This document shows, one piece after another, positions 1 through 32,000 of a stretch of 32,000 nucleotides of DNA (positions within the stretch are counted from its first letter, which is position 1; every line of letters begins with the position of its first letter). This DNA comes from Alkalilimnicola ehrlichii MLHE-1. Its GTDB lineage: Bacteria; Pseudomonadota; Gammaproteobacteria; Nitrococcales; Halorhodospiraceae. The notes beneath the pieces were generated by a model that was given only the letters and a program-made list of their open reading frames with translations, had not been told where the DNA came from and did not search any database. The stretch covers positions 2,700,001 to 2,732,000 of the forward strand of contig NC_008340.1 of NCBI RefSeq assembly GCF_000014785.1. The letters are read 5' to 3'. A program made the position numbers and the translations under genes.

Positions 1-100
1 GCCCCCGGTAGCAGGGGGTCGGCGCCCCGCCGGCCACGGTGTACAGCGCAAACTTGATGCTGGAGGAACCTGCGTTGATGACGAGCAGGGCCTGGGTCAT
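1..100 (-). CDS. ackA: acetate (acyl) kinase, N-terminal fragment running off the window edge
   Basis: Reverse translation from the ATG at 98-100 gives MTQALLVINAGSSSIKFALYTVAGGAPTPCYRG. This is the N-terminal NxGSSSxK phosphate-binding motif of acetate/propionate/butyrate kinases. GGAGG lies about 7 nt upstream. It is downstream of a phosphotransacylase gene on the same strand. It is absent from the ORF track because it is truncated. Confidence 0.75.
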   Translation of the reverse strand, partial: MTQALLVINAGSSSIKFALYTVAGGAPTPCYRG

Positions 101-204
101 GGGGGGCCTCCGCGTGGTTCGTACTGTTTATGGTTGAATCGTCATTGTGACGGGCAAGGCGTTGAAGTGATAGGTACGCTGCTGCTCGCCATGATGTTAT
201 GGAT

Positions 205-880
205 TGCTTCGCTGCGCTCGCAATGACGGGGGTGGCACCTCCCCGGCCCTCTTGATGAACATGGCCAGACGCTGCGGGCGCCCCCTACCCTCACTGCGAG
301 CGCGGCCCCACCCCCACCGTCACTGCGAGGAGGCGAAGCCGACGTGGCAGTCTACCGCCCTGGATCGCCGCGGGCCTGCGGCCCTCGCGATGACGGTGGG
401 GGCGTATCCCCCGGCCCTCGCGATGACGGTGGGGCACCTCCCCCCGCCACTGCGAGGAGCGCAGCGACGTGGCAGTCCATGCGCTGCCTGGATCGCCGCG
501 GGCCTGCGGCCCTCGCGATGACGGTGGGGGCGTATCCCCCGGCCCTCGCGATGACGGTGGGGCACCTCCCCCGTCACTGCGAGGAGCGCAGCGACGTGGC
601 AGTCCATGCGCTGCCTGGATCGCCGCGGGCCTGCGGCCCTCGCGATGACGGTGGGGGCGTATCCCCCGGCCCTCGCGATGACGGTGGGGCACCTCCCCCG
701 TCACTGCGAGGAGCGCAGCGACGTGGCAGTCCATGCGCTGCCTGGATCGCCGCGGGCCTGCGGCCCTCGCGATGACGGTGGGGGCGTATCCCCCCGGCCC
801 TCGCGATGACGGTGGGGGCGTATCCCCCCGGCCTGCGCGATGACGGGGGGACGGCTCCCCCCGCCTAGCGATGACGGTCG
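205..880. repeat. Array of REP/MITE-like palindromic repeats, including about four tandem copies of a 127-128 bp unit
   Basis: The landmark tggatcgccgcgggcctgcggccctcgcgatgacgg recurs at 361, 489, 616 and 743 (periods 128, 127, 127). Units contain imperfect inverted repeats (cctcgcgatgacgg versus ccgtcactgcgagg) and G5/C5 hairpins. An inverted copy of the core (ggattgcttcgctgcgctcgcaatgacgg) lies at 212-240. The array fills the pta-ackA spacer and ends 12 nt from the pta stop codon. Confidence 0.9.
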
Positions 881-891
881 GCGGCCTTTCC

Positions 892-2301
892 TTAGAGATG
901 AGCCAGGCCCTTGCGCTTGCGTTCGGCCACCAGCAGGGCGATGGCGCAGGAGGCCAGGCGGGCCACTACGTCGTCGGCGCGGCTGGTCAGCACGATGGGC
1001 ACCTTGGCGCCCAGCACGATGCCGGCGGCCTCGGCGTCCGCCAGGTAGTAGAGCTGCTTGGCCACCATATTGCCCGACTCCAAGTCCGGCACCAGCAGGA
1101 TGTCCGCCTGCCCGGCCACCTCGGAGCGGATGCCCTTGGTGCGTGCGGCAGCGCGGGAGATGGCGTTGTCGAAGGCCAGCGGCCCGTCCAGCAGGCCACC
1201 ATGGATCTGCCCTCTGTCGGCCATCTTGCAAAGCGCGGCGGCATCCAGGGTGGACTGCAGATCGGGGTTGACCGACTCGGTGGCGGAGAGGATGGCGGCG
1301 CGCGGCTCCGGGTTGTCCAGGGCGTGGGCCAGTTCGATGGCGTTCTGCAGGATGTCGCGCTTGGCCAGCAGGCCGGGGTGGATGTTGATGGCCGCGTCGG
1401 TGACCAGCAGCGGGCGCGGGTAGGTGGGCACGTCCATGCAGTAGACATGGCTGACCCGCCGCTCGGTGCGCAGGCCGTCGCGCCGGACCACCGCGCCCAT
1501 GAGCTCGTCGGTGTGCAGCGAGCCCTTCATCAGGGCCTCCACGTCGCGGTTCTTGGCCATCGCCACGCCCTGCTCCGCCGACTGGTGGCTGTGCTCGGTG
1601 GCCACCAGTTTGAATTGGGAGATGTCCAGTTCCGCCTCCTCGGCGGTGGCACGGATGCGGTGCTCCGGCCCCACCAGGATGGGCACCAGCAGGTTGTGTT
1701 CGGCGGCCCGCACCACCCCCTCCAGCGACAGGGCGTCCACCGGGTGGACCACCGCCGTGAGGATGGGGTCCAGGTCGTGGGCCAGGTCCAGCAGGCGTTT
1801 GAGCTGGCGGCGCTGGCGCCCCTTGGTCTGCAGCTCGGCCTCTGCCGGAGAGATCTGGGTGTGCTCCCGGCTGAGCTTCTCGGTGGGCGCACGCACGATG
1901 TAGATACCGCGCAGCACGTCCTCGCCATGTTCGTTCACACACTGGCAATCGAGCATCACCTGGCGGTCGCCCTGCTTCTCGTGGACCCGCACGGTGACGG
2001 TGACCGTCTCGCCGATGCTGACCGGGCGCAGGTGGGTGAGGTGCTGATCAATGAACTCGGTGCCCGGCCCGGGCATCTCGGTGGTGACCAGGGTGGCCAC
2101 CAGCCCAGCGCCCCACATGCCGTTGGCGATGGCCTTGTGGTAGAGGTCGCTGCGGGCGGCATCGGCGTCCATGTGCTCGGGGTTGAGCCGGGCGGAGCCG
2201 CCGGCGAACAGCCGCAGGTCGTCTATGGTCAGGCGCCGGATCAGGGTCGCCTCGTCCCCGACCTGCAACTCGTCGTAGGTGTGGTTCTCGATCTGGCTCA
2301 T
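892..2301 (-). CDS. bifunctional MaoC-like enoyl-CoA hydratase / phosphate acetyl(butyryl)transferase (PTA_PTB domain)
   Basis: 469-aa ORF. The N-terminal ~150 aa look like a hot-dog MaoC dehydratase (LFAGGSARLNPEHMD, GMWGAGLVATLV). The C-terminal ~300 aa match phosphate acetyl/butyryl transferases (LMKGSLHTDELM, VTDAAINI, ILLVPDLESGNMVAKQL). It is adjacent to ackA. Confidence 0.85.
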   Translation of the reverse strand: MSQIENHTYDELQVGDEATLIRRLTIDDLRLFAGGSARLNPEHMDADAARSDLYHKAIANGMWGAGLVATLVTTEMPGPGTEFIDQHLTHLRPVSIGETVTVTVRVHEKQGDRQVMLDCQCVNEHGEDVLRGIYIVRAPTEKLSREHTQISPAEAELQTKGRQRRQLKRLLDLAHDLDPILTAVVHPVDALSLEGVVRAAEHNLLVPILVGPEHRIRATAEEAELDISQFKLVATEHSHQSAEQGVAMAKNRDVEALMKGSLHTDELMGAVVRRDGLRTERRVSHVYCMDVPTYPRPLLVTDAAINIHPGLLAKRDILQNAIELAHALDNPEPRAAILSATESVNPDLQSTLDAAALCKMADRGQIHGGLLDGPLAFDNAISRAAARTKGIRSEVAGQADILLVPDLESGNMVAKQLYYLADAEAAGIVLGAKVPIVLTSRADDVVARLASCAIALLVAERKRKGLAHL

Positions 2302-2340
2302 GGCGTCGGTTGGGCCCTTATCAAGTGGGAATGTCCGCGG

Positions 2341-3117
2341 TCAGCCGGTGACGTGGTAGCCGCCGTCCACCGGGATGAGGGTGCCAGTAAGGGTACGGGC
2401 CTGGTCGCTGACCAGCAGTGCGGCCAGCGCACCCACATCGCCCGGCTCGGCCAGGCAGCGCAGCGGTGAGCGACTGCGCGCGGTCTCCATGAGGTGGTCA
2501 AAGCCGGCCAGACCGGAGGCGGCGCGGGTGTCCATGGGGCCCGGCGACAGGCCATGCACGCGGATGCCCTTGCCGCCCAGCTCGTCCGCCAGGTAGCGGA
2601 CGCTGCACTCCAGCGCCGCCTTGGCCGGGCCCATCAGCTGGTAGCCGGGGATGACCTTCTCGGCCCCGTAATAGCTCATGGTGAGCAGGGTCCCGCCCTG
2701 GTCCATCAGCGGCTCGGCCAGGCGCGCCATGCGAATGAAGGAATGGCAGGAGACGTCCATGGCGGTGAGAAAGCCGTCCACGGATGAGTCGGTGAGCCGG
2801 CCGTGCAGGTCCCGCAGGGGCGCGAAGGCAATGGAGTGGACCACGAAATCCAGCCGGCCCCACTGCGCCTCGATGGCCTGGAACACGGCCCCCAGCTCGC
2901 CCTCCTGCTGCACATTGCAAGGCATAACGATGGGCGCCTGCAGTTCCTCGGCCAACGGCCGGACGTGCTTCTCCGCCTTTTCATTCAGGTAGGTGACCGC
3001 CAGCTCAGCGCCCAGCTCCCGGAAGGCCCGCCCGCAGTGGTAGGCGATGCTCTGGTCGTTGGCGATACCGACCACCAGGCCTTTTTTGCCGGCCAGGGAC
3101 AGGAACGGCTGCGTCAT
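2341..3117 (-). CDS. fabI: enoyl-[acyl-carrier-protein] reductase (NADH), FabI family SDR
   Basis: 258 aa. The N-terminus GKKGLVVGIANDQSIAYHCGRAF is the FabI-type dinucleotide fold. SYYGAEKVIPGYQLMGPAKAALE carries the Y-x6-K active site. ISPGPMDT-like SPGPMDTRAASG and the C-terminal VDGGYH are present. Confidence 0.9.
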   Translation of the reverse strand: MTQPFLSLAGKKGLVVGIANDQSIAYHCGRAFRELGAELAVTYLNEKAEKHVRPLAEELQAPIVMPCNVQQEGELGAVFQAIEAQWGRLDFVVHSIAFAPLRDLHGRLTDSSVDGFLTAMDVSCHSFIRMARLAEPLMDQGGTLLTMSYYGAEKVIPGYQLMGPAKAALECSVRYLADELGGKGIRVHGLSPGPMDTRAASGLAGFDHLMETARSRSPLRCLAEPGDVGALAALLVSDQARTLTGTLIPVDGGYHVTG

Positions 3118-3135
3118 AGGGGAATCTCCTGTGGG

Positions 3136-4893
3136 TCAGTCCATAAGGACGTATTTGCCGGGGGCGTTGCGCTGCGGCCGGTAGCCGCGCACGTCGGCGC
3201 CCATCTGCGGCGGCTTGCCCTTGTTGCCCGAATGCCGCGCCAGCCAGCGGTGCCACTCCGGCCACCAGGAGCCCTGTTTGCTGGGCACCTCGGCCAGGAA
3301 GTCATCCGGCGCCAGGTAGGGGTCCTGCACCTTGCGGCAGTGGACCTGATAGGTGCGCCGCGGGTGGCCCGGCGGGGTGACGATGCCAGCGTTGTGGCCG
3401 CCGGTGGTGAGGGCAAAGGTGACGTCCGTGCGGGCCAGCCGGTTGATCTTGTAGACCGACTTCCAGGGTGCGATGTGGTCCTTGGTGGTGCCCACGGCGA
3501 AGATGGGGGTGCGCACGTCCCAGAGGTGGATAGGCTGGCCGTCTACGTCGTAGCGCTCCTCCACGAAGTCGTTGTTGAGGAAGAGCTGGCGCAGGTACTC
3601 ACTGTGCATGCGGTAGGGCAGCCGGGTGGTGTCGGCGTTCCAAGCCATCAGGTCGATCATCTCGCTGCGCTCGCCCATGAGGTACTCACGGACCATACGC
3701 GACCAGATCAGGTCCTTGGAGCGCAGCAACTGAAAGGCGCCGGCCATCTGGTCCGAGCTCAGGTAGCCGGCATGCCACATCATGTCCTCCAGGAAGGTGA
3801 CCTGGCTGTCGTCGATAAACAGGTCCAGCTCGCCCGGCTCGGTGAAGTCACACTGGGCAGCAAAGCACGTCAGGCTGGCCAGGCGGTCGTCGCCCTCGCG
3901 CGCCATGGCGGCCGCCGCGAGCATGAGCAGGGTCCCGCCCAGGCAGTAGCCGGCGGCATGCACCTTCTGCTCCGGTACGATGGTGTTCACCGCCTTGAGG
4001 GCATCCATGATGCCCATCTTGCGGTAATCCTCCATGCCCAGATCGCTGTCGTCGGCGGAGGGGTTCTTCCACGACATCATGAACACCGTGTGGCCCTGGT
4101 TGACCAGGTACTCCACCAATGACTTGCCCGGGCGCAGGTCGAGGATGTAGTACTTCATGATCCACGCCGGCACGATGAGCACCGGCTCCGGGTGGACCCG
4201 ATCGGTGGCCGGTTCGTACTGGATCAGCTCGATCAGCCGGTTGCTGTAAACCACCTTGCCCGGGGTGAGCGCCAGGTTCTCGCCCACCTTCCACTTCTCC
4301 ATGCCGGCGGGGGGCTCGCCCTGGATTCGCCGGGCGGTGTCGTCCCACCAGTTGCGCAGGCCGCGATAGAGGTTGGCACCCCCCTCCTTGGCGGTGGTCT
4401 CCATCAGTTCCGGGTTGGTCCAGAAGTAGTTGGAGGGCGAATAGATGTCGAGGATCTGGCGGCCGAGGAAGTTGACCACGTCCTCATGGTGGGTCTCCAC
4501 GCCGCGGATGTCGGTGGTGGCCACGTGCCACCACTGCTGGGTGAGCAGGAAGCCCTGGTACCAGACGTTGAATGGCCAGCGCTGCCACTGGGACGCATTG
4601 AAGCGGGTGTCCTGGGGCAACGGCTCGATACAGGGCGGGTGGCGCTCGGCGCCGTTGGCCGCGCAGCGCATGGCGTAGAGCGACAGTCGGGTGGCCTTGC
4701 GCCAGGCCTTCTCCACCAGTTCCGTTTGGCGGCCCGGCGAGATACCCATGTGAATGGCCCAGTCGACATAGGCCAGCCCCAGGGAGGCCGGGGAGAGACC
4801 ACCGGTGACCCGCCCCATGCCGGCGTGCAACAGCCGGTCGATGGGGTGAGCGCCGCGACCGGTATCAACACGTTCGACTTTATCGTGGGTCAT
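3136..4893 (-). CDS. phaC: class I poly(3-hydroxyalkanoate) synthase
   Basis: 585 aa. Lipase-box GYCLGG (HAAGYCLGGTLL) is present. There are long conserved PhaC blocks (WKNPSADD, DLIWSRMVREYLMGE, MAWNADTTRLPYRMHSEYLRQLFLNN, AVGTTKDHIAPW). Confidence 0.92.
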   Translation of the reverse strand: MTHDKVERVDTGRGAHPIDRLLHAGMGRVTGGLSPASLGLAYVDWAIHMGISPGRQTELVEKAWRKATRLSLYAMRCAANGAERHPPCIEPLPQDTRFNASQWQRWPFNVWYQGFLLTQQWWHVATTDIRGVETHHEDVVNFLGRQILDIYSPSNYFWTNPELMETTAKEGGANLYRGLRNWWDDTARRIQGEPPAGMEKWKVGENLALTPGKVVYSNRLIELIQYEPATDRVHPEPVLIVPAWIMKYYILDLRPGKSLVEYLVNQGHTVFMMSWKNPSADDSDLGMEDYRKMGIMDALKAVNTIVPEQKVHAAGYCLGGTLLMLAAAAMAREGDDRLASLTCFAAQCDFTEPGELDLFIDDSQVTFLEDMMWHAGYLSSDQMAGAFQLLRSKDLIWSRMVREYLMGERSEMIDLMAWNADTTRLPYRMHSEYLRQLFLNNDFVEERYDVDGQPIHLWDVRTPIFAVGTTKDHIAPWKSVYKINRLARTDVTFALTTGGHNAGIVTPPGHPRRTYQVHCRKVQDPYLAPDDFLAEVPSKQGSWWPEWHRWLARHSGNKGKPPQMGADVRGYRPQRNAPGKYVLMD

Positions 4894-4977
4894 GGCTGAA
4901 TCCCCTGCTCTCTGCTCGCCAAAGGCTTATACACTAAGGATGTTGCAGCGCAGCGGTTGTTGCAAGGGGCAGAATGA

Positions 4978-5841
4978 TTACGGCCGGTCGCGCTCGCCTT
5001 CATCCGGGCCTACCACCCGCACCGGGAAGGGATCGGTGACACTGCCGGCGTACAGGGTGCGGTGGGGGAAGGGGATCTCGATGCCCTCGCGGTCGAAGGC
5101 CTCCTTGATCTCGATCTGGAGGCTGTTGCGCATCTCCAGGAAGTTCTCGCGTTGGGCCCATACGTTGTATTGCAGGTTCAGCGCCGAGTCGCCGAAGCCC
5201 AGGAACAGGAACTGCGGCTTGGGCTCTTCCAGGCAGAGCGGATTGGCGCTGGCCACCTCCTCCAGTACCCGGCGCACGCGCTTGATGTCCTCCTTGTAGG
5301 CGACGCCGATCTGCAGATCGAGCCGGCGGATGGGGAAGCGCGACAGGTTCGTCATCTCGGTCTTGATCAGGGTCTCGTTGGGCAGGCGCACGAACAGGTT
5401 GTCGAAGGTGCGCAGTTTGACCGAGAGCAGGTCGATGGAGATAACCTCGCCAATGGTGGTGCCCACGCGGATGGTGTCGCCCACCGAGAAGGGACGTTCC
5501 CAGACCAGGAACAGGCCGCTGATGAGGTTGGAGGCGGAGGTCTGGGAGGCGAAGCCGATGGCCACCGAGATGATGCCGGCGGCGCCGAGCAGGACGCCCA
5601 GCTTGAAGCCCATCTGGTGCAAGGCGGAGGTGAAGGCGAGCACCAGGATGCCGTAGAAGATCACCCGGCGCAGGATGAGCCCCAGGTGGCGGTCCAGGTG
5701 GGTGGTGGGGATGCGCCCCACCAGGCCGGCGAGCACCCGCCCGAGCAGGAAACCGCCGACGAGGATGAGCGCCGCGCGCACCATGGCGCCACCGAGCCCG
5801 GCGGTGAAGAACTGGACGATGGCGTTAAACCAGGCTTCCAT
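4978..5841 (-). CDS. mechanosensitive ion channel, MscS family
   Basis: 287 aa. Three N-terminal TM helices are followed by the MscS beta-domain signature (FSVGDTIRVGTTIGEVISIDLLSVKLRTFDNLFVRLPNETL). Confidence 0.85.
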   Translation of the reverse strand: MEAWFNAIVQFFTAGLGGAMVRAALILVGGFLLGRVLAGLVGRIPTTHLDRHLGLILRRVIFYGILVLAFTSALHQMGFKLGVLLGAAGIISVAIGFASQTSASNLISGLFLVWERPFSVGDTIRVGTTIGEVISIDLLSVKLRTFDNLFVRLPNETLIKTEMTNLSRFPIRRLDLQIGVAYKEDIKRVRRVLEEVASANPLCLEEPKPQFLFLGFGDSALNLQYNVWAQRENFLEMRNSLQIEIKEAFDREGIEIPFPHRTLYAGSVTDPFPVRVVGPDEGERDRP

Positions 5842-5894
5842 GGTGCCCCCTCACGGAAAGACTGCAAAGAACGTTATTGTGCGGCTGAATGGGC

Positions 5895-6510
5895 CATCAT
5901 TGCGAGGTTCCACACACCGGCGCTGTGAAGTGGCACACCGTCACGGCGAACCCCGAAGGGGCGCGGCAGTCCAGGCGGCGGGTGGATCGCCGCGTCGCTG
6001 CGCTCCTCGCGATGACGGGGGGTGGTGGTGCCCCCACCGTCACGGCGAGCCCTGAAGGGGCGTGGCAGTCCAGGCGGCGGGTGGATCGCCGCGTCGCTGC
6101 GCTCCTCGCGATGACGGGGGGTGGTGGTGCCCCCACCGTCACGGCGGGAAGGGCCGCGCCCCCACCGTCACGGCGAGGAGGGCCGCGCCCCCGCCGTCAC
6201 TGCGAGGAGGCGAAGCCGACGTGGCAGTCTACCGCCCTGGATCGCCGCGGGCCTTCGGCCCTCGCGATGACGGGTGGGGCGCCCCCCTCGCGATGACGAC
6301 CGAAAACCCGCAGCCCTCGCCATGGCAGCCCCGCTGTTCTTCCCTGATTCGGGCCCGCGCAGCGGGGCGGGGGGCTCGCGATGACGGGGGAGGGGGTGGT
6401 GGTGGGCACCTCACGATGACGGGGCGTGGGGGCGCCCCCACCGTCACGGCGAGGAGGGCCGCGCCCCCGCCGTCACTGCGAGGAGCGAAGCGACGTGGCA
6501 GTCTCCCGCC
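5895..6510. repeat. Second array of the same REP/MITE-like repeat family, including 2 tandem 99-bp units
   Basis: caccgtcacggcg recurs at 5936, 6035 and 6134 (period 99). Positions 6194-6273 match 317-396 of the first array at 79 of 80 nt. Further copies of gtcactgcgaggagcgaagcgacgtggcagtc and ctcgcgatgacgg follow up to about 6506, 5 nt from the stop of the 6512-7330 gene. Confidence 0.9.
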
Positions 6511-6511
6511 C

Positions 6512-7330
6512 TCAGCCGCGTAGTAATTGGGTGAAGGCGCGGAAGGCGGTGTGTTGGCGGCCGCTTTGGCGGGGGGCGCTGAGTCGGGTGCCGCCGTGGC
6601 ATTCCCGCGGGGGTTGGTCGGTGAAGCGCAGTTCGGCCAGGTCGCCGTCGGCGCGGCGGGTCAGCCCCACCTCCGGCGTCCACAGGTGGTCATCCTGGTC
6701 CGCGTACAGCGGCAGCCAGGGCATGGGCACGTTCAGCCGGTCCAGGGTCAGCGGGTCGGCGGCCTGGTTGCGGATCTGCACCGGGGTGATGACCCGGGCG
6801 GGGGAGCGTGCCTGCTCGGCCAAGGTGAGCCGGAAGCGGCTGCGGGTGGCGTAGCAGATCTCCCCCTCCATGTTCGAGGGGCCGAACCAGGTGTCGGAGG
6901 GGCGGTAGCTGGGTTGCTCCAGCATCCGGTGCTGCCTCTCGCCCAGGGTCACCCGCACCCAGACTGGCGTGGAGACGTACACCCGCACCGCCTCGCCACC
7001 GGGCACGGAGACCGGGCTCACCGGCCGCGAGACCACCGCACGGTCGGCGGGGAGCAGCTCCAGGTGGATGCGGGACTCGGGGGTAGCGAGCACCACCCGG
7101 TGCAGTTGTTCGCCCTCCGGGATCAGGGCCGGGTCGTCGCTGTGCACCATTTCGAGGCGGTCGAGCCAGGGGTCCGGGTCCTGCTCGCGCAGCAGCCGCC
7201 ACTCGTTTAGGCCGTGGTGCACGCGCAATCGCATGGGCCCCACCAGCCACTGGCGGGTGAAGCCCTGGGCGATGTTGAAGTCGCCGTACCAGCGGGCAAC
7301 CCGACCGCCCGCCGCCTGACTGCCACTCAT
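6512..7330 (-). CDS. hypothetical cytoplasmic protein, translationally coupled to gspN
   Basis: 272-aa ORF with no signal peptide or TM segment. Its ATG (7328-7330) overlaps the gspN TGA (7327-7329) as ATGA. Codon usage looks like its neighbours. I recognise no domain. Confidence 0.6.
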   Translation of the reverse strand: MSGSQAAGGRVARWYGDFNIAQGFTRQWLVGPMRLRVHHGLNEWRLLREQDPDPWLDRLEMVHSDDPALIPEGEQLHRVVLATPESRIHLELLPADRAVVSRPVSPVSVPGGEAVRVYVSTPVWVRVTLGERQHRMLEQPSYRPSDTWFGPSNMEGEICYATRSRFRLTLAEQARSPARVITPVQIRNQAADPLTLDRLNVPMPWLPLYADQDDHLWTPEVGLTRRADGDLAELRFTDQPPRECHGGTRLSAPRQSGRQHTAFRAFTQLLRG

Positions 7331-8115
7331 GGTGTGAACCTGCCCTCCAGACGGATCGGGTAAAGCCCGTCGCCGTCCGGCCGGCCGAGCATCCCCAGGG
7401 CCTGGCGCAGTTCACCCGGGGCCTGCTCGCTGTGCCCCACCCGACCCTCCAGGCGCCAGCGCAGCGCGGGGTCGACGCTGACCCGGGCGTCCAGGCGCAG
7501 GGGGCCGCCGTGGTCCTGCAGCTGGCCCTCCAGCTGGCCGTCGGCGCCGGTGAAATTGCCGGACAGATCCCCCAGCGGCAGGGCCATGGGCGCCTGCACC
7601 GCCGCTGCGTGCCACAGCAGGCGGCCGTCCAGCGAGGCCACCCGCCCGTCCGGCTCGAGCCGGGCGGCGTCCAGCCGGCCGCGGAAGGTGCCGTCCAGCG
7701 CCACCGGCCCCATGGCCGCATCGCCCACCCAGTGGCGCAGCCGCGCGGCCTCCAGGCGCAGCCTGACGTCGCGCAGCTCGACCCCACCGTCCGGCGCGAC
7801 CAGCGCCCGGCCCTCGATGTCGGCCCCCGCCTCGCGGAGGTGGAAGCGCAGATCGGCCTGCCCGCGCAGCAGACCACCCGGCTGCACGGTCCAGCTCAAC
7901 CGCTGCGCCTCATAGTGTTGCCAGGCGGGTTGTTCCAGGGTGCCGGACCAGACGGAGCCGGACGCCCCCGCCCAGCCGGCCTCGGGGGGCAACCAGCCCT
8001 GGCGCTCACCCAGTGCCAGGGCGGCGCCGGCGGGCCAGTACCCGATCAGGAAGGCGCCCCAGGCGAGCAGCGCCAGCAGGAACCAGCCGGTGTAACCGAG
8101 CAGCCACCGCCTCAT
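7327..8115 (-). CDS. gspN: type II secretion system protein N
   Basis: I chose the internal ATG at 8113-8115 (MRRWLLGYTGWFLLALLAWGAF, single N-terminal TM). It overlaps the gspM stop as ATGA. Size (262 aa) and position after gspM fit GspN. The Arg/Pro-rich extension in the track ORF is rejected. Confidence 0.7.
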   Translation of the reverse strand: MRRWLLGYTGWFLLALLAWGAFLIGYWPAGAALALGERQGWLPPEAGWAGASGSVWSGTLEQPAWQHYEAQRLSWTVQPGGLLRGQADLRFHLREAGADIEGRALVAPDGGVELRDVRLRLEAARLRHWVGDAAMGPVALDGTFRGRLDAARLEPDGRVASLDGRLLWHAAAVQAPMALPLGDLSGNFTGADGQLEGQLQDHGGPLRLDARVSVDPALRWRLEGRVGHSEQAPGELRQALGMLGRPDGDGLYPIRLEGRFTP

Positions 8116-8606
8116 GATTCGGACTCCAGGGTGAGGCGGGCGTTGACCCGGCCGGGGGCGTCCAGCGGCTCCAGGCTGAGGGCGTGGACCCGCACGCCGG
8201 TCTCGGCGAGGGCGTCCAGCCAATAGAGCATCTGATCGAAGTCCGCCCGCTCCAGCCAGACCCGCACCCGCTGGTCACCGTCGGGCTGCAGGCGTTCCAG
8301 CCGCTCACCCAGGCCGTAGTCGCCGGCGCTGCGGTCCACCCGGCCCAGCAGGGAGTCGGCCCGGCCCTCGCCGGGGACGGCGGTGGCCCCGCCGGCCTGG
8401 CGCACCCGCTCGGCGGCGGCGGCCATCCAGGCCTGCTGGGCACGGGCCTCGGCCACCTCGCCACGCAGGGTCTCGGCGCGGTCGGAGAGCGGCAGCCAGA
8501 TGCCGCCCCAGGGCAACAGCACGGCGAGCACCAGGGCCCCGGCCAGCAGGATGCGCCGCTCCCGGGGTTCCAGCCCCTGCCAGTGGGCGAGCAGTCGCTC
8601 CTTCAT
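8112..8606 (-). CDS. gspM: type II secretion system protein M
   Basis: 164 aa. It starts MKERLLAHWQGLEPRERRILLAGALVLAVLL, the typical GspM N-terminus and TM, followed by a periplasmic ferredoxin-like domain. It shows ATGA overlap with gspL. Confidence 0.8.
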   Translation of the reverse strand: MKERLLAHWQGLEPRERRILLAGALVLAVLLPWGGIWLPLSDRAETLRGEVAEARAQQAWMAAAAERVRQAGGATAVPGEGRADSLLGRVDRSAGDYGLGERLERLQPDGDQRVRVWLERADFDQMLYWLDALAETGVRVHALSLEPLDAPGRVNARLTLESES

Positions 8607-9877
8607 GCCTCCTCCCGCTGAATGGTGACCCGGCCGGCGATGCGCTCACCCCGGCTGGCCGCGGAGTGGATCTGCACCTGCCAGTCGCCCCGCGCCTCCA
8701 CCGCCTCGCGCAGCCGCTCCAACGCCTGCACGCTGGCGGCGTCCAGGTCCAGTTCCAGCCGCTGCTGGCGGAAGGCGAGGCTGCGCAGCCGGGGGGCATC
8801 GTCGCCGGTCAGGGCCGGCGCGACCGCATTGAGCACGGCGATGAAGGGGTCGGACCGGCGCTCCGGGCCGCCCTCGCCACCACCGTCCAGTTCGGCCAGT
8901 GCCCGCTCCATCTGCACCCGCGGGTTGACCACCCGGCTGTCGGGGAAGGTGTCGCGGAAGATCTCCACGGTCTCGGCGCGCAGGGCCTGTTCGGTGCGCT
9001 CCAGGTTGCGCACCTCGGCATAGAGCATGACGAATTGCAGGCCCACCCAGGCCAGGGCCAGGGCCGCCACCGCGCGCCAGGGGCGCAGTCGCCGGAGCCA
9101 CTGCTCGCGCCCGCTGAAGGGGCCCTGGAGCAGATTGATCGCCTGGTGCGGATCGAACAGGGGGGCCAGGGCGCGCAGCGGACTGTCGGCCGCCGGCTGC
9201 TCGCTGACGGTGAGGGTGTCGGGCAGGGCCGCGCGCAGGGCCTCGACCTGCCCGGGGGCGGCGCCCGCCGGGTGGAGGGCCAGCCCGGCGGGGGCGCCCT
9301 CATCGCCGGCCTCACCGGCGGCCTGCGCCTGGGCCAGCAGCCGGGGCAGGATCAGCGGCCAGGCGTCGGCCTCCAGGGCCAGTCCGGCGCGCGGCCCGGT
9401 GCTGAGCCAGCCGGCCTGGTCGCCCAGGATCAGGCGCCAGTCGTCGTCCCCGGCACCGATGGCCAGTTCCAGCGGGGTGATCGTATGCAGTTCGAGGCCC
9501 TGCTCGGCGGCCCAGTGCAACCAGGTGGCCATGCGCTCGCGGTCGATGACCGCGGCGCTGTGGCGTCCGTCGGCCTCCGGCCGGCCCAGGGCGAAGTGCA
9601 GCCGGTCGGGATCGGCGGCGAGCTGGTCCTCCAGCGCCCAAGGCAGCGCCTGGCGGGCCCGCTGGCGGTTACGGGTGGGCAGCGTGGCCCGCAGGACGCT
9701 GACCTCGCCGGGTGGCAGCAACAGCCACACCCGGGCGCCCCGGGGCAGCCGGGTGGCGAGGTCGCCGGCCGGGGCCTCGCCGTGGTCGCCCACGCGGCCG
9801 TCGGCGTCCAGCAGGCACCATTCCACCGGGTCGTCCGCGGTGGGTGCGGTGGGTAGCAGCAGGCAGTATTGACTCAT
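8603..9877 (-). CDS. gspL: type II secretion system protein L
   Basis: The internal ATG at 9875-9877 gives 424 aa (MSQYCLLLPTAP...). A cytoplasmic actin-like domain is followed by one TM (WRAVAALALAWVGLQFVMLYA) and a periplasmic domain. It sits between gspK and gspM. Confidence 0.8.
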   Translation of the reverse strand: MSQYCLLLPTAPTADDPVEWCLLDADGRVGDHGEAPAGDLATRLPRGARVWLLLPPGEVSVLRATLPTRNRQRARQALPWALEDQLAADPDRLHFALGRPEADGRHSAAVIDRERMATWLHWAAEQGLELHTITPLELAIGAGDDDWRLILGDQAGWLSTGPRAGLALEADAWPLILPRLLAQAQAAGEAGDEGAPAGLALHPAGAAPGQVEALRAALPDTLTVSEQPAADSPLRALAPLFDPHQAINLLQGPFSGREQWLRRLRPWRAVAALALAWVGLQFVMLYAEVRNLERTEQALRAETVEIFRDTFPDSRVVNPRVQMERALAELDGGGEGGPERRSDPFIAVLNAVAPALTGDDAPRLRSLAFRQQRLELDLDAASVQALERLREAVEARGDWQVQIHSAASRGERIAGRVTIQREEA

Positions 9878-9902
9878 GGCCCCATCATACCCCCTGCCCC
9901 GG

Positions 9903-10721
9903 TCAACAGGCACGCAGCCGGCGCAGCACCACCTCGCCGGTGACGGCGTTGACGATGCTGCACTGGCGGTAACGCCGGTCGGCGCTGTCGACGACGATGT
10001 GCAGGCGCACCCAGTCCGGGCTGTCCTGGCCCTCGGTGTCCGGCGGCTGGTCCGGGTCCGCCTCGGTGGCGGCCAGGAGCCGGTCGGGGGCCCGGCGGGG
10101 GTTGATGGCGACACCCTGCGCCGGCACCGCGGTGACGTAGGGGCGCAGGGCCTGGAACAGCTCGGGCGTCACCCCGCGGACCAGGGCCAGCTCGCTGGCG
10201 GTGGCCAGGCGGGTCCCCGGGTTGCTGTAGGGGGGCTGCTGGCCGGCGTACCAGGGGTCGTGCACCTCCGGGTCCATCCAGTCGCGCAGGGCGGCCAGCA
10301 CACCGTCCGGGTCCACCGCACCGAGTCCGTGGTCGGCGGCCACGTCCTCCAACAGCCGGAGGAAGGTCTCGGCGCTCGCCTCGTCCTCGGGGTCGGCGAG
10401 GTTGTTGAGGTTGAACCGGCAGTGCAGGTCCTCGGCCACCACCTGCACCGCCTGACCGTCCAGGGGCACGACCACGGGCGGCGTGCGGCAGTCCTCCCAG
10501 GGCACCGCGTCCGGGTTATCGGCCAGCAGGCGCAGGGCCTGGGCCGCCAGGGCCTCGCCGCTGGCGGCGTGCCAATAGGCCTGGTCGTGTTCCAGCAGGT
10601 TGCCGGTGCGGCGGATGTCCAGGTGCTGGCGGGTGGTCATGGCGACGGTGGCGATGGTGGCCAGCGCCACCACCAGCAGGGCGGTGATCAGGGCCACCCC
10701 CCGTTGCCGCCGCCGCGCCAT
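9903..10721 (-). CDS. gspK: type II secretion system minor pseudopilin K
   Basis: The internal ATG at 10719-10721 gives MARRRQRGVALITALLVVALATIATVAM, a GspK-type prepilin-like N-terminus lacking Glu5. Conserved GspK blocks are present (RFNLNNL, ATASELALVRGVTPELFQALRPYVTA). Confidence 0.8.
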   Translation of the reverse strand: MARRRQRGVALITALLVVALATIATVAMTTRQHLDIRRTGNLLEHDQAYWHAASGEALAAQALRLLADNPDAVPWEDCRTPPVVVPLDGQAVQVVAEDLHCRFNLNNLADPEDEASAETFLRLLEDVAADHGLGAVDPDGVLAALRDWMDPEVHDPWYAGQQPPYSNPGTRLATASELALVRGVTPELFQALRPYVTAVPAQGVAINPRRAPDRLLAATEADPDQPPDTEGQDSPDWVRLHIVVDSADRRYRQCSIVNAVTGEVVLRRLRAC

Positions 10722-10723
10722 GG

Positions 10724-12766
10724 CTACTCCGCCTCCACCGCCTGCTCGGCGACGGCGGCGAAGGGCGCCAGCCATTGCCGCACCCGCGCGCGGAGCTCCT
10801 CGTCCTCGGCGATCCGATCGGCGATGGCCGGGCTGAAGTGGTAATAGAGGCTGACCAGCTCCTGCCCGGCACGGCTGGTCAGCAGGGCCTCGTCGCGGAA
10901 CTGGCGCAGGGTGGCCACGGGCGCATCCCATTCACTGCCCCAGGCGGCGGTGGCAATGAAGCAGCCGCCACCTCCGCCACCACCCCCAGTGCCGTTGTCT
11001 CCGTCCGGGGCGCCGTTGTCGCCATTGCCGTTATCGTCGTTGCCGTTGCCGTTGTCGTCGTTGCCGTTGCCGTTGTCGTCGTTGCCATTGTCGCCATTGT
11101 CGTCGCTGGTCGCCACGTAGCTCGCCGAACCCGAGCAGGCGCGCACACTGGCCCGCTCGGCGCAGACCCGGTAGGTGATGGTCTCGCCCTCGTCCAGTGC
11201 CGGGGAGACGACGGCCTCCTGGTCCCCGCTCTCCAGGGTGACCCCGCCGGTGGCCTGGAAGTCGGCGTCCGCATCGTCGCAGCCGTCGCCCTCGCAGTGC
11301 TCCAGCGCCAGCGCATCGAGCTGATAGCTGTTGTTCAGCCAGGTCAATTCCAGCTCCGAGGTATCGGGCAGCGGGTTGATCCGCAGCCGGCTCGGGGCGA
11401 AGGGCGGCAGACCGGCCAGGTCGACGGTGAGGGCGTCGTAGGCGTTCACGATGCCGCCGGTGGCGGTCAGCCCCTCCCAGTCCGGGCTGGCATTCAGCCG
11501 GGCGGACATCAGGAGGCGCTCCCGCACCGCCTGGTAAGGGGTATCGACGCCGTGCTGGGCCAGCACCAGGCCGGCGATGCCGACCACGTGGGGTACAGCC
11601 ATAGAGGTGCCCGAACGGAATTCGTAGGGGTCTGGCCGGTCCGGCCGGTCCACCACGGCACTCAGGATATCAACGCCGGGCGCGGCCAGGTGGACGTCGG
11701 TCTCCCCAAAATTGGAGAAACTCGCGCGCTCGTCGTCCTCGTCTGAGGCCGCGACCGAGATGATGTTGTCCAGCCGGTAACTGGCCGGCCAGAAGCCCGT
11801 CGGCTCGTCCGATTCCGTGTCATTCTCCTCACCCGCGTTCCCCGCCGCGGCCACCACCAGGACCCCCTGCTCACCGGCTGCCCGCAGGGCCGCCTTGAGG
11901 GTGTCGTCCTCGCCGTCATCCCGGAGCGGACTTTCATCGGTGCCGAAACTGGCGTTGATGACCCTCACCCCTTCATCGACCAACGCCTCCACGGCCGCAA
12001 TCACGTCGGCAAAGGACCCTTCGACCCGGTTCGGGCCAGCGACCTCCAGCGCGGCGTGGCTGTACAGCGAGACCTGGAGATTCACGCCGGCCACCCCCTC
12101 CCCCTCAGCCGCGATCACGCCGGCGACATGGGTGCCATGATCCTCCGGCTGAGAATCGTCGAACTGGGAACCGGTCCCCGCCACGTTCTGCTGCAGATCG
12201 GGATGGGCCGTATCGATCTCGGTGTCCACCTGGCCCAGTCGCACCGCCGGGTCACCGGTGGTCAGGTCCCAGGCCTGCGGCACATCGATGGCCGGCAGGT
12301 TCCATTGCTGGTCATAGAACTCGGGCTCCGGGTCGAGCTGGGCGGCGTAGACCCGGTAGTTGGGCTCGACATAGGCCACCGCCGGGTCCTCGGCGTAGGC
12401 GGCGATGGCCTCCTCCAGGCTCATCCAGGACGGCAGCCGAACATGCTCCGCGTTACCGGTGCGAAAGCGCCGGACCACATTGGCGCCCACCAGGGCATGA
12501 GCCGCCCGCATACGCGGCTCGGTCTCCGCCGCGTCCCCGGCCGGCCGGATCAGCAACTCCCCCGGCACACAGCAGTCCGGGTTGTCCCGGACCGTCTCGA
12601 TCAGGGTGCGGGCCGAAGCCGGCAGGGCCGCCAACCGCTCCGCTGAGAGCGCGGCCACCCGCCGGTCGTCCTCCGGCGGTTCCAGGCCTCCGCTCAGCAG
12701 CGGGGGCAGCAACAGTGCCGCGACCAGCGCGGCGGCCATCCATGCAGTGAAGAGGCGCATCTTCAT
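10724..12766 (-). CDS. secreted subtilisin-family (S8) serine protease with I9-like propeptide, Asp/Asn/Gly repeat linker and CFIATAAWG C-terminal module
   Basis: 680 aa with a signal peptide (MKMRLFTAWMAAALVAALLLPPLL). Catalytic motifs are VDTEIDTAHPDL (Asp), HGTHVAGVIAA (His), AAAGNAG (oxyanion Asn) and SGTSMAVPHVVG (Ser). The tail reads G8-CFIATAAWGSEWDAPVATLRQFRDEALL...YYHFSPAIA. Confidence 0.9.
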   Translation of the reverse strand: MKMRLFTAWMAAALVAALLLPPLLSGGLEPPEDDRRVAALSAERLAALPASARTLIETVRDNPDCCVPGELLIRPAGDAAETEPRMRAAHALVGANVVRRFRTGNAEHVRLPSWMSLEEAIAAYAEDPAVAYVEPNYRVYAAQLDPEPEFYDQQWNLPAIDVPQAWDLTTGDPAVRLGQVDTEIDTAHPDLQQNVAGTGSQFDDSQPEDHGTHVAGVIAAEGEGVAGVNLQVSLYSHAALEVAGPNRVEGSFADVIAAVEALVDEGVRVINASFGTDESPLRDDGEDDTLKAALRAAGEQGVLVVAAAGNAGEENDTESDEPTGFWPASYRLDNIISVAASDEDDERASFSNFGETDVHLAAPGVDILSAVVDRPDRPDPYEFRSGTSMAVPHVVGIAGLVLAQHGVDTPYQAVRERLLMSARLNASPDWEGLTATGGIVNAYDALTVDLAGLPPFAPSRLRINPLPDTSELELTWLNNSYQLDALALEHCEGDGCDDADADFQATGGVTLESGDQEAVVSPALDEGETITYRVCAERASVRACSGSASYVATSDDNGDNGNDDNGNGNDDNGNGNDDNGNGDNGAPDGDNGTGGGGGGGGCFIATAAWGSEWDAPVATLRQFRDEALLTSRAGQELVSLYYHFSPAIADRIAEDEELRARVRQWLAPFAAVAEQAVEAE
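11018..11104. repeat. In-frame 21-bp tandem repeat (about 4 copies) inside the S8 protease gene
   Basis: gttgccgttgccgttgtcgtc occurs at 11039-11059 and 11060-11080, with degenerate copies on either side. It encodes the DDNGNGN repeats of the linker. Confidence 0.9.
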
Positions 12767-13401
12767 CGGTCGTTCTCCTTGCGCGGGAGGGCGAAAAGCC
12801 GGGTCACCGCCCCGGTGTGCTCCGCTTCCAGTTCAATCTCGACGGCGAGGGGCAGGTCCGCATTGGGCTGCTCCGGTGGGGGCCAGGCCCGGCTGGTGGT
12901 CCGCTCCCCGTCCAGGCCATGGTAGTGGAAGACGAAGGCGAGTACCTCCACGGTGTTGCCGGCCACCTCCCCCAGCATGGGCACCCGGCTTTGCGGCTCA
13001 TCCATGCCGCCGTCCACGGTGGGCCAGAGCAGCCGGTAGAGCACGCCGTCCTCCAGCTCCCAACCCACCCGTCGCAGCTCCGAGCGCACGCCGCGACTGC
13101 GCGCGCCAGCGCTCACCAGTTCCAGCCGCGGGGGCAGGCGCAGGTCGTCGAGCATCAGCCCGGGGCGGCGGTCGCCGTAGGCATCGCGCCGGGGCCGGTC
13201 CACCACCTGGTGCAGATCCCGCTGCAGCATGGCGAAGGCCAACTGCATCTCATCCAGTCGCTCCGCGGCCCGGTCGGTGTGCGCCCGGGCGTCCAGCACC
13301 GAGGTGAGGCCGCCGTAGGCCATGGCGGCCAGCAGGGAGAAGACCGCCATGGCCACCAGCAGCTCCAGGAGGGTGAAACCGCGCGACCGGTCAGAGGCCA
13401 T
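12763..13401 (-). CDS. gspJ: type II secretion system minor pseudopilin J
   Basis: The internal ATG at 13399-13401 gives MASDRSRGFTLLELLVAMAVFSLLAAMAYGG, a prepilin cleavage/methylation motif G-FTLLE. It is 212 aa and lies between gspI and the protease gene. Confidence 0.85.
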   Translation of the reverse strand: MASDRSRGFTLLELLVAMAVFSLLAAMAYGGLTSVLDARAHTDRAAERLDEMQLAFAMLQRDLHQVVDRPRRDAYGDRRPGLMLDDLRLPPRLELVSAGARSRGVRSELRRVGWELEDGVLYRLLWPTVDGGMDEPQSRVPMLGEVAGNTVEVLAFVFHYHGLDGERTTSRAWPPPEQPNADLPLAVEIELEAEHTGAVTRLFALPRKENDR

Positions 13402-13840
13402 CGAAGCCCCCCTCCTCCAGGTCATCGATCGTCCCCAGGCGGCCCCCCTCCGGGACCAGCACCACGCGGGCGGTGGCCAGGGGCTGTTGCTCGCGCGCCT
13501 GGTCGCGGTGGACCGCCACCTCCAGCCGGCGCAGCCCCGGGATGCCCGGCAGGCCCTCCAGCTCCGGCGCCCAGGGCGCCATCGTCGCCCGCCAATGCCA
13601 GTCGCGCCCGCCGAGACGCTCGACGCCTTCGGCGGGGCCGGACTCGGGCAGTGCCTCCAGCCGCGCCTGGAAGCGGTTGAGCTGATTGGCAGCCACCCAG
13701 TGGGCATGGGTCCGGTCGCGCAGATAGGCGGCGTTGGCGGCGTTCTCGCTGGCCACCTTGACGGCCGCGCCCAGGGCGGTGGCCAGGATGGCCAGCGCCA
13801 CCAGCACCTCCAGCAGGGTAAAGCCCCGTTGCCTAGCCAT
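13391..13840 (-). CDS. gspI: type II secretion system minor pseudopilin I
   Basis: The internal ATG at 13838-13840 gives MARQRGFTLLEVLVALAILATALGAA and the GspI-like block AYLRDRTHAHWVAANQL. It is 149 aa. Confidence 0.85.
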   Translation of the reverse strand: MARQRGFTLLEVLVALAILATALGAAVKVASENAANAAYLRDRTHAHWVAANQLNRFQARLEALPESGPAEGVERLGGRDWHWRATMAPWAPELEGLPGIPGLRRLEVAVHRDQAREQQPLATARVVLVPEGGRLGTIDDLEEGGFDGL

Positions 13841-14375
13841 CGGGCGCCTCCGTGTGCAGGCGCAGGCGCCCGGCCATGTCACCGGTGACGACCCGGATCC
13901 GGTCCGGGTCGCGCTGATCGCGCAGCGTGAGCTGGAACTCCGTCACCTCGCCGGTCCCATAGAGGTAGAGGTGGGGGTCGGGCTGTTCGGGCCGGTAGTC
14001 CAGGCGGACGTCCACGCCCTCCAGGCGCAACGCCAGTTCCATGTCCTCCGGCTCCAGGTCGCGGGGCCGGAGCTGGCGGTCGCGGTCCACCGGCAGCCAG
14101 GTGGTGAGGCCGTCCTCCACCTCCACCTCGTGCAGGAAGTGGTAGCCGTGCCGGGTCACCCCCACGGCCAACTCCGGGCCGCCGAGCATGACCTCCTGGC
14201 GGGCGAGGTCCACCAGGCTGATGAAGCGCCGGGCCTGCTCCTCCAACTGGCGGTCGCGGCCGCCATCGCCCACGGAGAGCACGGCGAGGCCGGTGAGCAA
14301 CCCCAGGATGATGATGACCGCCAGCAGCTCGAACAGGGTGAAGCCGGCGCTGGCCTTGGCGGGGCGGGGCATCAT
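13833..14375 (-). CDS. gspH: type II secretion system minor pseudopilin H
   Basis: 180 aa. The N-terminus AGFTLFELLAVIIILGLLTGLAV is a prepilin motif. It lies between gspG and gspI. Confidence 0.8.
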   Translation of the reverse strand: MMPRPAKASAGFTLFELLAVIIILGLLTGLAVLSVGDGGRDRQLEEQARRFISLVDLARQEVMLGGPELAVGVTRHGYHFLHEVEVEDGLTTWLPVDRDRQLRPRDLEPEDMELALRLEGVDVRLDYRPEQPDPHLYLYGTGEVTEFQLTLRDQRDPDRIRVVTGDMAGRLRLHTEAPDG

Positions 14376-14381
14376 CCGGCG

Positions 14382-14816
14382 TCAGTCCAGCGCCCAGTTG
14401 CCGATCTCCGCGTTGACGCCGGAGCCCCCCGGCTGACCGTCGGCACCGTAGCTGAAGATGTCGATGTCGCTGTGCTCGCCCGGGTTGAGGTATTGGTAGT
14501 CGTTGCCCCAGGGGTCCTTGGGCAGCCGGTCCAGGTAGCCGCCCTCGCGCCAGTTGCGCGGCTCGGGATTGCCGGTGGGCCGCTCCACCAGCGCCTCCAG
14601 GCCCTGGTCGGTGCTGGGATAGACGTTGTTGTCCAGGCGGTAGAGGTTGAGCGCGGACTCGATGGCGCGGATATCGGAGCGCGCCTTGCTGATCCGGGCG
14701 TCGTCGGGACGGTCCATGATCCGCGGCACCACGATACCGGCGAGGATGCCGAGGATGACCACCACCACCATGATCTCGATGAGGGTGAAGCCGCTTTGCC
14801 GTTGTCTAGCCATCAT
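14382..14816 (-). CDS. gspG: type II secretion system major pseudopilin G
   Basis: 144 aa. [34 protein letters not shown] plus the conserved blocks [33 protein letters not shown] and [16 protein letters not shown] lies upstream. Confidence 0.95.
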
Positions 14817-14845
14817 GCACTGGGACTCCTCAAGGGGTTACGGGC

Positions 14846-14899
14846 GCCACTATTGCGCCAACTGCCACTATTGCGCCAACTGCCACTATTGCACCAACT
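14846..14899. repeat. 18-bp tandem repeat x3 spanning the gspF stop codon and the gspF-gspG spacer
   Basis: gccactattgcgccaact occurs at 14846-14863 and 14864-14881, and gccactattgcaccaact at 14882-14899. On the coding strand each copy carries an in-frame TAG. Confidence 0.9.
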
Positions 14900-16100
14900 G
14901 ATTGAGTTCGAAGACCGGCAACAGGATGGCAAGCACGATCACCATGACCACGCCGCCCATGAGCAGGATCAGCAGCGGCTCGAACAGCCCCAGGAACATG
15001 CCGGTGAGGCTCTCCAGCTCCCGCTCCTGGTTCTCCGCCGCCCGGTCCAGCATCTGCTCCAGCTTGCCACCGGCCTCGCCGCTGGCGATCAGGTGCACGG
15101 TGATGGGCGGGAAGTAGCCGGTCCGTTCCAGGGCGTGGGCCAGACCGCTGCCCTCGCGCACGCGCCGGGCGGCCTCCTCCACCCCGCGCCGCATGGGGTC
15201 GTTGTTGACCACCGCGCCGGCCACCCGCAGCGCCTCCAGCACCGGCACGCTGCTGGCGGTGAGGATGCTCAGGGTGCGGGCAAAGCGGGCGGCGTTCACC
15301 CCCCGGGTCAGGCGCCCGATCAGGGGCAGTCGCAGCAGCAGGCTGTGCAGGGCGTAACGGGGCCCGGGCCGGCGCAGGATCCGGGCCAGCACCAGCAGCC
15401 CCACGATACCGCCGATCAGGCCGTAGAGGGCATAGTCGCGCATGAAGTCGCTGGTGACGATCAGCGACTGGGTGAGCAGCGGCAGATCCTGACCGATGTG
15501 GTCGAACACCCCCACCACCTCCGGCACCACGTAGGTGAGCAGGGTGAGGGTGACGCCGATGGCCATGACCGTGAGGATGATCGGGTAGAACAGCGCCATC
15601 TGCACCTTCTGGCGCATCTGCTGGCGGCCCTCGGTGTATTCCGCCAGCCGCTCCAGCACGATGTCCAGGTGGCCGGACTTCTCGCCGGCGGCTACCGTGG
15701 TGCGGTAGATATCGGGGAAGACGTGGGGGAAATCGCCCAACCCCTGGGCCAGGGTGTGACCCTCCAGCACGCGGTTGCGCACCGCCAGCATCAGGCTCTT
15801 GAGGCGGGGCTTGTCGGTCTGCCGGGAGACGGTGCGCAGGACGTCCTCCAGCGGCAGGCCGGAGCGCACCAGGGTGGCCATCTGGCGGGTGATCAGGGCC
15901 AGATCGGTGGCGCTGACCCCGCGGGTGAACAGCGGCCGGCGCACCGCACGCGCCTCCCGCTCCACCACGGCCTGCACGGCCAGGGGCGTAAGCCCGCGGT
16001 CGCGCAGTTGGGCGCGGACGTGACGCGGGGTGTCCCCCTCGAGCACACCCTTGCGCTGGCGGCCGCCCGGATCCAGTGCCTGATACTCGTAGGCGCCCAT
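14886..16100 (-). CDS. gspF: type II secretion system inner-membrane platform protein F
   Basis: 404 aa. MGAYEYQALDPGGRQRKGVLEGDTPRHVRAQLRDRGLTPL is the typical GspF N-terminus. Two repeated T2SSF domains and three TM segments are present. Confidence 0.95.
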   Translation of the reverse strand: MGAYEYQALDPGGRQRKGVLEGDTPRHVRAQLRDRGLTPLAVQAVVEREARAVRRPLFTRGVSATDLALITRQMATLVRSGLPLEDVLRTVSRQTDKPRLKSLMLAVRNRVLEGHTLAQGLGDFPHVFPDIYRTTVAAGEKSGHLDIVLERLAEYTEGRQQMRQKVQMALFYPIILTVMAIGVTLTLLTYVVPEVVGVFDHIGQDLPLLTQSLIVTSDFMRDYALYGLIGGIVGLLVLARILRRPGPRYALHSLLLRLPLIGRLTRGVNAARFARTLSILTASSVPVLEALRVAGAVVNNDPMRRGVEEAARRVREGSGLAHALERTGYFPPITVHLIASGEAGGKLEQMLDRAAENQERELESLTGMFLGLFEPLLILLMGGVVMVIVLAILLPVFELNQLVQ

Positions 16101-16258
16101 GCCCTATGCCTCGCCGGCCTCCCTGGCCCGTGGTGGTTCGCTGTGTGTGCTCATTCAGCGCAGGATACCCCACCCTGCGGCGGACCGTGAAGCGGCCTGA
16201 CGGCCCTGCCGCGGTGGCCAGCCACGGCCTTGGGATATGATGGCAGGGGAACGGACGC

Positions 16259-16738
16259 ATGCCGGTGGCGATAGGGGGCGATGGCTTGCAGGCGAACCCG
16301 CTGTACCCATTCAAGGATTGGTTGTTTCTGGCCGCACTGGCCGCCGGGCCGGCCGGGGCGCTGGCCTGGGTGATATTGACCGGGGAGCGGGCCGGCGACG
16401 GCAACCTGCTGACGCCCTGGCCCCTATTGATGCTGGTGGTGGTCTACCCGGTGCTCGAGGAGCTGGCCTTCCGCGGGTTGATTCAGGGGCTGCTGCTGCG
16501 TCCGCACTGGGGCCGTTACCGGGCGGGCCCGGTGAGCCTGGCCAATGCCCTGACCACCCTGGCCTTCGCCCTCAGCCACTGGCCCCGCGGCGGGGCGCTG
16601 CTGGCGCTGGGGGTGATCCCACCGGGGCTGATCTTCGGGTACTTCCGGGAGCGGCACGACGGGCTCTGGAGCCCGATCCTGCTCCACGGCTGGTATAACC
16701 TCTGCGTGATCACGGTGACGGCGACCTGGCCCGCCTGA
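16259..16738 (+). CDS. CPBP-family (CAAX protease / Abi) glutamic-type intramembrane protease, minimal 159-aa form
   Basis: Polytopic membrane protein with all three CPBP motifs: EELAFR (E67,E68,R72; gag gag at 16457-16462), FALSH (F103,H107) and HGWYN (H143,N147). It is divergent from gspF and convergent with the tagged CLCA-like gene. Confidence 0.85.
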   Translation: MPVAIGGDGLQANPLYPFKDWLFLAALAAGPAGALAWVILTGERAGDGNLLTPWPLLMLVVVYPVLEELAFRGLIQGLLLRPHWGRYRAGPVSLANALTTLAFALSHWPRGGALLALGVIPPGLIFGYFRERHDGLWSPILLHGWYNLCVITVTATWPA

Positions 16739-16763
16739 GCGGGCGCCGCGGGAAGAAACAAGC

Positions 16764-16787
16764 GGCCGGCGGGGGATCCCGCCGGCC
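16764..16787. terminator. Perfect 10-bp GC hairpin between convergent genes (possible bidirectional terminator)
   Basis: ggccggcggg (16764-16773), loop ggat, cccgccggcc (16778-16787). On the minus strand it is followed by the T-rich cttgtttcttcc. No clear T-tract follows on the plus strand. Confidence 0.45.
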
Positions 16788-16822
16788 GGTGGGTGGGTTA
16801 AGGGGGCCGGGGCCCCGCGCGC

Positions 16823-16951
16823 TCAGGCGCGGTGGCGACGACGGCCCAGGATGACGCCGAGCAGGGCCAGGATGGCCAGCAGCGGCAGGGTCGGGTCGGC
16901 GGGGCCACCGGCACTGTTGCCCGCCACGCTGCAGGCGGAACCCCGGCGGGT
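16823..16951 (-). other. C-terminal sorting tag copy 1 (TRRGSACSVAGNSAGGPADPTLPLLAILALLGVILGRRRHRA)
   Basis: Tripartite tail preceded by an acidic run (DEDEEEFEM): Cys-containing motif, hydrophobic helix, Arg cluster at the extreme C-terminus. It matches the tail at 20826-20954 at 31 of 42 residues. Confidence 0.8.
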
Positions 16952-19741
16952 CATCTCGAACTCCTCCTCATCCTCGTCCGTGATCCGGTCCGGTTCCGCG
17001 GGCTGGTCCGAGCTGATCACCGAGCCGGCGCTGACCTTGTAGGTGCCCTCGTCGGCGGTCTCATCCTCATGCTCGACCGTGACCACCAGGTCCTGCAGCT
17101 CCGCACCGCCAACCATACCTTCGTCATTGGCGGTCTCCAGCCAGTCCCGATCCAGGACGGTGTAGAGGTAGCCGTTGCGGGCGACGAAGTCCTCATCGTC
17201 CAGGCTGAAGGTCAGCAGCACCTCGCTGCCATCGCCGGTGTAGATCGTCACGATGGGCTGCATGCCCAGGCCAAAGGATGCCACCCGCAGAGAGACATCG
17301 CCCTCGTCCGGGACGCTGGTACCGACCAGGCGGAAGCAATCCCTATCGCTGGCGGCATCGATCCGCCCCGGGATAGTCGTGTTATCGGCCTCGAGCGGCG
17401 TGCAGGCGCCCGGCAGGGCGGGATCATCCGCGTGATCGTCGTCCTGAAAACCATCCACGGTGAACTGCGTGGTCGCCACGCGCTGGAAGTTCTCCGGGAT
17501 CGGCTCCGGATCCGGGGCCTGCACCTCCATGCCATTGATGTCCGGCGCCGGGGCCACACCCCCGTACACGAACTGGCCGGTCCCGGCCTGGTTGTCCACC
17601 CGGACGCGCAGCTCGTGGGTACCACCCTGCCGGTAGTTCACCACGGCCGAGTAGATGCCATCACCGGCCTCCGCGTCACCGTTCTGGCCCTCGTCGTTGA
17701 GCGGCACGGTGGTGACGTTCCCGTCGGGATCGGTCAGCTCGGCGACCACATTGACCCCCGAGACCATCCGCCCGGCGGAGATCGCGGCCGAGATCAGCGC
17801 GGGTGACGGGTATTCCACCGTGCTGCCACCCAGGGTACTGACCCGCACGTCAAAGGTCCGACCGTCCGCCGGGTTGGCCACCACATTCAGGAGCACCTCC
17901 ACTTCACCGCCGGAGGTATTCTCCCCGGTGTCGACGGTCCAGTCGCCGACGCCACCCGCCGATACCGCGTCGCGGTCCACGGTGGCGAGGCAGGAGACCT
18001 CATCGGCTGACTCGTCGCAGCTGAACGGGATTCCGGTGTCGTTGCCGTCACTGTCCAACAGCGTGGGGGACAACTGGTCGGCACTGCCGGTGAAGTTAAG
18101 GAGCACGGTCATCGAGCCCAGGGTGGGGTCCACGGTGAAGGTGAGCCGCTCGTTGGCGCCCGCAGCGACCGGCTGCGACTCCTGACTCAGGTTGACCGCA
18201 TCGGACACGGCGGCGTTGGCCGCCAGGAAGGCCTCCTGGATCTCGGCCAGGGTCGTGGGTGAGGCGAAGAACTCACCGCCGGTGTTATCGGCGAGCCGCC
18301 GCAACACCCCGGTGGGTGCGAAGCTGCCATAGCCGAAGGCGATGATGGGGACGTTGGCATCCTGGTAGGCCTGGACGGTCTGCGGCTCTGTCGCAGCGGA
18401 GCTGTTGTCGCCACCATCGGAGAGCAGGAAGGCCACCTGCCCGGCATCGGTATCGTTGGCGGCGCTGTAATCCTGCAGTTCGTCCAAGCCCAGTATCAGG
18501 CCATCGAACATGGCGGTCAGCCCGGAGGCCGGGAGGCTGTCGATGGCGTCCTTGAGCTGGTCCTTTTCCGCCGTACCCGGGTCCGGGATGGCGATCATGG
18601 GGTGGACCACCGAGGCACTCGCCGAGAAGCGCACGACGCCCATGGCGGTACGGCCAGGCTCGACCACATCCACCAGGGTCCGACCGGCTGTGCGGGCGTT
18701 GATGATGGGAGCGCCGCTCATGCTCCCGGAGGTGTCGACAATGAGCGAGATCTCCAGGTCATCGTCCATCCAGACGATCTCCAGCTCATCGCGGCAACCG
18801 TGATCCATCTGATCGAGCTGGGTGACCACCCAGTTATCCGCCGCCGTCGGCGCCACGGCCTCCAGGGCCGTATACCGGGTCCGGTCAGGCTGAACGGTCT
18901 CGTTACCCTCCTGTGGATCGTCGGTGGTGGGTTGGACCAACACCTCCCAGCCGCTCTTGCCGTAGACCCGGCCCTGGGCGGTATCCTCCGGATCGCCGAT
19001 GTTGTCACTGGTGGAGTGGTTCAACCACTCGTAGTTACCGCCGCGGGCCTGCCACTGGCTGTTCATGATGGCCGGGCTGGTGGGCACATCGCCAACCTGC
19101 GGGAAGGTATCGCGATTCTCCGCCGGGTCGCGCCCCTCGTACTCATCATACAGGGCAAGCACGTAGTGGCCCCACTCGTGCCCCAGGGTGTAGCCGGCGC
19201 CCTCGGCATCGGCCAGCATGTCGTAGTCGCAGCCATTACCGCAGCCGTCGGGGAAGATATCCCCCATCCAGATGTGCCGCCCGGCACTGCCGAACCCCGC
19301 GATACTGGCCCGCGGCCACTCCTCCTCGTTCCAGATAATGTCGGCCCGGGAGCCGTGGCCGCCGTTGGTGAAGACCCGCACGGTACCGAGCTGGCTGGCC
19401 CCGTTGCTCTGCTCGCAGACCGAGTCGGCGAAGTGTTCGATCACGGCCTCGTAGGGATCCCGCTCGTTTTCGGTCTCCGGGTTGTTGTGCAGGGAAATGG
19501 TGATATCGAAGACGGTCGTGCCGGCGTCCGTGGAGGCCCCCACCACCCGGTCGCTGCCCGCGGCGGTGAGGCCCTGGGCGCTCGCCGGGGCCGTATCGGC
19601 ACCGATCCGCGCCTTGGAGAACCAGGAATCCCCGGCGGAGAGCGGTGCGCTGATCATGGCGGCGCTGAGGCCGGCGCAGAACAGCCCGGTGTACCAGGAC
19701 CGCCGTTTCTCGACATGGCGGTCGACGTGTCTGATGTTCAT
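16823..19741 (-). CDS. secreted CLCA-like zinc metalloprotease - VWA domain - PPC domain protein with C-terminal Cys/TM/Arg sorting tag
   Basis: I chose the ATG at 19739-19741 (AGGAAGAGGAG upstream; MNIRHVDRHVEKRRSWYTGLFCAGLSAAMISAPLSAG signal peptide), giving 972 aa. HEWGHYVLALYDEY (HEWGH encoded at 19166-19180) matches the CLCA-type HExxH...DEY metallohydrolase motif. VWA MIDAS residues are present (DTSGSMSG, GLTAM, LSDGGDN). A pre-peptidase C-terminal-like domain follows (GRIDAASDRDCFRL). For the tail, see the tag feature. Confidence 0.85.
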   Translation of the reverse strand: MNIRHVDRHVEKRRSWYTGLFCAGLSAAMISAPLSAGDSWFSKARIGADTAPASAQGLTAAGSDRVVGASTDAGTTVFDITISLHNNPETENERDPYEAVIEHFADSVCEQSNGASQLGTVRVFTNGGHGSRADIIWNEEEWPRASIAGFGSAGRHIWMGDIFPDGCGNGCDYDMLADAEGAGYTLGHEWGHYVLALYDEYEGRDPAENRDTFPQVGDVPTSPAIMNSQWQARGGNYEWLNHSTSDNIGDPEDTAQGRVYGKSGWEVLVQPTTDDPQEGNETVQPDRTRYTALEAVAPTAADNWVVTQLDQMDHGCRDELEIVWMDDDLEISLIVDTSGSMSGAPIINARTAGRTLVDVVEPGRTAMGVVRFSASASVVHPMIAIPDPGTAEKDQLKDAIDSLPASGLTAMFDGLILGLDELQDYSAANDTDAGQVAFLLSDGGDNSSAATEPQTVQAYQDANVPIIAFGYGSFAPTGVLRRLADNTGGEFFASPTTLAEIQEAFLAANAAVSDAVNLSQESQPVAAGANERLTFTVDPTLGSMTVLLNFTGSADQLSPTLLDSDGNDTGIPFSCDESADEVSCLATVDRDAVSAGGVGDWTVDTGENTSGGEVEVLLNVVANPADGRTFDVRVSTLGGSTVEYPSPALISAAISAGRMVSGVNVVAELTDPDGNVTTVPLNDEGQNGDAEAGDGIYSAVVNYRQGGTHELRVRVDNQAGTGQFVYGGVAPAPDINGMEVQAPDPEPIPENFQRVATTQFTVDGFQDDDHADDPALPGACTPLEADNTTIPGRIDAASDRDCFRLVGTSVPDEGDVSLRVASFGLGMQPIVTIYTGDGSEVLLTFSLDDEDFVARNGYLYTVLDRDWLETANDEGMVGGAELQDLVVTVEHEDETADEGTYKVSAGSVISSDQPAEPDRITDEDEEEFEMTRRGSACSVAGNSAGGPADPTLPLLAILALLGVILGRRRHRA

Positions 19742-19823
19742 TGCGTTCTCCTCTTCCTTCTTTCGCCTTTGCTCAACAGAATCTGCTCCCTGCTTGTTGG
19801 CTACGTCCTGTTCGATCAGTCGG

Positions 19824-20627
19824 TCAGTGCCGTTGGAAGATCTGGACCAGACCCGATGCCTCCCCCACGGCGGCGCGATAGGCACGCCCCGGTTCTATTC
19901 CGAGGCCCGCGAGATCGTCCGTGCCACAGGGGGCGAGGGGCACAAAGCGGCCCGGGTTGGCCTCGGCCTCCTGCAGCTCAGGGTGGTCAGCCAGGGTGTC
20001 TGCCGAAACCGCCACCTGGGGCGACCGGCGCGCGCCCTCCGGCGCGGGCAGAAATTGGAGGTAATGACCCTCCGGCTGTTCAGTGAGGGACACCTCAGCG
20101 GTCAGTACCTGGAGCGCATCGGCCAGCGCCGCGAGGGCCTCAGGCAACGCCTCAGGCTCCCCGCTCCCGATAAAGCGCTTGCCCGCCGGGCTCCGATAAG
20201 CGAAGTACAGCCGTGTCGGCCGGAAGTCGGAGATAGGCCCGTCCGCTTCCGGTCGGGCCAACGTGTGATCGCCGGTGAGGTACTGCGAGAGGGCGTGGAA
20301 TCGCGCCGGTGCAATGCGACCGGAACGCACCTCCGGAAGGGCGCCATCCGTGCGGTAGTGGGCCGTCTGGAGTCGACCCGCGGCATCCAGGCGCACGGTA
20401 TGGCCGTCGGTATGGCGGCCACCCAGCCCCCCTTCAATGCGGGCCATGTAAACGAAGGCCGCCCCGGGTACGCCGCCATCGGCGTGCACCGGGGCCACAG
20501 GCAGTCCAACCGCGGCCACCAGGCCCAGCATCACCCCCAGGGCCAGCCCCACACACCACCCCCTGTCGGGGAAGCGGTGCAGCCGATTCGGATCCGTTGG
20601 AGTGATCAGGCACATGGTTACCGCCAT
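19824..20627 (-). CDS. hypothetical secreted/periplasmic protein
   Basis: Start chosen at the ATG at 20625-20627 (GGAGAGG upstream); the ATG at 20613-20615 is an alternative. N-terminal hydrophobic segment GWCVGLALGVMLGLVAAVGLPVAPVHA. I recognise no domain. It lies between the two tagged cargo genes. Confidence 0.55.
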   Translation of the reverse strand: MAVTMCLITPTDPNRLHRFPDRGWCVGLALGVMLGLVAAVGLPVAPVHADGGVPGAAFVYMARIEGGLGGRHTDGHTVRLDAAGRLQTAHYRTDGALPEVRSGRIAPARFHALSQYLTGDHTLARPEADGPISDFRPTRLYFAYRSPAGKRFIGSGEPEALPEALAALADALQVLTAEVSLTEQPEGHYLQFLPAPEGARRSPQVAVSADTLADHPELQEAEANPGRFVPLAPCGTDDLAGLGIEPGRAYRAAVGEASGLVQIFQRH

Positions 20628-20825
20628 TGGCCTCTCCGTTCCGCAATCTGCAGGCACGCAAAGCGCATCACCACACTCTGCGAGCCGCAGCTGGGCATCC
20701 CTGCAGCCAGCCCCACAATCCAGCGGAGGGCGGGGTGCGCCAAACGAGGTCTACGCACCGACCGCCTCATCCCTAAGGTGGTCGGCGCGCAGCCCGGGAA
20801 CCTCCTTCAAGTCGTCAGCGTGACT

Positions 20826-20954
20826 TCAATCTGCGCGACGGCGACGGCCGACCAGGGCGCCGAGCAGGGCCAGGACGGCCAGCAGCGGCAGGGTCGGGTC
20901 GGCGGGACCCGCCGCACCGGTACCGGTCACGCTGCAGGCGGAGCCCCGGCGGGT
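20826..20954 (-). other. C-terminal sorting tag copy 2 (TRRGSACSVTGTGAAGPADPTLPLLAVLALLGALVGRRRRAD)
   Basis: Same tripartite tail after an acidic run (DDPDDEEHE). Nucleotide blocks 20859-20909 and 20928-20955 match 16856-16906 and 16925-16952 with 2 and 1 mismatches. Confidence 0.8.
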
Positions 20955-22676
20955 CCGTTCATGCTCCTCGTCGTCGGGGTCGTCCACCACGCCGTCCAAG
21001 GCCTGGGCAAGGACCGTGTTGCAGTCACTCTCGTCGGTGGTCACCGCGAGCCCCTGGAAGACCTCAGACTCGTCGTCATCGTTGGCCCGCATCTCCACCT
21101 CGATCTGCACATAGCGGCCCTCGACGCCATCCGGCAGCGGCTCTCCGGGCGTGAAGACCTGGAAAGGGGCGGCTTCCAGGGCCTCGAGAGAGTCTGCGGC
21201 ACGGATGCGGTAGGTACTCTCCGCGTTCTCGGGGGACTCGGTGATGCTGACGCAGCTATCGGCCCAGACGTACTCCGGAATGTCCTCCTCCTGGGTTCCA
21301 CCCACCTGAGCCGCGGCCACCGTGCCGCCGCCGGCCGCGCCGAGCACCTCTCGCACGTGGCCATCGACAATGATCCGGCCGATGCCCGTGCGACGCCCGA
21401 GGCCCCGGGTACCCAGGCCCGTCGCATCGCTATAGGTGTAGGGCCCGGCACCGGAGAGGAAGACCCCGAGGGGCTCGCCATCCTCGCCGCGGTACTTGGA
21501 CAGGCGGTCATGATTGACGTGAATGGCCCAGACATCGCCGTTGGCGTCCAGCACCACGCCACGCACATGCCCGGTGTCCTCCTGCGCCGGGGACTCCCAG
21601 ATCAGATCGCCATCGGGGGTGTATTTGGCCACGCCCCCGGCAGAGGAGTCGCCCACCACGACATTGCCGTCGGGACCGTAGGCGATCCCCAGCACGCTCA
21701 TGTTGTCGTCACTGGGGTCATCGAACTCCTCCGTTGCCTTATTGAAGCGAATGAAGGGGTTAACGCCCAAGAAGACGTAGTCGTCGGAAACGGCAATCCC
21801 GTAATTGGACCCGAACCCTGAATGACTGTGTCTGGCCACCCACTCCCCGGTGTTGGTATTCAGCTGGCCCAGGTCACTGCCGAGGGCAGCACTCCAGAGC
21901 ATCCCGTCCCCATCCACCAGACAGCCATAGGGGGTATGGCCTTCCGTGTCGATTGGCCCCTGCAGCACCTGACCGGTGTCGCTGTCCAGCTGGTAGTAGG
22001 CCTGCCCCCTGTACATGCCCAGCCAGATCTGACCGTCGTTGTCGATGCACAGCGAGCGCCCCAAGTCGTTGTCATTGCCCACGGTGACGTGCCAGGCGAT
22101 CCGGTCGTCCTGCAGGTCCTCCGGATCCACCCGGCCGGTGTTGTTGGTGTCCTCCAGGGGCATCATCTCGGTGTCCGGGTCGATCATCCCCTCGCCATCC
22201 TCGTTGCGCGAGGTGTTCACCTGGCCGTCGCCCGCGTGGTCCACCGCCTCTTCATTCAGGATCTTGAGCACGGCGGGCGGCCGTCCGTCAAAGTGGCGGT
22301 TGGCGACATAGACATTCCCGCGGCTGTCCACCGCGGTACGGGAGGGCGCGGGGCCACCCCACGGGGAGCTGCTGGCCTGCTCGGGGAAGAAGGTCCAGTA
22401 GCGCGCCAGTTCCACCCCGGTGTTGGTGTCAATCTTGGACACCGAGGCCTCACCGGCATTGGCGACCCAGATGATGGGGAAGGTGGAGACCTCCTCGCTC
22501 ACCCGCATGACCCCATTATCGAACAGCAGCCCATTGTGCGTGCCGTTCTCTTCGATATCCTGGGGCAAGACCACGATACCTGCACCGTGACTCGCTGTGC
22601 TAGCTGCCAGCAGCAGGGCGCCCACGCTCGCACCCAGGCCAACCCGGCCAACCCGATTCTTGATTAACGGTTTCAT
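20826..22676 (-). CDS. secreted beta-propeller repeat protein with the same C-terminal Cys/TM/Arg sorting tag
   Basis: Start chosen at the ATG at 22674-22676 (GAGGAGG 6 nt upstream). Signal peptide MKPLIKNRVGRVGLGASVGALLLAASTASHGAG. Blade-like repeats are present (DSRGNVYVAN, IDNDGQIWLG, VDGDGMLWSA, GPDGNVVVGD, TPDGDLIWES, LDANGDVWAI), resembling NHL or Vgb-lyase-type propellers. For the tail, see the tag feature. Confidence 0.8.
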   Translation of the reverse strand: MKPLIKNRVGRVGLGASVGALLLAASTASHGAGIVVLPQDIEENGTHNGLLFDNGVMRVSEEVSTFPIIWVANAGEASVSKIDTNTGVELARYWTFFPEQASSSPWGGPAPSRTAVDSRGNVYVANRHFDGRPPAVLKILNEEAVDHAGDGQVNTSRNEDGEGMIDPDTEMMPLEDTNNTGRVDPEDLQDDRIAWHVTVGNDNDLGRSLCIDNDGQIWLGMYRGQAYYQLDSDTGQVLQGPIDTEGHTPYGCLVDGDGMLWSAALGSDLGQLNTNTGEWVARHSHSGFGSNYGIAVSDDYVFLGVNPFIRFNKATEEFDDPSDDNMSVLGIAYGPDGNVVVGDSSAGGVAKYTPDGDLIWESPAQEDTGHVRGVVLDANGDVWAIHVNHDRLSKYRGEDGEPLGVFLSGAGPYTYSDATGLGTRGLGRRTGIGRIIVDGHVREVLGAAGGGTVAAAQVGGTQEEDIPEYVWADSCVSITESPENAESTYRIRAADSLEALEAAPFQVFTPGEPLPDGVEGRYVQIEVEMRANDDDESEVFQGLAVTTDESDCNTVLAQALDGVVDDPDDEEHERTRRGSACSVTGTGAAGPADPTLPLLAVLALLGALVGRRRRAD

Positions 22677-22740
22677 TTCCATCCTCCTCAGCAAACCGGT
22701 GGAGCGGCCCCGTTCAGGGCCCCGCCCCGCCCCAAGTTAG

Positions 22741-23805
22741 TCACTGCCCTGTGCGGGGCGAATGCATGTATGCGGGCTGCGCAAACACCAGCGACGGCTC
22801 CGCACCATCGACCCGACCGCGAAACAATTCCGCTGCACCGCCCTTTTGCGACACGAAGACAACCTCCCCCCCATCATTTGGCAGCCAGACCGGCTGAGCC
22901 AGCTGTCCGTCAAGGGTGGCGACCGTTACCGGTCGGCCGTCATCGGGGAAGCGGGAGGCGTAGATATTGGTCTTGGTCTCCTCCGGAGCGGGGGTCGCCG
23001 TGGAGGCATAGACGAGCCAGTCCCCGTCGGTGGACCAAACCGGGAAACCCCGTACGTTGCCCGGGGCGGACGCGACCTGCTCCGAGTGGCCCTCCTGAAC
23101 GTGCAACACGTAAAGTTGCACCTCGCGGCGGTTATCGGTGGAGGCGGTATAGGCCAGGTAATCGCCGCTGGGGTGCCAGGCGAGGGACTGCACATTCCCG
23201 GCATGCCGGTCATTGGGCACCAGGATACTGTGCCCGTCGTCCTCAAGATCGATCACCATGATGGCATTGCCACCCTCGCCCCCGGGCCGCGCGATGACAG
23301 CCAACTGCCCCCCATCCGGCGACCAACGCAGGGCCTCCGGAGAACGCACCGCCTCGCTGAGCAACCGCGCCTCCCCGGTGGCCAGGTCCAGTAGGAAGAC
23401 CCCGCGCGGACTGACCCGGCTGGAGGTGAAGGCGAGATAATCGCCGGAGGGGTGCCACTGGGGCATGAAGTCCATGCGCTCGCTGTGGGTGAGACGTTGC
23501 TGGTTGCTGCCGTCTGCGTCCATCAGGTAGATATCGCCGTTGCCGTCCCGCCGGGAGACAAAGGCAATCCGCTGGCGGTCAGGCGACCAGCGCGGGTCCA
23601 TGTCGGAGTGGGCCGGATCGGTCAACCGGACAATCGCGCCATCATTAAGACTGGCCGAGTAGATGCTCTGTGCCCCTTCCTGGTTGGAGACGAAGAGCAC
23701 GGCCGCGTCATCAGGCTTATCGTCCGCCGCCAGGGCCATACCCGGCAGGACCATGAGCCCGACCAGGAGGCCCAACCACCCTTGTTTGCGCTTACTCACT
23801 AACAA
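22741..23805 (-). CDS. periplasmic TolB-like PD40 (WD40-like) beta-propeller protein
   Basis: Signal peptide (KRKQGWLGLLVGLMVLPGMALA) followed by PD40-type repeats (PRWSPDRQRIAFVSRRDGNGDIYLMDADGSNQQRLT, PQWHPSGDYLAFTS, LRWSPDGGQLAV, LAWHPSGDYLAYT, PVWSTDGDWLVYAS). The track ORF starts at a TTG (23803-23805); a GTG at 23797-23799 is equally plausible. It overlaps the upstream small gene. Confidence 0.75.
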   Translation of the reverse strand: MLVSKRKQGWLGLLVGLMVLPGMALAADDKPDDAAVLFVSNQEGAQSIYSASLNDGAIVRLTDPAHSDMDPRWSPDRQRIAFVSRRDGNGDIYLMDADGSNQQRLTHSERMDFMPQWHPSGDYLAFTSSRVSPRGVFLLDLATGEARLLSEAVRSPEALRWSPDGGQLAVIARPGGEGGNAIMVIDLEDDGHSILVPNDRHAGNVQSLAWHPSGDYLAYTASTDNRREVQLYVLHVQEGHSEQVASAPGNVRGFPVWSTDGDWLVYASTATPAPEETKTNIYASRFPDDGRPVTVATLDGQLAQPVWLPNDGGEVVFVSQKGGAAELFRGRVDGAEPSLVFAQPAYMHSPRTGQ

Positions 23806-24118
23806 TCACCCTTGTCTCGGCCAGCGGGGCGCCCGACGGGGAATAGGCCCGGAGCCGGTATTCGCCCGGCGCCATCCCCTCCAGCTCGAAGCGCAACGCA
23901 CCGTCCTCATCGGCCCGGATCGATTCAATGGTGTGACCACCACCCTCCCGGATCAGGTCCAGGTGCAATTCGGCCTCCGGCTGAAAGTTACCGCCCTGCA
24001 CCACTACGGTATCGCCCTCGTACAGCCCACTAGGAACGGTGAGAAAGGCACTTTGGGCTGTCACTATTCCCGGCAGGACGAGCGCGCCCGCAGACAACCA
24101 GGTCATCAGTCTTTTCAT
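23792..24118 (-). CDS. small secreted hypothetical protein (about 108 aa)
   Basis: Internal ATG at 24116-24118 with AGGAGAAG upstream. Signal peptide MKRLMTWLSAGALVLPGIVTAQSAF. The mature part looks all-beta (possibly Ig-like or carboxypeptidase-regulatory-like). It is the first gene after the AT-richer spacer. Confidence 0.55.
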   Translation of the reverse strand: MKRLMTWLSAGALVLPGIVTAQSAFLTVPSGLYEGDTVVVQGGNFQPEAELHLDLIREGGGHTIESIRADEDGALRFELEGMAPGEYRLRAYSPSGAPLAETRVIVSE

Positions 24119-24551
24119 CGGTCTTCTCCTACACCACGGTCTTTTGCTACGGCCCCGTGACCACCGGCATTGGCGCCAACGCCTGTCTCCGGGCCCAACT
24201 CGGAACCGCCCCAGTACATCCTCACCACCCGGAACCACATCGCCTGTATATGCGCACCGTATGAACCGAATGTGGCCGCCACACGAAACAACTACACCCC
24301 ATTATGTCGGTATCCGCAATAGCCTGTTTCTGGATAATAGCGCAGCCCCTGAAGATTGCACTAGCGTGAATAACACCCAAACAACAGTTCTGTCAGTTTT
24401 TTTTACGCAGCCAGTGGAACCTTGGCGCATCCAAGGGATTCTGACTAATTATTCAACGTATCGCCCACCGATTCCCGACTGTCAAGTGAGGGAACATCGG
24501 CAGGGACCAATGTGGGCAGGAAGTGCCTGAAAGGGCTGTTAACAGGCCCGG
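24119..24551 (-). promoter_or_regulatory. AT-richer 433-bp non-coding spacer, probable promoter/regulatory region of the cargo operon
   Basis: It is the longest non-coding stretch in the gsp cluster and visibly less GC-rich than its flanks. A perfect minus-strand TTGACA hexamer lies at 24480-24485, but no convincing -10 follows at 17 nt (GATACG; TACGTT at 19 nt). Confidence 0.3.
24533..24549 (-). terminator. weak hairpin immediately after the gspE stop codon
   Basis: The minus strand reads gggcctgttaacagccc followed by tttcagg. The stem is 6 bp with one bulge and the U-tract is short. Weak evidence. Confidence 0.3.
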
Positions 24552-26099
24552 CTATTCCTCGCGGGTGACCCGCAGGACCTCCTCGACAGAGGTCTCGCCG
24601 GACAGCACCCGTCGGACGCCGTCGGCCCGGATGCTGGGGGTGAGGGTGCGGGCGTGGTGCTCCATCTGCTGCTCGCCGGCGCCGTCGTGGATCATGGTGC
24701 GCAGGGTTTCGTCCAGGGCGATGATCTCGTAGATGCCGGTGCGCCCCTGGTAGCCGGTCTGATGGCAGGCGTCGCAGCCGACCGGGGCGTGCAGGGTGGG
24801 TGGGTGTTGCGGGTCCAGGCCCAGCAGTTCGCATTCCGTGGCATCGGCGGTGTAGGGCTGGCGGCACTCCGGGCAGAGCAGCCGCACCAGGCGCTGGGCC
24901 ATCATGCCCAGCATACTGGAGGAGAGCAGGTAGGGTTCCACGCCCATGTCGCGCAGACGGGTGACCGCACCGATGGCGGTGTTGGTGTGGAGGGTGGAGA
25001 GCACCAGGTGGCCGGTGAGGCTGGCCTGGACGGCGATCTGTGCGGTCTCCAGGTCGCGGATCTCGCCGATCATGACCACGTCCGGGTCCTGGCGCAGGAT
25101 GGCGCGCAGGCCGCGGGCGAAGGTCATGTCCACCTTGGTGTTCACCTGTGTCTGGCTGACCCCGTCCAGGTAGTACTCGATGGGGTCCTCCACCGTCATG
25201 ATGTTGCGCTGCCGGTCGTTGATCCGGCTGATCGCGGCGTAGAGGGTGGTGGTCTTGCCCGACCCGGTGGGGCCGGTGACCAGCAGGATGCCGTGCGGCT
25301 TGTTGACCAGATCGGCCATGCACCGCAGGGTCTTCGGCTCCATGCCCAGGTGGGTCAGATCCAGCCGGCCGGCCCGCTTGTCCAGCAAGCGCAACACCAC
25401 GCGCTCGCCCTGCCCGGCCGGCAGCGTGGAGACCCGCACGTCCACGGCGCGGCCGGCCACCCGTAGGGAGATGCGGCCGTCCTGGGGCAGGCGCTTTTCC
25501 GCGATGTCGAGCTCGGCCATGACCTTGATGCGGGAGGTGAGCAGCGGGGCCAGGCCCACCGGCGGCTGCAACACCTCGCGCAGCACGCCGTCCACCCGGA
25601 AGCGCACCGTCATGCGGTGCTCGAAGGTCTCGATGTGGATGTCGGAGGCGTCCTCCTTGATGGCCTCGGTGAGCAGCGCGTTGATGAGGCGGATGATGGG
25701 CGCATCATCCTCGCTCTCCATCAGGTCCTCGGGCTCGGCCAGTTGCTCGGCGACGCTGTGCAGGTCCAGGTCGTCGCCGAGGCCGGCCATCATCTCGGCC
25801 GCTTCACCGGCGCTGCGCTCGTAGCACGCCTGCAGGTACTGGTTGAAGGTCTCGTCATCCACCTCCTCCAGGGCCAGCGGCCGCCCGAGCTGGCGGCGCA
25901 GTTCCACCAGGGCCTGGGGGCTGACGTCGGCGCGGCAGGCGATGCGGGCCGCCGCGTCGCTCCAATCCAGCGGCACGGCACCGTGGCGCCGGGCCCAGTT
26001 GAAGGAGACCGGACGGTGCTCCGAGACCGTGGGCGGCGGCCCCTCACCGCCCTGCAAGGCATCCAGTTGTTCGTCCACCGCGCTCATGGTCGGCAGCAT
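24552..26099 (-). CDS. gspE: type II secretion system ATPase E
   Basis: 515 aa. Walker A GPTGSGKTT, Asp box and Walker B (DPDVVMIGEIRD), His box (TGHLVLSTLHTN) and a tetracysteine motif (CPECRQ...C-DACHQTGYQGRTGIYE). The N-terminal GspE N1/N2 domains are present. Confidence 0.95.
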   Translation of the reverse strand: MLPTMSAVDEQLDALQGGEGPPPTVSEHRPVSFNWARRHGAVPLDWSDAAARIACRADVSPQALVELRRQLGRPLALEEVDDETFNQYLQACYERSAGEAAEMMAGLGDDLDLHSVAEQLAEPEDLMESEDDAPIIRLINALLTEAIKEDASDIHIETFEHRMTVRFRVDGVLREVLQPPVGLAPLLTSRIKVMAELDIAEKRLPQDGRISLRVAGRAVDVRVSTLPAGQGERVVLRLLDKRAGRLDLTHLGMEPKTLRCMADLVNKPHGILLVTGPTGSGKTTTLYAAISRINDRQRNIMTVEDPIEYYLDGVSQTQVNTKVDMTFARGLRAILRQDPDVVMIGEIRDLETAQIAVQASLTGHLVLSTLHTNTAIGAVTRLRDMGVEPYLLSSSMLGMMAQRLVRLLCPECRQPYTADATECELLGLDPQHPPTLHAPVGCDACHQTGYQGRTGIYEIIALDETLRTMIHDGAGEQQMEHHARTLTPSIRADGVRRVLSGETSVEEVLRVTREE

Positions 26100-26254
26100 A
26101 ACCCACGGGGGTGGGCCGGTGAAGCCGGCCCTGCGACAACTCGCTGCATGTCCGCTGCAACCGGTCGTGGTTCAATTACAATTGGAATTGCGACATTGTT
26201 TAATGTTCGCGCGGACATTTCCCATCACGCGGCTATTGAGCCAGGGGTACCAAG

Positions 26255-28150
26255 ATGAAACTAATACGTTCGTATTGGGCCGCATCATTTCATCCCCATT
26301 CACGTCCTTCGTTACCGTTTTTTTCATTGCTGACTTTCGTCATTCTGGGGCTGGCCCTGGCCGGGTGCAGCAGCTCCAGCTCATCCGGTGACCCATCGGA
26401 TGAGGAGGATAACGGCTTTTCCGTCAGTGTGAACGTCCGCGGGTTGGACTTGGCCATTGATCCCGGGACACCGCTGATACTGAACGACCAGGCCGAGGAG
26501 GCGCTGACCATTGAGGCGGATGGCAGCTATGCATTCTCCGCCGAGCTGGCGTCCGGCGACAGCTATGGGGTCGAGGTGACGCAGCAGCCCAACGAACCGC
26601 GGCAATTCTGCTTCATCGAGCGTCAGCAGGCCGTCTCCGGCGAGATCACCGGCGATGTGACCCTCAACGTGGACTGCGGCCTGGCCTACCACGGGCTGTT
26701 CCCCGGCTGGGGGGTGGGCGCGACTCCGGACGACGGCTCGCTGCGGCCCCTGCAGATCGCCCCCGCCACGCTGGTGGCCCTGCGGGTCGACGGCCAGGAC
26801 GAGATTGCCGTTGTCGATCCCTGCCAGGTGGAGACCCGTGGTGAGGTGACCCACGCGGACGGTACCTACGACCTGTCAGTGACCGCGGCCACCGCCTGTG
26901 ACCCCACCCTGTTCCTGAACACCACCATGACGGAGGAGGCGTTCACGGCGCAGATCCCGGAGGGCATCGACGAGTTGCCCGACGAGCTCGAGCTGAGCCG
27001 TTTCGCCGGCCCCGACCGCGGCCTGCCCACCGCGGCGCTGGGGCATGCGGTGGCGGATGCCGAGGCGCAGGATCTGCTCCAGCACAACCGCTGGCTGCTC
27101 GCCGGCCTCACCGCCCGCCAGGCGGACGCCATGGCCGCCGAGGAGCTGCACGGCACGTGGGGCCTGGTGGCGCTCACCATGGAGCTGAACGACGAGGCTG
27201 AGCCCCAGTGGGTCCGCCACAGCAGCCTCAGTGTGCCGGCGATCATCGGCAACGACGGCAACGGAGATCTGCTCCTGAACGCGGACGGCTGGCAGACGCT
27301 GACCGCCGCCGTGCAGGCCATTCAGGACGACCCGCCGCCTCCGCCGATCACCCAGGGCTTCACCCAGGGGGCACCCGGCGATGGCTTCAGCGACGTTCCG
27401 TTGACCCTGAGCGCAGATGGCCGCTTGCAGGCCGGGGACAGCCACGGTTTCGTCTCCGCCGATGGCGACTTCTTCGTGCTGATCCATTCCGAACCCACCC
27501 CGGAACAGGTCCGGGCGGACGAGGAGAACGGGCTGGGTGAGGGCCAGGGCGCCCACCAGGTGCTGCTGGGCGTGCGGCGCGACGAGAACCTGGTCTCGCT
27601 GGACGGGCGGACTTACGCCCTGTTCGGCCCCTCCTGGTTCCTGGGCACGGAGGAGGACGGTGACTCGCTGCAGGGCGTGGCCGAGTTCGAACTGGCGCCC
27701 TTCCTGGAGGGCACGGCACTGAGCTTCTCCGAGGGCGAGGTGACGCTGACCCTGGAGGAGGAGCAATGGATCGCGCCCTTCGGCGGCGGTGCCCTGGACA
27801 TCGACAGCGACTCCGACTCACTCGCGGGACTGCCCTATACCATTGGTGACAATGAAGGCGACAAGCCGCAACTGATCGAGATCGACCTGGGCGATGGCTT
27901 CGGGCCCGATCGTGACAACTACCTCACCGGCTACGCCCACGGCAAGCTGCTGGTACTCGCCCTGGGCGTCCGCGACGGCACCCAGGAGGAGGAGGCGGCG
28001 AGTCTCAGTGCCGAGATCAACCTGCTCGGCCTCATCACCCTGAGTGCCGACGCCACGGTGAACGGCGACGATGACGCCATTCCGGCGGAGGACGTGAGTG
28101 TGGGCACGCTGATCGGCATCTGCGTGCAGGGCTGCAACAACGAGTTCTGA
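26255..28150 (+). CDS. large acidic lipoprotein of unknown function
   Basis: 631 aa. The signal peptide ends in the lipobox LALAGC, followed by SSSSSSGD. The protein is very Asp/Glu-rich and I recognise no catalytic motif. It is followed by a strong terminator. Confidence 0.75.
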   Translation: MKLIRSYWAASFHPHSRPSLPFFSLLTFVILGLALAGCSSSSSSGDPSDEEDNGFSVSVNVRGLDLAIDPGTPLILNDQAEEALTIEADGSYAFSAELASGDSYGVEVTQQPNEPRQFCFIERQQAVSGEITGDVTLNVDCGLAYHGLFPGWGVGATPDDGSLRPLQIAPATLVALRVDGQDEIAVVDPCQVETRGEVTHADGTYDLSVTAATACDPTLFLNTTMTEEAFTAQIPEGIDELPDELELSRFAGPDRGLPTAALGHAVADAEAQDLLQHNRWLLAGLTARQADAMAAEELHGTWGLVALTMELNDEAEPQWVRHSSLSVPAIIGNDGNGDLLLNADGWQTLTAAVQAIQDDPPPPPITQGFTQGAPGDGFSDVPLTLSADGRLQAGDSHGFVSADGDFFVLIHSEPTPEQVRADEENGLGEGQGAHQVLLGVRRDENLVSLDGRTYALFGPSWFLGTEEDGDSLQGVAEFELAPFLEGTALSFSEGEVTLTLEEEQWIAPFGGGALDIDSDSDSLAGLPYTIGDNEGDKPQLIEIDLGDGFGPDRDNYLTGYAHGKLLVLALGVRDGTQEEEAASLSAEINLLGLITLSADATVNGDDDAIPAEDVSVGTLIGICVQGCNNEF

Positions 28151-28175
28151 CGTTGCCGCGGTGCCACCCAGGGCT

Positions 28176-28209
28176 CGGCCGGCGTCTCAGGGCGCCGGCC
28201 GTTTTTTTT
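28176..28209 (+). terminator. rho-independent terminator
   Basis: cggccggcg (28176-28184), 8-nt loop tctcaggg, cgccggccg (28193-28201), then T8 (28202-28209). It lies 26 nt after the lipoprotein stop codon. Confidence 0.8.
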
Positions 28210-28253
28210 GACGGAGCGCGGTGAGCCGGTACGGCCGCCGGCCCACCGCCGGT

Positions 28254-30275
28254 TCAGTCCAGAAAACCCTGGCGCGAGGGGGGCGGCAGGGCGCCCCGCG
28301 AACGGCCGGTGGGGCCGGTGCTTTCCGGCCGGTCGTCGTAGGCGGGCGGCAACGACATGAACTGCTCCGATTCGGCCAGCACCGGCGCGGCATCATCGGG
28401 CATCAGCGGCACGCCCTCGTCGCGAAAGCGCTGCTGCATGGCGCGCATGCGGTTGTAGGGCTCGGCGGTCGCGCGCTCCTGCGCGGCGGTATCGCGGATG
28501 ATCACCGGGCGCAGGAAGACCATCAGATTGCGCTTCTCAACCTGGCTGCGGTCGTAGCGGAACAACCGCCCCAGACCCGGCAGGTTGCCCAACAGCGGTA
28601 CCGCTTGGCTGCGGGTGCGTAGCTGGTCGTCGATCAGCCCGCCCAGGACCACCATCTGCCCGTTCTCCACCATCACGCTGGTCCGCACGCTGCGCAAGTC
28701 GGTGACCAGGTCCGCCGCCCCCTGAATGCCGCCGCTGACGCTGGAGACCTCCTGTTCGATCTCCAGCTTCAGGGTGTCGCCCTCGTTGATCTGCGGCCGG
28801 ATGCGCAGTTGCACGCCCACGTCCTGACGCTGGATGCTGCTGAAGGCCTGGCCGGAGTCCTCAATGGCCCGGCCGGTGATGAAGGGGACATTCTGGCCGA
28901 CGACGATCTCGGCCTCCTCGTTGTCCATGGTCATCAGCGAGGGGGTGGAGAGGATGTTGCTGGCGCTGTCACCGGACAGGGCGCGGATCAGCGCCGCCAC
29001 CTGGGTCGAGCCCCGCAGGTCGCCGACGCCGATGGCGGCGCCGTCGCCGACCTGCGGCAGGTCGGCGGTGCTGCCGTCGGAAATGGCCCCGGCAGCCCGG
29101 ATGACGTCGGCGATACCGCCACCGGCGCCGGCGGCCCCTCCGAAGTTGATCAGCCCGACGCCGCGGTCCTCGGACAGCACCCCCCATTGCACCCCCAGCT
29201 CTTCCACCCGGTCCTGGGAGACCTCGGCGATCACCGCCTCCACCAGCACCTGGGCGCGACGGATATCGAGCCGGTTCAGCACCGAGCGCAGCGAGCGCAG
29301 CACGTCCGCCGGCCCGTTCATGACCAGGGCGTTGGTGCTGGAATGGGCGCGGATGTCCAGCCCCTGGCCACCGGCGTCGTTGCCCCCCCGACTCTCCAAC
29401 AGGCTGGTGCCGATGCCCTCCAGTACCGGCACCAGCTCCTCGGCATCGGCAAAGCGAAGATAGACCACCTGTGCCGTGCCCTCGGCGGCCACCTCACTGT
29501 CAATCTGGCCGATCAGGGCGCGCACCAGCAGGCGGCGCTGGCGGTCGCCGGCGATCATCACACTGTTGGCCCGCTCATCGGCCACCACCCGCAGGCGGCG
29601 CCCCTCGCGCTCCTCGTCCTCCAGCTCGCGTACCATGCGCACCACTTCGCTGGCGGCGGCGTGCTCGAGCTGGATAACCTCGATCTCGCCCTCGGTGTCC
29701 CGGTCCACCCGGCCGATCAACACCTCGAGCCGGTCCACGTTGGCGGCGGTGTCGGAGATGATGAGACTGTTGGCCGGGCTGTAGGCGGCCAGGTGGCCGT
29801 CCTGGGGCACCAGCGGGCGCAGCACCGGCACCAGCTCCGCGGCGTTGACGTGGTCCACCCGGATGACCCGGGTGACCGCCTGGTCCCCCAGGCTTCGGGT
29901 GGTATCACCATCACTGGGGATACGGTCCTGGCGGGCCTGGGCACGGGGGATGATGCGCACCGCCTCGGGGGTGGGCACGGCGGCAAAGCCGTGGATCTTG
30001 AGCGCCGAGAGGAAGACCTGATAGAGGCCGTCAGCGTCCACCGGGGTCTGCGAGACGATGGTGACATCGCCCCGCACCCGCGGGTCGACGATGAAGTTGA
30101 CCCCGGTCTCCTGGGAGACCAGTGCCACCACCTCGCGCAGGTCCGCATCCTGGAAGTTGAGGGTGATCCCCTCGTCCTCTTCGGCCAGTACCGGCCCGCA
30201 GAGCAGCAGCCCCACCAGCAGCACGCCGGCCCCGCAGCCGAGCCAGCGCCGCGCCCCCGCTATCAGCTGAATCAT
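28254..30275 (-). CDS. gspD: type II secretion system secretin D
   Basis: 673 aa. Signal peptide, N0-N3 domains (ITLNFQDADLREVVALVSQETGVNFIVDPRV) and a secretin domain (TSVMVENGQMVVLGGLIDD, VPLLGNLPGLGRLFR). Confidence 0.95.
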   Translation of the reverse strand: MIQLIAGARRWLGCGAGVLLVGLLLCGPVLAEEDEGITLNFQDADLREVVALVSQETGVNFIVDPRVRGDVTIVSQTPVDADGLYQVFLSALKIHGFAAVPTPEAVRIIPRAQARQDRIPSDGDTTRSLGDQAVTRVIRVDHVNAAELVPVLRPLVPQDGHLAAYSPANSLIISDTAANVDRLEVLIGRVDRDTEGEIEVIQLEHAAASEVVRMVRELEDEEREGRRLRVVADERANSVMIAGDRQRRLLVRALIGQIDSEVAAEGTAQVVYLRFADAEELVPVLEGIGTSLLESRGGNDAGGQGLDIRAHSSTNALVMNGPADVLRSLRSVLNRLDIRRAQVLVEAVIAEVSQDRVEELGVQWGVLSEDRGVGLINFGGAAGAGGGIADVIRAAGAISDGSTADLPQVGDGAAIGVGDLRGSTQVAALIRALSGDSASNILSTPSLMTMDNEEAEIVVGQNVPFITGRAIEDSGQAFSSIQRQDVGVQLRIRPQINEGDTLKLEIEQEVSSVSGGIQGAADLVTDLRSVRTSVMVENGQMVVLGGLIDDQLRTRSQAVPLLGNLPGLGRLFRYDRSQVEKRNLMVFLRPVIIRDTAAQERATAEPYNRMRAMQQRFRDEGVPLMPDDAAPVLAESEQFMSLPPAYDDRPESTGPTGRSRGALPPPSRQGFLD

Positions 30276-31264
30276 TGCAGCTCCACTATCACGGTTTCCA
30301 TCCGCCCGTCCCGGCGGACATCCAGGGTTATCCGGTCGGCGGTCGCCAGGCTGCCCATGAGTTCCCCCATCCGCGCCGGGTTATCCAGACCCACGCCGTT
30401 GACCGCCGTCACCACGTCATCATCCCGCAGTCCGGCCTGACGGAACAGCGCCTGGTGCTGGACGGGCTGCAGCCGGTAGCCCTGCAGTCGTCCGCCCTCC
30501 ATCACCGGCCGGACGTTGACGATATCCCACAGCCGTTCCGGGTTGCGCGTGAGTTCACCGCGCAGGTCGGACAGGGCCTCGCGGTCCACATCGCCCCGCG
30601 CGGCCGCCGGGAGCACCCGGGCGGCATCCGACCCACGCCCGGCCTGGGTCCCGGGCACATCGAAGTCGGCGCTCGCGAGCAGTTCGGCCACTTTCCGGGG
30701 CAGGCGCAGCAGCTCGTGGCGGCCGTCACGGCGCAGCACCACCCGGTCGGTGTGGACCTGGACCAGGGTGGCGCCACCCGGCACCTCGTCCGATACCCGG
30801 AAGACCTCAGTGCGGCCCCGGCTGGCGATCAGCGCCGCGCCCTGGCCCTGGCCGCCACGGGCCAGCACCCCTTTCAGCTCCAGGTTGAGCCGGGTCTCCG
30901 GGAGTTCCTCGGTGGCCAGGACGGCGTCCAGCTCGTCGTCGTCCTCGGCCTGCCCCAACAGGTGCAGGCGGGCCACCGCCGCCAGGCGCGTCTCGCCGGC
31001 ATCGGCCTCATCGCCGCCAGGCGCGGCAGGCTCCTCCGGCCCGGACCACGCCGCGGCAGGCACCTCCTGGGCCGGGCCGTAACCGAGCAGCCACCAGGTC
31101 AGGCGGGCACCCCCCTGCGCCAGCAGAATCACCAGCAGCACCGCCAGCAGCCAGCGCAGCCAGTGCCCGCCACGCCCGGTCAGCAGGCCGCCGGCAAAGG
31201 CGCCCAACCGCTCGACCCCGGCAATACCCAGCCCTCTGTATCCTGATTCGGCCGCCATGATCAC
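30272..31264 (-). CDS. gspC: type II secretion system protein C (HR domain + PDZ domain)
   Basis: 330 aa. One TM (WLRWLLAVLLVILLAQ). HR domain (LNLELKGVLARGGQGQGAALIASRGRTEVFRVSDEVPGGATLVQVHTDRVVLRRDGRHELLRL). C-terminal PDZ (GYRLQPVQHQALFRQAGLRDDDVVTAVNGVGLDN). The stop overlaps the gspD ATG as ATGA. Confidence 0.78.
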   Translation of the reverse strand: MIMAAESGYRGLGIAGVERLGAFAGGLLTGRGGHWLRWLLAVLLVILLAQGGARLTWWLLGYGPAQEVPAAAWSGPEEPAAPGGDEADAGETRLAAVARLHLLGQAEDDDELDAVLATEELPETRLNLELKGVLARGGQGQGAALIASRGRTEVFRVSDEVPGGATLVQVHTDRVVLRRDGRHELLRLPRKVAELLASADFDVPGTQAGRGSDAARVLPAAARGDVDREALSDLRGELTRNPERLWDIVNVRPVMEGGRLQGYRLQPVQHQALFRQAGLRDDDVVTAVNGVGLDNPARMGELMGSLATADRITLDVRRDGRMETVIVELQ

Positions 31265-31395
31265 CTCGGTGAATGAGTCCGCAGCATACCGGATGACCGG
31301 CAGGCCTTGAAGGGACCTGACACGCGTCGCATCGGGGCCATGAACATGCTGTAATAGGCGGCGTTCATCCTGGGCGACTCTCGGAGTGTTTCACG

Positions 31396-32000
31396 ATGCT
31401 GTGGCGTACCTCCCCGGTACTGGTTCTCCTGTTACTGGTGCTTTCCGGCTGTGCCACCACTTCAGGGCCGGACGACCGCCGCGCCGGTACCGCGGCGGAG
31501 CAGTACCGTGCGGGGGTGGCGGCACTGGACGAGGACGACCGGGCGGCCGCGCGCGAGCGCTTCGAGGCGCTGATCGAACGCCACGCCACCAGCCGCCACG
31601 CCGGCCAGGCCCGGGCGGAACTGGCCTGGCTGCATTACCGCGCCGGCGAGTTGGACGCCGCCCGGGAGCAGGCCTCCCGCATGGCGGAGACCCACCCGGA
31701 CCACCCCAGTCTGCCCTACGCGCTGTATGTCGCGGCCATGGCCGCGGAGCAACAGTGGGAGGACAGCCTGGCACGGGGTGAGCCGGATCAGCGGCTGGCC
31801 CGCCGCGCCTTTGCCGATTACCGGGCCGTGGTGGACCTGGATGCGGAGGACCGCCACGCCGGTCTGGCCCTGGAGGCGATGAGCGCACTGCGCGAGGCCA
31901 TCGCCCGCCACGAGCTGGACCTGGCCCGGACCCGGCTGGAGGATGGGGCGGCAGACGAGGCGCTGGACCGCGCCCGCTACGTGGGTGAGCACTACCCCCG
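31396..32000 (+). CDS. bamD: outer-membrane assembly lipoprotein BamD-like (TPR), 5' part, runs off the window
   Basis: My own translation from the ATG at 31396 gives MLWRTSPVLVLLLLVLSGCATTSGPDD..AEQYRAGVAALDEDDRAAARERFEALIERHATSRHAGQARAELAWLHYRAGELDAAREQASRMAETHPDHPSLPYALY... It has the lipobox LSGC and a BamD/YfiO-like TPR pattern. It is open to the end of the window, so it is absent from the ORF track. Confidence 0.55.
   Translation, partial: MLWRTSPVLVLLLLVLSGCATTSGPDDRRAGTAAEQYRAGVAALDEDDRAAARERFEALIERHATSRHAGQARAELAWLHYRAGELDAAREQASRMAETHPDHPSLPYALYVAAMAAEQQWEDSLARGEPDQRLARRAFADYRAVVDLDAEDRHAGLALEAMSALREAIARHELDLARTRLEDGAADEALDRARYVGEHYP

Follow-up and report, generated by a model that had tools for sequence, protein, structure and literature searches.

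Why does a gene for a subtilisin-like (S8) protease stand between gspJ and gspK, inside the minor-pseudopilin block of a type II secretion system (T2SS), and does its product leave the cell through the system whose genes surround it? Alkalilimnicola ehrlichii MLHE-1 raises this question in a window of 32,000 nt (contig NC_008340.1, positions 2,700,001 to 2,732,000), to which all positions below refer. We found no published report of a subtilase gene between gspJ and gspK in the literature searched, and nothing relevant on Alkalilimnicola and type II secretion. On balance, we think it probable that S8 is a Sec-exported pro-subtilase that was captured into the gspF-to-DUF432 operon and is co-expressed with, and exported by, the T2SS.

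The S8 gene within the gsp operon

Direct reading of the minus strand confirmed that the S8 gene is fitted codon-tight between gspJ and gspK (Table 1), as a sequence-only reading of this DNA had reported. The identities it assigned to the three genes also hold, with S8, gspJ and gspK all above the cut-offs of PF00082, TIGR01711 and NF037980, respectively. At the gspJ/S8 junction (minus strand, ...AAGGAGAACGACCG-ATGA-AGATG), the S8 start codon (ATG, 12766-12764) makes a 4-nt overlap with the gspJ stop codon (TGA, 12765-12763). At the other end, the S8 stop codon (TAG, 10726-10724) is followed by CC (2 nt) and then by the gspK start codon (ATG, 10721-10719), and GGAGG/GGAG motifs lie within the final S8 codons, 5' of gspK.

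The literal ATGA at the gspJ/S8 overlap is not invariant across strains. A 99%-identical strain (L002) has TTG instead of ATG as the overlapped codon. A metagenomic relative (L024) has ATGA, with a second ATG absent nearby, and its S8/gspK junction reads TAA, 2 nt, ATG. In Alkalispirillum mobile, the gspJ/S8 junction is ATGATG overlapping TGA, and the S8/gspK junction is GTGA. The three variants of the gspJ/S8 junction together indicate that the overlapped codon is likely the S8 start everywhere. The AAGGAG of the S8 gene is kept in L002 and L024.

Table 1. Features of the S8 locus in the window
Feature	Position	Strand	Basis or remark
Inferred operon gspF-G-H-I-J-S8-K-L-M-N-DUF432	6512..16100	-	Family matches; gaps -11 to +69 nt
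gspK, minor pseudopilin	9903..10721	-	NF037980, 165.2 bits (cut-off 130); PF21687
S8 subtilase gene, 680 aa	10724..12766	-	PF00082, 133.7 bits (cut-off 21.8), aa 177-423
CFI-box-CTERM domain, aa 602-680	10727..10963	-	From invariant Cys602; variant without transmembrane helix and basic tail
Disordered Asp/Asn/Gly linker ending in Gly8	10964..11101	-	pLDDT <50 for aa 556-601
FN3-like beta-sandwich, aa 459-551	11114..11392	-	Strands in model; aligns to FN3 domains of relatives
Catalytic domain, aa 152-447	11426..12313	-	Invariant residue columns, 50-sequence alignment
Ser388	11603-11605	-	Position check
Asn310	11837-11839	-	Position check
His210	12137-12139	-	Position check
Asp181	12224-12226	-	Position check
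Fervidolysin-like N-terminal pro-domain, aa 42-141	12344..12643	-	PF22148, E=1.4e-9
Sec-type signal peptide, ~aa 1-26, MKMRLFTAWMAAALVAALLLPPLLSGG	12689..12766	-	Read from translation
gspJ, minor pseudopilin	12763..13401	-	TIGR01711, 98.6 bits (cut-off 64.85); PF11612
Shine-Dalgarno AAGGAG of S8 gene	12775..12780	-	Inside gspJ 3' end, 8 nt 5' of ATG
Terminator-like hairpin, 11 G-C pairs and T-run	16763..16788	-	3' of VWA gene, upstream of gspF operon

Matches to GspF, G, H, I, J, K, L, M and N occur in canonical order on one strand, and gspC, gspD and gspE lie further upstream within the window. The gene order from gspF to the DUF432 gene is common to loci L001, L002 and L024. Because all junctions from gspG to DUF432 fall between -11 and +25 nt, tightness as such is not special in this operon; the unusual part is the position of the S8 gene. 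Between gspF and DUF432, no terminator-like sites were found; a strong one stands upstream of gspF, at 16763-16788. A sigma-70 promoter scan of positions 6000-17000 gave 0 sites (0.2 expected), an outcome that says little at 70% G+C, and an Rfam scan of the window gave no matches.

The sequence-only reading held that the protease gene must be co-transcribed, and is probably translationally coupled, with the minor-pseudopilin genes. "Must" is too strong, since promoters can sit within coding sequence. Yet co-transcription and translational coupling appear likely, given the lack of an internal terminator-like site and the junctions kept in three lineages. As we picture it, S8 would be the sixth gene of a gspF-to-DUF432 transcript, coupled in translation to gspJ through the stop/start overlap and the AAGGAG 8 nt upstream, and its 3' end would supply the ribosome-binding site for gspK. 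Expression within the minor-pseudopilin block implies low abundance; this is atypical of a bulk nutritional exoprotease and counts against a cargo role.

A pro-subtilase under purifying selection

Along with its PF00082 match, the S8 protein has an intact triad in Asp-His-Ser order (D181/H210/S388) and oxyanion N310, all invariant in 50 aligned sequences. The usual DTG motif reads DTE in MLHE-1, DTD in L024 and DTK in A. mobile. The AlphaFold model (pLDDT 79) has a pro-subtilisin fold, with Foldseek matches to pro-subtilisin E (E=3e-27; TM(target) 0.84 to 3WHI) and to fervidolysin (1R6V). The pro-domain is folded in the model and is followed by a low-confidence junction (aa 145-151). By inspection, the signal peptide has a basic n-region and a hydrophobic core, with no lipobox Cys. 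The gene is thus predicted to encode a working protease of the secreted type. It also has two features sought in a T2SS substrate, an N-terminal signal peptide (by reading) and, judging by the folded domains in the model, a predicted folded intermediate in the periplasm.

Pro-domain, S8 catalytic domain and beta-sandwich are arranged in the same fold as in fervidolysin 1R6V, Tk-subtilisin and deseasin MCP-01 (3VV3). Aqualysin-type subtilases have C-terminal pro-sequences. Unlike extracellular multi-domain subtilases with removable C-terminal extensions, S8 ends in a different domain, the CFI-box, which when modeled in isolation found no Foldseek match in the PDB at E<=10. The linker before it is encoded by a 21-bp tandem repeat at 11014-11090 (TRF: period 21, 3.7 copies), and is one repeat unit (7 aa) shorter in L002.

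Compared with L024, the whole S8 gene has a dN/dS of 0.24, indicating purifying selection; neighboring gsp genes range from 0.05 to 0.35. By part, dN/dS is 0.18 for the catalytic domain, 0.085-0.14 for the CFI-box and 0.51 for the FN3-like beta-sandwich, the fastest-evolving folded part. Identity between MLHE-1 and A. mobile is 79% in the CFI-box versus 49% in the protease region, which makes the CFI-box the best-conserved part of the protein. Base composition was considered as a mark of recent transfer and set aside, as it gives no clear signal: GC3 of the S8 gene (0.86) is just slightly below that of its gsp neighbors (0.89-0.96).

The C-terminal CFI-box

The protease is itself a "tagged" protein, with a poly-Gly-Cys run and a CFI-box, a feature that the earlier reading missed. 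NF041770 matches at the extreme C-terminus (aa 602-669 of 680) with 83.7 bits (cut-off 40), and the C-terminus, GGGGGGGG-CFIATAAWGS...LRQFRD...YYHFSP, contains all three family motifs (CFIATAAxG, LRxFRD, YYxxSP). The domain is modeled as four helices (pLDDT 90). The family comprises >30,000 representative clusters, and the Cys and the three Gly before it are invariant across it. We found nothing published on CFI-box or CFIATAA. A word-indexed search with the CFI-box alone returned 7 short fragments, and an exhaustive profile search was used instead.

Typical of the CFI-box family, and outside the 69-position HMM, are a hydrophobic helix and a basic cluster after the core. Both occur in 138 of the 147 top NF041770 representatives and are absent from MLHE-1 S8, which ends 78 aa after the Cys (...AEQAVEAE), and from the S8 proteins of A. 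mobile, L024 and P0009. The missing membrane helix and basic tail imply that nothing tethers the protease to the inner membrane. Surface-type proteins very commonly end in a module of this kind, of which the CFI-box of S8 is a variant. The strongly conserved helices are probably there for recognition, for retention or for removal at a later stage, and not as a membrane anchor.

Could Cys602 itself be the point of attachment? The Cys might be modified (e.g. lipidated) and the CFI-box cleaved, as proposed for MYXO-CTERM/JDVT-CTERM, with the T2SS placing the protease on the cell surface. The CFI-box ending GGGG-C-FIATAA is found in 68 of the 120 closest S8 relatives, and at least 36 carry GGGG-C-SIG...TM-RRRR at the same position, which means that CFI-box and tripartite endings are interchangeable. 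The invariant Cys and Gly residues fit such processing, as do the presence of the intramembrane protease MrtJ in the same MLHE-1 locus and the dependence of MYXO-CTERM sorting on the T2SS (PMC11980579). But an intramembrane protease would need a transmembrane helix and a basic tail, neither of which S8 has; the A. mobile locus shows no MrtJ, and the literature searched is silent on the CFI-box. Of the tripartite JDVT-CTERM/MYXO-CTERM plan, S8 shares only the Gly run and Cys, having neither a transmembrane helix nor an Arg tail; NF033191 and TIGR03901 find no match in it, whereas the NHL and VWA proteins of the window do give matches. We consider surface anchoring through Cys602 very improbable.

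A more general idea is that the T2SS, or a partner co-encoded with it, reads the CFI-box for recognition or sorting; the domain would dock at the pseudopilus tip, GspC or GspN, with Cys602 processed or attached. In this clade the subtilase, as the module's single client, would then have been wired directly into the minor-pseudopilin operon. Though we rate this unlikely, the MLHE-1 locus would, if it were true, be the first genetic handle on both CFI-box function and a T2SS cargo signal.

Distribution of the insertion

Three lineages share the arrangement gspJ-S8-gspK, with junctions just as tight: A. ehrlichii, the metagenomic relative (~78% identical) and A. mobile. The comparison of gspJ-gspK synteny that the sequence-only reading had called for found it in 0 of 13 other Ectothiorhodospiraceae/Chromatiales loci. 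The S8 homology search did not list the L024 orthologue, so absence of a genome from that list does not mean absence of the gene. In 12 of the 13 loci outside the S8 clade, gspJ directly adjoins gspK. The earlier statement that gspG-H-I-J-K normally form an uninterrupted block stands for these, with exceptions in Ectothiorhodospira: E. shaposhnikovii DSM 243 (L007) has a GNAT acetyltransferase gene between gspJ and gspK, and in E. mobilis DSM 4180 (L011) gspI and gspJ are separated by an Xre/RES-type toxin-antitoxin pair, and gspK and gspL by an Rpn transposase-like gene. Because Ectothiorhodospira operons tolerate unrelated inserts, one of them at J-K, position alone is no proof of a functional link.

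S8 might likewise be a useful protease that landed at an insertion-tolerant junction, with export and function unrelated to the T2SS of MLHE-1, and that persists since its removal would have polar or lethal effects on the gsp genes that follow. The insertion would then be an annotation curiosity and nothing else. The inserts just described favor this idea, as do four distant CFI-box S8 genes (P0009, P0005, P0035, P0055), none of which has T2SS genes or a common neighbor beside it. Against it, S8 has been kept through dS ~1.5 under purifying selection, with coupling signals re-optimized at both junctions in three lineages, and the locus keeps gaining other proteins with a signal peptide and a sorting tag. 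Moreover, in a separate Chromatiales metagenome-assembled genome (MAG), a second, unrelated S8 protease with a GlyGly-CTERM-like tail is encoded directly after gspK. We hold an unlinked passenger to be doubtful.

A general linkage of CFI-box and T2SS genes was also considered, and was rejected on the evidence of the four distant neighborhoods: the link is specific to the S8 clade and does not hold for the family as a whole. This restriction, like the tolerance of unrelated inserts in Ectothiorhodospira operons, counts against a cargo role. Counting for one are the conserved tight arrangement, purifying selection, the intact triad, the signal peptide and the absence of an internal terminator-like site.

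Tagged neighbors and a possible protease for the machinery

The NHL and VWA proteins of the locus carry JDVT-CTERM tags, and the locus also encodes MrtJ, the dedicated intramembrane protease for JDVT-CTERM (NF033192, 101 bits). The gene content of the three lineages is nested: S8 is present in all, NHL and MrtJ in A. ehrlichii and L024, and VWA in MLHE-1 only. In A. mobile, gspE abuts gspF. The T2SS locus has thus accreted genes for secreted or tagged proteins stepwise. This accretion, and the tagged S8 gene after gspK in the Chromatiales MAG, also count for a cargo role.

The sequence-only reading had further suggested that S8 matures the tagged proteins. This is poorly supported: the tagged proteins have their own MrtJ, and A. 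mobile keeps S8 without a JDVT cassette or MrtJ in the locus. In a broader form of the idea, the targets of S8 would be parts of the T2SS or the cargo encoded with it, which it would meet in the periplasm or at the exit of the secretin; its CFI-box would dock it to the machine, in a mycosin-like role. Its place within the minor-pseudopilin block, coupled to gspJ and gspK, is consistent with such a task, and a CFI-box far more conserved than the catalytic part (with dN/dS as low as 0.085) would fit a conserved binding partner. Like mycosin (MycP) of type VII secretion (T7SS), S8 is a subtilase encoded inside a secretion-system locus, and T7SS mycosin is its best NCBIfam match by E-value. Nevertheless, mycosin identity (TIGR03921) was rejected: the score of 133.9 bits is far under the cut-off of 278.75 and the C-terminal membrane anchor is absent. 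The secretion system is also a different one. In addition, the same T2SS operates without the S8 protease in every other relative sampled, and a pro-domain, FN3 domain and linker are the architecture of extracellular subtilases. A protease directed at the machinery or its cargo seems improbable to us.

S8 as a candidate T2SS substrate

A dedicated T2SS substrate remains, in our view, the best reading of S8. The ancestor that A. ehrlichii and A. mobile share would have captured the gene into the operon. The signal peptide would take the protein across the inner membrane, the pro-domain would serve its folding, and the T2SS would export it across the outer membrane. T2SS substrates carry no sequence signature, so secretion by the MLHE-1 T2SS is not demonstrable in silico; from the gene's setting and domain plan, we infer that export of S8 depends on the T2SS. 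The locus bears on the question of how the T2SS recognizes its substrates.

Substrate genes lie next to T2SS genes in several bacteria, among them pulA by pulC-O in Klebsiella, sslE/yghJ upstream of gspC in E. coli and lapA with hxc in Pseudomonas. These cases, like the reading proposed for MLHE-1, place the gene of a Sec-exported hydrolase together with the T2SS that secretes it, and the two are presumably regulated together. Those genes sit at the edge of the T2SS genes, whereas S8 lies inside the minor-pseudopilin block, with overlapping codons, between gspJ and gspK. Effector genes often adjoin T2SS operons (PMC10841016), and in Citrobacter rodentium predicted effector genes are close to the operon. 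Cargo genes beside T2SS genes are thus a known theme; placement between gspJ and gspK is, as far as the literature searched goes, new.

We know of no sorting enzyme for the CFI-box. The T2SS does export C-terminally tagged surface proteases and adhesins, including VesB with GlyGly-CTERM (PMC6219818) and MYXO-CTERM proteins (PMC11980579). VesB of Vibrio cholerae is, like S8, a serine protease with a C-terminal sorting module, and depends on the T2SS to reach the surface or medium (PMC6219818, PMC13393428). However, VesB is trypsin-like and encoded away from the eps operon, whereas S8 is a subtilase encoded within the gsp operon. The VesB tag, which rhombosortase cleaves, consists of a short Gly-Gly motif, a transmembrane helix and a basic tail, in contrast to the ~79-aa helical CFI-box of S8, which has no transmembrane helix. 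The MYXO-CTERM/myxosortase and JDVT-CTERM/MrtJ systems (bioRxiv 10.1101/2023.06.07.544157; PMC11980579) share with S8 a Gly-rich run and then an invariant Cys that opens the C-terminal module. The likeness extends to the tripartite Cys tags that close S8 relatives bear at the same position, and to MrtJ and two JDVT-tagged proteins in the locus. Unlike the tags of those systems, the S8 tail has no JDVT or MYXO HMM match, no transmembrane helix and no Arg cluster.

S8 is a cargo candidate locked in the pseudopilin operon of a culturable bacterium, and a disordered linker sets off its highly conserved, separable C-terminal domain. The nested pattern of S8, NHL with MrtJ, and VWA shows a T2SS locus gaining cargo genes step by step. 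The CFI-box-CTERM is found on a great many surface-type proteins of environmental bacteria, and the S8 locus would give it a first functional context.

Location of the S8 gene in the T2SS operon

Family matches place a complete T2SS locus on the minus strand of the window, with the S8 peptidase gene between gspJ and gspK (see table). Four exact protein matches, also in the table, assign the window to Alkalilimnicola ehrlichii MLHE-1. Direct reading gave AAGGAGAACGACCG-ATGA-AG at the gspJ/S8 junction, where the S8 ATG (12766-12764) and gspJ TGA (12765-12763) overlap, with AAGGAG 8 nt 5' of the ATG. The distal junction leaves two nucleotides, CC, between the S8 TAG (10726-10724) and the gspK ATG (10721-10719), and GGAGG/GGAG lies just 5' of this ATG. 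On this minus-strand reading, the gene coordinates and overlaps of the sequence-only reading were exact. Intergenic spacing from gspG to DUF432 is -11 to +25 nt at every junction; close junctions are the rule across the operon, so the S8 gene is unusual by position, not spacing. A strong terminator-like hairpin lies 3' of the VWA gene (16788-16763), and a terminator scan found no such site from gspF through DUF432. This fits a gspF-to-DUF432 transcription unit, which would begin within the 158 nt that separate gspF from mrtJ.

Features of the T2SS locus in the window
Feature	Position	Strand	Basis or remarks
gspC	30272-31264	-	family match
gspD	28254-30275	-	family match
631-aa lipoprotein-like ORF	26255-28150	+	lipoprotein-type signal LALAGC
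gspE	24552-26099	-	family match; exact protein match, ABI57739
small ORF	~23806-24300	-	starts MKRLMTWLSAGALVLPG; signal-peptide-like N-terminus
NHL-repeat protein with JDVT-CTERM tag	20826-22694	-	
277-aa ORF	19824-20657	-	signal-peptide-like N-terminus; GC3 0.76
VWA protein with choice-of-anchor X and JDVT-CTERM tag	16823-19744	-	
mrtJ, JDVT-system intramembrane protease	16259-16738	+	NF033192, 101 bits (cut-off 75)
gspF	14886-16100	-	family match; exact protein match, ABI57732
gspG	14382-14816	-	family match
gspH	13833-14375	-	family match
gspI	13391-13840	-	family match
gspJ	12763-13401	-	family match
S8 peptidase gene, 680 aa	10724-12766	-	family match
gspK	9903-10721	-	family match
gspL	8603-9877	-	family match
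gspM	8112-8606	-	family match
gspN	7327-8118	-	family match
DUF432 gene	6512-7330	-	exact protein match, ABI57722
phaC			exact protein match, ABI57720

A 4-nt overlap joins the DUF432 gene to the gspN stop, and conservation of the gene across the three lineages with the S8 insert is 78-85%; tblastn found no match in the sampled Ectothiorhodospira and soda-lake loci. Its product has neither a signal peptide nor a membrane segment that we could see, and its ∼109 homologues are mostly gammaproteobacterial or metagenomic. PF04254 is listed for it in precomputed tables, and a current Pfam search gave no match. Within the 670-nt spacer to mscS (5842-6511), a 99-bp unit is repeated in tandem (5936-6146, 2.1 copies, 97% identical), and 29-bp repeats related to it also occur. 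Since DUF432 and mscS abut in A. mobile and L024, these repeats look like a strain- or species-specific insertion.

Conservation of the insertion

The order gspJ-S8-gspK is found in five loci that make three lineages: A. ehrlichii (window and strain L002, S8 99% identical), a metagenomic relative (L024, L025; 78%), and Alkalispirillum mobile with a near-identical MAG (L001, L003; 49% in the protease region). The overlapped start codon is TTG in L002 and ATG in L024, with no other ATG close by, and A. mobile has ATGATG over the gspJ TGA. Compared with the window ATG, these make the overlapped codon the probable S8 start in all four. The junctions in L024 are ATGA with gspJ and TAA, 2 nt and ATG with gspK; in A. 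mobile, a TGA/ATG overlap with gspJ and a GTGA overlap with gspK. Thus, both junctions remain close in all three lineages; the ribosome-binding sites lie within the preceding genes.

For comparison, we sampled 13 outgroup loci with both gspJ and gspK, from Ectothiorhodospira genomes, a Chromatiales MAG and seven soda-lake metagenome contigs. Comparing these junctions, as the sequence-only reading had suggested, located the S8 insert in none of them, and the arrangement appears confined to a small clade of haloalkaliphilic Ectothiorhodospiraceae. In 12 of the 13, gspJ directly adjoins gspK; E. shaposhnikovii DSM 243 has a GNAT acetyltransferase gene between them (5487-5972 of its locus). E. mobilis DSM 4180 carries a Xre-antitoxin and a putative RES-type toxin between gspI and gspJ (4254-5310) and an Rpn-family nuclease/transposase-like gene between gspK and gspL (6903-7892). 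The pseudopilin block therefore seems normally uninterrupted yet tolerant of insertions in this family, so the earlier claim of an unbroken gspG-K block holds as a norm but not for these two species. Unrelated inserts of this kind would also suit a hitchhiking S8 gene with no functional link to the T2SS, a reading that sits poorly with its long retention, selection and preserved coupling signals, and with the cargo-like character of all other entrants into this locus.

A different S8 gene (5098-7848) lies immediately 3' of gspK in the Chromatiales MAG (JAQVJI010000095.1). Its product is ∼30% identical to the window protease and has a tail, Gly-rich, hydrophobic and basic, that is similar to the GlyGly-CTERM end of SVAGG-family proteins (E=8e-5). 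This case hints independently at an attraction between tagged subtilases and the pseudopilin block. There, priA follows the S8 gene; gspL, gspM and gspN are not downstream within the contig.

A pro-subtilase with a CFI-box C-terminus

The AlphaFold model of the S8 protein (mean pLDDT 79.4) comprises an N-terminal signal-peptide helix, a pro-domain (aa 42-141), a catalytic domain (152-447), a beta-sandwich (459-551), a disordered stretch (556-601) and a helical C-terminal domain (604-679). Foldseek matched it to unprocessed pro-subtilisins, Tk-subtilisin, fervidolysin and deseasin (best E-value 3e-27). A 50-sequence alignment shows no variation at Asp181, His210, Ser388 and Asn310; the Gly position of the DTG motif is Glu in the window, Asp in L024 and Lys in A. 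mobile. Nei-Gojobori dN/dS between the window and L024 was 0.24 for the whole gene (catalytic domain, 0.18; beta-sandwich, 0.51; CFI-box, 0.14) and 0.05-0.35 for neighbouring gsp genes; against A. mobile, the CFI-box gave 0.085. As judged from these comparisons, the gene encodes a pro-subtilase under selection, with a predicted signal peptide and intact catalytic residues. Assignment as a mycosin was rejected (133.9 bits against a family cut-off of 278.75; no anchor).

The linker is Asp/Asn/Gly-rich and coded by a 21-bp tandem repeat, one unit shorter in L002; in A. mobile its place is taken by a Ser-rich linker plus another FN3-like domain. Cys602, directly after eight glycines, opens a domain matching NCBIfam NF041770 'CFI-box-CTERM' (83.7 bits, cut-off 40); A. 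ehrlichii and A. mobile share 79% identity over this domain, versus 49% over the protease region. Modelled alone, it forms a confident four-helix unit (pLDDT 90) that Foldseek did not match in the PDB, and a literature search for the domain found no mention. Searching 1.84 billion representative proteins with a profile returned 30,326 at E<=0.001, with the CFI-box C-terminal in proteins of 89 to 2655 aa. Passenger domains in 54 of them include FN3, PKD, Ig-like, beta-propeller and similar surface-type modules. Neither the Cys nor the Gly run before it varies. A hydrophobic helix and basic tail follow the ∼60-aa core in 138 of 147 top representatives, a sample biased because the query profile included those columns; both are missing from the Alkalilimnicola and Alkalispirillum proteins.

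The closest S8 relatives outside the clade are ∼35% identical, among them proteins of Nitrospirota, Thermodesulfovibrionales, Syntrophobacterales and Desulfuromonas. Among the 120 best matches, 68 end in GGGG-C-FIATAA... (CFI-box), and in at least 36 the equivalent position carries GGGG-C-SIGARQN...AD as the terminus, followed by a hydrophobic helix and RRRR. The latter is a tripartite myxosortase-type tag like those described for MYXO-CTERM and JDVT-CTERM (bioRxiv 10.1101/2023.06.07.544157; PMC11980579). With two endings at one position, the CFI-box behaves as a putative alternative sorting or anchoring module starting with the same Gly run and Cys. This shared start makes Cys-dependent lipidation or cleavage, yielding a surface-anchored protease, an attractive possibility, but the S8 protein has no transmembrane segment, which an intramembrane protease would require. 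Four distant CFI-box S8 genes on long contigs had no T2SS genes nearby and no common neighbour, suggesting that T2SS embedding is specific to this clade.

Accretion of exported proteins in the locus

In A. mobile, gspC through gspN are contiguous apart from the S8 gene, and gspE adjoins gspF. Between these two, MLHE-1 has, in order, genes for a small secreted protein, a TolB/PD40-like protein, NHL-JDVT, the 277-aa ORF, VWA-JDVT and mrtJ. L024 and L002 have NHL next to MrtJ, and the VWA gene is absent. Absence of the cassette from the A. mobile locus, and of VWA from L024 and L002, suggests that the S8 insert is the oldest layer in a stepwise accretion of exported proteins.

MrtJ, NHL-JDVT and VWA-JDVT make a complete JDVT-CTERM sorting system (16259-22694); the published description has typically one client per genome, beside MrtJ. 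The tag-coding ends (16823-16952 and 20826-20958) are near-identical direct repeats, and in L002 (960-1170) the NHL gene joins an NHL-type tag start to a VWA-type tag end and downstream sequence, so the VWA gene was gained or lost by recombination between the repeats. Neither the 277-aa ORF nor the small ORF between gspE and the PD40 gene matched a family. The 631-aa ORF between gspD and gspE had no match in Pfam or NCBIfam and is absent from A. mobile, where the gap is 13 nt.

The cassette bears on whether the S8 protease acts instead on the T2SS machinery or co-encoded cargo. Tagged cargo is already served by MrtJ, A. mobile retains S8 though its locus has no cassette, and relatives operate the same T2SS without S8. 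Hence, of the earlier interpretation, operon embedding and probable cargo status stand, whereas maturation of the tagged proteins does not.

Proposed export route

We favor a pro-subtilase co-transcribed with gspF-N, with translation probably coupled to gspJ and gspK, whose product would cross the outer membrane through this T2SS. In Gammaproteobacteria, folded hydrolases that Sec has exported normally leave the cell by a T2SS. The T2SS also exports the C-terminally tagged protease VesB (PMC6219818) and handles MYXO-CTERM proteins (PMC11980579) and, via GspN, lipoproteins (PMC12802150), precedents for tagged proteases and adhesins on which this export route draws. Having lost the CFI-box membrane helix, the S8 protein should move freely in the periplasm, open to the T2SS. 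TraA is an analogous case: the T2SS releases it when its MYXO-CTERM tag is missing (PMC11980579). Strong conservation of the CFI-box helical domain argues that it probably still has a partner-dependent role, for example in recognition, surface retention or regulated removal. The S8 protein is thus a probable T2SS cargo, and the arrangement would be a fresh variation on a known theme, the association of cargo genes with T2SS clusters. The locus is of value chiefly because it opens the uncharacterised CFI-box-CTERM domain, and the recognition of cargo by the T2SS, to experiment.

What the first reader, a model, noticed from the sequence alone, without database searches (positions are those of the whole stretch)
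16259..22676. T2SS cluster carrying its own CPBP intramembrane protease and two cargo proteins with a shared Cys-containing C-terminal tag (candidate sorting system)
Seen: gspE (24552-26099) and gspF (14886-16100) are adjacent in canonical gspC-N operons. Here about 8.45 kb separates them. On the gsp strand the insert encodes five proteins with N-terminal signal peptides. On the opposite strand, next to gspF, it encodes a 159-aa polytopic protein with all three CPBP/CAAX-protease motifs intact (EELAFR, FALSH, HGWYN). The two largest cargo proteins are the CLCA-like metalloprotease-VWA protein (16823-19741) and the beta-propeller protein (20826-22676). Their passenger domains are unrelated, but both end in the same 42-aa tail: an acidic run, TRRGSACSV, a Gly/Ala/Ser/Pro linker, the hydrophobic helix ADPTLPLLA(I/V)LALLG, and a GRRR basic cluster. 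Established: this motif / TM helix / Arg-cluster layout is that of PEP-CTERM, GlyGly-CTERM and MYXO-CTERM tags. GlyGly-CTERM (rhombosortase) and MYXO-CTERM cargo are exported through the T2SS. Myxosortase-type processing enzymes belong to the CPBP family. Inference: secretion machine, candidate tag-processing protease and tagged substrates are fused into one locus. This predicts T2SS-dependent export followed by CPBP cleavage near the invariant Cys, possibly with lipid attachment, giving surface-retained enzymes. I cannot tell from memory whether this exact tag belongs to an already catalogued MYXO-CTERM-like family (for example JDVT-CTERM with its Mrt-type protease), so novelty is unverified.
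Basis: partly seen in the sequence, partly recalled or inferred. Interest (0 to 1): 0.85.

Follow-up and report, generated by a model that had tools for sequence, protein, structure and literature searches.

The report
Known JDVT-CTERM/MrtJ sorting system in T2SS operon
This is an already catalogued protein-sorting system, in which a C-terminal "JDVT-CTERM" address tag is paired with its dedicated membrane protease MrtJ; the modestly unusual points are that it sits inside a type II secretion operon and serves two cargo proteins instead of one.

Summary
All ORFs, the three CPBP motifs and the two near-identical 42-aa tails (31/42 identical) are at the stated coordinates. It is not new. The 159-aa protein scores above the curated cutoff of NCBIfam NF033192 (MrtJ, 101 bits against 75). 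Both tails score above the cutoff of NF033191 (JDVT-CTERM, 36.5 and 33.7 bits against 27). The window comes from Alkalilimnicola ehrlichii MLHE-1, and RefSeq already names these proteins MrtJ and "JDVT-CTERM domain-containing protein". Haft described the system in silico in 2023, and its sister enzyme MrtX was validated experimentally in 2025. Three points are incremental. (1) The mrtJ-cargo pair lies inside or directly beside a gsp operon here and in six other scattered genomes, a linkage the JDVT papers I read do not report. (2) There are two tagged cargos where the norm is one. (3) The second cargo sits in a 4.0-kb segment bounded by a direct repeat of the tag-coding DNA. A sister strain lacks this segment and carries a hybrid tag, so recombination has occurred within the tag. 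MrtJ cleavage, Cys lipidation and T2SS dependence are inferred by homology and have not been shown.

The parts
16259..16738 (+). mrtJ: a 159-aa, roughly 5-TM CPBP glutamic-type intramembrane protease (WP_011630126.1)
   Evidence: NF033192 scores 101.4 bits (cutoff 75) and PF02517 scores 66 bits. The catalytic residues are invariant. The AlphaFold model is all-helical with pLDDT 91.8. The RefSeq name is MrtJ.
16823..19741 (-). Cargo A: a secreted VWA / CLCA-like (HEWGH) / choice-of-anchor X protein with a JDVT-CTERM tail. The tail is coded at about 16823-16951.
   Evidence: NF033191 scores 36.5 bits (cutoff 27), NF041940 scores 49.6 bits and the VWA domain 52.6 bits. It is 100% identical to an A. 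ehrlichii MLHE-1 protein.
19824..20657 (-). ORF of up to 277 aa with no family match (true start uncertain). It is part of the 4-kb segment that carries cargo A.
   Evidence: No Pfam or NCBIfam hit. It is absent from relatives L081, L087 and L088.
20826..22676 (-). Cargo B: a secreted NHL/Vgb-lyase-like beta-propeller with a JDVT-CTERM tail (WP_011630129.1)
   Evidence: NF033191 scores 33.7 bits (cutoff 27). RefSeq names it 'JDVT-CTERM domain-containing protein'. It is conserved next to mrtJ in L081 and L087.
22741..23805 (-). TolB-like PD40 beta-propeller with no tag, conserved alongside cargo B
   Evidence: PF07676 scores 98 bits. It occupies the same position in L081, L087 and L088.
23792..24238 (-). 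Small secreted protein (annotated as 108 aa) with no tag, conserved alongside cargo B
16836..16972 (-). Tag-coding direct repeat, copy 1 (ancestral-type tail, now on cargo A)
   Evidence: the repeat finder family D1. Alignments with L081 and L088.
20839..20975 (-). Tag-coding direct repeat, copy 2 (on cargo B), 4003 nt from copy 1
16763..16788 (-). Hairpin of 11 G-C pairs followed by a T-rich run, after the cargo A stop codon. It lies between the convergent cargo A and mrtJ genes and looks like a terminator.
   Evidence: It is conserved in L081 and L088.
14886..16100 (-). gspF, divergent from mrtJ across a 158-nt spacer
   Evidence: TIGR02120 scores 503 bits.
24552..26099 (-). gspE
   Evidence: TIGR02533 scores 701 bits.
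7327..31264 (-). The surrounding T2SS cluster, gspC, D, E ... F, G, H, I, J, [S8 protease], K, L, M, N

Best explanation
The locus is a JDVT-CTERM/MrtJ protein-sorting system of Alkalilimnicola ehrlichii MLHE-1, embedded in the gsp (type II secretion) operon.

Proposed pathway:
1. Cargo A and cargo B are exported by Sec through their N-terminal signal peptides.
2. Each stays tethered in the inner membrane by the tag helix (ADPTLPLLA...), with the Arg cluster in the cytoplasm.
3. The invariant Cys just outside the helix is modified, probably lipidated, by an enzyme not encoded in this window.
4. MrtJ, a minimal CPBP glutamic intramembrane endopeptidase, cuts on the C-terminal side of that Cys.
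5. The co-encoded T2SS moves the folded proteins to the cell surface or the medium.

Shown here: family membership of the enzyme and of both tags, the gene arrangement, and its recurrence in other genomes. Inferred by homology to MrtX/MYXO-CTERM: cleavage, the cleavage site, lipidation and T2SS dependence.

Cargo A lies in a 4.0-kb segment that three relatives lack. The segment is bounded by a duplicated copy of the tag-coding DNA.
For: Family membership: MrtJ model NF033192 scores 101.4 bits (cutoff 75). JDVT-CTERM model NF033191 scores 36.5 and 33.7 bits (cutoff 27). MYXO-CTERM is below its cutoff. RefSeq gives the same names.

Published basis: Haft's preprint (10.1101/2023.06.07.544157) reports mrtJ adjacent to the tagged gene in 16 of 17 cases, a top phylogenetic-profile score of 94.6 against 41.9 for the next protein, and NF033192 hits only in genomes that have the tag. 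For the sister system, MrtX cleaves MYXO-CTERM in a Cys-dependent way, also in E. coli, and is needed for surface display (PMC11980579).

Found here: a JDVT-type tail sits next to the mrtJ homolog in 27 of the first 80 loci (HMM), and in 29 of all 88 sequences including the window (regex).

T2SS linkage: gspC-N surround the pair in this window. The same arrangement is seen in L081 and L088. Independently placed mrtJ-cargo pairs lie inside or directly beside gsp clusters in L002, L006, L011, L026, L064 and L068, and these are scattered in an MrtJ neighbour-joining tree. With about 1% expected by chance, the binomial P is 1.6e-4 for 6 of 80 loci and 9e-3 for 4 independent events.

Tag modularity: homologs of cargo A elsewhere end in several different tail types or carry no tag.
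Against: No experiment on MrtJ or on any JDVT-CTERM protein was found in the searched library. No lipid-transfer enzyme is encoded in the window. Most MrtJ loci (about 73 of 80) have no gsp gene within 10 kb, so physical linkage to the T2SS is the exception. In L001, gspEF lie 7 kb from mrtJ with unrelated genes in between and no tagged neighbour. The signature here (RRGSACSV, with DP 12 residues after the Cys) departs from the usual GGGC motif with DP about 9 residues after the Cys (one search compared). In the sister strain, cargo B is split by an IS element, so the system is dispensable there.
Confidence: 0.8

Rival explanations
1. The tag is only a temporary inner-membrane tether. MrtJ acts as a sheddase that releases unmodified, soluble cargo into the periplasm for ordinary T2SS secretion into the medium, with no lipid and no surface retention.
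For: Cleavage is the only activity shown for the sister enzyme. Lipidation of MYXO-CTERM is still only predicted, and TraA and VesB are partly released into the medium. The cargos look like extracellular enzymes (a metalloprotease-like VWA protein and a propeller). No lipid-transfer gene is in the window.
Against: The Cys is invariant across JDVT, MYXO, Synerg and CGP tags. Rce1 and MmRce1 cleave only after the Cys has been lipidated. MrtX cleavage needs the Cys residues.
Confidence: 0.15
2. The tail is a permanent, uncleaved C-terminal membrane anchor. The CPBP protein is an Abi or bacteriocin-immunity-type protein unrelated to the cargo, and its adjacency to the gsp genes is a chance insertion.
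For: CPBP proteins are often annotated 'abortive infection protein', and UniProt uses that name for this protein. Most MrtJ loci are not near a T2SS.
Against: The protease and the tag co-occur: 16 of 17 pairs are adjacent and the phylogenetic-profile signal is strong (Haft), and 27 adjacent pairs were seen here. The protein scores above the equivalog cutoff for MrtJ. The tag helix has conserved positions (DP and TLPLL). The gsp linkage recurs at different insertion points.
Confidence: 0.04

Closest known systems
JDVT-CTERM / MrtJ system (Haft 2023; NCBIfam NF033191 and NF033192; reference protein WP_006748948.1 of Thioalkalivibrio paradoxus)
   Same: The tag has the same three-part layout with a single Cys, a DP motif at the start of a Leu-rich helix and an Arg cluster. 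The protease is a roughly 150-aa minimal CPBP encoded next to its cargo. Both score above the curated cutoffs, and RefSeq uses these names for these proteins.
   Different: There are two tagged cargos in one locus, where the description says typically one per proteome and where this was the only case among the 88 sequences examined (87 fetched loci plus this window). The pair is embedded between gspE and gspF, and no T2SS neighbourhood was reported for JDVT. The signature is RRGSACSV instead of GGGC, and the spacer between the Cys and DP is longer.
MYXO-CTERM / myxosortase MrtX (Myxococcus xanthus; PMC11980579)
   Same: The tag has a Cys-containing motif, a TM helix and an Arg cluster. The protease is a homologous CPBP (Mrt_core E = 1e-13). 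The cargo needs the T2SS. This is the only experimentally tested relative and the source of the mechanistic model.
   Different: MrtX is a housekeeping enzyme with more than 30 clients that are not linked to it, and it carries extra N-terminal TM helices. MYXO-CTERM often has two Cys and lacks DP. Both tails here score below the TIGR03901 cutoff (15.6 and 17.5 bits against 20), and the MrtX model scores 28 bits against 180.
GlyGly-CTERM / rhombosortase (Vibrio cholerae VesB)
   Same: A C-terminal three-part tag is removed by a dedicated intramembrane protease, followed by T2SS-dependent delivery to the surface. The enzyme is often encoded next to a single target.
   Different: The protease is an unrelated rhomboid serine protease. 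The signature is GG rather than Cys, and glycerophosphoethanolamine is attached (as cited).
Synerg-CTERM / MrtS
   Same: It is a Cys tag with a CPBP protease. This is the one Mrt system for which T2SS genes had already been linked by comparative genomics: 9 of the 12 top-scoring phylogenetic-profile hits were T2SS proteins.
   Different: It belongs to a different phylum, has a shorter tag, and uses a divergent T2SS subclass. The link there comes from phylogenetic profiling, not from operon embedding. MrtS scores 38.7 bits against a cutoff of 130 here.

Membership tests
MrtJ (NF033192, equivalog) | HMM score above the curated cutoff | tested here: met
   101.4 bits against a cutoff of 75, covering model positions 1-97 of 98.
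MrtJ (NF033192, equivalog) | CPBP catalytic motifs EExxxR, FxxxH and HxxxN intact | tested here: met
   E67, E68, R72, H107, H143 and N147 are invariant in 23 homologs. PF02517 scores 66.4 bits.
MrtJ (NF033192, equivalog) | Encoded next to, and co-occurring with, a JDVT-CTERM protein | tested here: met
   mrtJ is convergent with cargo A, 84 nt apart. In relatives it is adjacent to cargo B. In the first 80 loci, 27 have an adjacent tagged ORF.
MrtJ (NF033192, equivalog) | Rce1-like fold confirmed against a solved structure | tested here: inconclusive
   The AlphaFold model is confident (pLDDT 91.8). Foldseek against the PDB gave no hit with E below 1, and a profile search of PDB sequences returned only spurious GlpG matches at E = 0.23.
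MrtJ (NF033192, equivalog) | Endoproteolytic cleavage of the tag | not testable with these tools
   This needs co-expression and western blot or mass spectrometry. It has been shown only for the paralog MrtX.
JDVT-CTERM (NF033191, domain) | HMM score above the curated cutoff at the extreme C-terminus | tested here: met
   Cargo A scores 36.5 bits (residues 933-969 of 972). Cargo B scores 33.7 bits (residues 577-613 of 616). The cutoff is 27.
JDVT-CTERM (NF033191, domain) | Single invariant Cys, nearly invariant DP at the start of a Leu-rich TM helix, Arg cluster | tested here: met
   Each tail has one Cys, the sequence ADPTLPLLA(I/V)LALLG, and GRRR. The DP lies 12 residues after the Cys, against about 9 in the family description. 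Other loci vary from 9 to 12.
JDVT-CTERM (NF033191, domain) | Typically one tagged protein per proteome | tested here: not met
   There are two in this locus. This was the only such case among the 88 sequences examined (87 fetched loci plus this window). This is a tendency of the family, not a criterion. The rest of the genome was not scanned.
MYXO-CTERM (TIGR03901) | HMM score above the cutoff | tested here: not met
   15.6 and 17.5 bits against a cutoff of 20.
Type II secretion system (gspC-N) | Core components present in one cluster | tested here: met
   GspC, D, E, F, G, H, I, J, K and L score above their NCBIfam cutoffs. GspM and GspN are found by Pfam. The prepilin peptidase gspO is not in the window.
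CLCA (hCaCC, TIGR00868), for cargo A | HMM score above the cutoff | tested here: not met
   76.8 bits against a cutoff of 900.85, a partial match over the VWA region. An HEWGH (HExxH) motif is visible in the sequence. This is a resemblance only.

The most novel reading that the evidence does not exclude
In several proteobacterial lineages the JDVT-CTERM/MrtJ pair would be a dedicated accessory module of a T2SS operon. The tag-coding DNA itself would act as a portable stretch of homology through which new passenger genes are captured in frame or lost again. Both would go beyond what has been described for this system. The linkage would be the first genomic evidence that JDVT cargo uses the T2SS.
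Probability: 0.35. Interest if true: 0.4.

Novelty: already known. Interest (0 to 1): 0.22.

Why it matters
The find matters little as a discovery, because the family, its HMMs and the names of these particular proteins are already public. It has some practical value. A. ehrlichii MLHE-1 is a cultivated organism with the protease, two unrelated tagged substrates and the whole T2SS on one 24-kb stretch. A natural sister strain lacks one cargo and has the other disrupted. That makes it a compact system for the still-missing experimental test of MrtJ, covering cleavage, the Cys modification and T2SS dependence. The recurrent embedding in gsp operons adds comparative support for T2SS export of JDVT cargo.

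Tried and rejected
- Foldseek of a confident MrtJ model against the PDB found nothing (best E = 1.9). A PDB sequence-profile search returned only chance GlpG matches. The Rce1-like fold therefore rests on Pfam and NCBIfam alone.
- The supplementary tables of Haft's preprint, which list the species, are not held. I could not check whether A. ehrlichii was among his 26 JDVT-positive genomes.
- I looked for a lipid-transfer or other Cys-modifying enzyme in the window and found none.
- I considered MYXO-CTERM membership. Both tails score below the cutoff.
- I considered the T2SS adjacency as pure chance. I rejected this because the embedding recurs at different insertion points in scattered MrtJ lineages. 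The statistical support is only moderate once related loci are collapsed (P about 0.009 at a 1% background and 0.08 at 2%).
- My tail HMM and regex recovered tags in only about a third of the MrtJ loci. Variant tags such as the 'DW' and 'DG' forms in L006 and L011 are missed, so the counts are lower bounds.
- The direction of the 4-kb event cannot be fixed with certainty. It could be a gain in the A. ehrlichii lineage followed by a deletion in the sister strain, or a Campbell-type single-crossover insertion into a hybrid-type tail.


Full report
**1. Observation**

gspF (14886-16100) and gspE (24552-26099) lie on the minus strand, 8451 nt apart. They score 503 and 701 bits on the GspF and GspE equivalog models.

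Five minus-strand ORFs lie between them:
- cargo A, 16823-19741, 972 aa
- an ORF of up to 277 aa, 19824-20657
- cargo B, 20826-22676, 616 aa
- a TolB-like PD40 propeller, 22741-23805
- a small protein, 23792-24238

On the plus strand, divergent from gspF and convergent with cargo A, lies a 159-aa CPBP protein (16259-16738). Its EELAFR, FALSH and HGWYN motifs are present. E67, E68, R72, H107, H143 and N147 are invariant across 23 homologs.

The two tails are identical at 31 of 42 residues, while the passenger domains are unrelated. Cargo A has VWA, CLCA-like and choice-of-anchor X regions. Cargo B is an NHL/Vgb-lyase-like propeller. The signal peptides were judged by eye only.

**2. What it is**

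- The CPBP protein scores 101.4 bits on NF033192, "JDVT-CTERM system glutamic-type intramembrane protease MrtJ" (cutoff 75).
- The tails score 36.5 and 33.7 bits on NF033191, "JDVT-CTERM" (cutoff 27).
- MYXO-CTERM (TIGR03901) stays below its cutoff.

Cargo A is 100% identical to a protein of Alkalilimnicola ehrlichii MLHE-1. An exact look-up shows that RefSeq already names WP_011630126.1 "JDVT-CTERM system glutamic-type intramembrane protease MrtJ" and WP_011630129.1 (cargo B) "JDVT-CTERM domain-containing protein". In the name returned for cargo A it is called only "vWA domain-containing protein", but it passes the same model.

**3. What is known**

Haft's 2023 preprint (10.1101/2023.06.07.544157) defines JDVT-CTERM. 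The tag has a single invariant Cys, a DP motif in a Leu-rich helix and an Arg cluster. It typically occurs on one protein per proteome. The tagged gene was adjacent to the CPBP gene in 16 of 17 cases. Phylogenetic profiling gave that protease a score of 94.6 against 41.9 for the next candidate.

The proposed mechanism has three steps: modification of the Cys by a separate enzyme, cleavage just after the Cys by the Rce1-like protease, and export. The sister enzyme MrtX has been validated experimentally (PMC11980579). It cleaves MYXO-CTERM in a Cys-dependent way, also in E. coli, and is needed for surface display. T2SS dependence is known for MYXO-CTERM and GlyGly-CTERM.

I found no experiment on MrtJ. 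Neither paper reports a T2SS neighbourhood for JDVT. [quoted passage not shown]

**4. Context in this window**

The window holds a complete gspC-N cluster that is interrupted several times.
- The JDVT block lies between gspE and gspF.
- A 680-aa S8 protease with a CFI-box-CTERM domain lies between gspJ and gspK.
- A 631-aa lipoprotein-like ORF lies on the plus strand between gspD and gspE.

A hairpin of 11 G-C pairs with a T-rich tail follows cargo A (16763-16788). The likely transcription units are therefore gspE through cargo A as one unit, with mrtJ and gspF-N transcribed divergently from the 158-nt spacer. This is inference.

**5. Relatives**

A scan of one genome per species returned 80 loci with MrtJ homologs.
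- JDVT-type tails lie next to mrtJ in 27 of these 80 loci (HMM).
- gsp genes lie within 10 kb in L001, L002, L006, L011, L026, L064 and L068.

In six of these seven, the mrtJ-cargo pair is inside or directly beside the gsp cluster, at different points:
- between gspF and gspG in L006 and L011, and directly upstream of gspG in L002, where the contig ends upstream of the cargo
- after gspF in L026
- after gspL in L064
- divergent from gspG in L068

In L001, gspEF are 7 kb from mrtJ, unrelated genes lie between them, and no tagged neighbour is present.

The T2SS-linked loci fall in at least five separate places in a rough MrtJ neighbour-joining tree. With a chance expectation of about 1%, 6 of 80 gives P = 1.6e-4. 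Four independent events give P = 9e-3. The linkage is therefore recurrent, but it is a minority arrangement.

**6. Micro-evolution of the locus**

A close metagenomic relative (L081, MrtJ 88% identical) has the order gspF, mrtJ, cargo B, TolB-like gene, p107, gspE, with no cargo A and no 277-aa ORF. So does L087, at 77% identity.

L081 aligns to window 6509-16972 and to 20833-24134, and its tail region matches both window tails. The window therefore carries an extra 4003-nt segment bounded by a 137-nt direct repeat of tag-coding DNA, with the copies 82% identical. The tail of cargo A, together with the terminator hairpin, is the copy that resembles the cargo B tail of the outgroups.

A second A. 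ehrlichii strain (CP184336, locus L088, 98-99% identical) also lacks the segment. Its cargo B is split by an IS4-type transposase. Its tail is a hybrid: the 5' part is identical to the window's cargo B tail, and the 3' part plus the terminator is identical to the window's cargo A tail. The switch lies inside an 18-nt stretch that the two copies share.

This shows that recombination has occurred between the tag repeats. The simplest history is a gain of [277-aa ORF + cargo A] with tag duplication in the A. ehrlichii lineage, followed by deletion in the sister strain. The alternative, a single-crossover insertion into a hybrid-type tail, cannot be excluded.

Homologs of cargo A in other organisms end in several different tail types. 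By eye these resemble GlyGly-CTERM, IPTL-CTERM, CFI-box and PEP-CTERM tags, and some proteins carry no tag at all. This fits the "choice-of-anchor X" domain found in cargo A and confirms that the tail is a modular address label.

**7. Mechanism and rivals**

Best explanation (confidence about 0.8): Sec export, then tethering in the inner membrane by the tag helix, then Cys modification, then MrtJ cleavage, then delivery by the T2SS.

Membership and gene arrangement are shown here. The biochemical steps are inferred from MrtX, Rce1 and MmRce1.

Two rivals remain:
- A sheddase model without a lipid anchor (about 0.15).
- An uncleaved anchor with an unrelated Abi-type CPBP protein (about 0.04). 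This one is contradicted by the co-occurrence and adjacency data.

**8. Verdict**

The incremental points are the T2SS-operon embedding, which recurs in other lineages, the two cargos in one locus, and the recombination within the tag. These deserve a note rather than a high score.

Noticed in passing
window 10724-12766 (-): A 680-aa subtilisin-like (S8) protease with a fervidolysin-type prodomain is inserted between gspJ and gspK. It ends in a CFI-box-CTERM domain (NF041770, 83.7 bits, cutoff 40; sequence ...GGGGGGGGCFIATAAWGSEW...). This is a second, different Cys-containing C-terminal domain in the same T2SS operon. It is conserved in L081 and L088. Some cargo A homologs in other organisms end in similar GGGGCFI tails.
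   Followed up: partly
window 26255-28150 (+): A 631-aa lipoprotein-like ORF (Mlg_2400; ...LALAGCSSSSSSG...) lies on the opposite strand between gspD and gspE. It has no Pfam or NCBIfam match and is conserved in the sister strain L088.
   Followed up: no
L088 7691-11119 (A. ehrlichii strain CP184336): In the sister strain, cargo B is split into 261-aa and 372-aa pieces by a DDE_Tnp_1 (IS4-type) transposase, and cargo A is absent. That strain has no intact JDVT cargo at this locus even though mrtJ is intact.
   Followed up: partly
L086 1-6293: An MrtJ homolog at 75% identity sits directly downstream of IS66-family transposase genes, a Tn5-type dimerisation domain and a DruA-domain gene, in place of gspF. 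The pair appears to move with, or be disrupted by, mobile elements.
   Followed up: no
L006 7078-8844 and L011 8226-9977: The S8-like cargos inside these Burkholderiales-type gsp operons carry variant tails (GGGGC...DW or DG in place of DP). These score weakly or not at all on a JDVT tail model, although an MrtJ homolog is adjacent.
   Followed up: partly
window 6512-7330 (-): The ORF after gspN gave no Pfam hit at E <= 0.001 in my scan. Its orthologs in L081 and L088 are recorded with PF04254 (DUF432). The discrepancy is unexplained.
   Followed up: no
window 892-5841: The left flank holds unrelated housekeeping genes: an MscS-type channel (4978-5841), PHA synthase PhaC (3136-4893), an enoyl-ACP-reductase-like SDR (2341-3117) and a MaoC-PTA fusion (892-2301).
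   Followed up: no

Follow-up and report, generated by a model that had tools for sequence, protein, structure and literature searches.

Why should two neighbouring genes, whose products are otherwise unrelated, end in almost the same DNA? The question is raised by a stretch of 32,000 nucleotides of Alkalilimnicola ehrlichii MLHE-1 (hereafter, the window), in which the 3' ends of two minus-strand genes lie 4003 nt apart and resemble each other strongly. The first gene (16823..19741) encodes P1, a predicted exported protein of 972 aa with a VWA domain (Pfam, 52.5 bits), a choice-of-anchor X domain (NF041940 choice_anch_X, 49.5 bits) and a CLCA-like HExxH region, together with a partial match to TIGR00868 (hCaCC). 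The second (20826..22676) encodes P2, a predicted exported beta-propeller of 616 aa similar to NHL and Vgb-lyase proteins (Pfam NHL and Vgb_lyase). Judged by eye, the N-termini of P1 (MNIRHVDRHVEKRRSWYTGLFCAGLSAAMISAPLSA) and P2 (MKPLIKNRVGRVGLGASVGALLLAASTASHG) both carry a basic and then a hydrophobic stretch. The last 42 codons and the stop codon of each gene are called here T1 (16823..16951, minus strand, TRRGSACSVAGNSAGGPADPTLPLLAILALLGVILGRRRHRA followed by the stop codon) and T2 (20826..20954, minus strand, TRRGSACSVTGTGAAGPADPTLPLLAVLALLGALVGRRRRAD followed by the stop codon).

T1 and T2 align at a constant offset of 4003 nt. In a central block encoding GPADPTLPLLA[I/V]LALLG on the minus strand (16856..16906, partner 20859-20909), 2 of 51 nt are mismatched, and in a second block (16925-16952 versus 20928-20955) 1 of 28 nt; at the protein level, 31 of the last 42 residues are identical. 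An initial annotation of this DNA had counted the same by hand, and all these counts were reproduced. Over the whole of 16823-16951 and its partner, 105 of 129 nt match (81% identity, 24 mismatches) and the longest fully identical run is 30 nt; an unprompted repeat search of the window returned the repeat as pair D7 (16836-16972 and 20839-20975, 82% over 137 nt, spacing 4003). The chance similarity of GC-rich sequence, which the annotation had named as the outcome that would refute its claim, does not reach this level, since 200,000 random pairs of 129 nt drawn from the window (69% G+C) had a mean identity of 28.6% and a maximum not above 50%. The 100 nt flanking the repeat on each side are only 27-35% identical, which is the random level, and a BLASTP comparison of the P1 and P2 bodies with their tails removed revealed no relationship (best E = 9), in agreement with the annotated end of the similarity outside the tail and with the view that the passenger domains are unrelated. 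The description of the tail as a near-identical cassette suits two blocks of it and slightly overstates the whole, as two other blocks are divergent. Finally, an assembly artefact is excluded as the origin of the repeat because independent assemblies show 100% identity to the window in every part that they share with it (L002, which covers both tails; L004, which covers T1 only; and L005, which ends before T1).

These 42 residues form a JDVT-CTERM sorting domain, a described domain that the annotation had not recognised; it is carried by two unrelated, predicted exported proteins of A. ehrlichii MLHE-1. The model NF033191 (JDVT-CTERM, cut-off 27) gives 36.4 bits for P1 (residues 981-1017 of 1020) and 33.7 bits for P2 (residues 583-619 of 622), and the domain is located at the extreme C-terminus in both. 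JDVT-CTERM and its protease MrtJ were described in silico by Haft (bioRxiv 10.1101/2023.06.07.544157), who reported one invariant Cys, a near-invariant DP about nine residues past it, a Leu-rich helix and an Arg cluster. Its clients occur "typically just once per proteome" and usually adjoin the protease gene (bioRxiv 10.1101/2023.06.07.544157). T1 and T2 have this tripartite layout (GSACSV ... LPLLA(I/V)LALLG(VIL/ALV)G ... RRR(HRA/RAD)) with one Cys each, and the DP motif is present in both as well as in the tails of two related lineages, L086 and L092, that are described below. The spacer between Cys and DP differs, with 12 residues in this lineage versus 9 in most tails recovered from other species. 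The MYXO-CTERM model (TIGR03901) scores the two tails at 15.5 and 17.5 bits, under its cut-off of 20; the tails are related to MYXO-CTERM, yet they are not members of it. The residues first proposed as invariant recognition determinants were thus partly redefined: RR-G-S-A is specific to the lineage, since L092 has QPSSGGGC in place of RTRRGSAC, while the single Cys, the DP motif, the Leu-rich helix and the Arg cluster hold family-wide, both in the published description (bioRxiv 10.1101/2023.06.07.544157) and in the tails recovered here.

The JDVT-CTERM/MrtJ system of this locus is bona fide and already known, both in NCBIfam and in print. What sets the MLHE-1 locus apart is that it has two JDVT clients, unlike the one-per-genome pattern, which is typical and not defining. 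Among 80 MrtJ loci of other species, a custom tail HMM detected 0 or 1 client each and never 2, with a limited sensitivity as it had no match in 43 of the 80. Searches with the tail by itself were uninformative because it is too short for database-wide significance: 42 aa had no match in a word-indexed protein database, and 45 aa had one dubious match in a library of 1.84 billion representatives. Two scans of metagenomes with degenerate DNA patterns for the central block also found nothing.

The initial annotation had regarded the tail as a recognition element read by one dedicated partner, and that partner is encoded next door. The ORF at 16259..16738 on the plus strand is mrtJ, which encodes a CPBP/Rce1-like glutamic intramembrane protease of 159 aa, scoring 101.4 bits with NF033192 (MrtJ, cut-off 75) and 66.4 bits with PF02517 (Rce1-like, cut-off 22.4). 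In 24 aligned homologs its EExxxR, FxxxH and HxxxN motifs do not vary, the invariant residues being E67, E68, R72, F103, H107, H143 and N147. With NF040914 (Mrt_core) it scores 51 bits, under the cut-off of 100, and it is also under the MrtX and MrtC cut-offs. mrtJ and P1 are convergent, with a gap of about 84-85 nt between the end of mrtJ at 16738 and the start of the P1 stop codon at 16823, and this gap contains a GC-rich terminator hairpin of 11 GC pairs followed by a T-run (16763..16788, minus strand). We conclude that MrtJ is probably the cognate protease of both tags.

mrtJ and its clients lie midway in a complete type II secretion (T2SS) operon. On the minus strand, gspF, G, H, I, J, an S8 protease gene, gspK, L, M and N adjoin mrtJ on one side (7327..16100, NCBIfam and Pfam matches); on the other side are gspE (24552-26099, TIGR02533, 701 bits), gspD (28254-30275, secretin Pfam match) and gspC (30272-31264, T2SSC Pfam match), all on the minus strand. 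The order is gspC, gspD, a 631-aa ORF, gspE, a small ORF, a gene for a TolB-like propeller (22741-23805), P2, ORF267, P1, mrtJ, then gspF, G, H, I, J, the S8 protease gene, gspK, L, M, N and DUF432. The S8 protease carries a CFI-box-CTERM domain. T2SS genes were also found at most 10 kb from mrtJ in the loci of at least seven other species, which supports a link between MrtJ and the T2SS. ORF267 (19824..20627, minus strand), located between P2 and P1, is a gene call in L002 and encodes a hypothetical protein with a hydrophobic N-terminus and no family match in profile searches.

To what does the likeness of the tails at the DNA level owe? We computed the codon sharing expected from the codon usage of the window and compared it with the sharing observed. 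The simplest answer would be protein-level constraint on a short element combined with a strong GC3 codon bias, with no recent exchange. GC3 reaches 0.82-0.93 in these genes, so that identical residues are often codon-matched by chance (14.7 of 31 expected), and the most similar block is also the part of the domain that is most conserved family-wide. The observed sharing is nevertheless far above this expectation, with the same codon at 25 of the 31 identical tail residues (P about 1e-4). The excess is located in two conserved blocks, TRRGSACS[V] and GPADPTLPLLA[I/V]LALL, where 21 of 23 codons are shared versus 11.3 expected (P = 1.5e-5), while the two variable blocks share 4 of 8 versus 3.4 expected, which amounts to saturation. 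In the central block 16856-16906 alone, 14 of 15 shared residues have the same codon versus 7.6 expected (P = 5e-4), and T1 and T2 show 1 silent difference over 16.8 silent sites. The T1/T2 differences are clustered: up to 49 nt in a row contain no more than one of them (P = 7e-4).

Comparison between species shows a different picture. When T1, T2 and L086 are each compared with L092, only 5-6 codons of the central block are shared among 13-15 conserved residues, versus 6.6-7.8 expected, and L086 differs from L092 by 9 silent differences over 15.3 silent sites. The same residues are thus at the codon-bias expectation between species, and the identity of T1 and T2 within one genome must be recent because the silent sites of this block drift freely between species. 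The centre also contains five derived states shared by T1 and T2 against L086 and L092, including the amino-acid changes PVDP to PADP and LALF to LALL, that is, V to A and F to L. Constraint with codon bias is largely refuted by the codon counts and these derived states, and we consider it very improbable. The other possibility put forward in the annotation, a very strong selection acting partly at the nucleotide level, would require some element in the coding region of the tail, for instance a binding site, an antisense element or an RNA structure, to keep the copies alike. The P1 tail indeed lies close to a strong terminator hairpin; however, this hairpin is outside the repeat and has no counterpart downstream of T2, no Rfam match was found anywhere in the window, and the free variation of orthologous tails at silent sites, at codon-usage expectation in the very block concerned, contradicts the claim. 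This explanation is barely credible to us. The DNA likeness of the tails is due to descent and recombination, neither to chance nor to selection at the nucleotide level.

In order to trace this descent, we used the closest MrtJ homologs, 88% identical in L086-L088 and 77% in L092, to locate orthologous loci in metagenome assemblies. In all of them the layout is gspF-mrtJ-P2-TolB-like, with one client and neither P1 nor ORF267, and the loci are above the cut-offs of both the JDVT-CTERM and the MrtJ models. The P2 orthologs directly adjoin mrtJ, and their tails score 37.2 bits (L086) and 42.7 bits (L092) with NF033191. We propose from this arrangement that, ancestrally, MrtJ had P2 as its only client. 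The 3' end of P2 in the relatives aligns with T1, not in its tag alone (ending in GVILGRRRHRA), but also in the acidic linker before it, the stop codon and the intergenic region after it, which bears the hairpin; in L086 and L092 the hairpin at 16763-16788 has a conserved counterpart after P2, and no terminator was found downstream of P2 in the window. T2, in contrast, ends in GALVGRRRRAD and is followed by sequence unrelated to the region downstream of T1. T1, at the end of P1, is therefore orthologous to the tail of P2 in the relatives, and beyond the tag the 3' end of P1 is probably still homologous to that of the ancestral P2 across the acidic linker, as far as about 16978. The simplest reading of these alignments would be that P1 is a newcomer that carries the former P2 tag.

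Distances between the tails point in the same direction. T1 differs from the L086 P2 tail at 15 nt and from T2 at 25 nt; the corresponding dS values are 0.22 for T1 versus L086, 0.65 for T2 versus L086 and 0.37 for T1 versus T2, comparisons over 43 codons that are imprecise because silent-site rates vary about 2.5-fold across the locus. The first variable block (var1) reads VAGNSAG in T1, VAGNGAT in L086, IAGNSVG in L092 and VTGTGAA in the T2-type, the form found in the sister strain L001 (see below), and T1 has 0 silent differences from L086 in this block. No substitution is unique to T1, 13 are unique to T2 and fall without exception in the two variable blocks, and the substitution pattern of the centre contrasts with that of the flanks (Fisher P = 0.005). 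Five sites place T2 with L092 against T1 and L086; four of them are silent C/T toggles, which could be homoplasy or could indicate that T2 is an older or foreign tail.

The lack of unique substitutions in T1 and the 13 in T2 would also fit a single recent duplication of the whole P2 tail onto P1, after which T2 diverged fast in unconstrained blocks and no conversion occurred. The variable blocks do vary between species as well, a local ACCGGTACCGGT repeat is present in T2 var1, and paired 3-nt indels can account for part of the 3' block. Under this scenario, however, one has to accept that the variable blocks of T2 became saturated (4 of 8 codons shared versus 3.4 expected) while the centre accumulated 1 silent difference in 16.8 sites, that T1 and T2 differ more from each other than T1 differs from another lineage (25 versus 15 nt), and that the centre has shared derived states missing from L086 and L092. 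We regard it as unlikely, if still deserving some weight. The central block 16856-16906 is a probable gene-conversion tract, gene conversion being the cause that we infer for the central identity. The annotation had suggested, as one of two alternatives, that the tail was recently transferred or homogenised between the two genes by gene conversion or module shuffling; the orthology of T1 with the relatives' P2 tail, the mosaic of silent sites and the tail-tail crossover described next all bear this out.

The exact MrtJ protein is also encoded in the chromosome CP184336.1 (GCA_049200435.1, L001) and in a read-based contig (L003), a sample that represents one strain through one chromosome assembly and one read-based contig. 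In both, the flanking sequence matches the window at about 99% identity, and by BLAST window positions 16953-20832 are absent. What is lost amounts to precisely 4003 nt, one period of the repeat, and comprises the P1 body and ORF267. The single tail left is chimeric: it is T2 up to the I/V codon and T1 from GVIL on, including the region downstream of T1 (in alignment A1, T2-like to column 151 and T1-like from column 170). The crossover falls in TCCTGGCCCTGCTCGGCG, 18 nt that the two tails have in common (16855..16872, partner 20858-20875, minus strand). The chimeric tail scores 36.7 bits with NF033191. Collapse of the repeat during assembly is an unlikely source of this junction, since the longest identical run of T1 and T2 is 30 nt and the junction is also present in the independent read-derived contig. 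The duplicated tags, direct repeats of about 130 nt, remain substrates for recombination. In GCA_049200435.1, P2 is moreover interrupted by an IS element at window position 21927-21930; with P1 deleted and P2 split, both clients are gone while mrtJ is intact.

Since insertion and deletion are formally the reverse of one another, the single-client allele of GCA_049200435.1 could instead be ancestral, and MLHE-1 could derive from it by a Campbell-type integration of a circle carrying ORF267 and P1 with its own JDVT tail. Other lineages likewise have one client beside mrtJ. The types of var1 argue otherwise: the chimeric allele has the derived T2-type VTGTGAA, whereas the ancestral-type VAGNSAG sits on P1 of MLHE-1, and for this reason we favour deletion over insertion. 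Moreover, a foreign tail would need to match the relative's P2 tail silently (0 differences in var1), and yet P1 has no close homolog anywhere. We judge this scenario quite unlikely. A single Campbell-type crossover was also considered as the sole event and rejected, as it cannot yield the four-block mosaic; at least two events are required for this reason, and we do not commit to their exact order.

A breakpoint was also sought in the dS versus L086, which is 0.74-0.84 to the right of the tag and 0.29-0.55 to the left. This reading was rejected because the ratio of the window-L086 to the window-L092 distance is similar for mrtJ and P2 and because GC3 is unlike between the two sides. In L006 and L089, two closer MrtJ loci, no client could be recognised beside mrtJ, and the order of events is not fixed by them. 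As there is only one lineage with two clients, the co-evolution of tails within a genome is a single case.

We favour as the best explanation of the whole, with a probability of about 0.75, that the JDVT tag came to be shared through capture, homogenisation of its core and continuing recombination; the tails would be alike at the DNA level because one gene captured the tag of the other and the copies still recombine. The order proposed is as follows. In the ancestral locus, P2 would have been the sole client and would have adjoined mrtJ. In the A. ehrlichii lineage, a segment of roughly 4 kb with ORF267 and P1 would have come in at the tag, so that P1 took over the original linker, tag and terminator of P2 and P2 was left with a second, more divergent copy of the tag. 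The recognition core of T1 and T2 would later have been homogenised over about 50 nt. In the sister strain, a crossover between the repeats would have precisely removed P1 and ORF267, leaving a chimeric but valid tag.

As for the biochemical steps, they may be drawn from analogy with the MYXO-CTERM system, in which MrtX cleaves the tag Cys-dependently, in Myxococcus and in E. coli, and the cargo requires the T2SS for its arrival at the surface (PMC11980579). P1 and P2 would be exported via Sec, and the tag helix would anchor them in the inner membrane with the Arg cluster on the cytoplasmic side. The Cys of the tag would be modified, probably by lipidation, MrtJ would cut immediately after this modified Cys, and the surrounding T2SS would then carry the cleaved protein to the cell surface.

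P1 itself looks like a newcomer: it is 100% identical to a vWA protein of A. ehrlichii MLHE-1, and the next homolog is 50% identical. Among about 100 P1 homologs, the JDVT tail is absent from all, and their C-termini are IPTL-like, GlyGly-like, CFI-box-like or without anchor, a variety that fits the choice-of-anchor X domain of P1. ORF267 is absent from L001, L086 and L092 and is weakly similar (E = 3e-4) to the upstream neighbour of the closest P1 homolog; it was gained and lost along with P1. We also considered a broader proposal, that a short C-terminal sorting tag acts as a portable piece of DNA, that a horizontally acquired surface-protein gene joined the MrtJ/T2SS pathway by recombination into the tag of the resident client, and that the tags then convert each other and mediate precise loss of a client. 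On this proposal we are evenly balanced. If it is true, both the gain and the loss of a client have been caught within one species.

Compared with the published JDVT-CTERM/MrtJ system (NF033191/NF033192), the locus has the same tripartite tag, scores above the cut-offs and a CPBP protease gene beside a client, in a gammaproteobacterium whose family also includes Thioalkalivibrio, which is among the founding genera. It differs by its two clients against the "typically just once per proteome" of the description, by its Cys-to-DP spacer, by its position between gspE and gspF, a context absent from bioRxiv 10.1101/2023.06.07.544157, and by the nucleotide-level evidence that a tag moved between genes by recombination. 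The MYXO-CTERM/MrtX system of Myxococcus xanthus has a homologous protease core and an invariant Cys, and the tails here match its model weakly, below the cut-off. Unlike these tails, MYXO-CTERM has no DP motif and often two Cys, and it has dozens of clients per genome, unlinked to the protease gene; its Cys-dependent C-terminal cleavage and T2SS-dependent surface display were demonstrated experimentally (PMC11980579). GlyGly-CTERM/rhombosortase shares the principle of a short C-terminal tag that a dedicated intramembrane protease cleaves ahead of export through the T2SS, but with a rhomboid serine protease and another signature motif. As in GlyGly-CTERM and other "choice-of-anchor" cargo, one passenger family bears different tags according to lineage, as seen with the P1 homologs.

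In the literature searched, we found no case of nucleotide-level tag capture or tag-tag deletion in GlyGly-CTERM or choice-of-anchor systems, and nothing relevant on gene conversion of sorting signals. To our knowledge, the evolutionary snapshot is thus new within that literature, yet unsurprising in kind; the system itself is already known, and there is no new biology at that level. The interest of this rare two-client locus is that it shows, at nucleotide resolution, a tag passing from gene to gene, and duplicated tags that then serve as recombination sites adding or removing cargo genes. If general, tag-tag recombination would be a route by which "choice-of-anchor" families change anchors between lineages. 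The location of mrtJ and its clients inside a T2SS operon lends genomic support to the idea that JDVT-CTERM cargo may be exported via the T2SS. Finally, T1, T2 and the chimeric tail offer a naturally occurring set of variants for probing which residues of the tag MrtJ needs.

Homologs of the type II secretion (T2SS) genes gspE, gspF, gspG and gspD lie within 10 kb of mrtJ, the intramembrane protease gene of the JDVT-CTERM system, in at least seven other species (loci L006, L007, L011, L016, L031, L069 and L073), which belong to Chromatiales, Burkholderiales, Nitrosomonadales and other MAGs. The linkage between MrtJ and T2SS is thus recurrent across species, and the paper on JDVT-CTERM is silent about it (Haft 2023, bioRxiv 10.1101/2023.06.07.544157). 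The T2SS operon of the window also carries, inserted between gspJ and gspK, a gene for an S8 protease of the subtilisin type that bears a CFI-box-CTERM domain (10724-12766, minus strand; NF041770, 83.7 bits), which is conserved in the related metagenome lineage L086. Since CFI-box-like tails (GGGGCFI...) moreover terminate several distant homologs of the CLCA-like/VWA client P1, the same T2SS may be tied to a second type of cysteine-containing C-terminal tag. Altogether, the P1 homologs (CLCA-like VWA proteins, P0047-P0146) end in C-terminal anchors of at least four different kinds or in no anchor, a variety that illustrates the ease with which this passenger family swaps sorting tags.

P1 may itself travel with ORF267 (19824-20627, minus strand), a hypothetical protein without family match encoded between P1 and the beta-propeller client P2. 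What hints at such a pairing is that ORF267 weakly resembles (pairwise E = 3e-4, 33% over 58 aa) a partial gene (L093 2-304) located immediately upstream of P0048, the closest homolog of P1. In strain GCA_049200435.1, which lacks P1 and ORF267, P2 is interrupted by an IS element with a DDE_Tnp_1_4 transposase (L001 11670-13243), with a 4-bp overlap at the insertion (window equivalent 21927-21930); therefore, mrtJ is intact in this strain while the locus holds no intact client.

Compared with L086 over 6515-24118, silent-site divergence is 0.29-0.55 for mrtJ and gspF-N and 0.74-0.84 for P2, the TolB-like gene and a small ORF. The higher divergence goes with lower GC3 (0.73-0.83 versus 0.86-0.97), and the contrast probably stems from rate or codon bias and not from a separate history.

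A 631-aa ORF on the opposite strand (26255-28150, plus strand), with gspE and gspD on either side, has a gene-like GC3 (0.85) and no Pfam or NCBIfam match; it is also predicted as a gene in GCA_049200435.1 and in the independent assembly L002. A fatty-acid/PHA synthase/MscS gene block is flanked by two GC-rich repeat arrays (309-878 and 5936-6485), whose periods are 127, 99, 34 and 29 nt with 86-97% matches. The arrays are related in sequence, one being inverted relative to the other; they resemble REP-type intergenic elements, and Rfam gave no hit for them. Finally, gspF and gspG are separated by a short gap that holds a perfect-looking tandem repeat of three 18-nt units, GCCACTATTGCGCCAACT (14846-14900, 97% matches).

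Follow-up and report, generated by a model that had tools for sequence, protein, structure and literature searches.

The gene at 16823-19741 (minus strand) of the window, the whole 32,000-nucleotide stretch of the Alkalilimnicola ehrlichii MLHE-1 genome that was analysed (NC_008340.1:2700001-2732000), encodes a bacterial CLCA-like protein. According to profile comparisons, its N-terminal domain shares homology with metazoan CLCA_N in the catalytic core, and the data support its assignment as a metzincin related to that domain. The reading of the protein as a bacterial CLCA is correct, yet it was already published in 2013: Lenart et al. (PLoS One 8:e62272) listed and aligned the A. ehrlichii protein, gi 114321541, and the row gi_114321541 in their supplementary alignment is the product described here. 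The identification is therefore not new. The sorting tag and protease that accompany it, JDVT-CTERM and MrtJ, are likewise an already known pair (Haft 2023; 10.1101/2023.06.07.544157). The set of motifs and domains in the protein is not a chance pattern.

Genomic context

The predicted product was 100% identical to the database protein 'vWA domain-containing protein [Alkalilimnicola ehrlichii MLHE-1]'. The ORF begins with an ATG at 19741 on the minus strand, with AAGAGGAGAACGCA just 5′ of it, and a terminator-like hairpin (16788-16763) lies directly 3′ of the stop codon. The G+C content of the gene, 0.66-0.67, was like that of the flanking DNA. Both the CLCA-like gene and mrtJ lie within the gsp (type II secretion, T2SS) operon:

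7327..16100, minus strand: gspF/H/J/K/L/M/N block overall
7327-8223, minus strand: gspN
8112-8606, minus strand: gspM
8603-10114, minus strand: gspL
9903-10931, minus strand: gspK
10724-12766: S8 subtilase, inserted between gspJ and gspK
12763-13707, minus strand: gspJ
13833-14375, minus strand: gspH
14886-16100, minus strand: gspF
16259..16738, plus strand: mrtJ, CPBP/Rce1-like glutamic intramembrane protease of the JDVT-CTERM system
16763..16788, minus strand: intrinsic terminator-like hairpin, 11 G-C pairs and a T-rich tail
16823..19741, minus strand: CLCA-like gene, 972 aa
19824..20657, minus strand: upstream partner gene, 277 aa, with an N-terminal hydrophobic segment
20826..22694, minus strand: second JDVT-CTERM client, a beta-propeller (NHL / Vgb-lyase-like)
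24552..31264, minus strand: gspC/D/E block overall
24552-26099, minus strand: gspE
26255-28150, plus strand: unassigned ORF between gspE and gspD
28254-30275, minus strand: gspD
30272-31264, minus strand: gspC

Metalloprotease domain

The AF2 model of the full-length protein had a pLDDT of 89 and a pTM of 0.89. The N-terminal half contained the following features:

19631..19741, minus strand: predicted Sec signal peptide, aa 1-37, read from sequence
19607..19627, minus strand: conserved motif SWFSKAR, aa 39-45 (family consensus S-W-[FL]-S-[KR]-[AV]-[RH])
18767..19534, minus strand: metallohydrolase domain (metzincin, CLCA_N-like), aa 70-325, from hhalign, Foldseek and AF2
19139..19180, minus strand: zinc-binding motif HEWGHYVLALYDEY, aa 188-201 (H188, E189, H192, D199, E200, Y201)
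19064..19066, minus strand: M226, candidate Met-turn methionine in a P-S/A-I-M-N motif

The signal peptide comprised a basic n-region, the hydrophobic stretch YTGLFCAGLSAAMISAPL and then SAG followed by DS, between which the peptide is probably cleaved; the pLDDT of aa 1-29 was low. SWFSKAR stood at the predicted mature N-terminus, included a short strand (aa 43-45, pLDDT 72-84) and was followed by a variable linker. The pLDDT of the metallohydrolase domain was mostly >90. HEWGH, aa 188-192, is encoded at 19166-19180 and forms part of the extended motif HExxHxxxGxxDEY, present as HEWGHYVLALYDEY with an Ala in place of the Gly of the family consensus. This segment aligned with HEWAHLRWGVFDEY of CLCA1 with identical spacing. 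H188, E189, H192, D199, E200 and Y201 were kept in at least 90% of 91 homologs, and M226 was invariant among them. A weak colinear alignment (P 0.035) paired M226 with the Met-turn of CLCA1, SIM(238).

In hhalign, the alignment of bacterial N-domains matched that of metazoan CLCA_N domains at 94.6% (E 7.2e-8) over 66 columns, which covered the core strands and the active-site helix and ended at DEY. The part after DEY gave only a marginal match (P 0.035). Reciprocal searches of each profile against sequences of the other group scored 24-30 bits in both directions. The Pfam models behaved differently: VWA matched at E 8.6e-14, but the CLCA N-terminal model, PF08434, gave no match to the A. ehrlichii protein even at E<=10. 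PF08434 was matched below threshold by 18 of 23 relatives (best E 1.5e-5), one of which, P0093, reached 25.3 bits against a cut-off of 25.6. The sole Pfam match of the A. ehrlichii N-domain was a weak one to Peptidase_M64 (E 0.07-0.08).

Structural comparison of the N-domain model (pLDDT 84) using Foldseek returned metzincins exclusively, including MMP-9/12/13 and ADAMTS4 (prob up to 0.99), from a set of PDB structures without a solved CLCA1 protease domain. These matches were weak (E about 2e-3, TM 0.3-0.4). CLCA1 itself, termed a 'CLCAsin', is placed among the metzincins in a 2025 cryo-EM preprint (10.1101/2025.10.18.683246). Since the matches all belong to the clan of CLCA1 rather than to a different metalloprotease clan, they do not refute the CLCA assignment.

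Two further assignments were considered and rejected. Membership in M64 failed on the score of PF09471 (12.5 bits against a 26-bit cut-off, over 30 residues only), on the absence of the three-cysteine second zinc site expected 90-100 residues past HExxH, where there are no cysteines, and on the absence of any M64 structure from the best 50 Foldseek matches. The CLCA_X type of Lenart et al. (2013) has HExxHxxxD; the sequence here is HEWGHYVLA, with Ala/Gly instead of Asp four residues past the second His and DEY thereafter.

Central and C-terminal domains

Downstream of the metalloprotease domain, the protein contained a VWA domain and three beta domains:

18206..18757, minus strand: VWA domain with complete MIDAS, aa 329-512 (Pfam VWA)
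17867..18196, minus strand: first beta-sandwich, aa 516-625, equivalent of the CLCA beta-sheet-rich (BSR) domain
17447..17851, minus strand: second beta-sandwich, aa 631-765 (NF041940, 49.6 bits against a 25-bit cut-off)
17012..17419, minus strand: C-terminal beta domain, aa ~775-910, folded with high pLDDT (AF2)

The MIDAS motifs are DTSGSMSG (aa 336-343), GLTAM (aa 407-411) and LSDGGDN (aa 440-446), in which D336/S338/S340, T409 and D442 correspond one-to-one to D312/S314/S316, T383 and D412 of human CLCA1. In Foldseek, the VWA domain superimposed on that of CLCA1 (6pyo) with a TM of 0.83 and 24-26% identity. The first beta-sandwich weakly matched GBD_Hemicentin. The second contained a choice-of-anchor X motif (aa 679-715, including GDGIYS). 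It also had a long loop (aa 718-752, pLDDT 93-97), conserved in the family, that is positioned like the inhibitory/self-cleavage loop of CLCA1 and may be its equivalent.

As judged from alignments, colinearity with human CLCA1 runs through the VWA domain and the two beta domains that follow it. BLASTP aligned aa 331-714 with residues 307-676 of CLCA1 (26% identity, 399 columns, E 5e-12), and an additional colinear HSP covered the zinc motif. Similarly, TIGR00868 aligned aa 331-721 with model positions 307-686 (E 8.1e-22). Its score of 76.8 bits was far under the 900.85 cut-off, and the protein is therefore not an equivalog of animal CLCA. No fn3 match was found in the A. ehrlichii protein using Pfam; fn3 was present in some relatives, such as P0032. 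The C-terminal beta domain had been described as PPC-like. The model agrees with a folded beta domain, but the label found little support: the domain had no Pfam match at E<=1, and its match to the DVUA0089 family was sub-threshold (E 0.041, 14.3 against 29 bits).

Sorting tag and MrtJ

The C-terminus of the protein is a JDVT-CTERM domain:

16826..16945, minus strand: JDVT-CTERM sorting domain, aa 933-972 (NF033191, 36.5 bits against a 27-bit cut-off)

The tail consists of Cys937, D949-P950, the Leu-rich transmembrane (TM) segment LPLLAILALLGVILG and RRRHR. MrtJ scored 101.4 bits against the 75-bit cut-off of NF033192, matched the Pfam Rce1-like family (E 2.9e-18) and had intact catalytic motifs: EELAFR, FALSH and HGWYN (EExxxR, FxxxH, HxxxN). 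Its gene is convergent with the CLCA-like gene, 84 bp separating the end of mrtJ from the client stop codon. The beta-propeller client was also recognized by NF033191 (33.7 against 27 bits) and by Pfam, and its tail was 78% identical in nucleotide sequence to that of the CLCA-like gene. Overall, HEWGH, the VWA domain with its MIDAS and the Cys/TM/Arg tail were all confirmed where the original prediction had placed them, according to the sequence, Pfam VWA and NF033191. JDVT-CTERM, the adjacent mrtJ and the gsp operon support the further proposal that this CLCA-like protein has a sorting tag and is delivered by the T2SS.

Distribution of the family

The N-domain family comprised 950 clusters (50% identity) at E<=1e-3, of which 339 were found at E<=1e-30. 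About 100 full-length relatives were found, and family members came from Pseudomonadota, Desulfobacterota, Verrucomicrobiota, Chloroflexota and Actinomycetota, among other phyla. Given the size of the bacterial family and its spread over several phyla, the description of the protein as 'eukaryote-style' is questionable. The tags of homologs were interchangeable and included GlyGly-CTERM and IPTL-CTERM, both above cut-off. T2SS genes adjoined homologs in three other loci, one of these homologs being next to a rhombosortase (134.6 bits); most homolog loci (about 26 of 30) had no T2SS genes within 10 kb.

The 277-residue product of the upstream partner gene belonged to no known family (no Pfam or NCBIfam match). 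An HMM built from four orthologous upstream ORFs matched it with an E of 2.7e-8. The partner gene was directly upstream of the CLCA-like gene in nine loci, the present one and eight others, from at least three phyla.

Discussion

The CLCA-like interpretation of the A. ehrlichii protein is supported and was already known. We consider it probable that the protein is a Sec-exported protease routed to the cell surface by MrtJ and the T2SS. By homology, it consists of a CLCA-type metzincin, a MIDAS-containing VWA domain, two CLCA-like beta-sandwiches, one further beta domain and JDVT-CTERM. Upon export by Sec, the C-terminal helix would keep the precursor in the inner membrane, Cys937 would be modified, probably by lipidation, and the adjacently encoded MrtJ would cut off the TM/Arg tail. 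The T2SS encoded around these genes would then carry the folded protein over the outer membrane, to be surface-attached or partly released. There, the zinc site HEWGH...D(E)Y would cleave an extracellular protein, M226 providing the Met-turn, and the VWA MIDAS may aid binding. By analogy with CLCA1, the mechanism of which is described in the above-mentioned preprint, the loop of aa 718-752 may confer latency and self-cleavage may activate the enzyme. The product of the upstream partner gene is a candidate chaperone or inhibitor.

Two alternatives concern the origin of the protein. The N-domain might be M64 igalysin-like, or a generic bacterial metzincin, joined independently to VWA, with its likeness to CLCA due to convergence. 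HExxHxxxGxxDEY is common to M64 and CLCA, and is thus necessary but not sufficient for CLCA; the original prediction took HExxH...DEY, N-terminal to a VWA domain, to define CLCA, which the motif by itself does not. Moreover, the only Pfam match of the N-domain was to Peptidase_M64, a profile search of the PDB yielded M64 IgA proteases only (E 0.3), and 17 of 23 relatives weakly matched M64. However, the M64 matches spanned merely 26-47 residues about the motif, whereas the CLCA matches were stronger (best 1.5e-5 vs 1.8e-3) and reached the upstream strands. The structural search returned no M64 protein among its best 50, the three M64 second-zinc cysteines are missing, and the homology to CLCA runs colinearly on through the VWA and two beta domains, which M64 proteins do not possess. 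Convergence is quite unlikely. It is very unlikely, too, that the gene is a recent xenolog from an animal, as in the scenario of Lenart et al. (2013), which would make 'eukaryote-style' literally true. In its favour are a domain order conserved with metazoan CLCA and the patchy distribution in about 10 prokaryotic strains from which those authors argued. Against it, the N-domain now numbers 950 clusters, with about 100 full-length relatives in many phyla; the gene matches its surroundings in G+C; the protein is bound up with the exclusively bacterial partner gene, sorting tags and T2SS; and it lacks the animal Cys-rich insert and is 26% identical to human CLCA1.

Two others concern the function of the protein. 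It could act mainly as a surface adhesin or ligand receptor through the VWA MIDAS and beta-sandwiches, the protease being inactive or used for self-processing only. The MIDAS is complete, relatives bear cadherin-like, Big_9, FG-GAP and dockerin modules, MYXO-CTERM clients include adhesins as well as hydrolases (PMC11980579), and mammalian CLCA1 works partly by VWA-mediated binding after self-cleavage. Nevertheless, the catalytic and zinc residues and the Met-turn Met are kept family-wide, which argues for a maintained catalytic function, and we regard the predominance of adhesion as rather unlikely. The two roles may occur together. We are similarly doubtful that the protein is set free as a soluble exoprotease, for which JDVT-CTERM provides a transient hold at the inner membrane before T2SS release instead of a lasting anchor. 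The T2SS releases tag-less TraA, and both TraA and VesB are in part extracellular (PMC11980579), and in the literature the lipidation of the JDVT Cys is a prediction. Yet the invariant Cys and dedicated Rce1-like protease have parallels in the processing of CAAX and MYXO-CTERM proteins, whose C-terminus ends up lipidated, and homologs carry other anchoring tags, GlyGly-CTERM and IPTL-CTERM. Our preferred reading remains the protease displayed by way of MrtJ and the T2SS.

Relationship to characterized systems

Lenart et al. (2013) already gave the CLCA_N-like domain, VWA, a DUF1973-type beta domain and HExxHxxxGxxDEY. Their study, which preceded the naming of JDVT-CTERM and MrtJ, does not mention a signal peptide or transmembrane tail in the A. 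ehrlichii protein. Their scenario of transfer from metazoa was based on about 10 strains; the family has since grown far beyond that number.

Human CLCA1 and the A. ehrlichii protein share HEW[AG]H followed after six residues by DEY, a candidate Met-turn SIM and then an S[TG]WEV[IL] helix, and a VWA domain with the same MIDAS. Colinearity in the BSR and inhibitory-domain regions extends as far as the motif DDGVYS (CLCA1) or GDGIYS (here), and a classically sized N-terminal pro-domain is absent from both proteins. By contrast, the Cys-rich 'thumb' that separates the active-site helix of CLCA1 from its Met-turn is missing from the A. ehrlichii protein, which has no cysteine in aa 202-316 and in which 38 residues separate the first zinc His from the Met-turn Met, compared with 82 in CLCA1. 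For the second zinc site of CLCA1 (E168, C187, C250, H255), the A. ehrlichii protein offers counterparts only in its E200 and H242, C187 and C250 being absent, and the C-terminal FnIII of CLCA1 is replaced by an extra beta domain and a bacterial sorting tag. The originally proposed CLCA architecture thus holds for the CLCA_N homology and for the colinearity of the VWA and beta domains, but does not extend to the Cys-rich insert, the second-zinc cysteines or FnIII. M64 igalysins, such as the IgA protease of Thomasclavelia ramosa (9ekk) and 3P1V, have HExxHxxx(x)LxDEY, the extended zinc motif, in common with the A. ehrlichii protein, and probably also membership of the metzincin clan. The sequence likeness is limited to the motif. 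M64 proteins are without VWA or CLCA beta domains.

The tail has the same single Cys, DP motif, Leu-rich helix and Arg cluster as the JDVT-CTERM/MrtJ system (Haft 2023; NF033191, NF033192). The occurrence of JDVT-CTERM next to MrtJ has been described (10.1101/2023.06.07.544157). Compared with that description, the DP motif is 12 rather than 9 residues past the Cys, two clients lie within 4 kb in the window, where one per genome is typical, and the system is inside a gsp operon, a T2SS link not reported there for JDVT-CTERM. Other classes of tag and protease are VesB/GlyGly-CTERM/rhombosortase of Vibrio cholerae and TraA/MYXO-CTERM/MrtX of Myxococcus xanthus. MYXO-CTERM is cut by MrtX, and the T2SS brings its clients to the surface (PMC11980579). 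The A. ehrlichii protein would follow the same logic as VesB and TraA: Sec export of a hydrolase or adhesin that bears a tripartite tag at its C-terminus, intramembrane cleavage and T2SS-dependent display. One homolog of the A. ehrlichii protein adjoins rhombosortase and T2SS genes.

The CLCA-like gene encodes a previously catalogued bacterial CLCA

The CLCA-like gene lies on the reverse strand of the window, with these features:

16823–19885, − strand: CLCA-like ORF; the start ATG at 19741 yields a protein of 972 aa
aa 188–201 of the CLCA-like protein: zinc motif HEWGHYVLALYDEY
16788–16763, − strand: strong terminator-like hairpin of 11 G–C pairs with a T-rich tail, 3′ of the stop codon

The start codon has AAGAGGAGAACGCA ahead of it. 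A promoter scan of 16000–23000 returned no sigma-70-like site and was uninformative at 67% G+C. The HEWGH motif of the original prediction was located at aa 188–192 (19166–19180), exactly as proposed. The MIDAS was likewise complete, comprising DTSGSMSG (aa 336–343), GLTAM (aa 407–411) and LSDGGDN (aa 440–446).

The protein is 100% identical to a database entry, P0011, annotated 'vWA domain-containing protein [Alkalilimnicola ehrlichii MLHE-1]'. Lenart et al. (2013, PMC3650047) listed A. ehrlichii MLHE-1 among ∼10 prokaryotes with CLCA proteins, reported that proteobacterial CLCAs repeat the metazoan domain architecture, and included gi_114321541 of A. ehrlichii in a supplementary alignment. 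That entry contains the strings DSWFSK-ARIGADTAPASA, RADIIWNE, LYDEYEGR and PTSPAIMN, and is therefore the protein described here. The central claim, that this is a bacterial CLCA, had thus already been published.

A motif at the predicted mature N-terminus, SW[FL]S[KR]A[RH] (19607–19627, − strand; aa 39–45), is strongly conserved family-wide and is joined to the catalytic domain by a variable linker of 20–35 residues. Possible roles for this segment are those of a short pro-segment, of strand addition or of a determinant of secretion.

The N-terminal domain is a probable metzincin related to CLCA_N

When the full-length protein was searched against Pfam, VWA alone was matched. Searching the N-domain (aa 70–325) at E ≤ 10 yielded Peptidase_M64 over 30 residues (E 0.08) and no match to PF08434 (CLCA). 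Across 23 family members, PF08434 matched 18 (best 1.5e-5) and M64 matched 17 (best 1.8e-3). The curated models are not decisive for the CLCA-like protein taken alone. A PDB profile search with the N-domain returned motif-level M64 matches and nothing else. Membership of CLCA_X was ruled out by motif.

We also compared the N-domain with a metazoan CLCA_N alignment, generated by a search seeded with human CLCA1. The seed sequence is verified over residues 302–477 by 100% identity to PDB 6pyo and is supported indirectly by 78% identity to pig CLCA; its numbering agrees with the residues cited in the CLCA1 cryo-EM preprint (2025, 10.1101/2025.10.18.683246). According to hhalign, the bacterial N-domain profile matched metazoan CLCA_N with a probability of 94.6% (E 7.2e-8, 66 columns). 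Starting at the ADVVWN strand, the match took in G.G..I and continued to GYTLGHEWGHYVYGLYDEY, paired here with GRVFVHEWAHLRWGVFDEY. It ends at DEY because animal CLCAs have a Cys-rich insert at this point. The post-DEY halves alone aligned colinearly but marginally (P 0.035); in this marginal alignment, P..SIM..Q paired with the CLCA1 Met-turn SIM238, NH with H255-N, and SGWEVL with STWEVI. HMM-versus-sequence searches between the N-domain and CLCA_N gave 24–30 bits in both directions.

A full-length Foldseek search was swamped by VWA matches, and the N-domain was therefore re-predicted alone (pLDDT 84). Its PDB matches were metzincins only (MMP-9/12/13, ADAMTS4 and karilysin), and were weak (E about 2e-3, prob ≤0.99, TM 0.3–0.4). 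CLCA1 was represented among the structures compared by its VWA domain only (6pyo, 6pyx). In the cryo-EM preprint, CLCA1 is assigned to the metzincins, with ADAM/ADAMTS and M64 as its closest neighbours. Since the N-domain matches metzincins and CLCA1 is itself placed among them, the alternative raised with the original prediction, that the N-domain belongs to a different metalloprotease clan, finds no support in these comparisons. Among 91 homologs, M226 never varies and conservation of the zinc-motif residues is ≥90%; this pattern argues for a maintained catalytic site.

The VWA domain aligns with that of CLCA1

NCBIfam model TIGR00868 (hCaCC) matched aa 331–721 over model positions 307–686 (E 8.1e-22), with a score of 76.8 bits that is far under the equivalog cut-off of 900.85. 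BLASTP against human CLCA1 aligned aa 331–714 to 307–676 (399 columns, 26% identity, E 5e-12), with the MIDAS residues paired one-to-one and the HSP ending at GDGIYS versus DDGVYS. A second colinear HSP spans the zinc motif. In the full-length AF2 model (pLDDT 89, pTM 0.89), the VWA domain superimposed on the CLCA1 VWA structure with a TM of 0.83, and this structure had the top sequence identity among the VWA matches.

Residues 679–715 matched a 'choice-of-anchor X' domain. The strand aligned to CLCA1 670–676 is followed by a conserved, confidently modelled loop (aa 718–752), which by its position may be equivalent to the inhibitory/self-cleavage loop of CLCA1. The 'PPC-like' assignment of the C-terminal beta domain (aa ∼775–910) is weakly supported: a search with aa 765–930 gave no Pfam match and a single sub-threshold match, to the DVUA0089 family. 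Overall, these data support the reading of a bacterial CLCA-like protein, with caveats on the N-domain and the remaining domains.

The tail and mrtJ form a predicted sorting system within the gsp operon

The C-terminal tail of the protein, RRGSACSVAGNSAGGPADPTLPLLAILALLGVILGRRRHRA, carries a single cysteine (C937), a DP motif, a Leu-rich helix and an Arg cluster. As originally proposed, this Cys/TM/Arg tail is a sorting tag: it matched NCBIfam JDVT-CTERM with 36.5 bits (cut-off 27). The gsp operon encloses the system, with gspC/D/E on one side and gspF/H/J/K/L/M/N on the other.

Features of the gsp region and its flank
892–5841: left flank, ordinary metabolic genes (phosphate acetyl/butyryl-transferase fusion, FabI, class I PHA synthase, MscS)
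6512–7330, − strand: 272-aa ORF downstream of gspN in the same orientation; no family match
10724–12766, − strand: S8 subtilase with a fervidolysin-like prodomain and CFI-box-CTERM (GGGGGGGGCFIATAAWG...; 83.7 bits, cut-off 40), between gspJ and gspK
16259–16738, + strand: mrtJ, convergent with the CLCA-like gene; 101.4 bits, cut-off 75
20826–22694, − strand: second JDVT-CTERM client, a beta-propeller (NHL/Vgb-lyase-like repeats), 1 kb upstream; 33.7 bits
22741–23805, − strand: TolB/PD40-like beta-propeller with a signal peptide and without a sorting tail, between gspE and the JDVT beta-propeller gene
26255–28150, + strand: 631-aa ORF with a lipoprotein-type start (LALAGCSSSSSSG), between gspE and gspD; no Pfam/NCBIfam match

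MrtJ, a CPBP/Rce1-like intramembrane protease, has intact EExxxR, FxxxH and HxxxN motifs. The JDVT-CTERM/MrtJ pair was defined by adjacency and phylogenetic profiling, and cleavage after a modified cysteine was predicted by analogy with Rce1 (Haft 2023, 10.1101/2023.06.07.544157). In the related MYXO-CTERM/MrtX system, experiments support both the cleavage and a surface display that depends on the T2SS (PMC11980579). The two JDVT tails of the window are near-identical (78% at the nucleotide level); a six-frame regular-expression scan of the window found these two and two others that were out-of-frame noise. According to the Haft preprint, JDVT-CTERM clients usually occur one per genome, and a T2SS link was not reported there. 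The T2SS embedding and the presence of two clients are small additions to that work.

The TolB/PD40-like protein may be another T2SS cargo. Several CLCA-like homologs end in GGGGCF[IV], so the CFI-box found on the subtilase may be another sorting signal for such cargo. The left-flank genes appear unrelated to the secretion cluster.

A conserved partner gene precedes the CLCA-like gene

The CLCA-like gene is preceded, at a distance of 82 bp, by a second ORF with the same orientation:

19824–20657, − strand: partner gene, encoding 277 aa with an N-terminal hydrophobic segment

The partner protein matched no Pfam or NCBIfam family. Unannotated ORFs occupy the same position in four homolog loci (L003, L005, L006 and L007). 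An HMM of these four, with the window protein left out, detected the window ORF with an E-value of 2.7e-8, the next best of 205 ORFs scoring 0.2. Once the window protein was included, the HMM further detected the upstream ORF in L010, L013 (Verrucomicrobiia), L014 and L019 (Anaerolineae).

Partner gene copies in homolog loci
L003: 7145–7963
L005: 2856–3722
L006: 2987–3955
L007: 3111–3836
L010: 3363–4190
L013: 8856–9833
L014: 5457–6431
L019: 8828–9859

Counting the window, nine loci thus carry the partner gene upstream of a CLCA-like gene, directly adjacent except in L010, where a transposase gene intervenes. Its products are ∼240–320 aa long, and the named loci belong to Pseudomonadota, Desulfosarcina, Verrucomicrobiia and Anaerolineae. 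Searching PDB with a profile of the partner family returned nothing meaningful (lectin PLL2, E 0.31). The ORF upstream of the Shewanella homolog (L001, 7422–7943) was not detectably related to the family. The partner protein is a candidate chaperone, inhibitor or co-secreted partner.

The family is large and its sorting tags vary

Searches with the N-domain profile detected 950 clusters (representatives at 50% identity) with E ≤ 1e-3, of which 339 reached E ≤ 1e-30. Frequently the domain lies inside very long proteins, and ∼100 full-length relatives have the protease–VWA–beta architecture. The family occurs in at least five phyla. Named sources and a genome scan place its members in Pseudomonadota (Shewanella, Pseudoalteromonas, Paraglaciecola, Robiginitomaculum, Rhodobacterales), Desulfobacterota (Desulfosarcina, Electrothrix), Verrucomicrobiota, Chloroflexota, Actinomycetota, Planctomycetota, Holophagales and Sumerlaeia.

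The C-termini of the relatives vary. They include GlyGly-CTERM (22.2 and 17.7 bits, cut-off 15.5), IPTL-CTERM (29.6 bits, cut-off 20.5), Gly-rich/TM/Arg tails just under the VPDSG and MYXO cut-offs, GGGGCFI 'CFI-box' ends and dockerins; JDVT-CTERM was found in the A. ehrlichii protein only. Homologs lie beside T2SS genes in three more Pseudomonadota loci (L007, L009 and L010), and most homolog loci have no T2SS genes within 10 kb. In L010, the homolog adjoins a rhombosortase gene (TIGR03902, 134.6 bits versus 84), the pair lying at 8982–10766 (− strand) next to 6001–8769. The module of T2SS, sorting protease and CLCA-like cargo therefore recurs, with exchangeable tag–protease pairs.

Lenart et al. 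argued for transfer from animals on the basis of a 'patchy distribution'. For a family of this size and spread, the argument now seems insecure. A joint reading, which we advance tentatively and at somewhat less than even chances, is that bacterial CLCA-like proteins are a large, old, multi-phylum family of secreted metzincin–VWA proteins rather than sporadic animal xenologs. They would form a two-gene module with the upstream partner, a candidate chaperone or inhibitor, and in Pseudomonadota would be dedicated T2SS cargo with interchangeable tag/intramembrane-protease pairs (JDVT/MrtJ here, rhombosortase elsewhere). Animal CLCAs would then derive from such a bacterial ancestor, having gained the Cys-rich insert and FnIII later.

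Proposed mechanism and comparison with known systems

The best-supported account of the sequence, fold and genomic context observed here is a route whose biochemical steps are modelled on the precedents of CLCA1, Rce1, MrtX and VesB. The CLCA-like protein would be exported by Sec and kept in the inner membrane by its JDVT helix. Cys937 would be modified, MrtJ would cut off the tail, and the flanking T2SS would take the protein to the cell surface. There it would function as a zinc-dependent metzincin equipped with a ligand-binding VWA module, and might stay latent until its internal loop is cleaved.

The occurrence of a JDVT-CTERM client and MrtJ inside a T2SS operon directly supports, at the genomic level, a coupling of this putative sorting system to the T2SS. 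A Cys-poor bacterial CLCA-type protease could also offer a tractable system in which to study CLCA catalysis and latency, both still debated for human CLCA1 in mucus disease. The origin of animal CLCAs is a further question on which the conserved partner gene and the family size have a bearing.

The protein was reported as a bacterial CLCA in 2013, and the sorting system to which its tail and the neighbouring protease belong was described in 2023. Modest extra interest comes from the T2SS embedding, the tag/sortase modularity, the partner gene and the large number of relatives, which undermines transfer from animals. The protein is not an equivalog of animal CLCAs, from which it differs in the Cys-rich insert, the second zinc site, FnIII and its scores against curated thresholds. 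Specifically, it has no cysteine between aa 202 and 316, and the first zinc-motif His is 38 residues from the candidate Met-turn Met, a distance that is 82 in CLCA1. It has no equivalents of C187 and C250, the second-zinc ligands of CLCA1, and no FnIII domain. The protein is nevertheless a member of the broad CLCA_N-related family as Lenart et al. define it and probably works like a CLCA.
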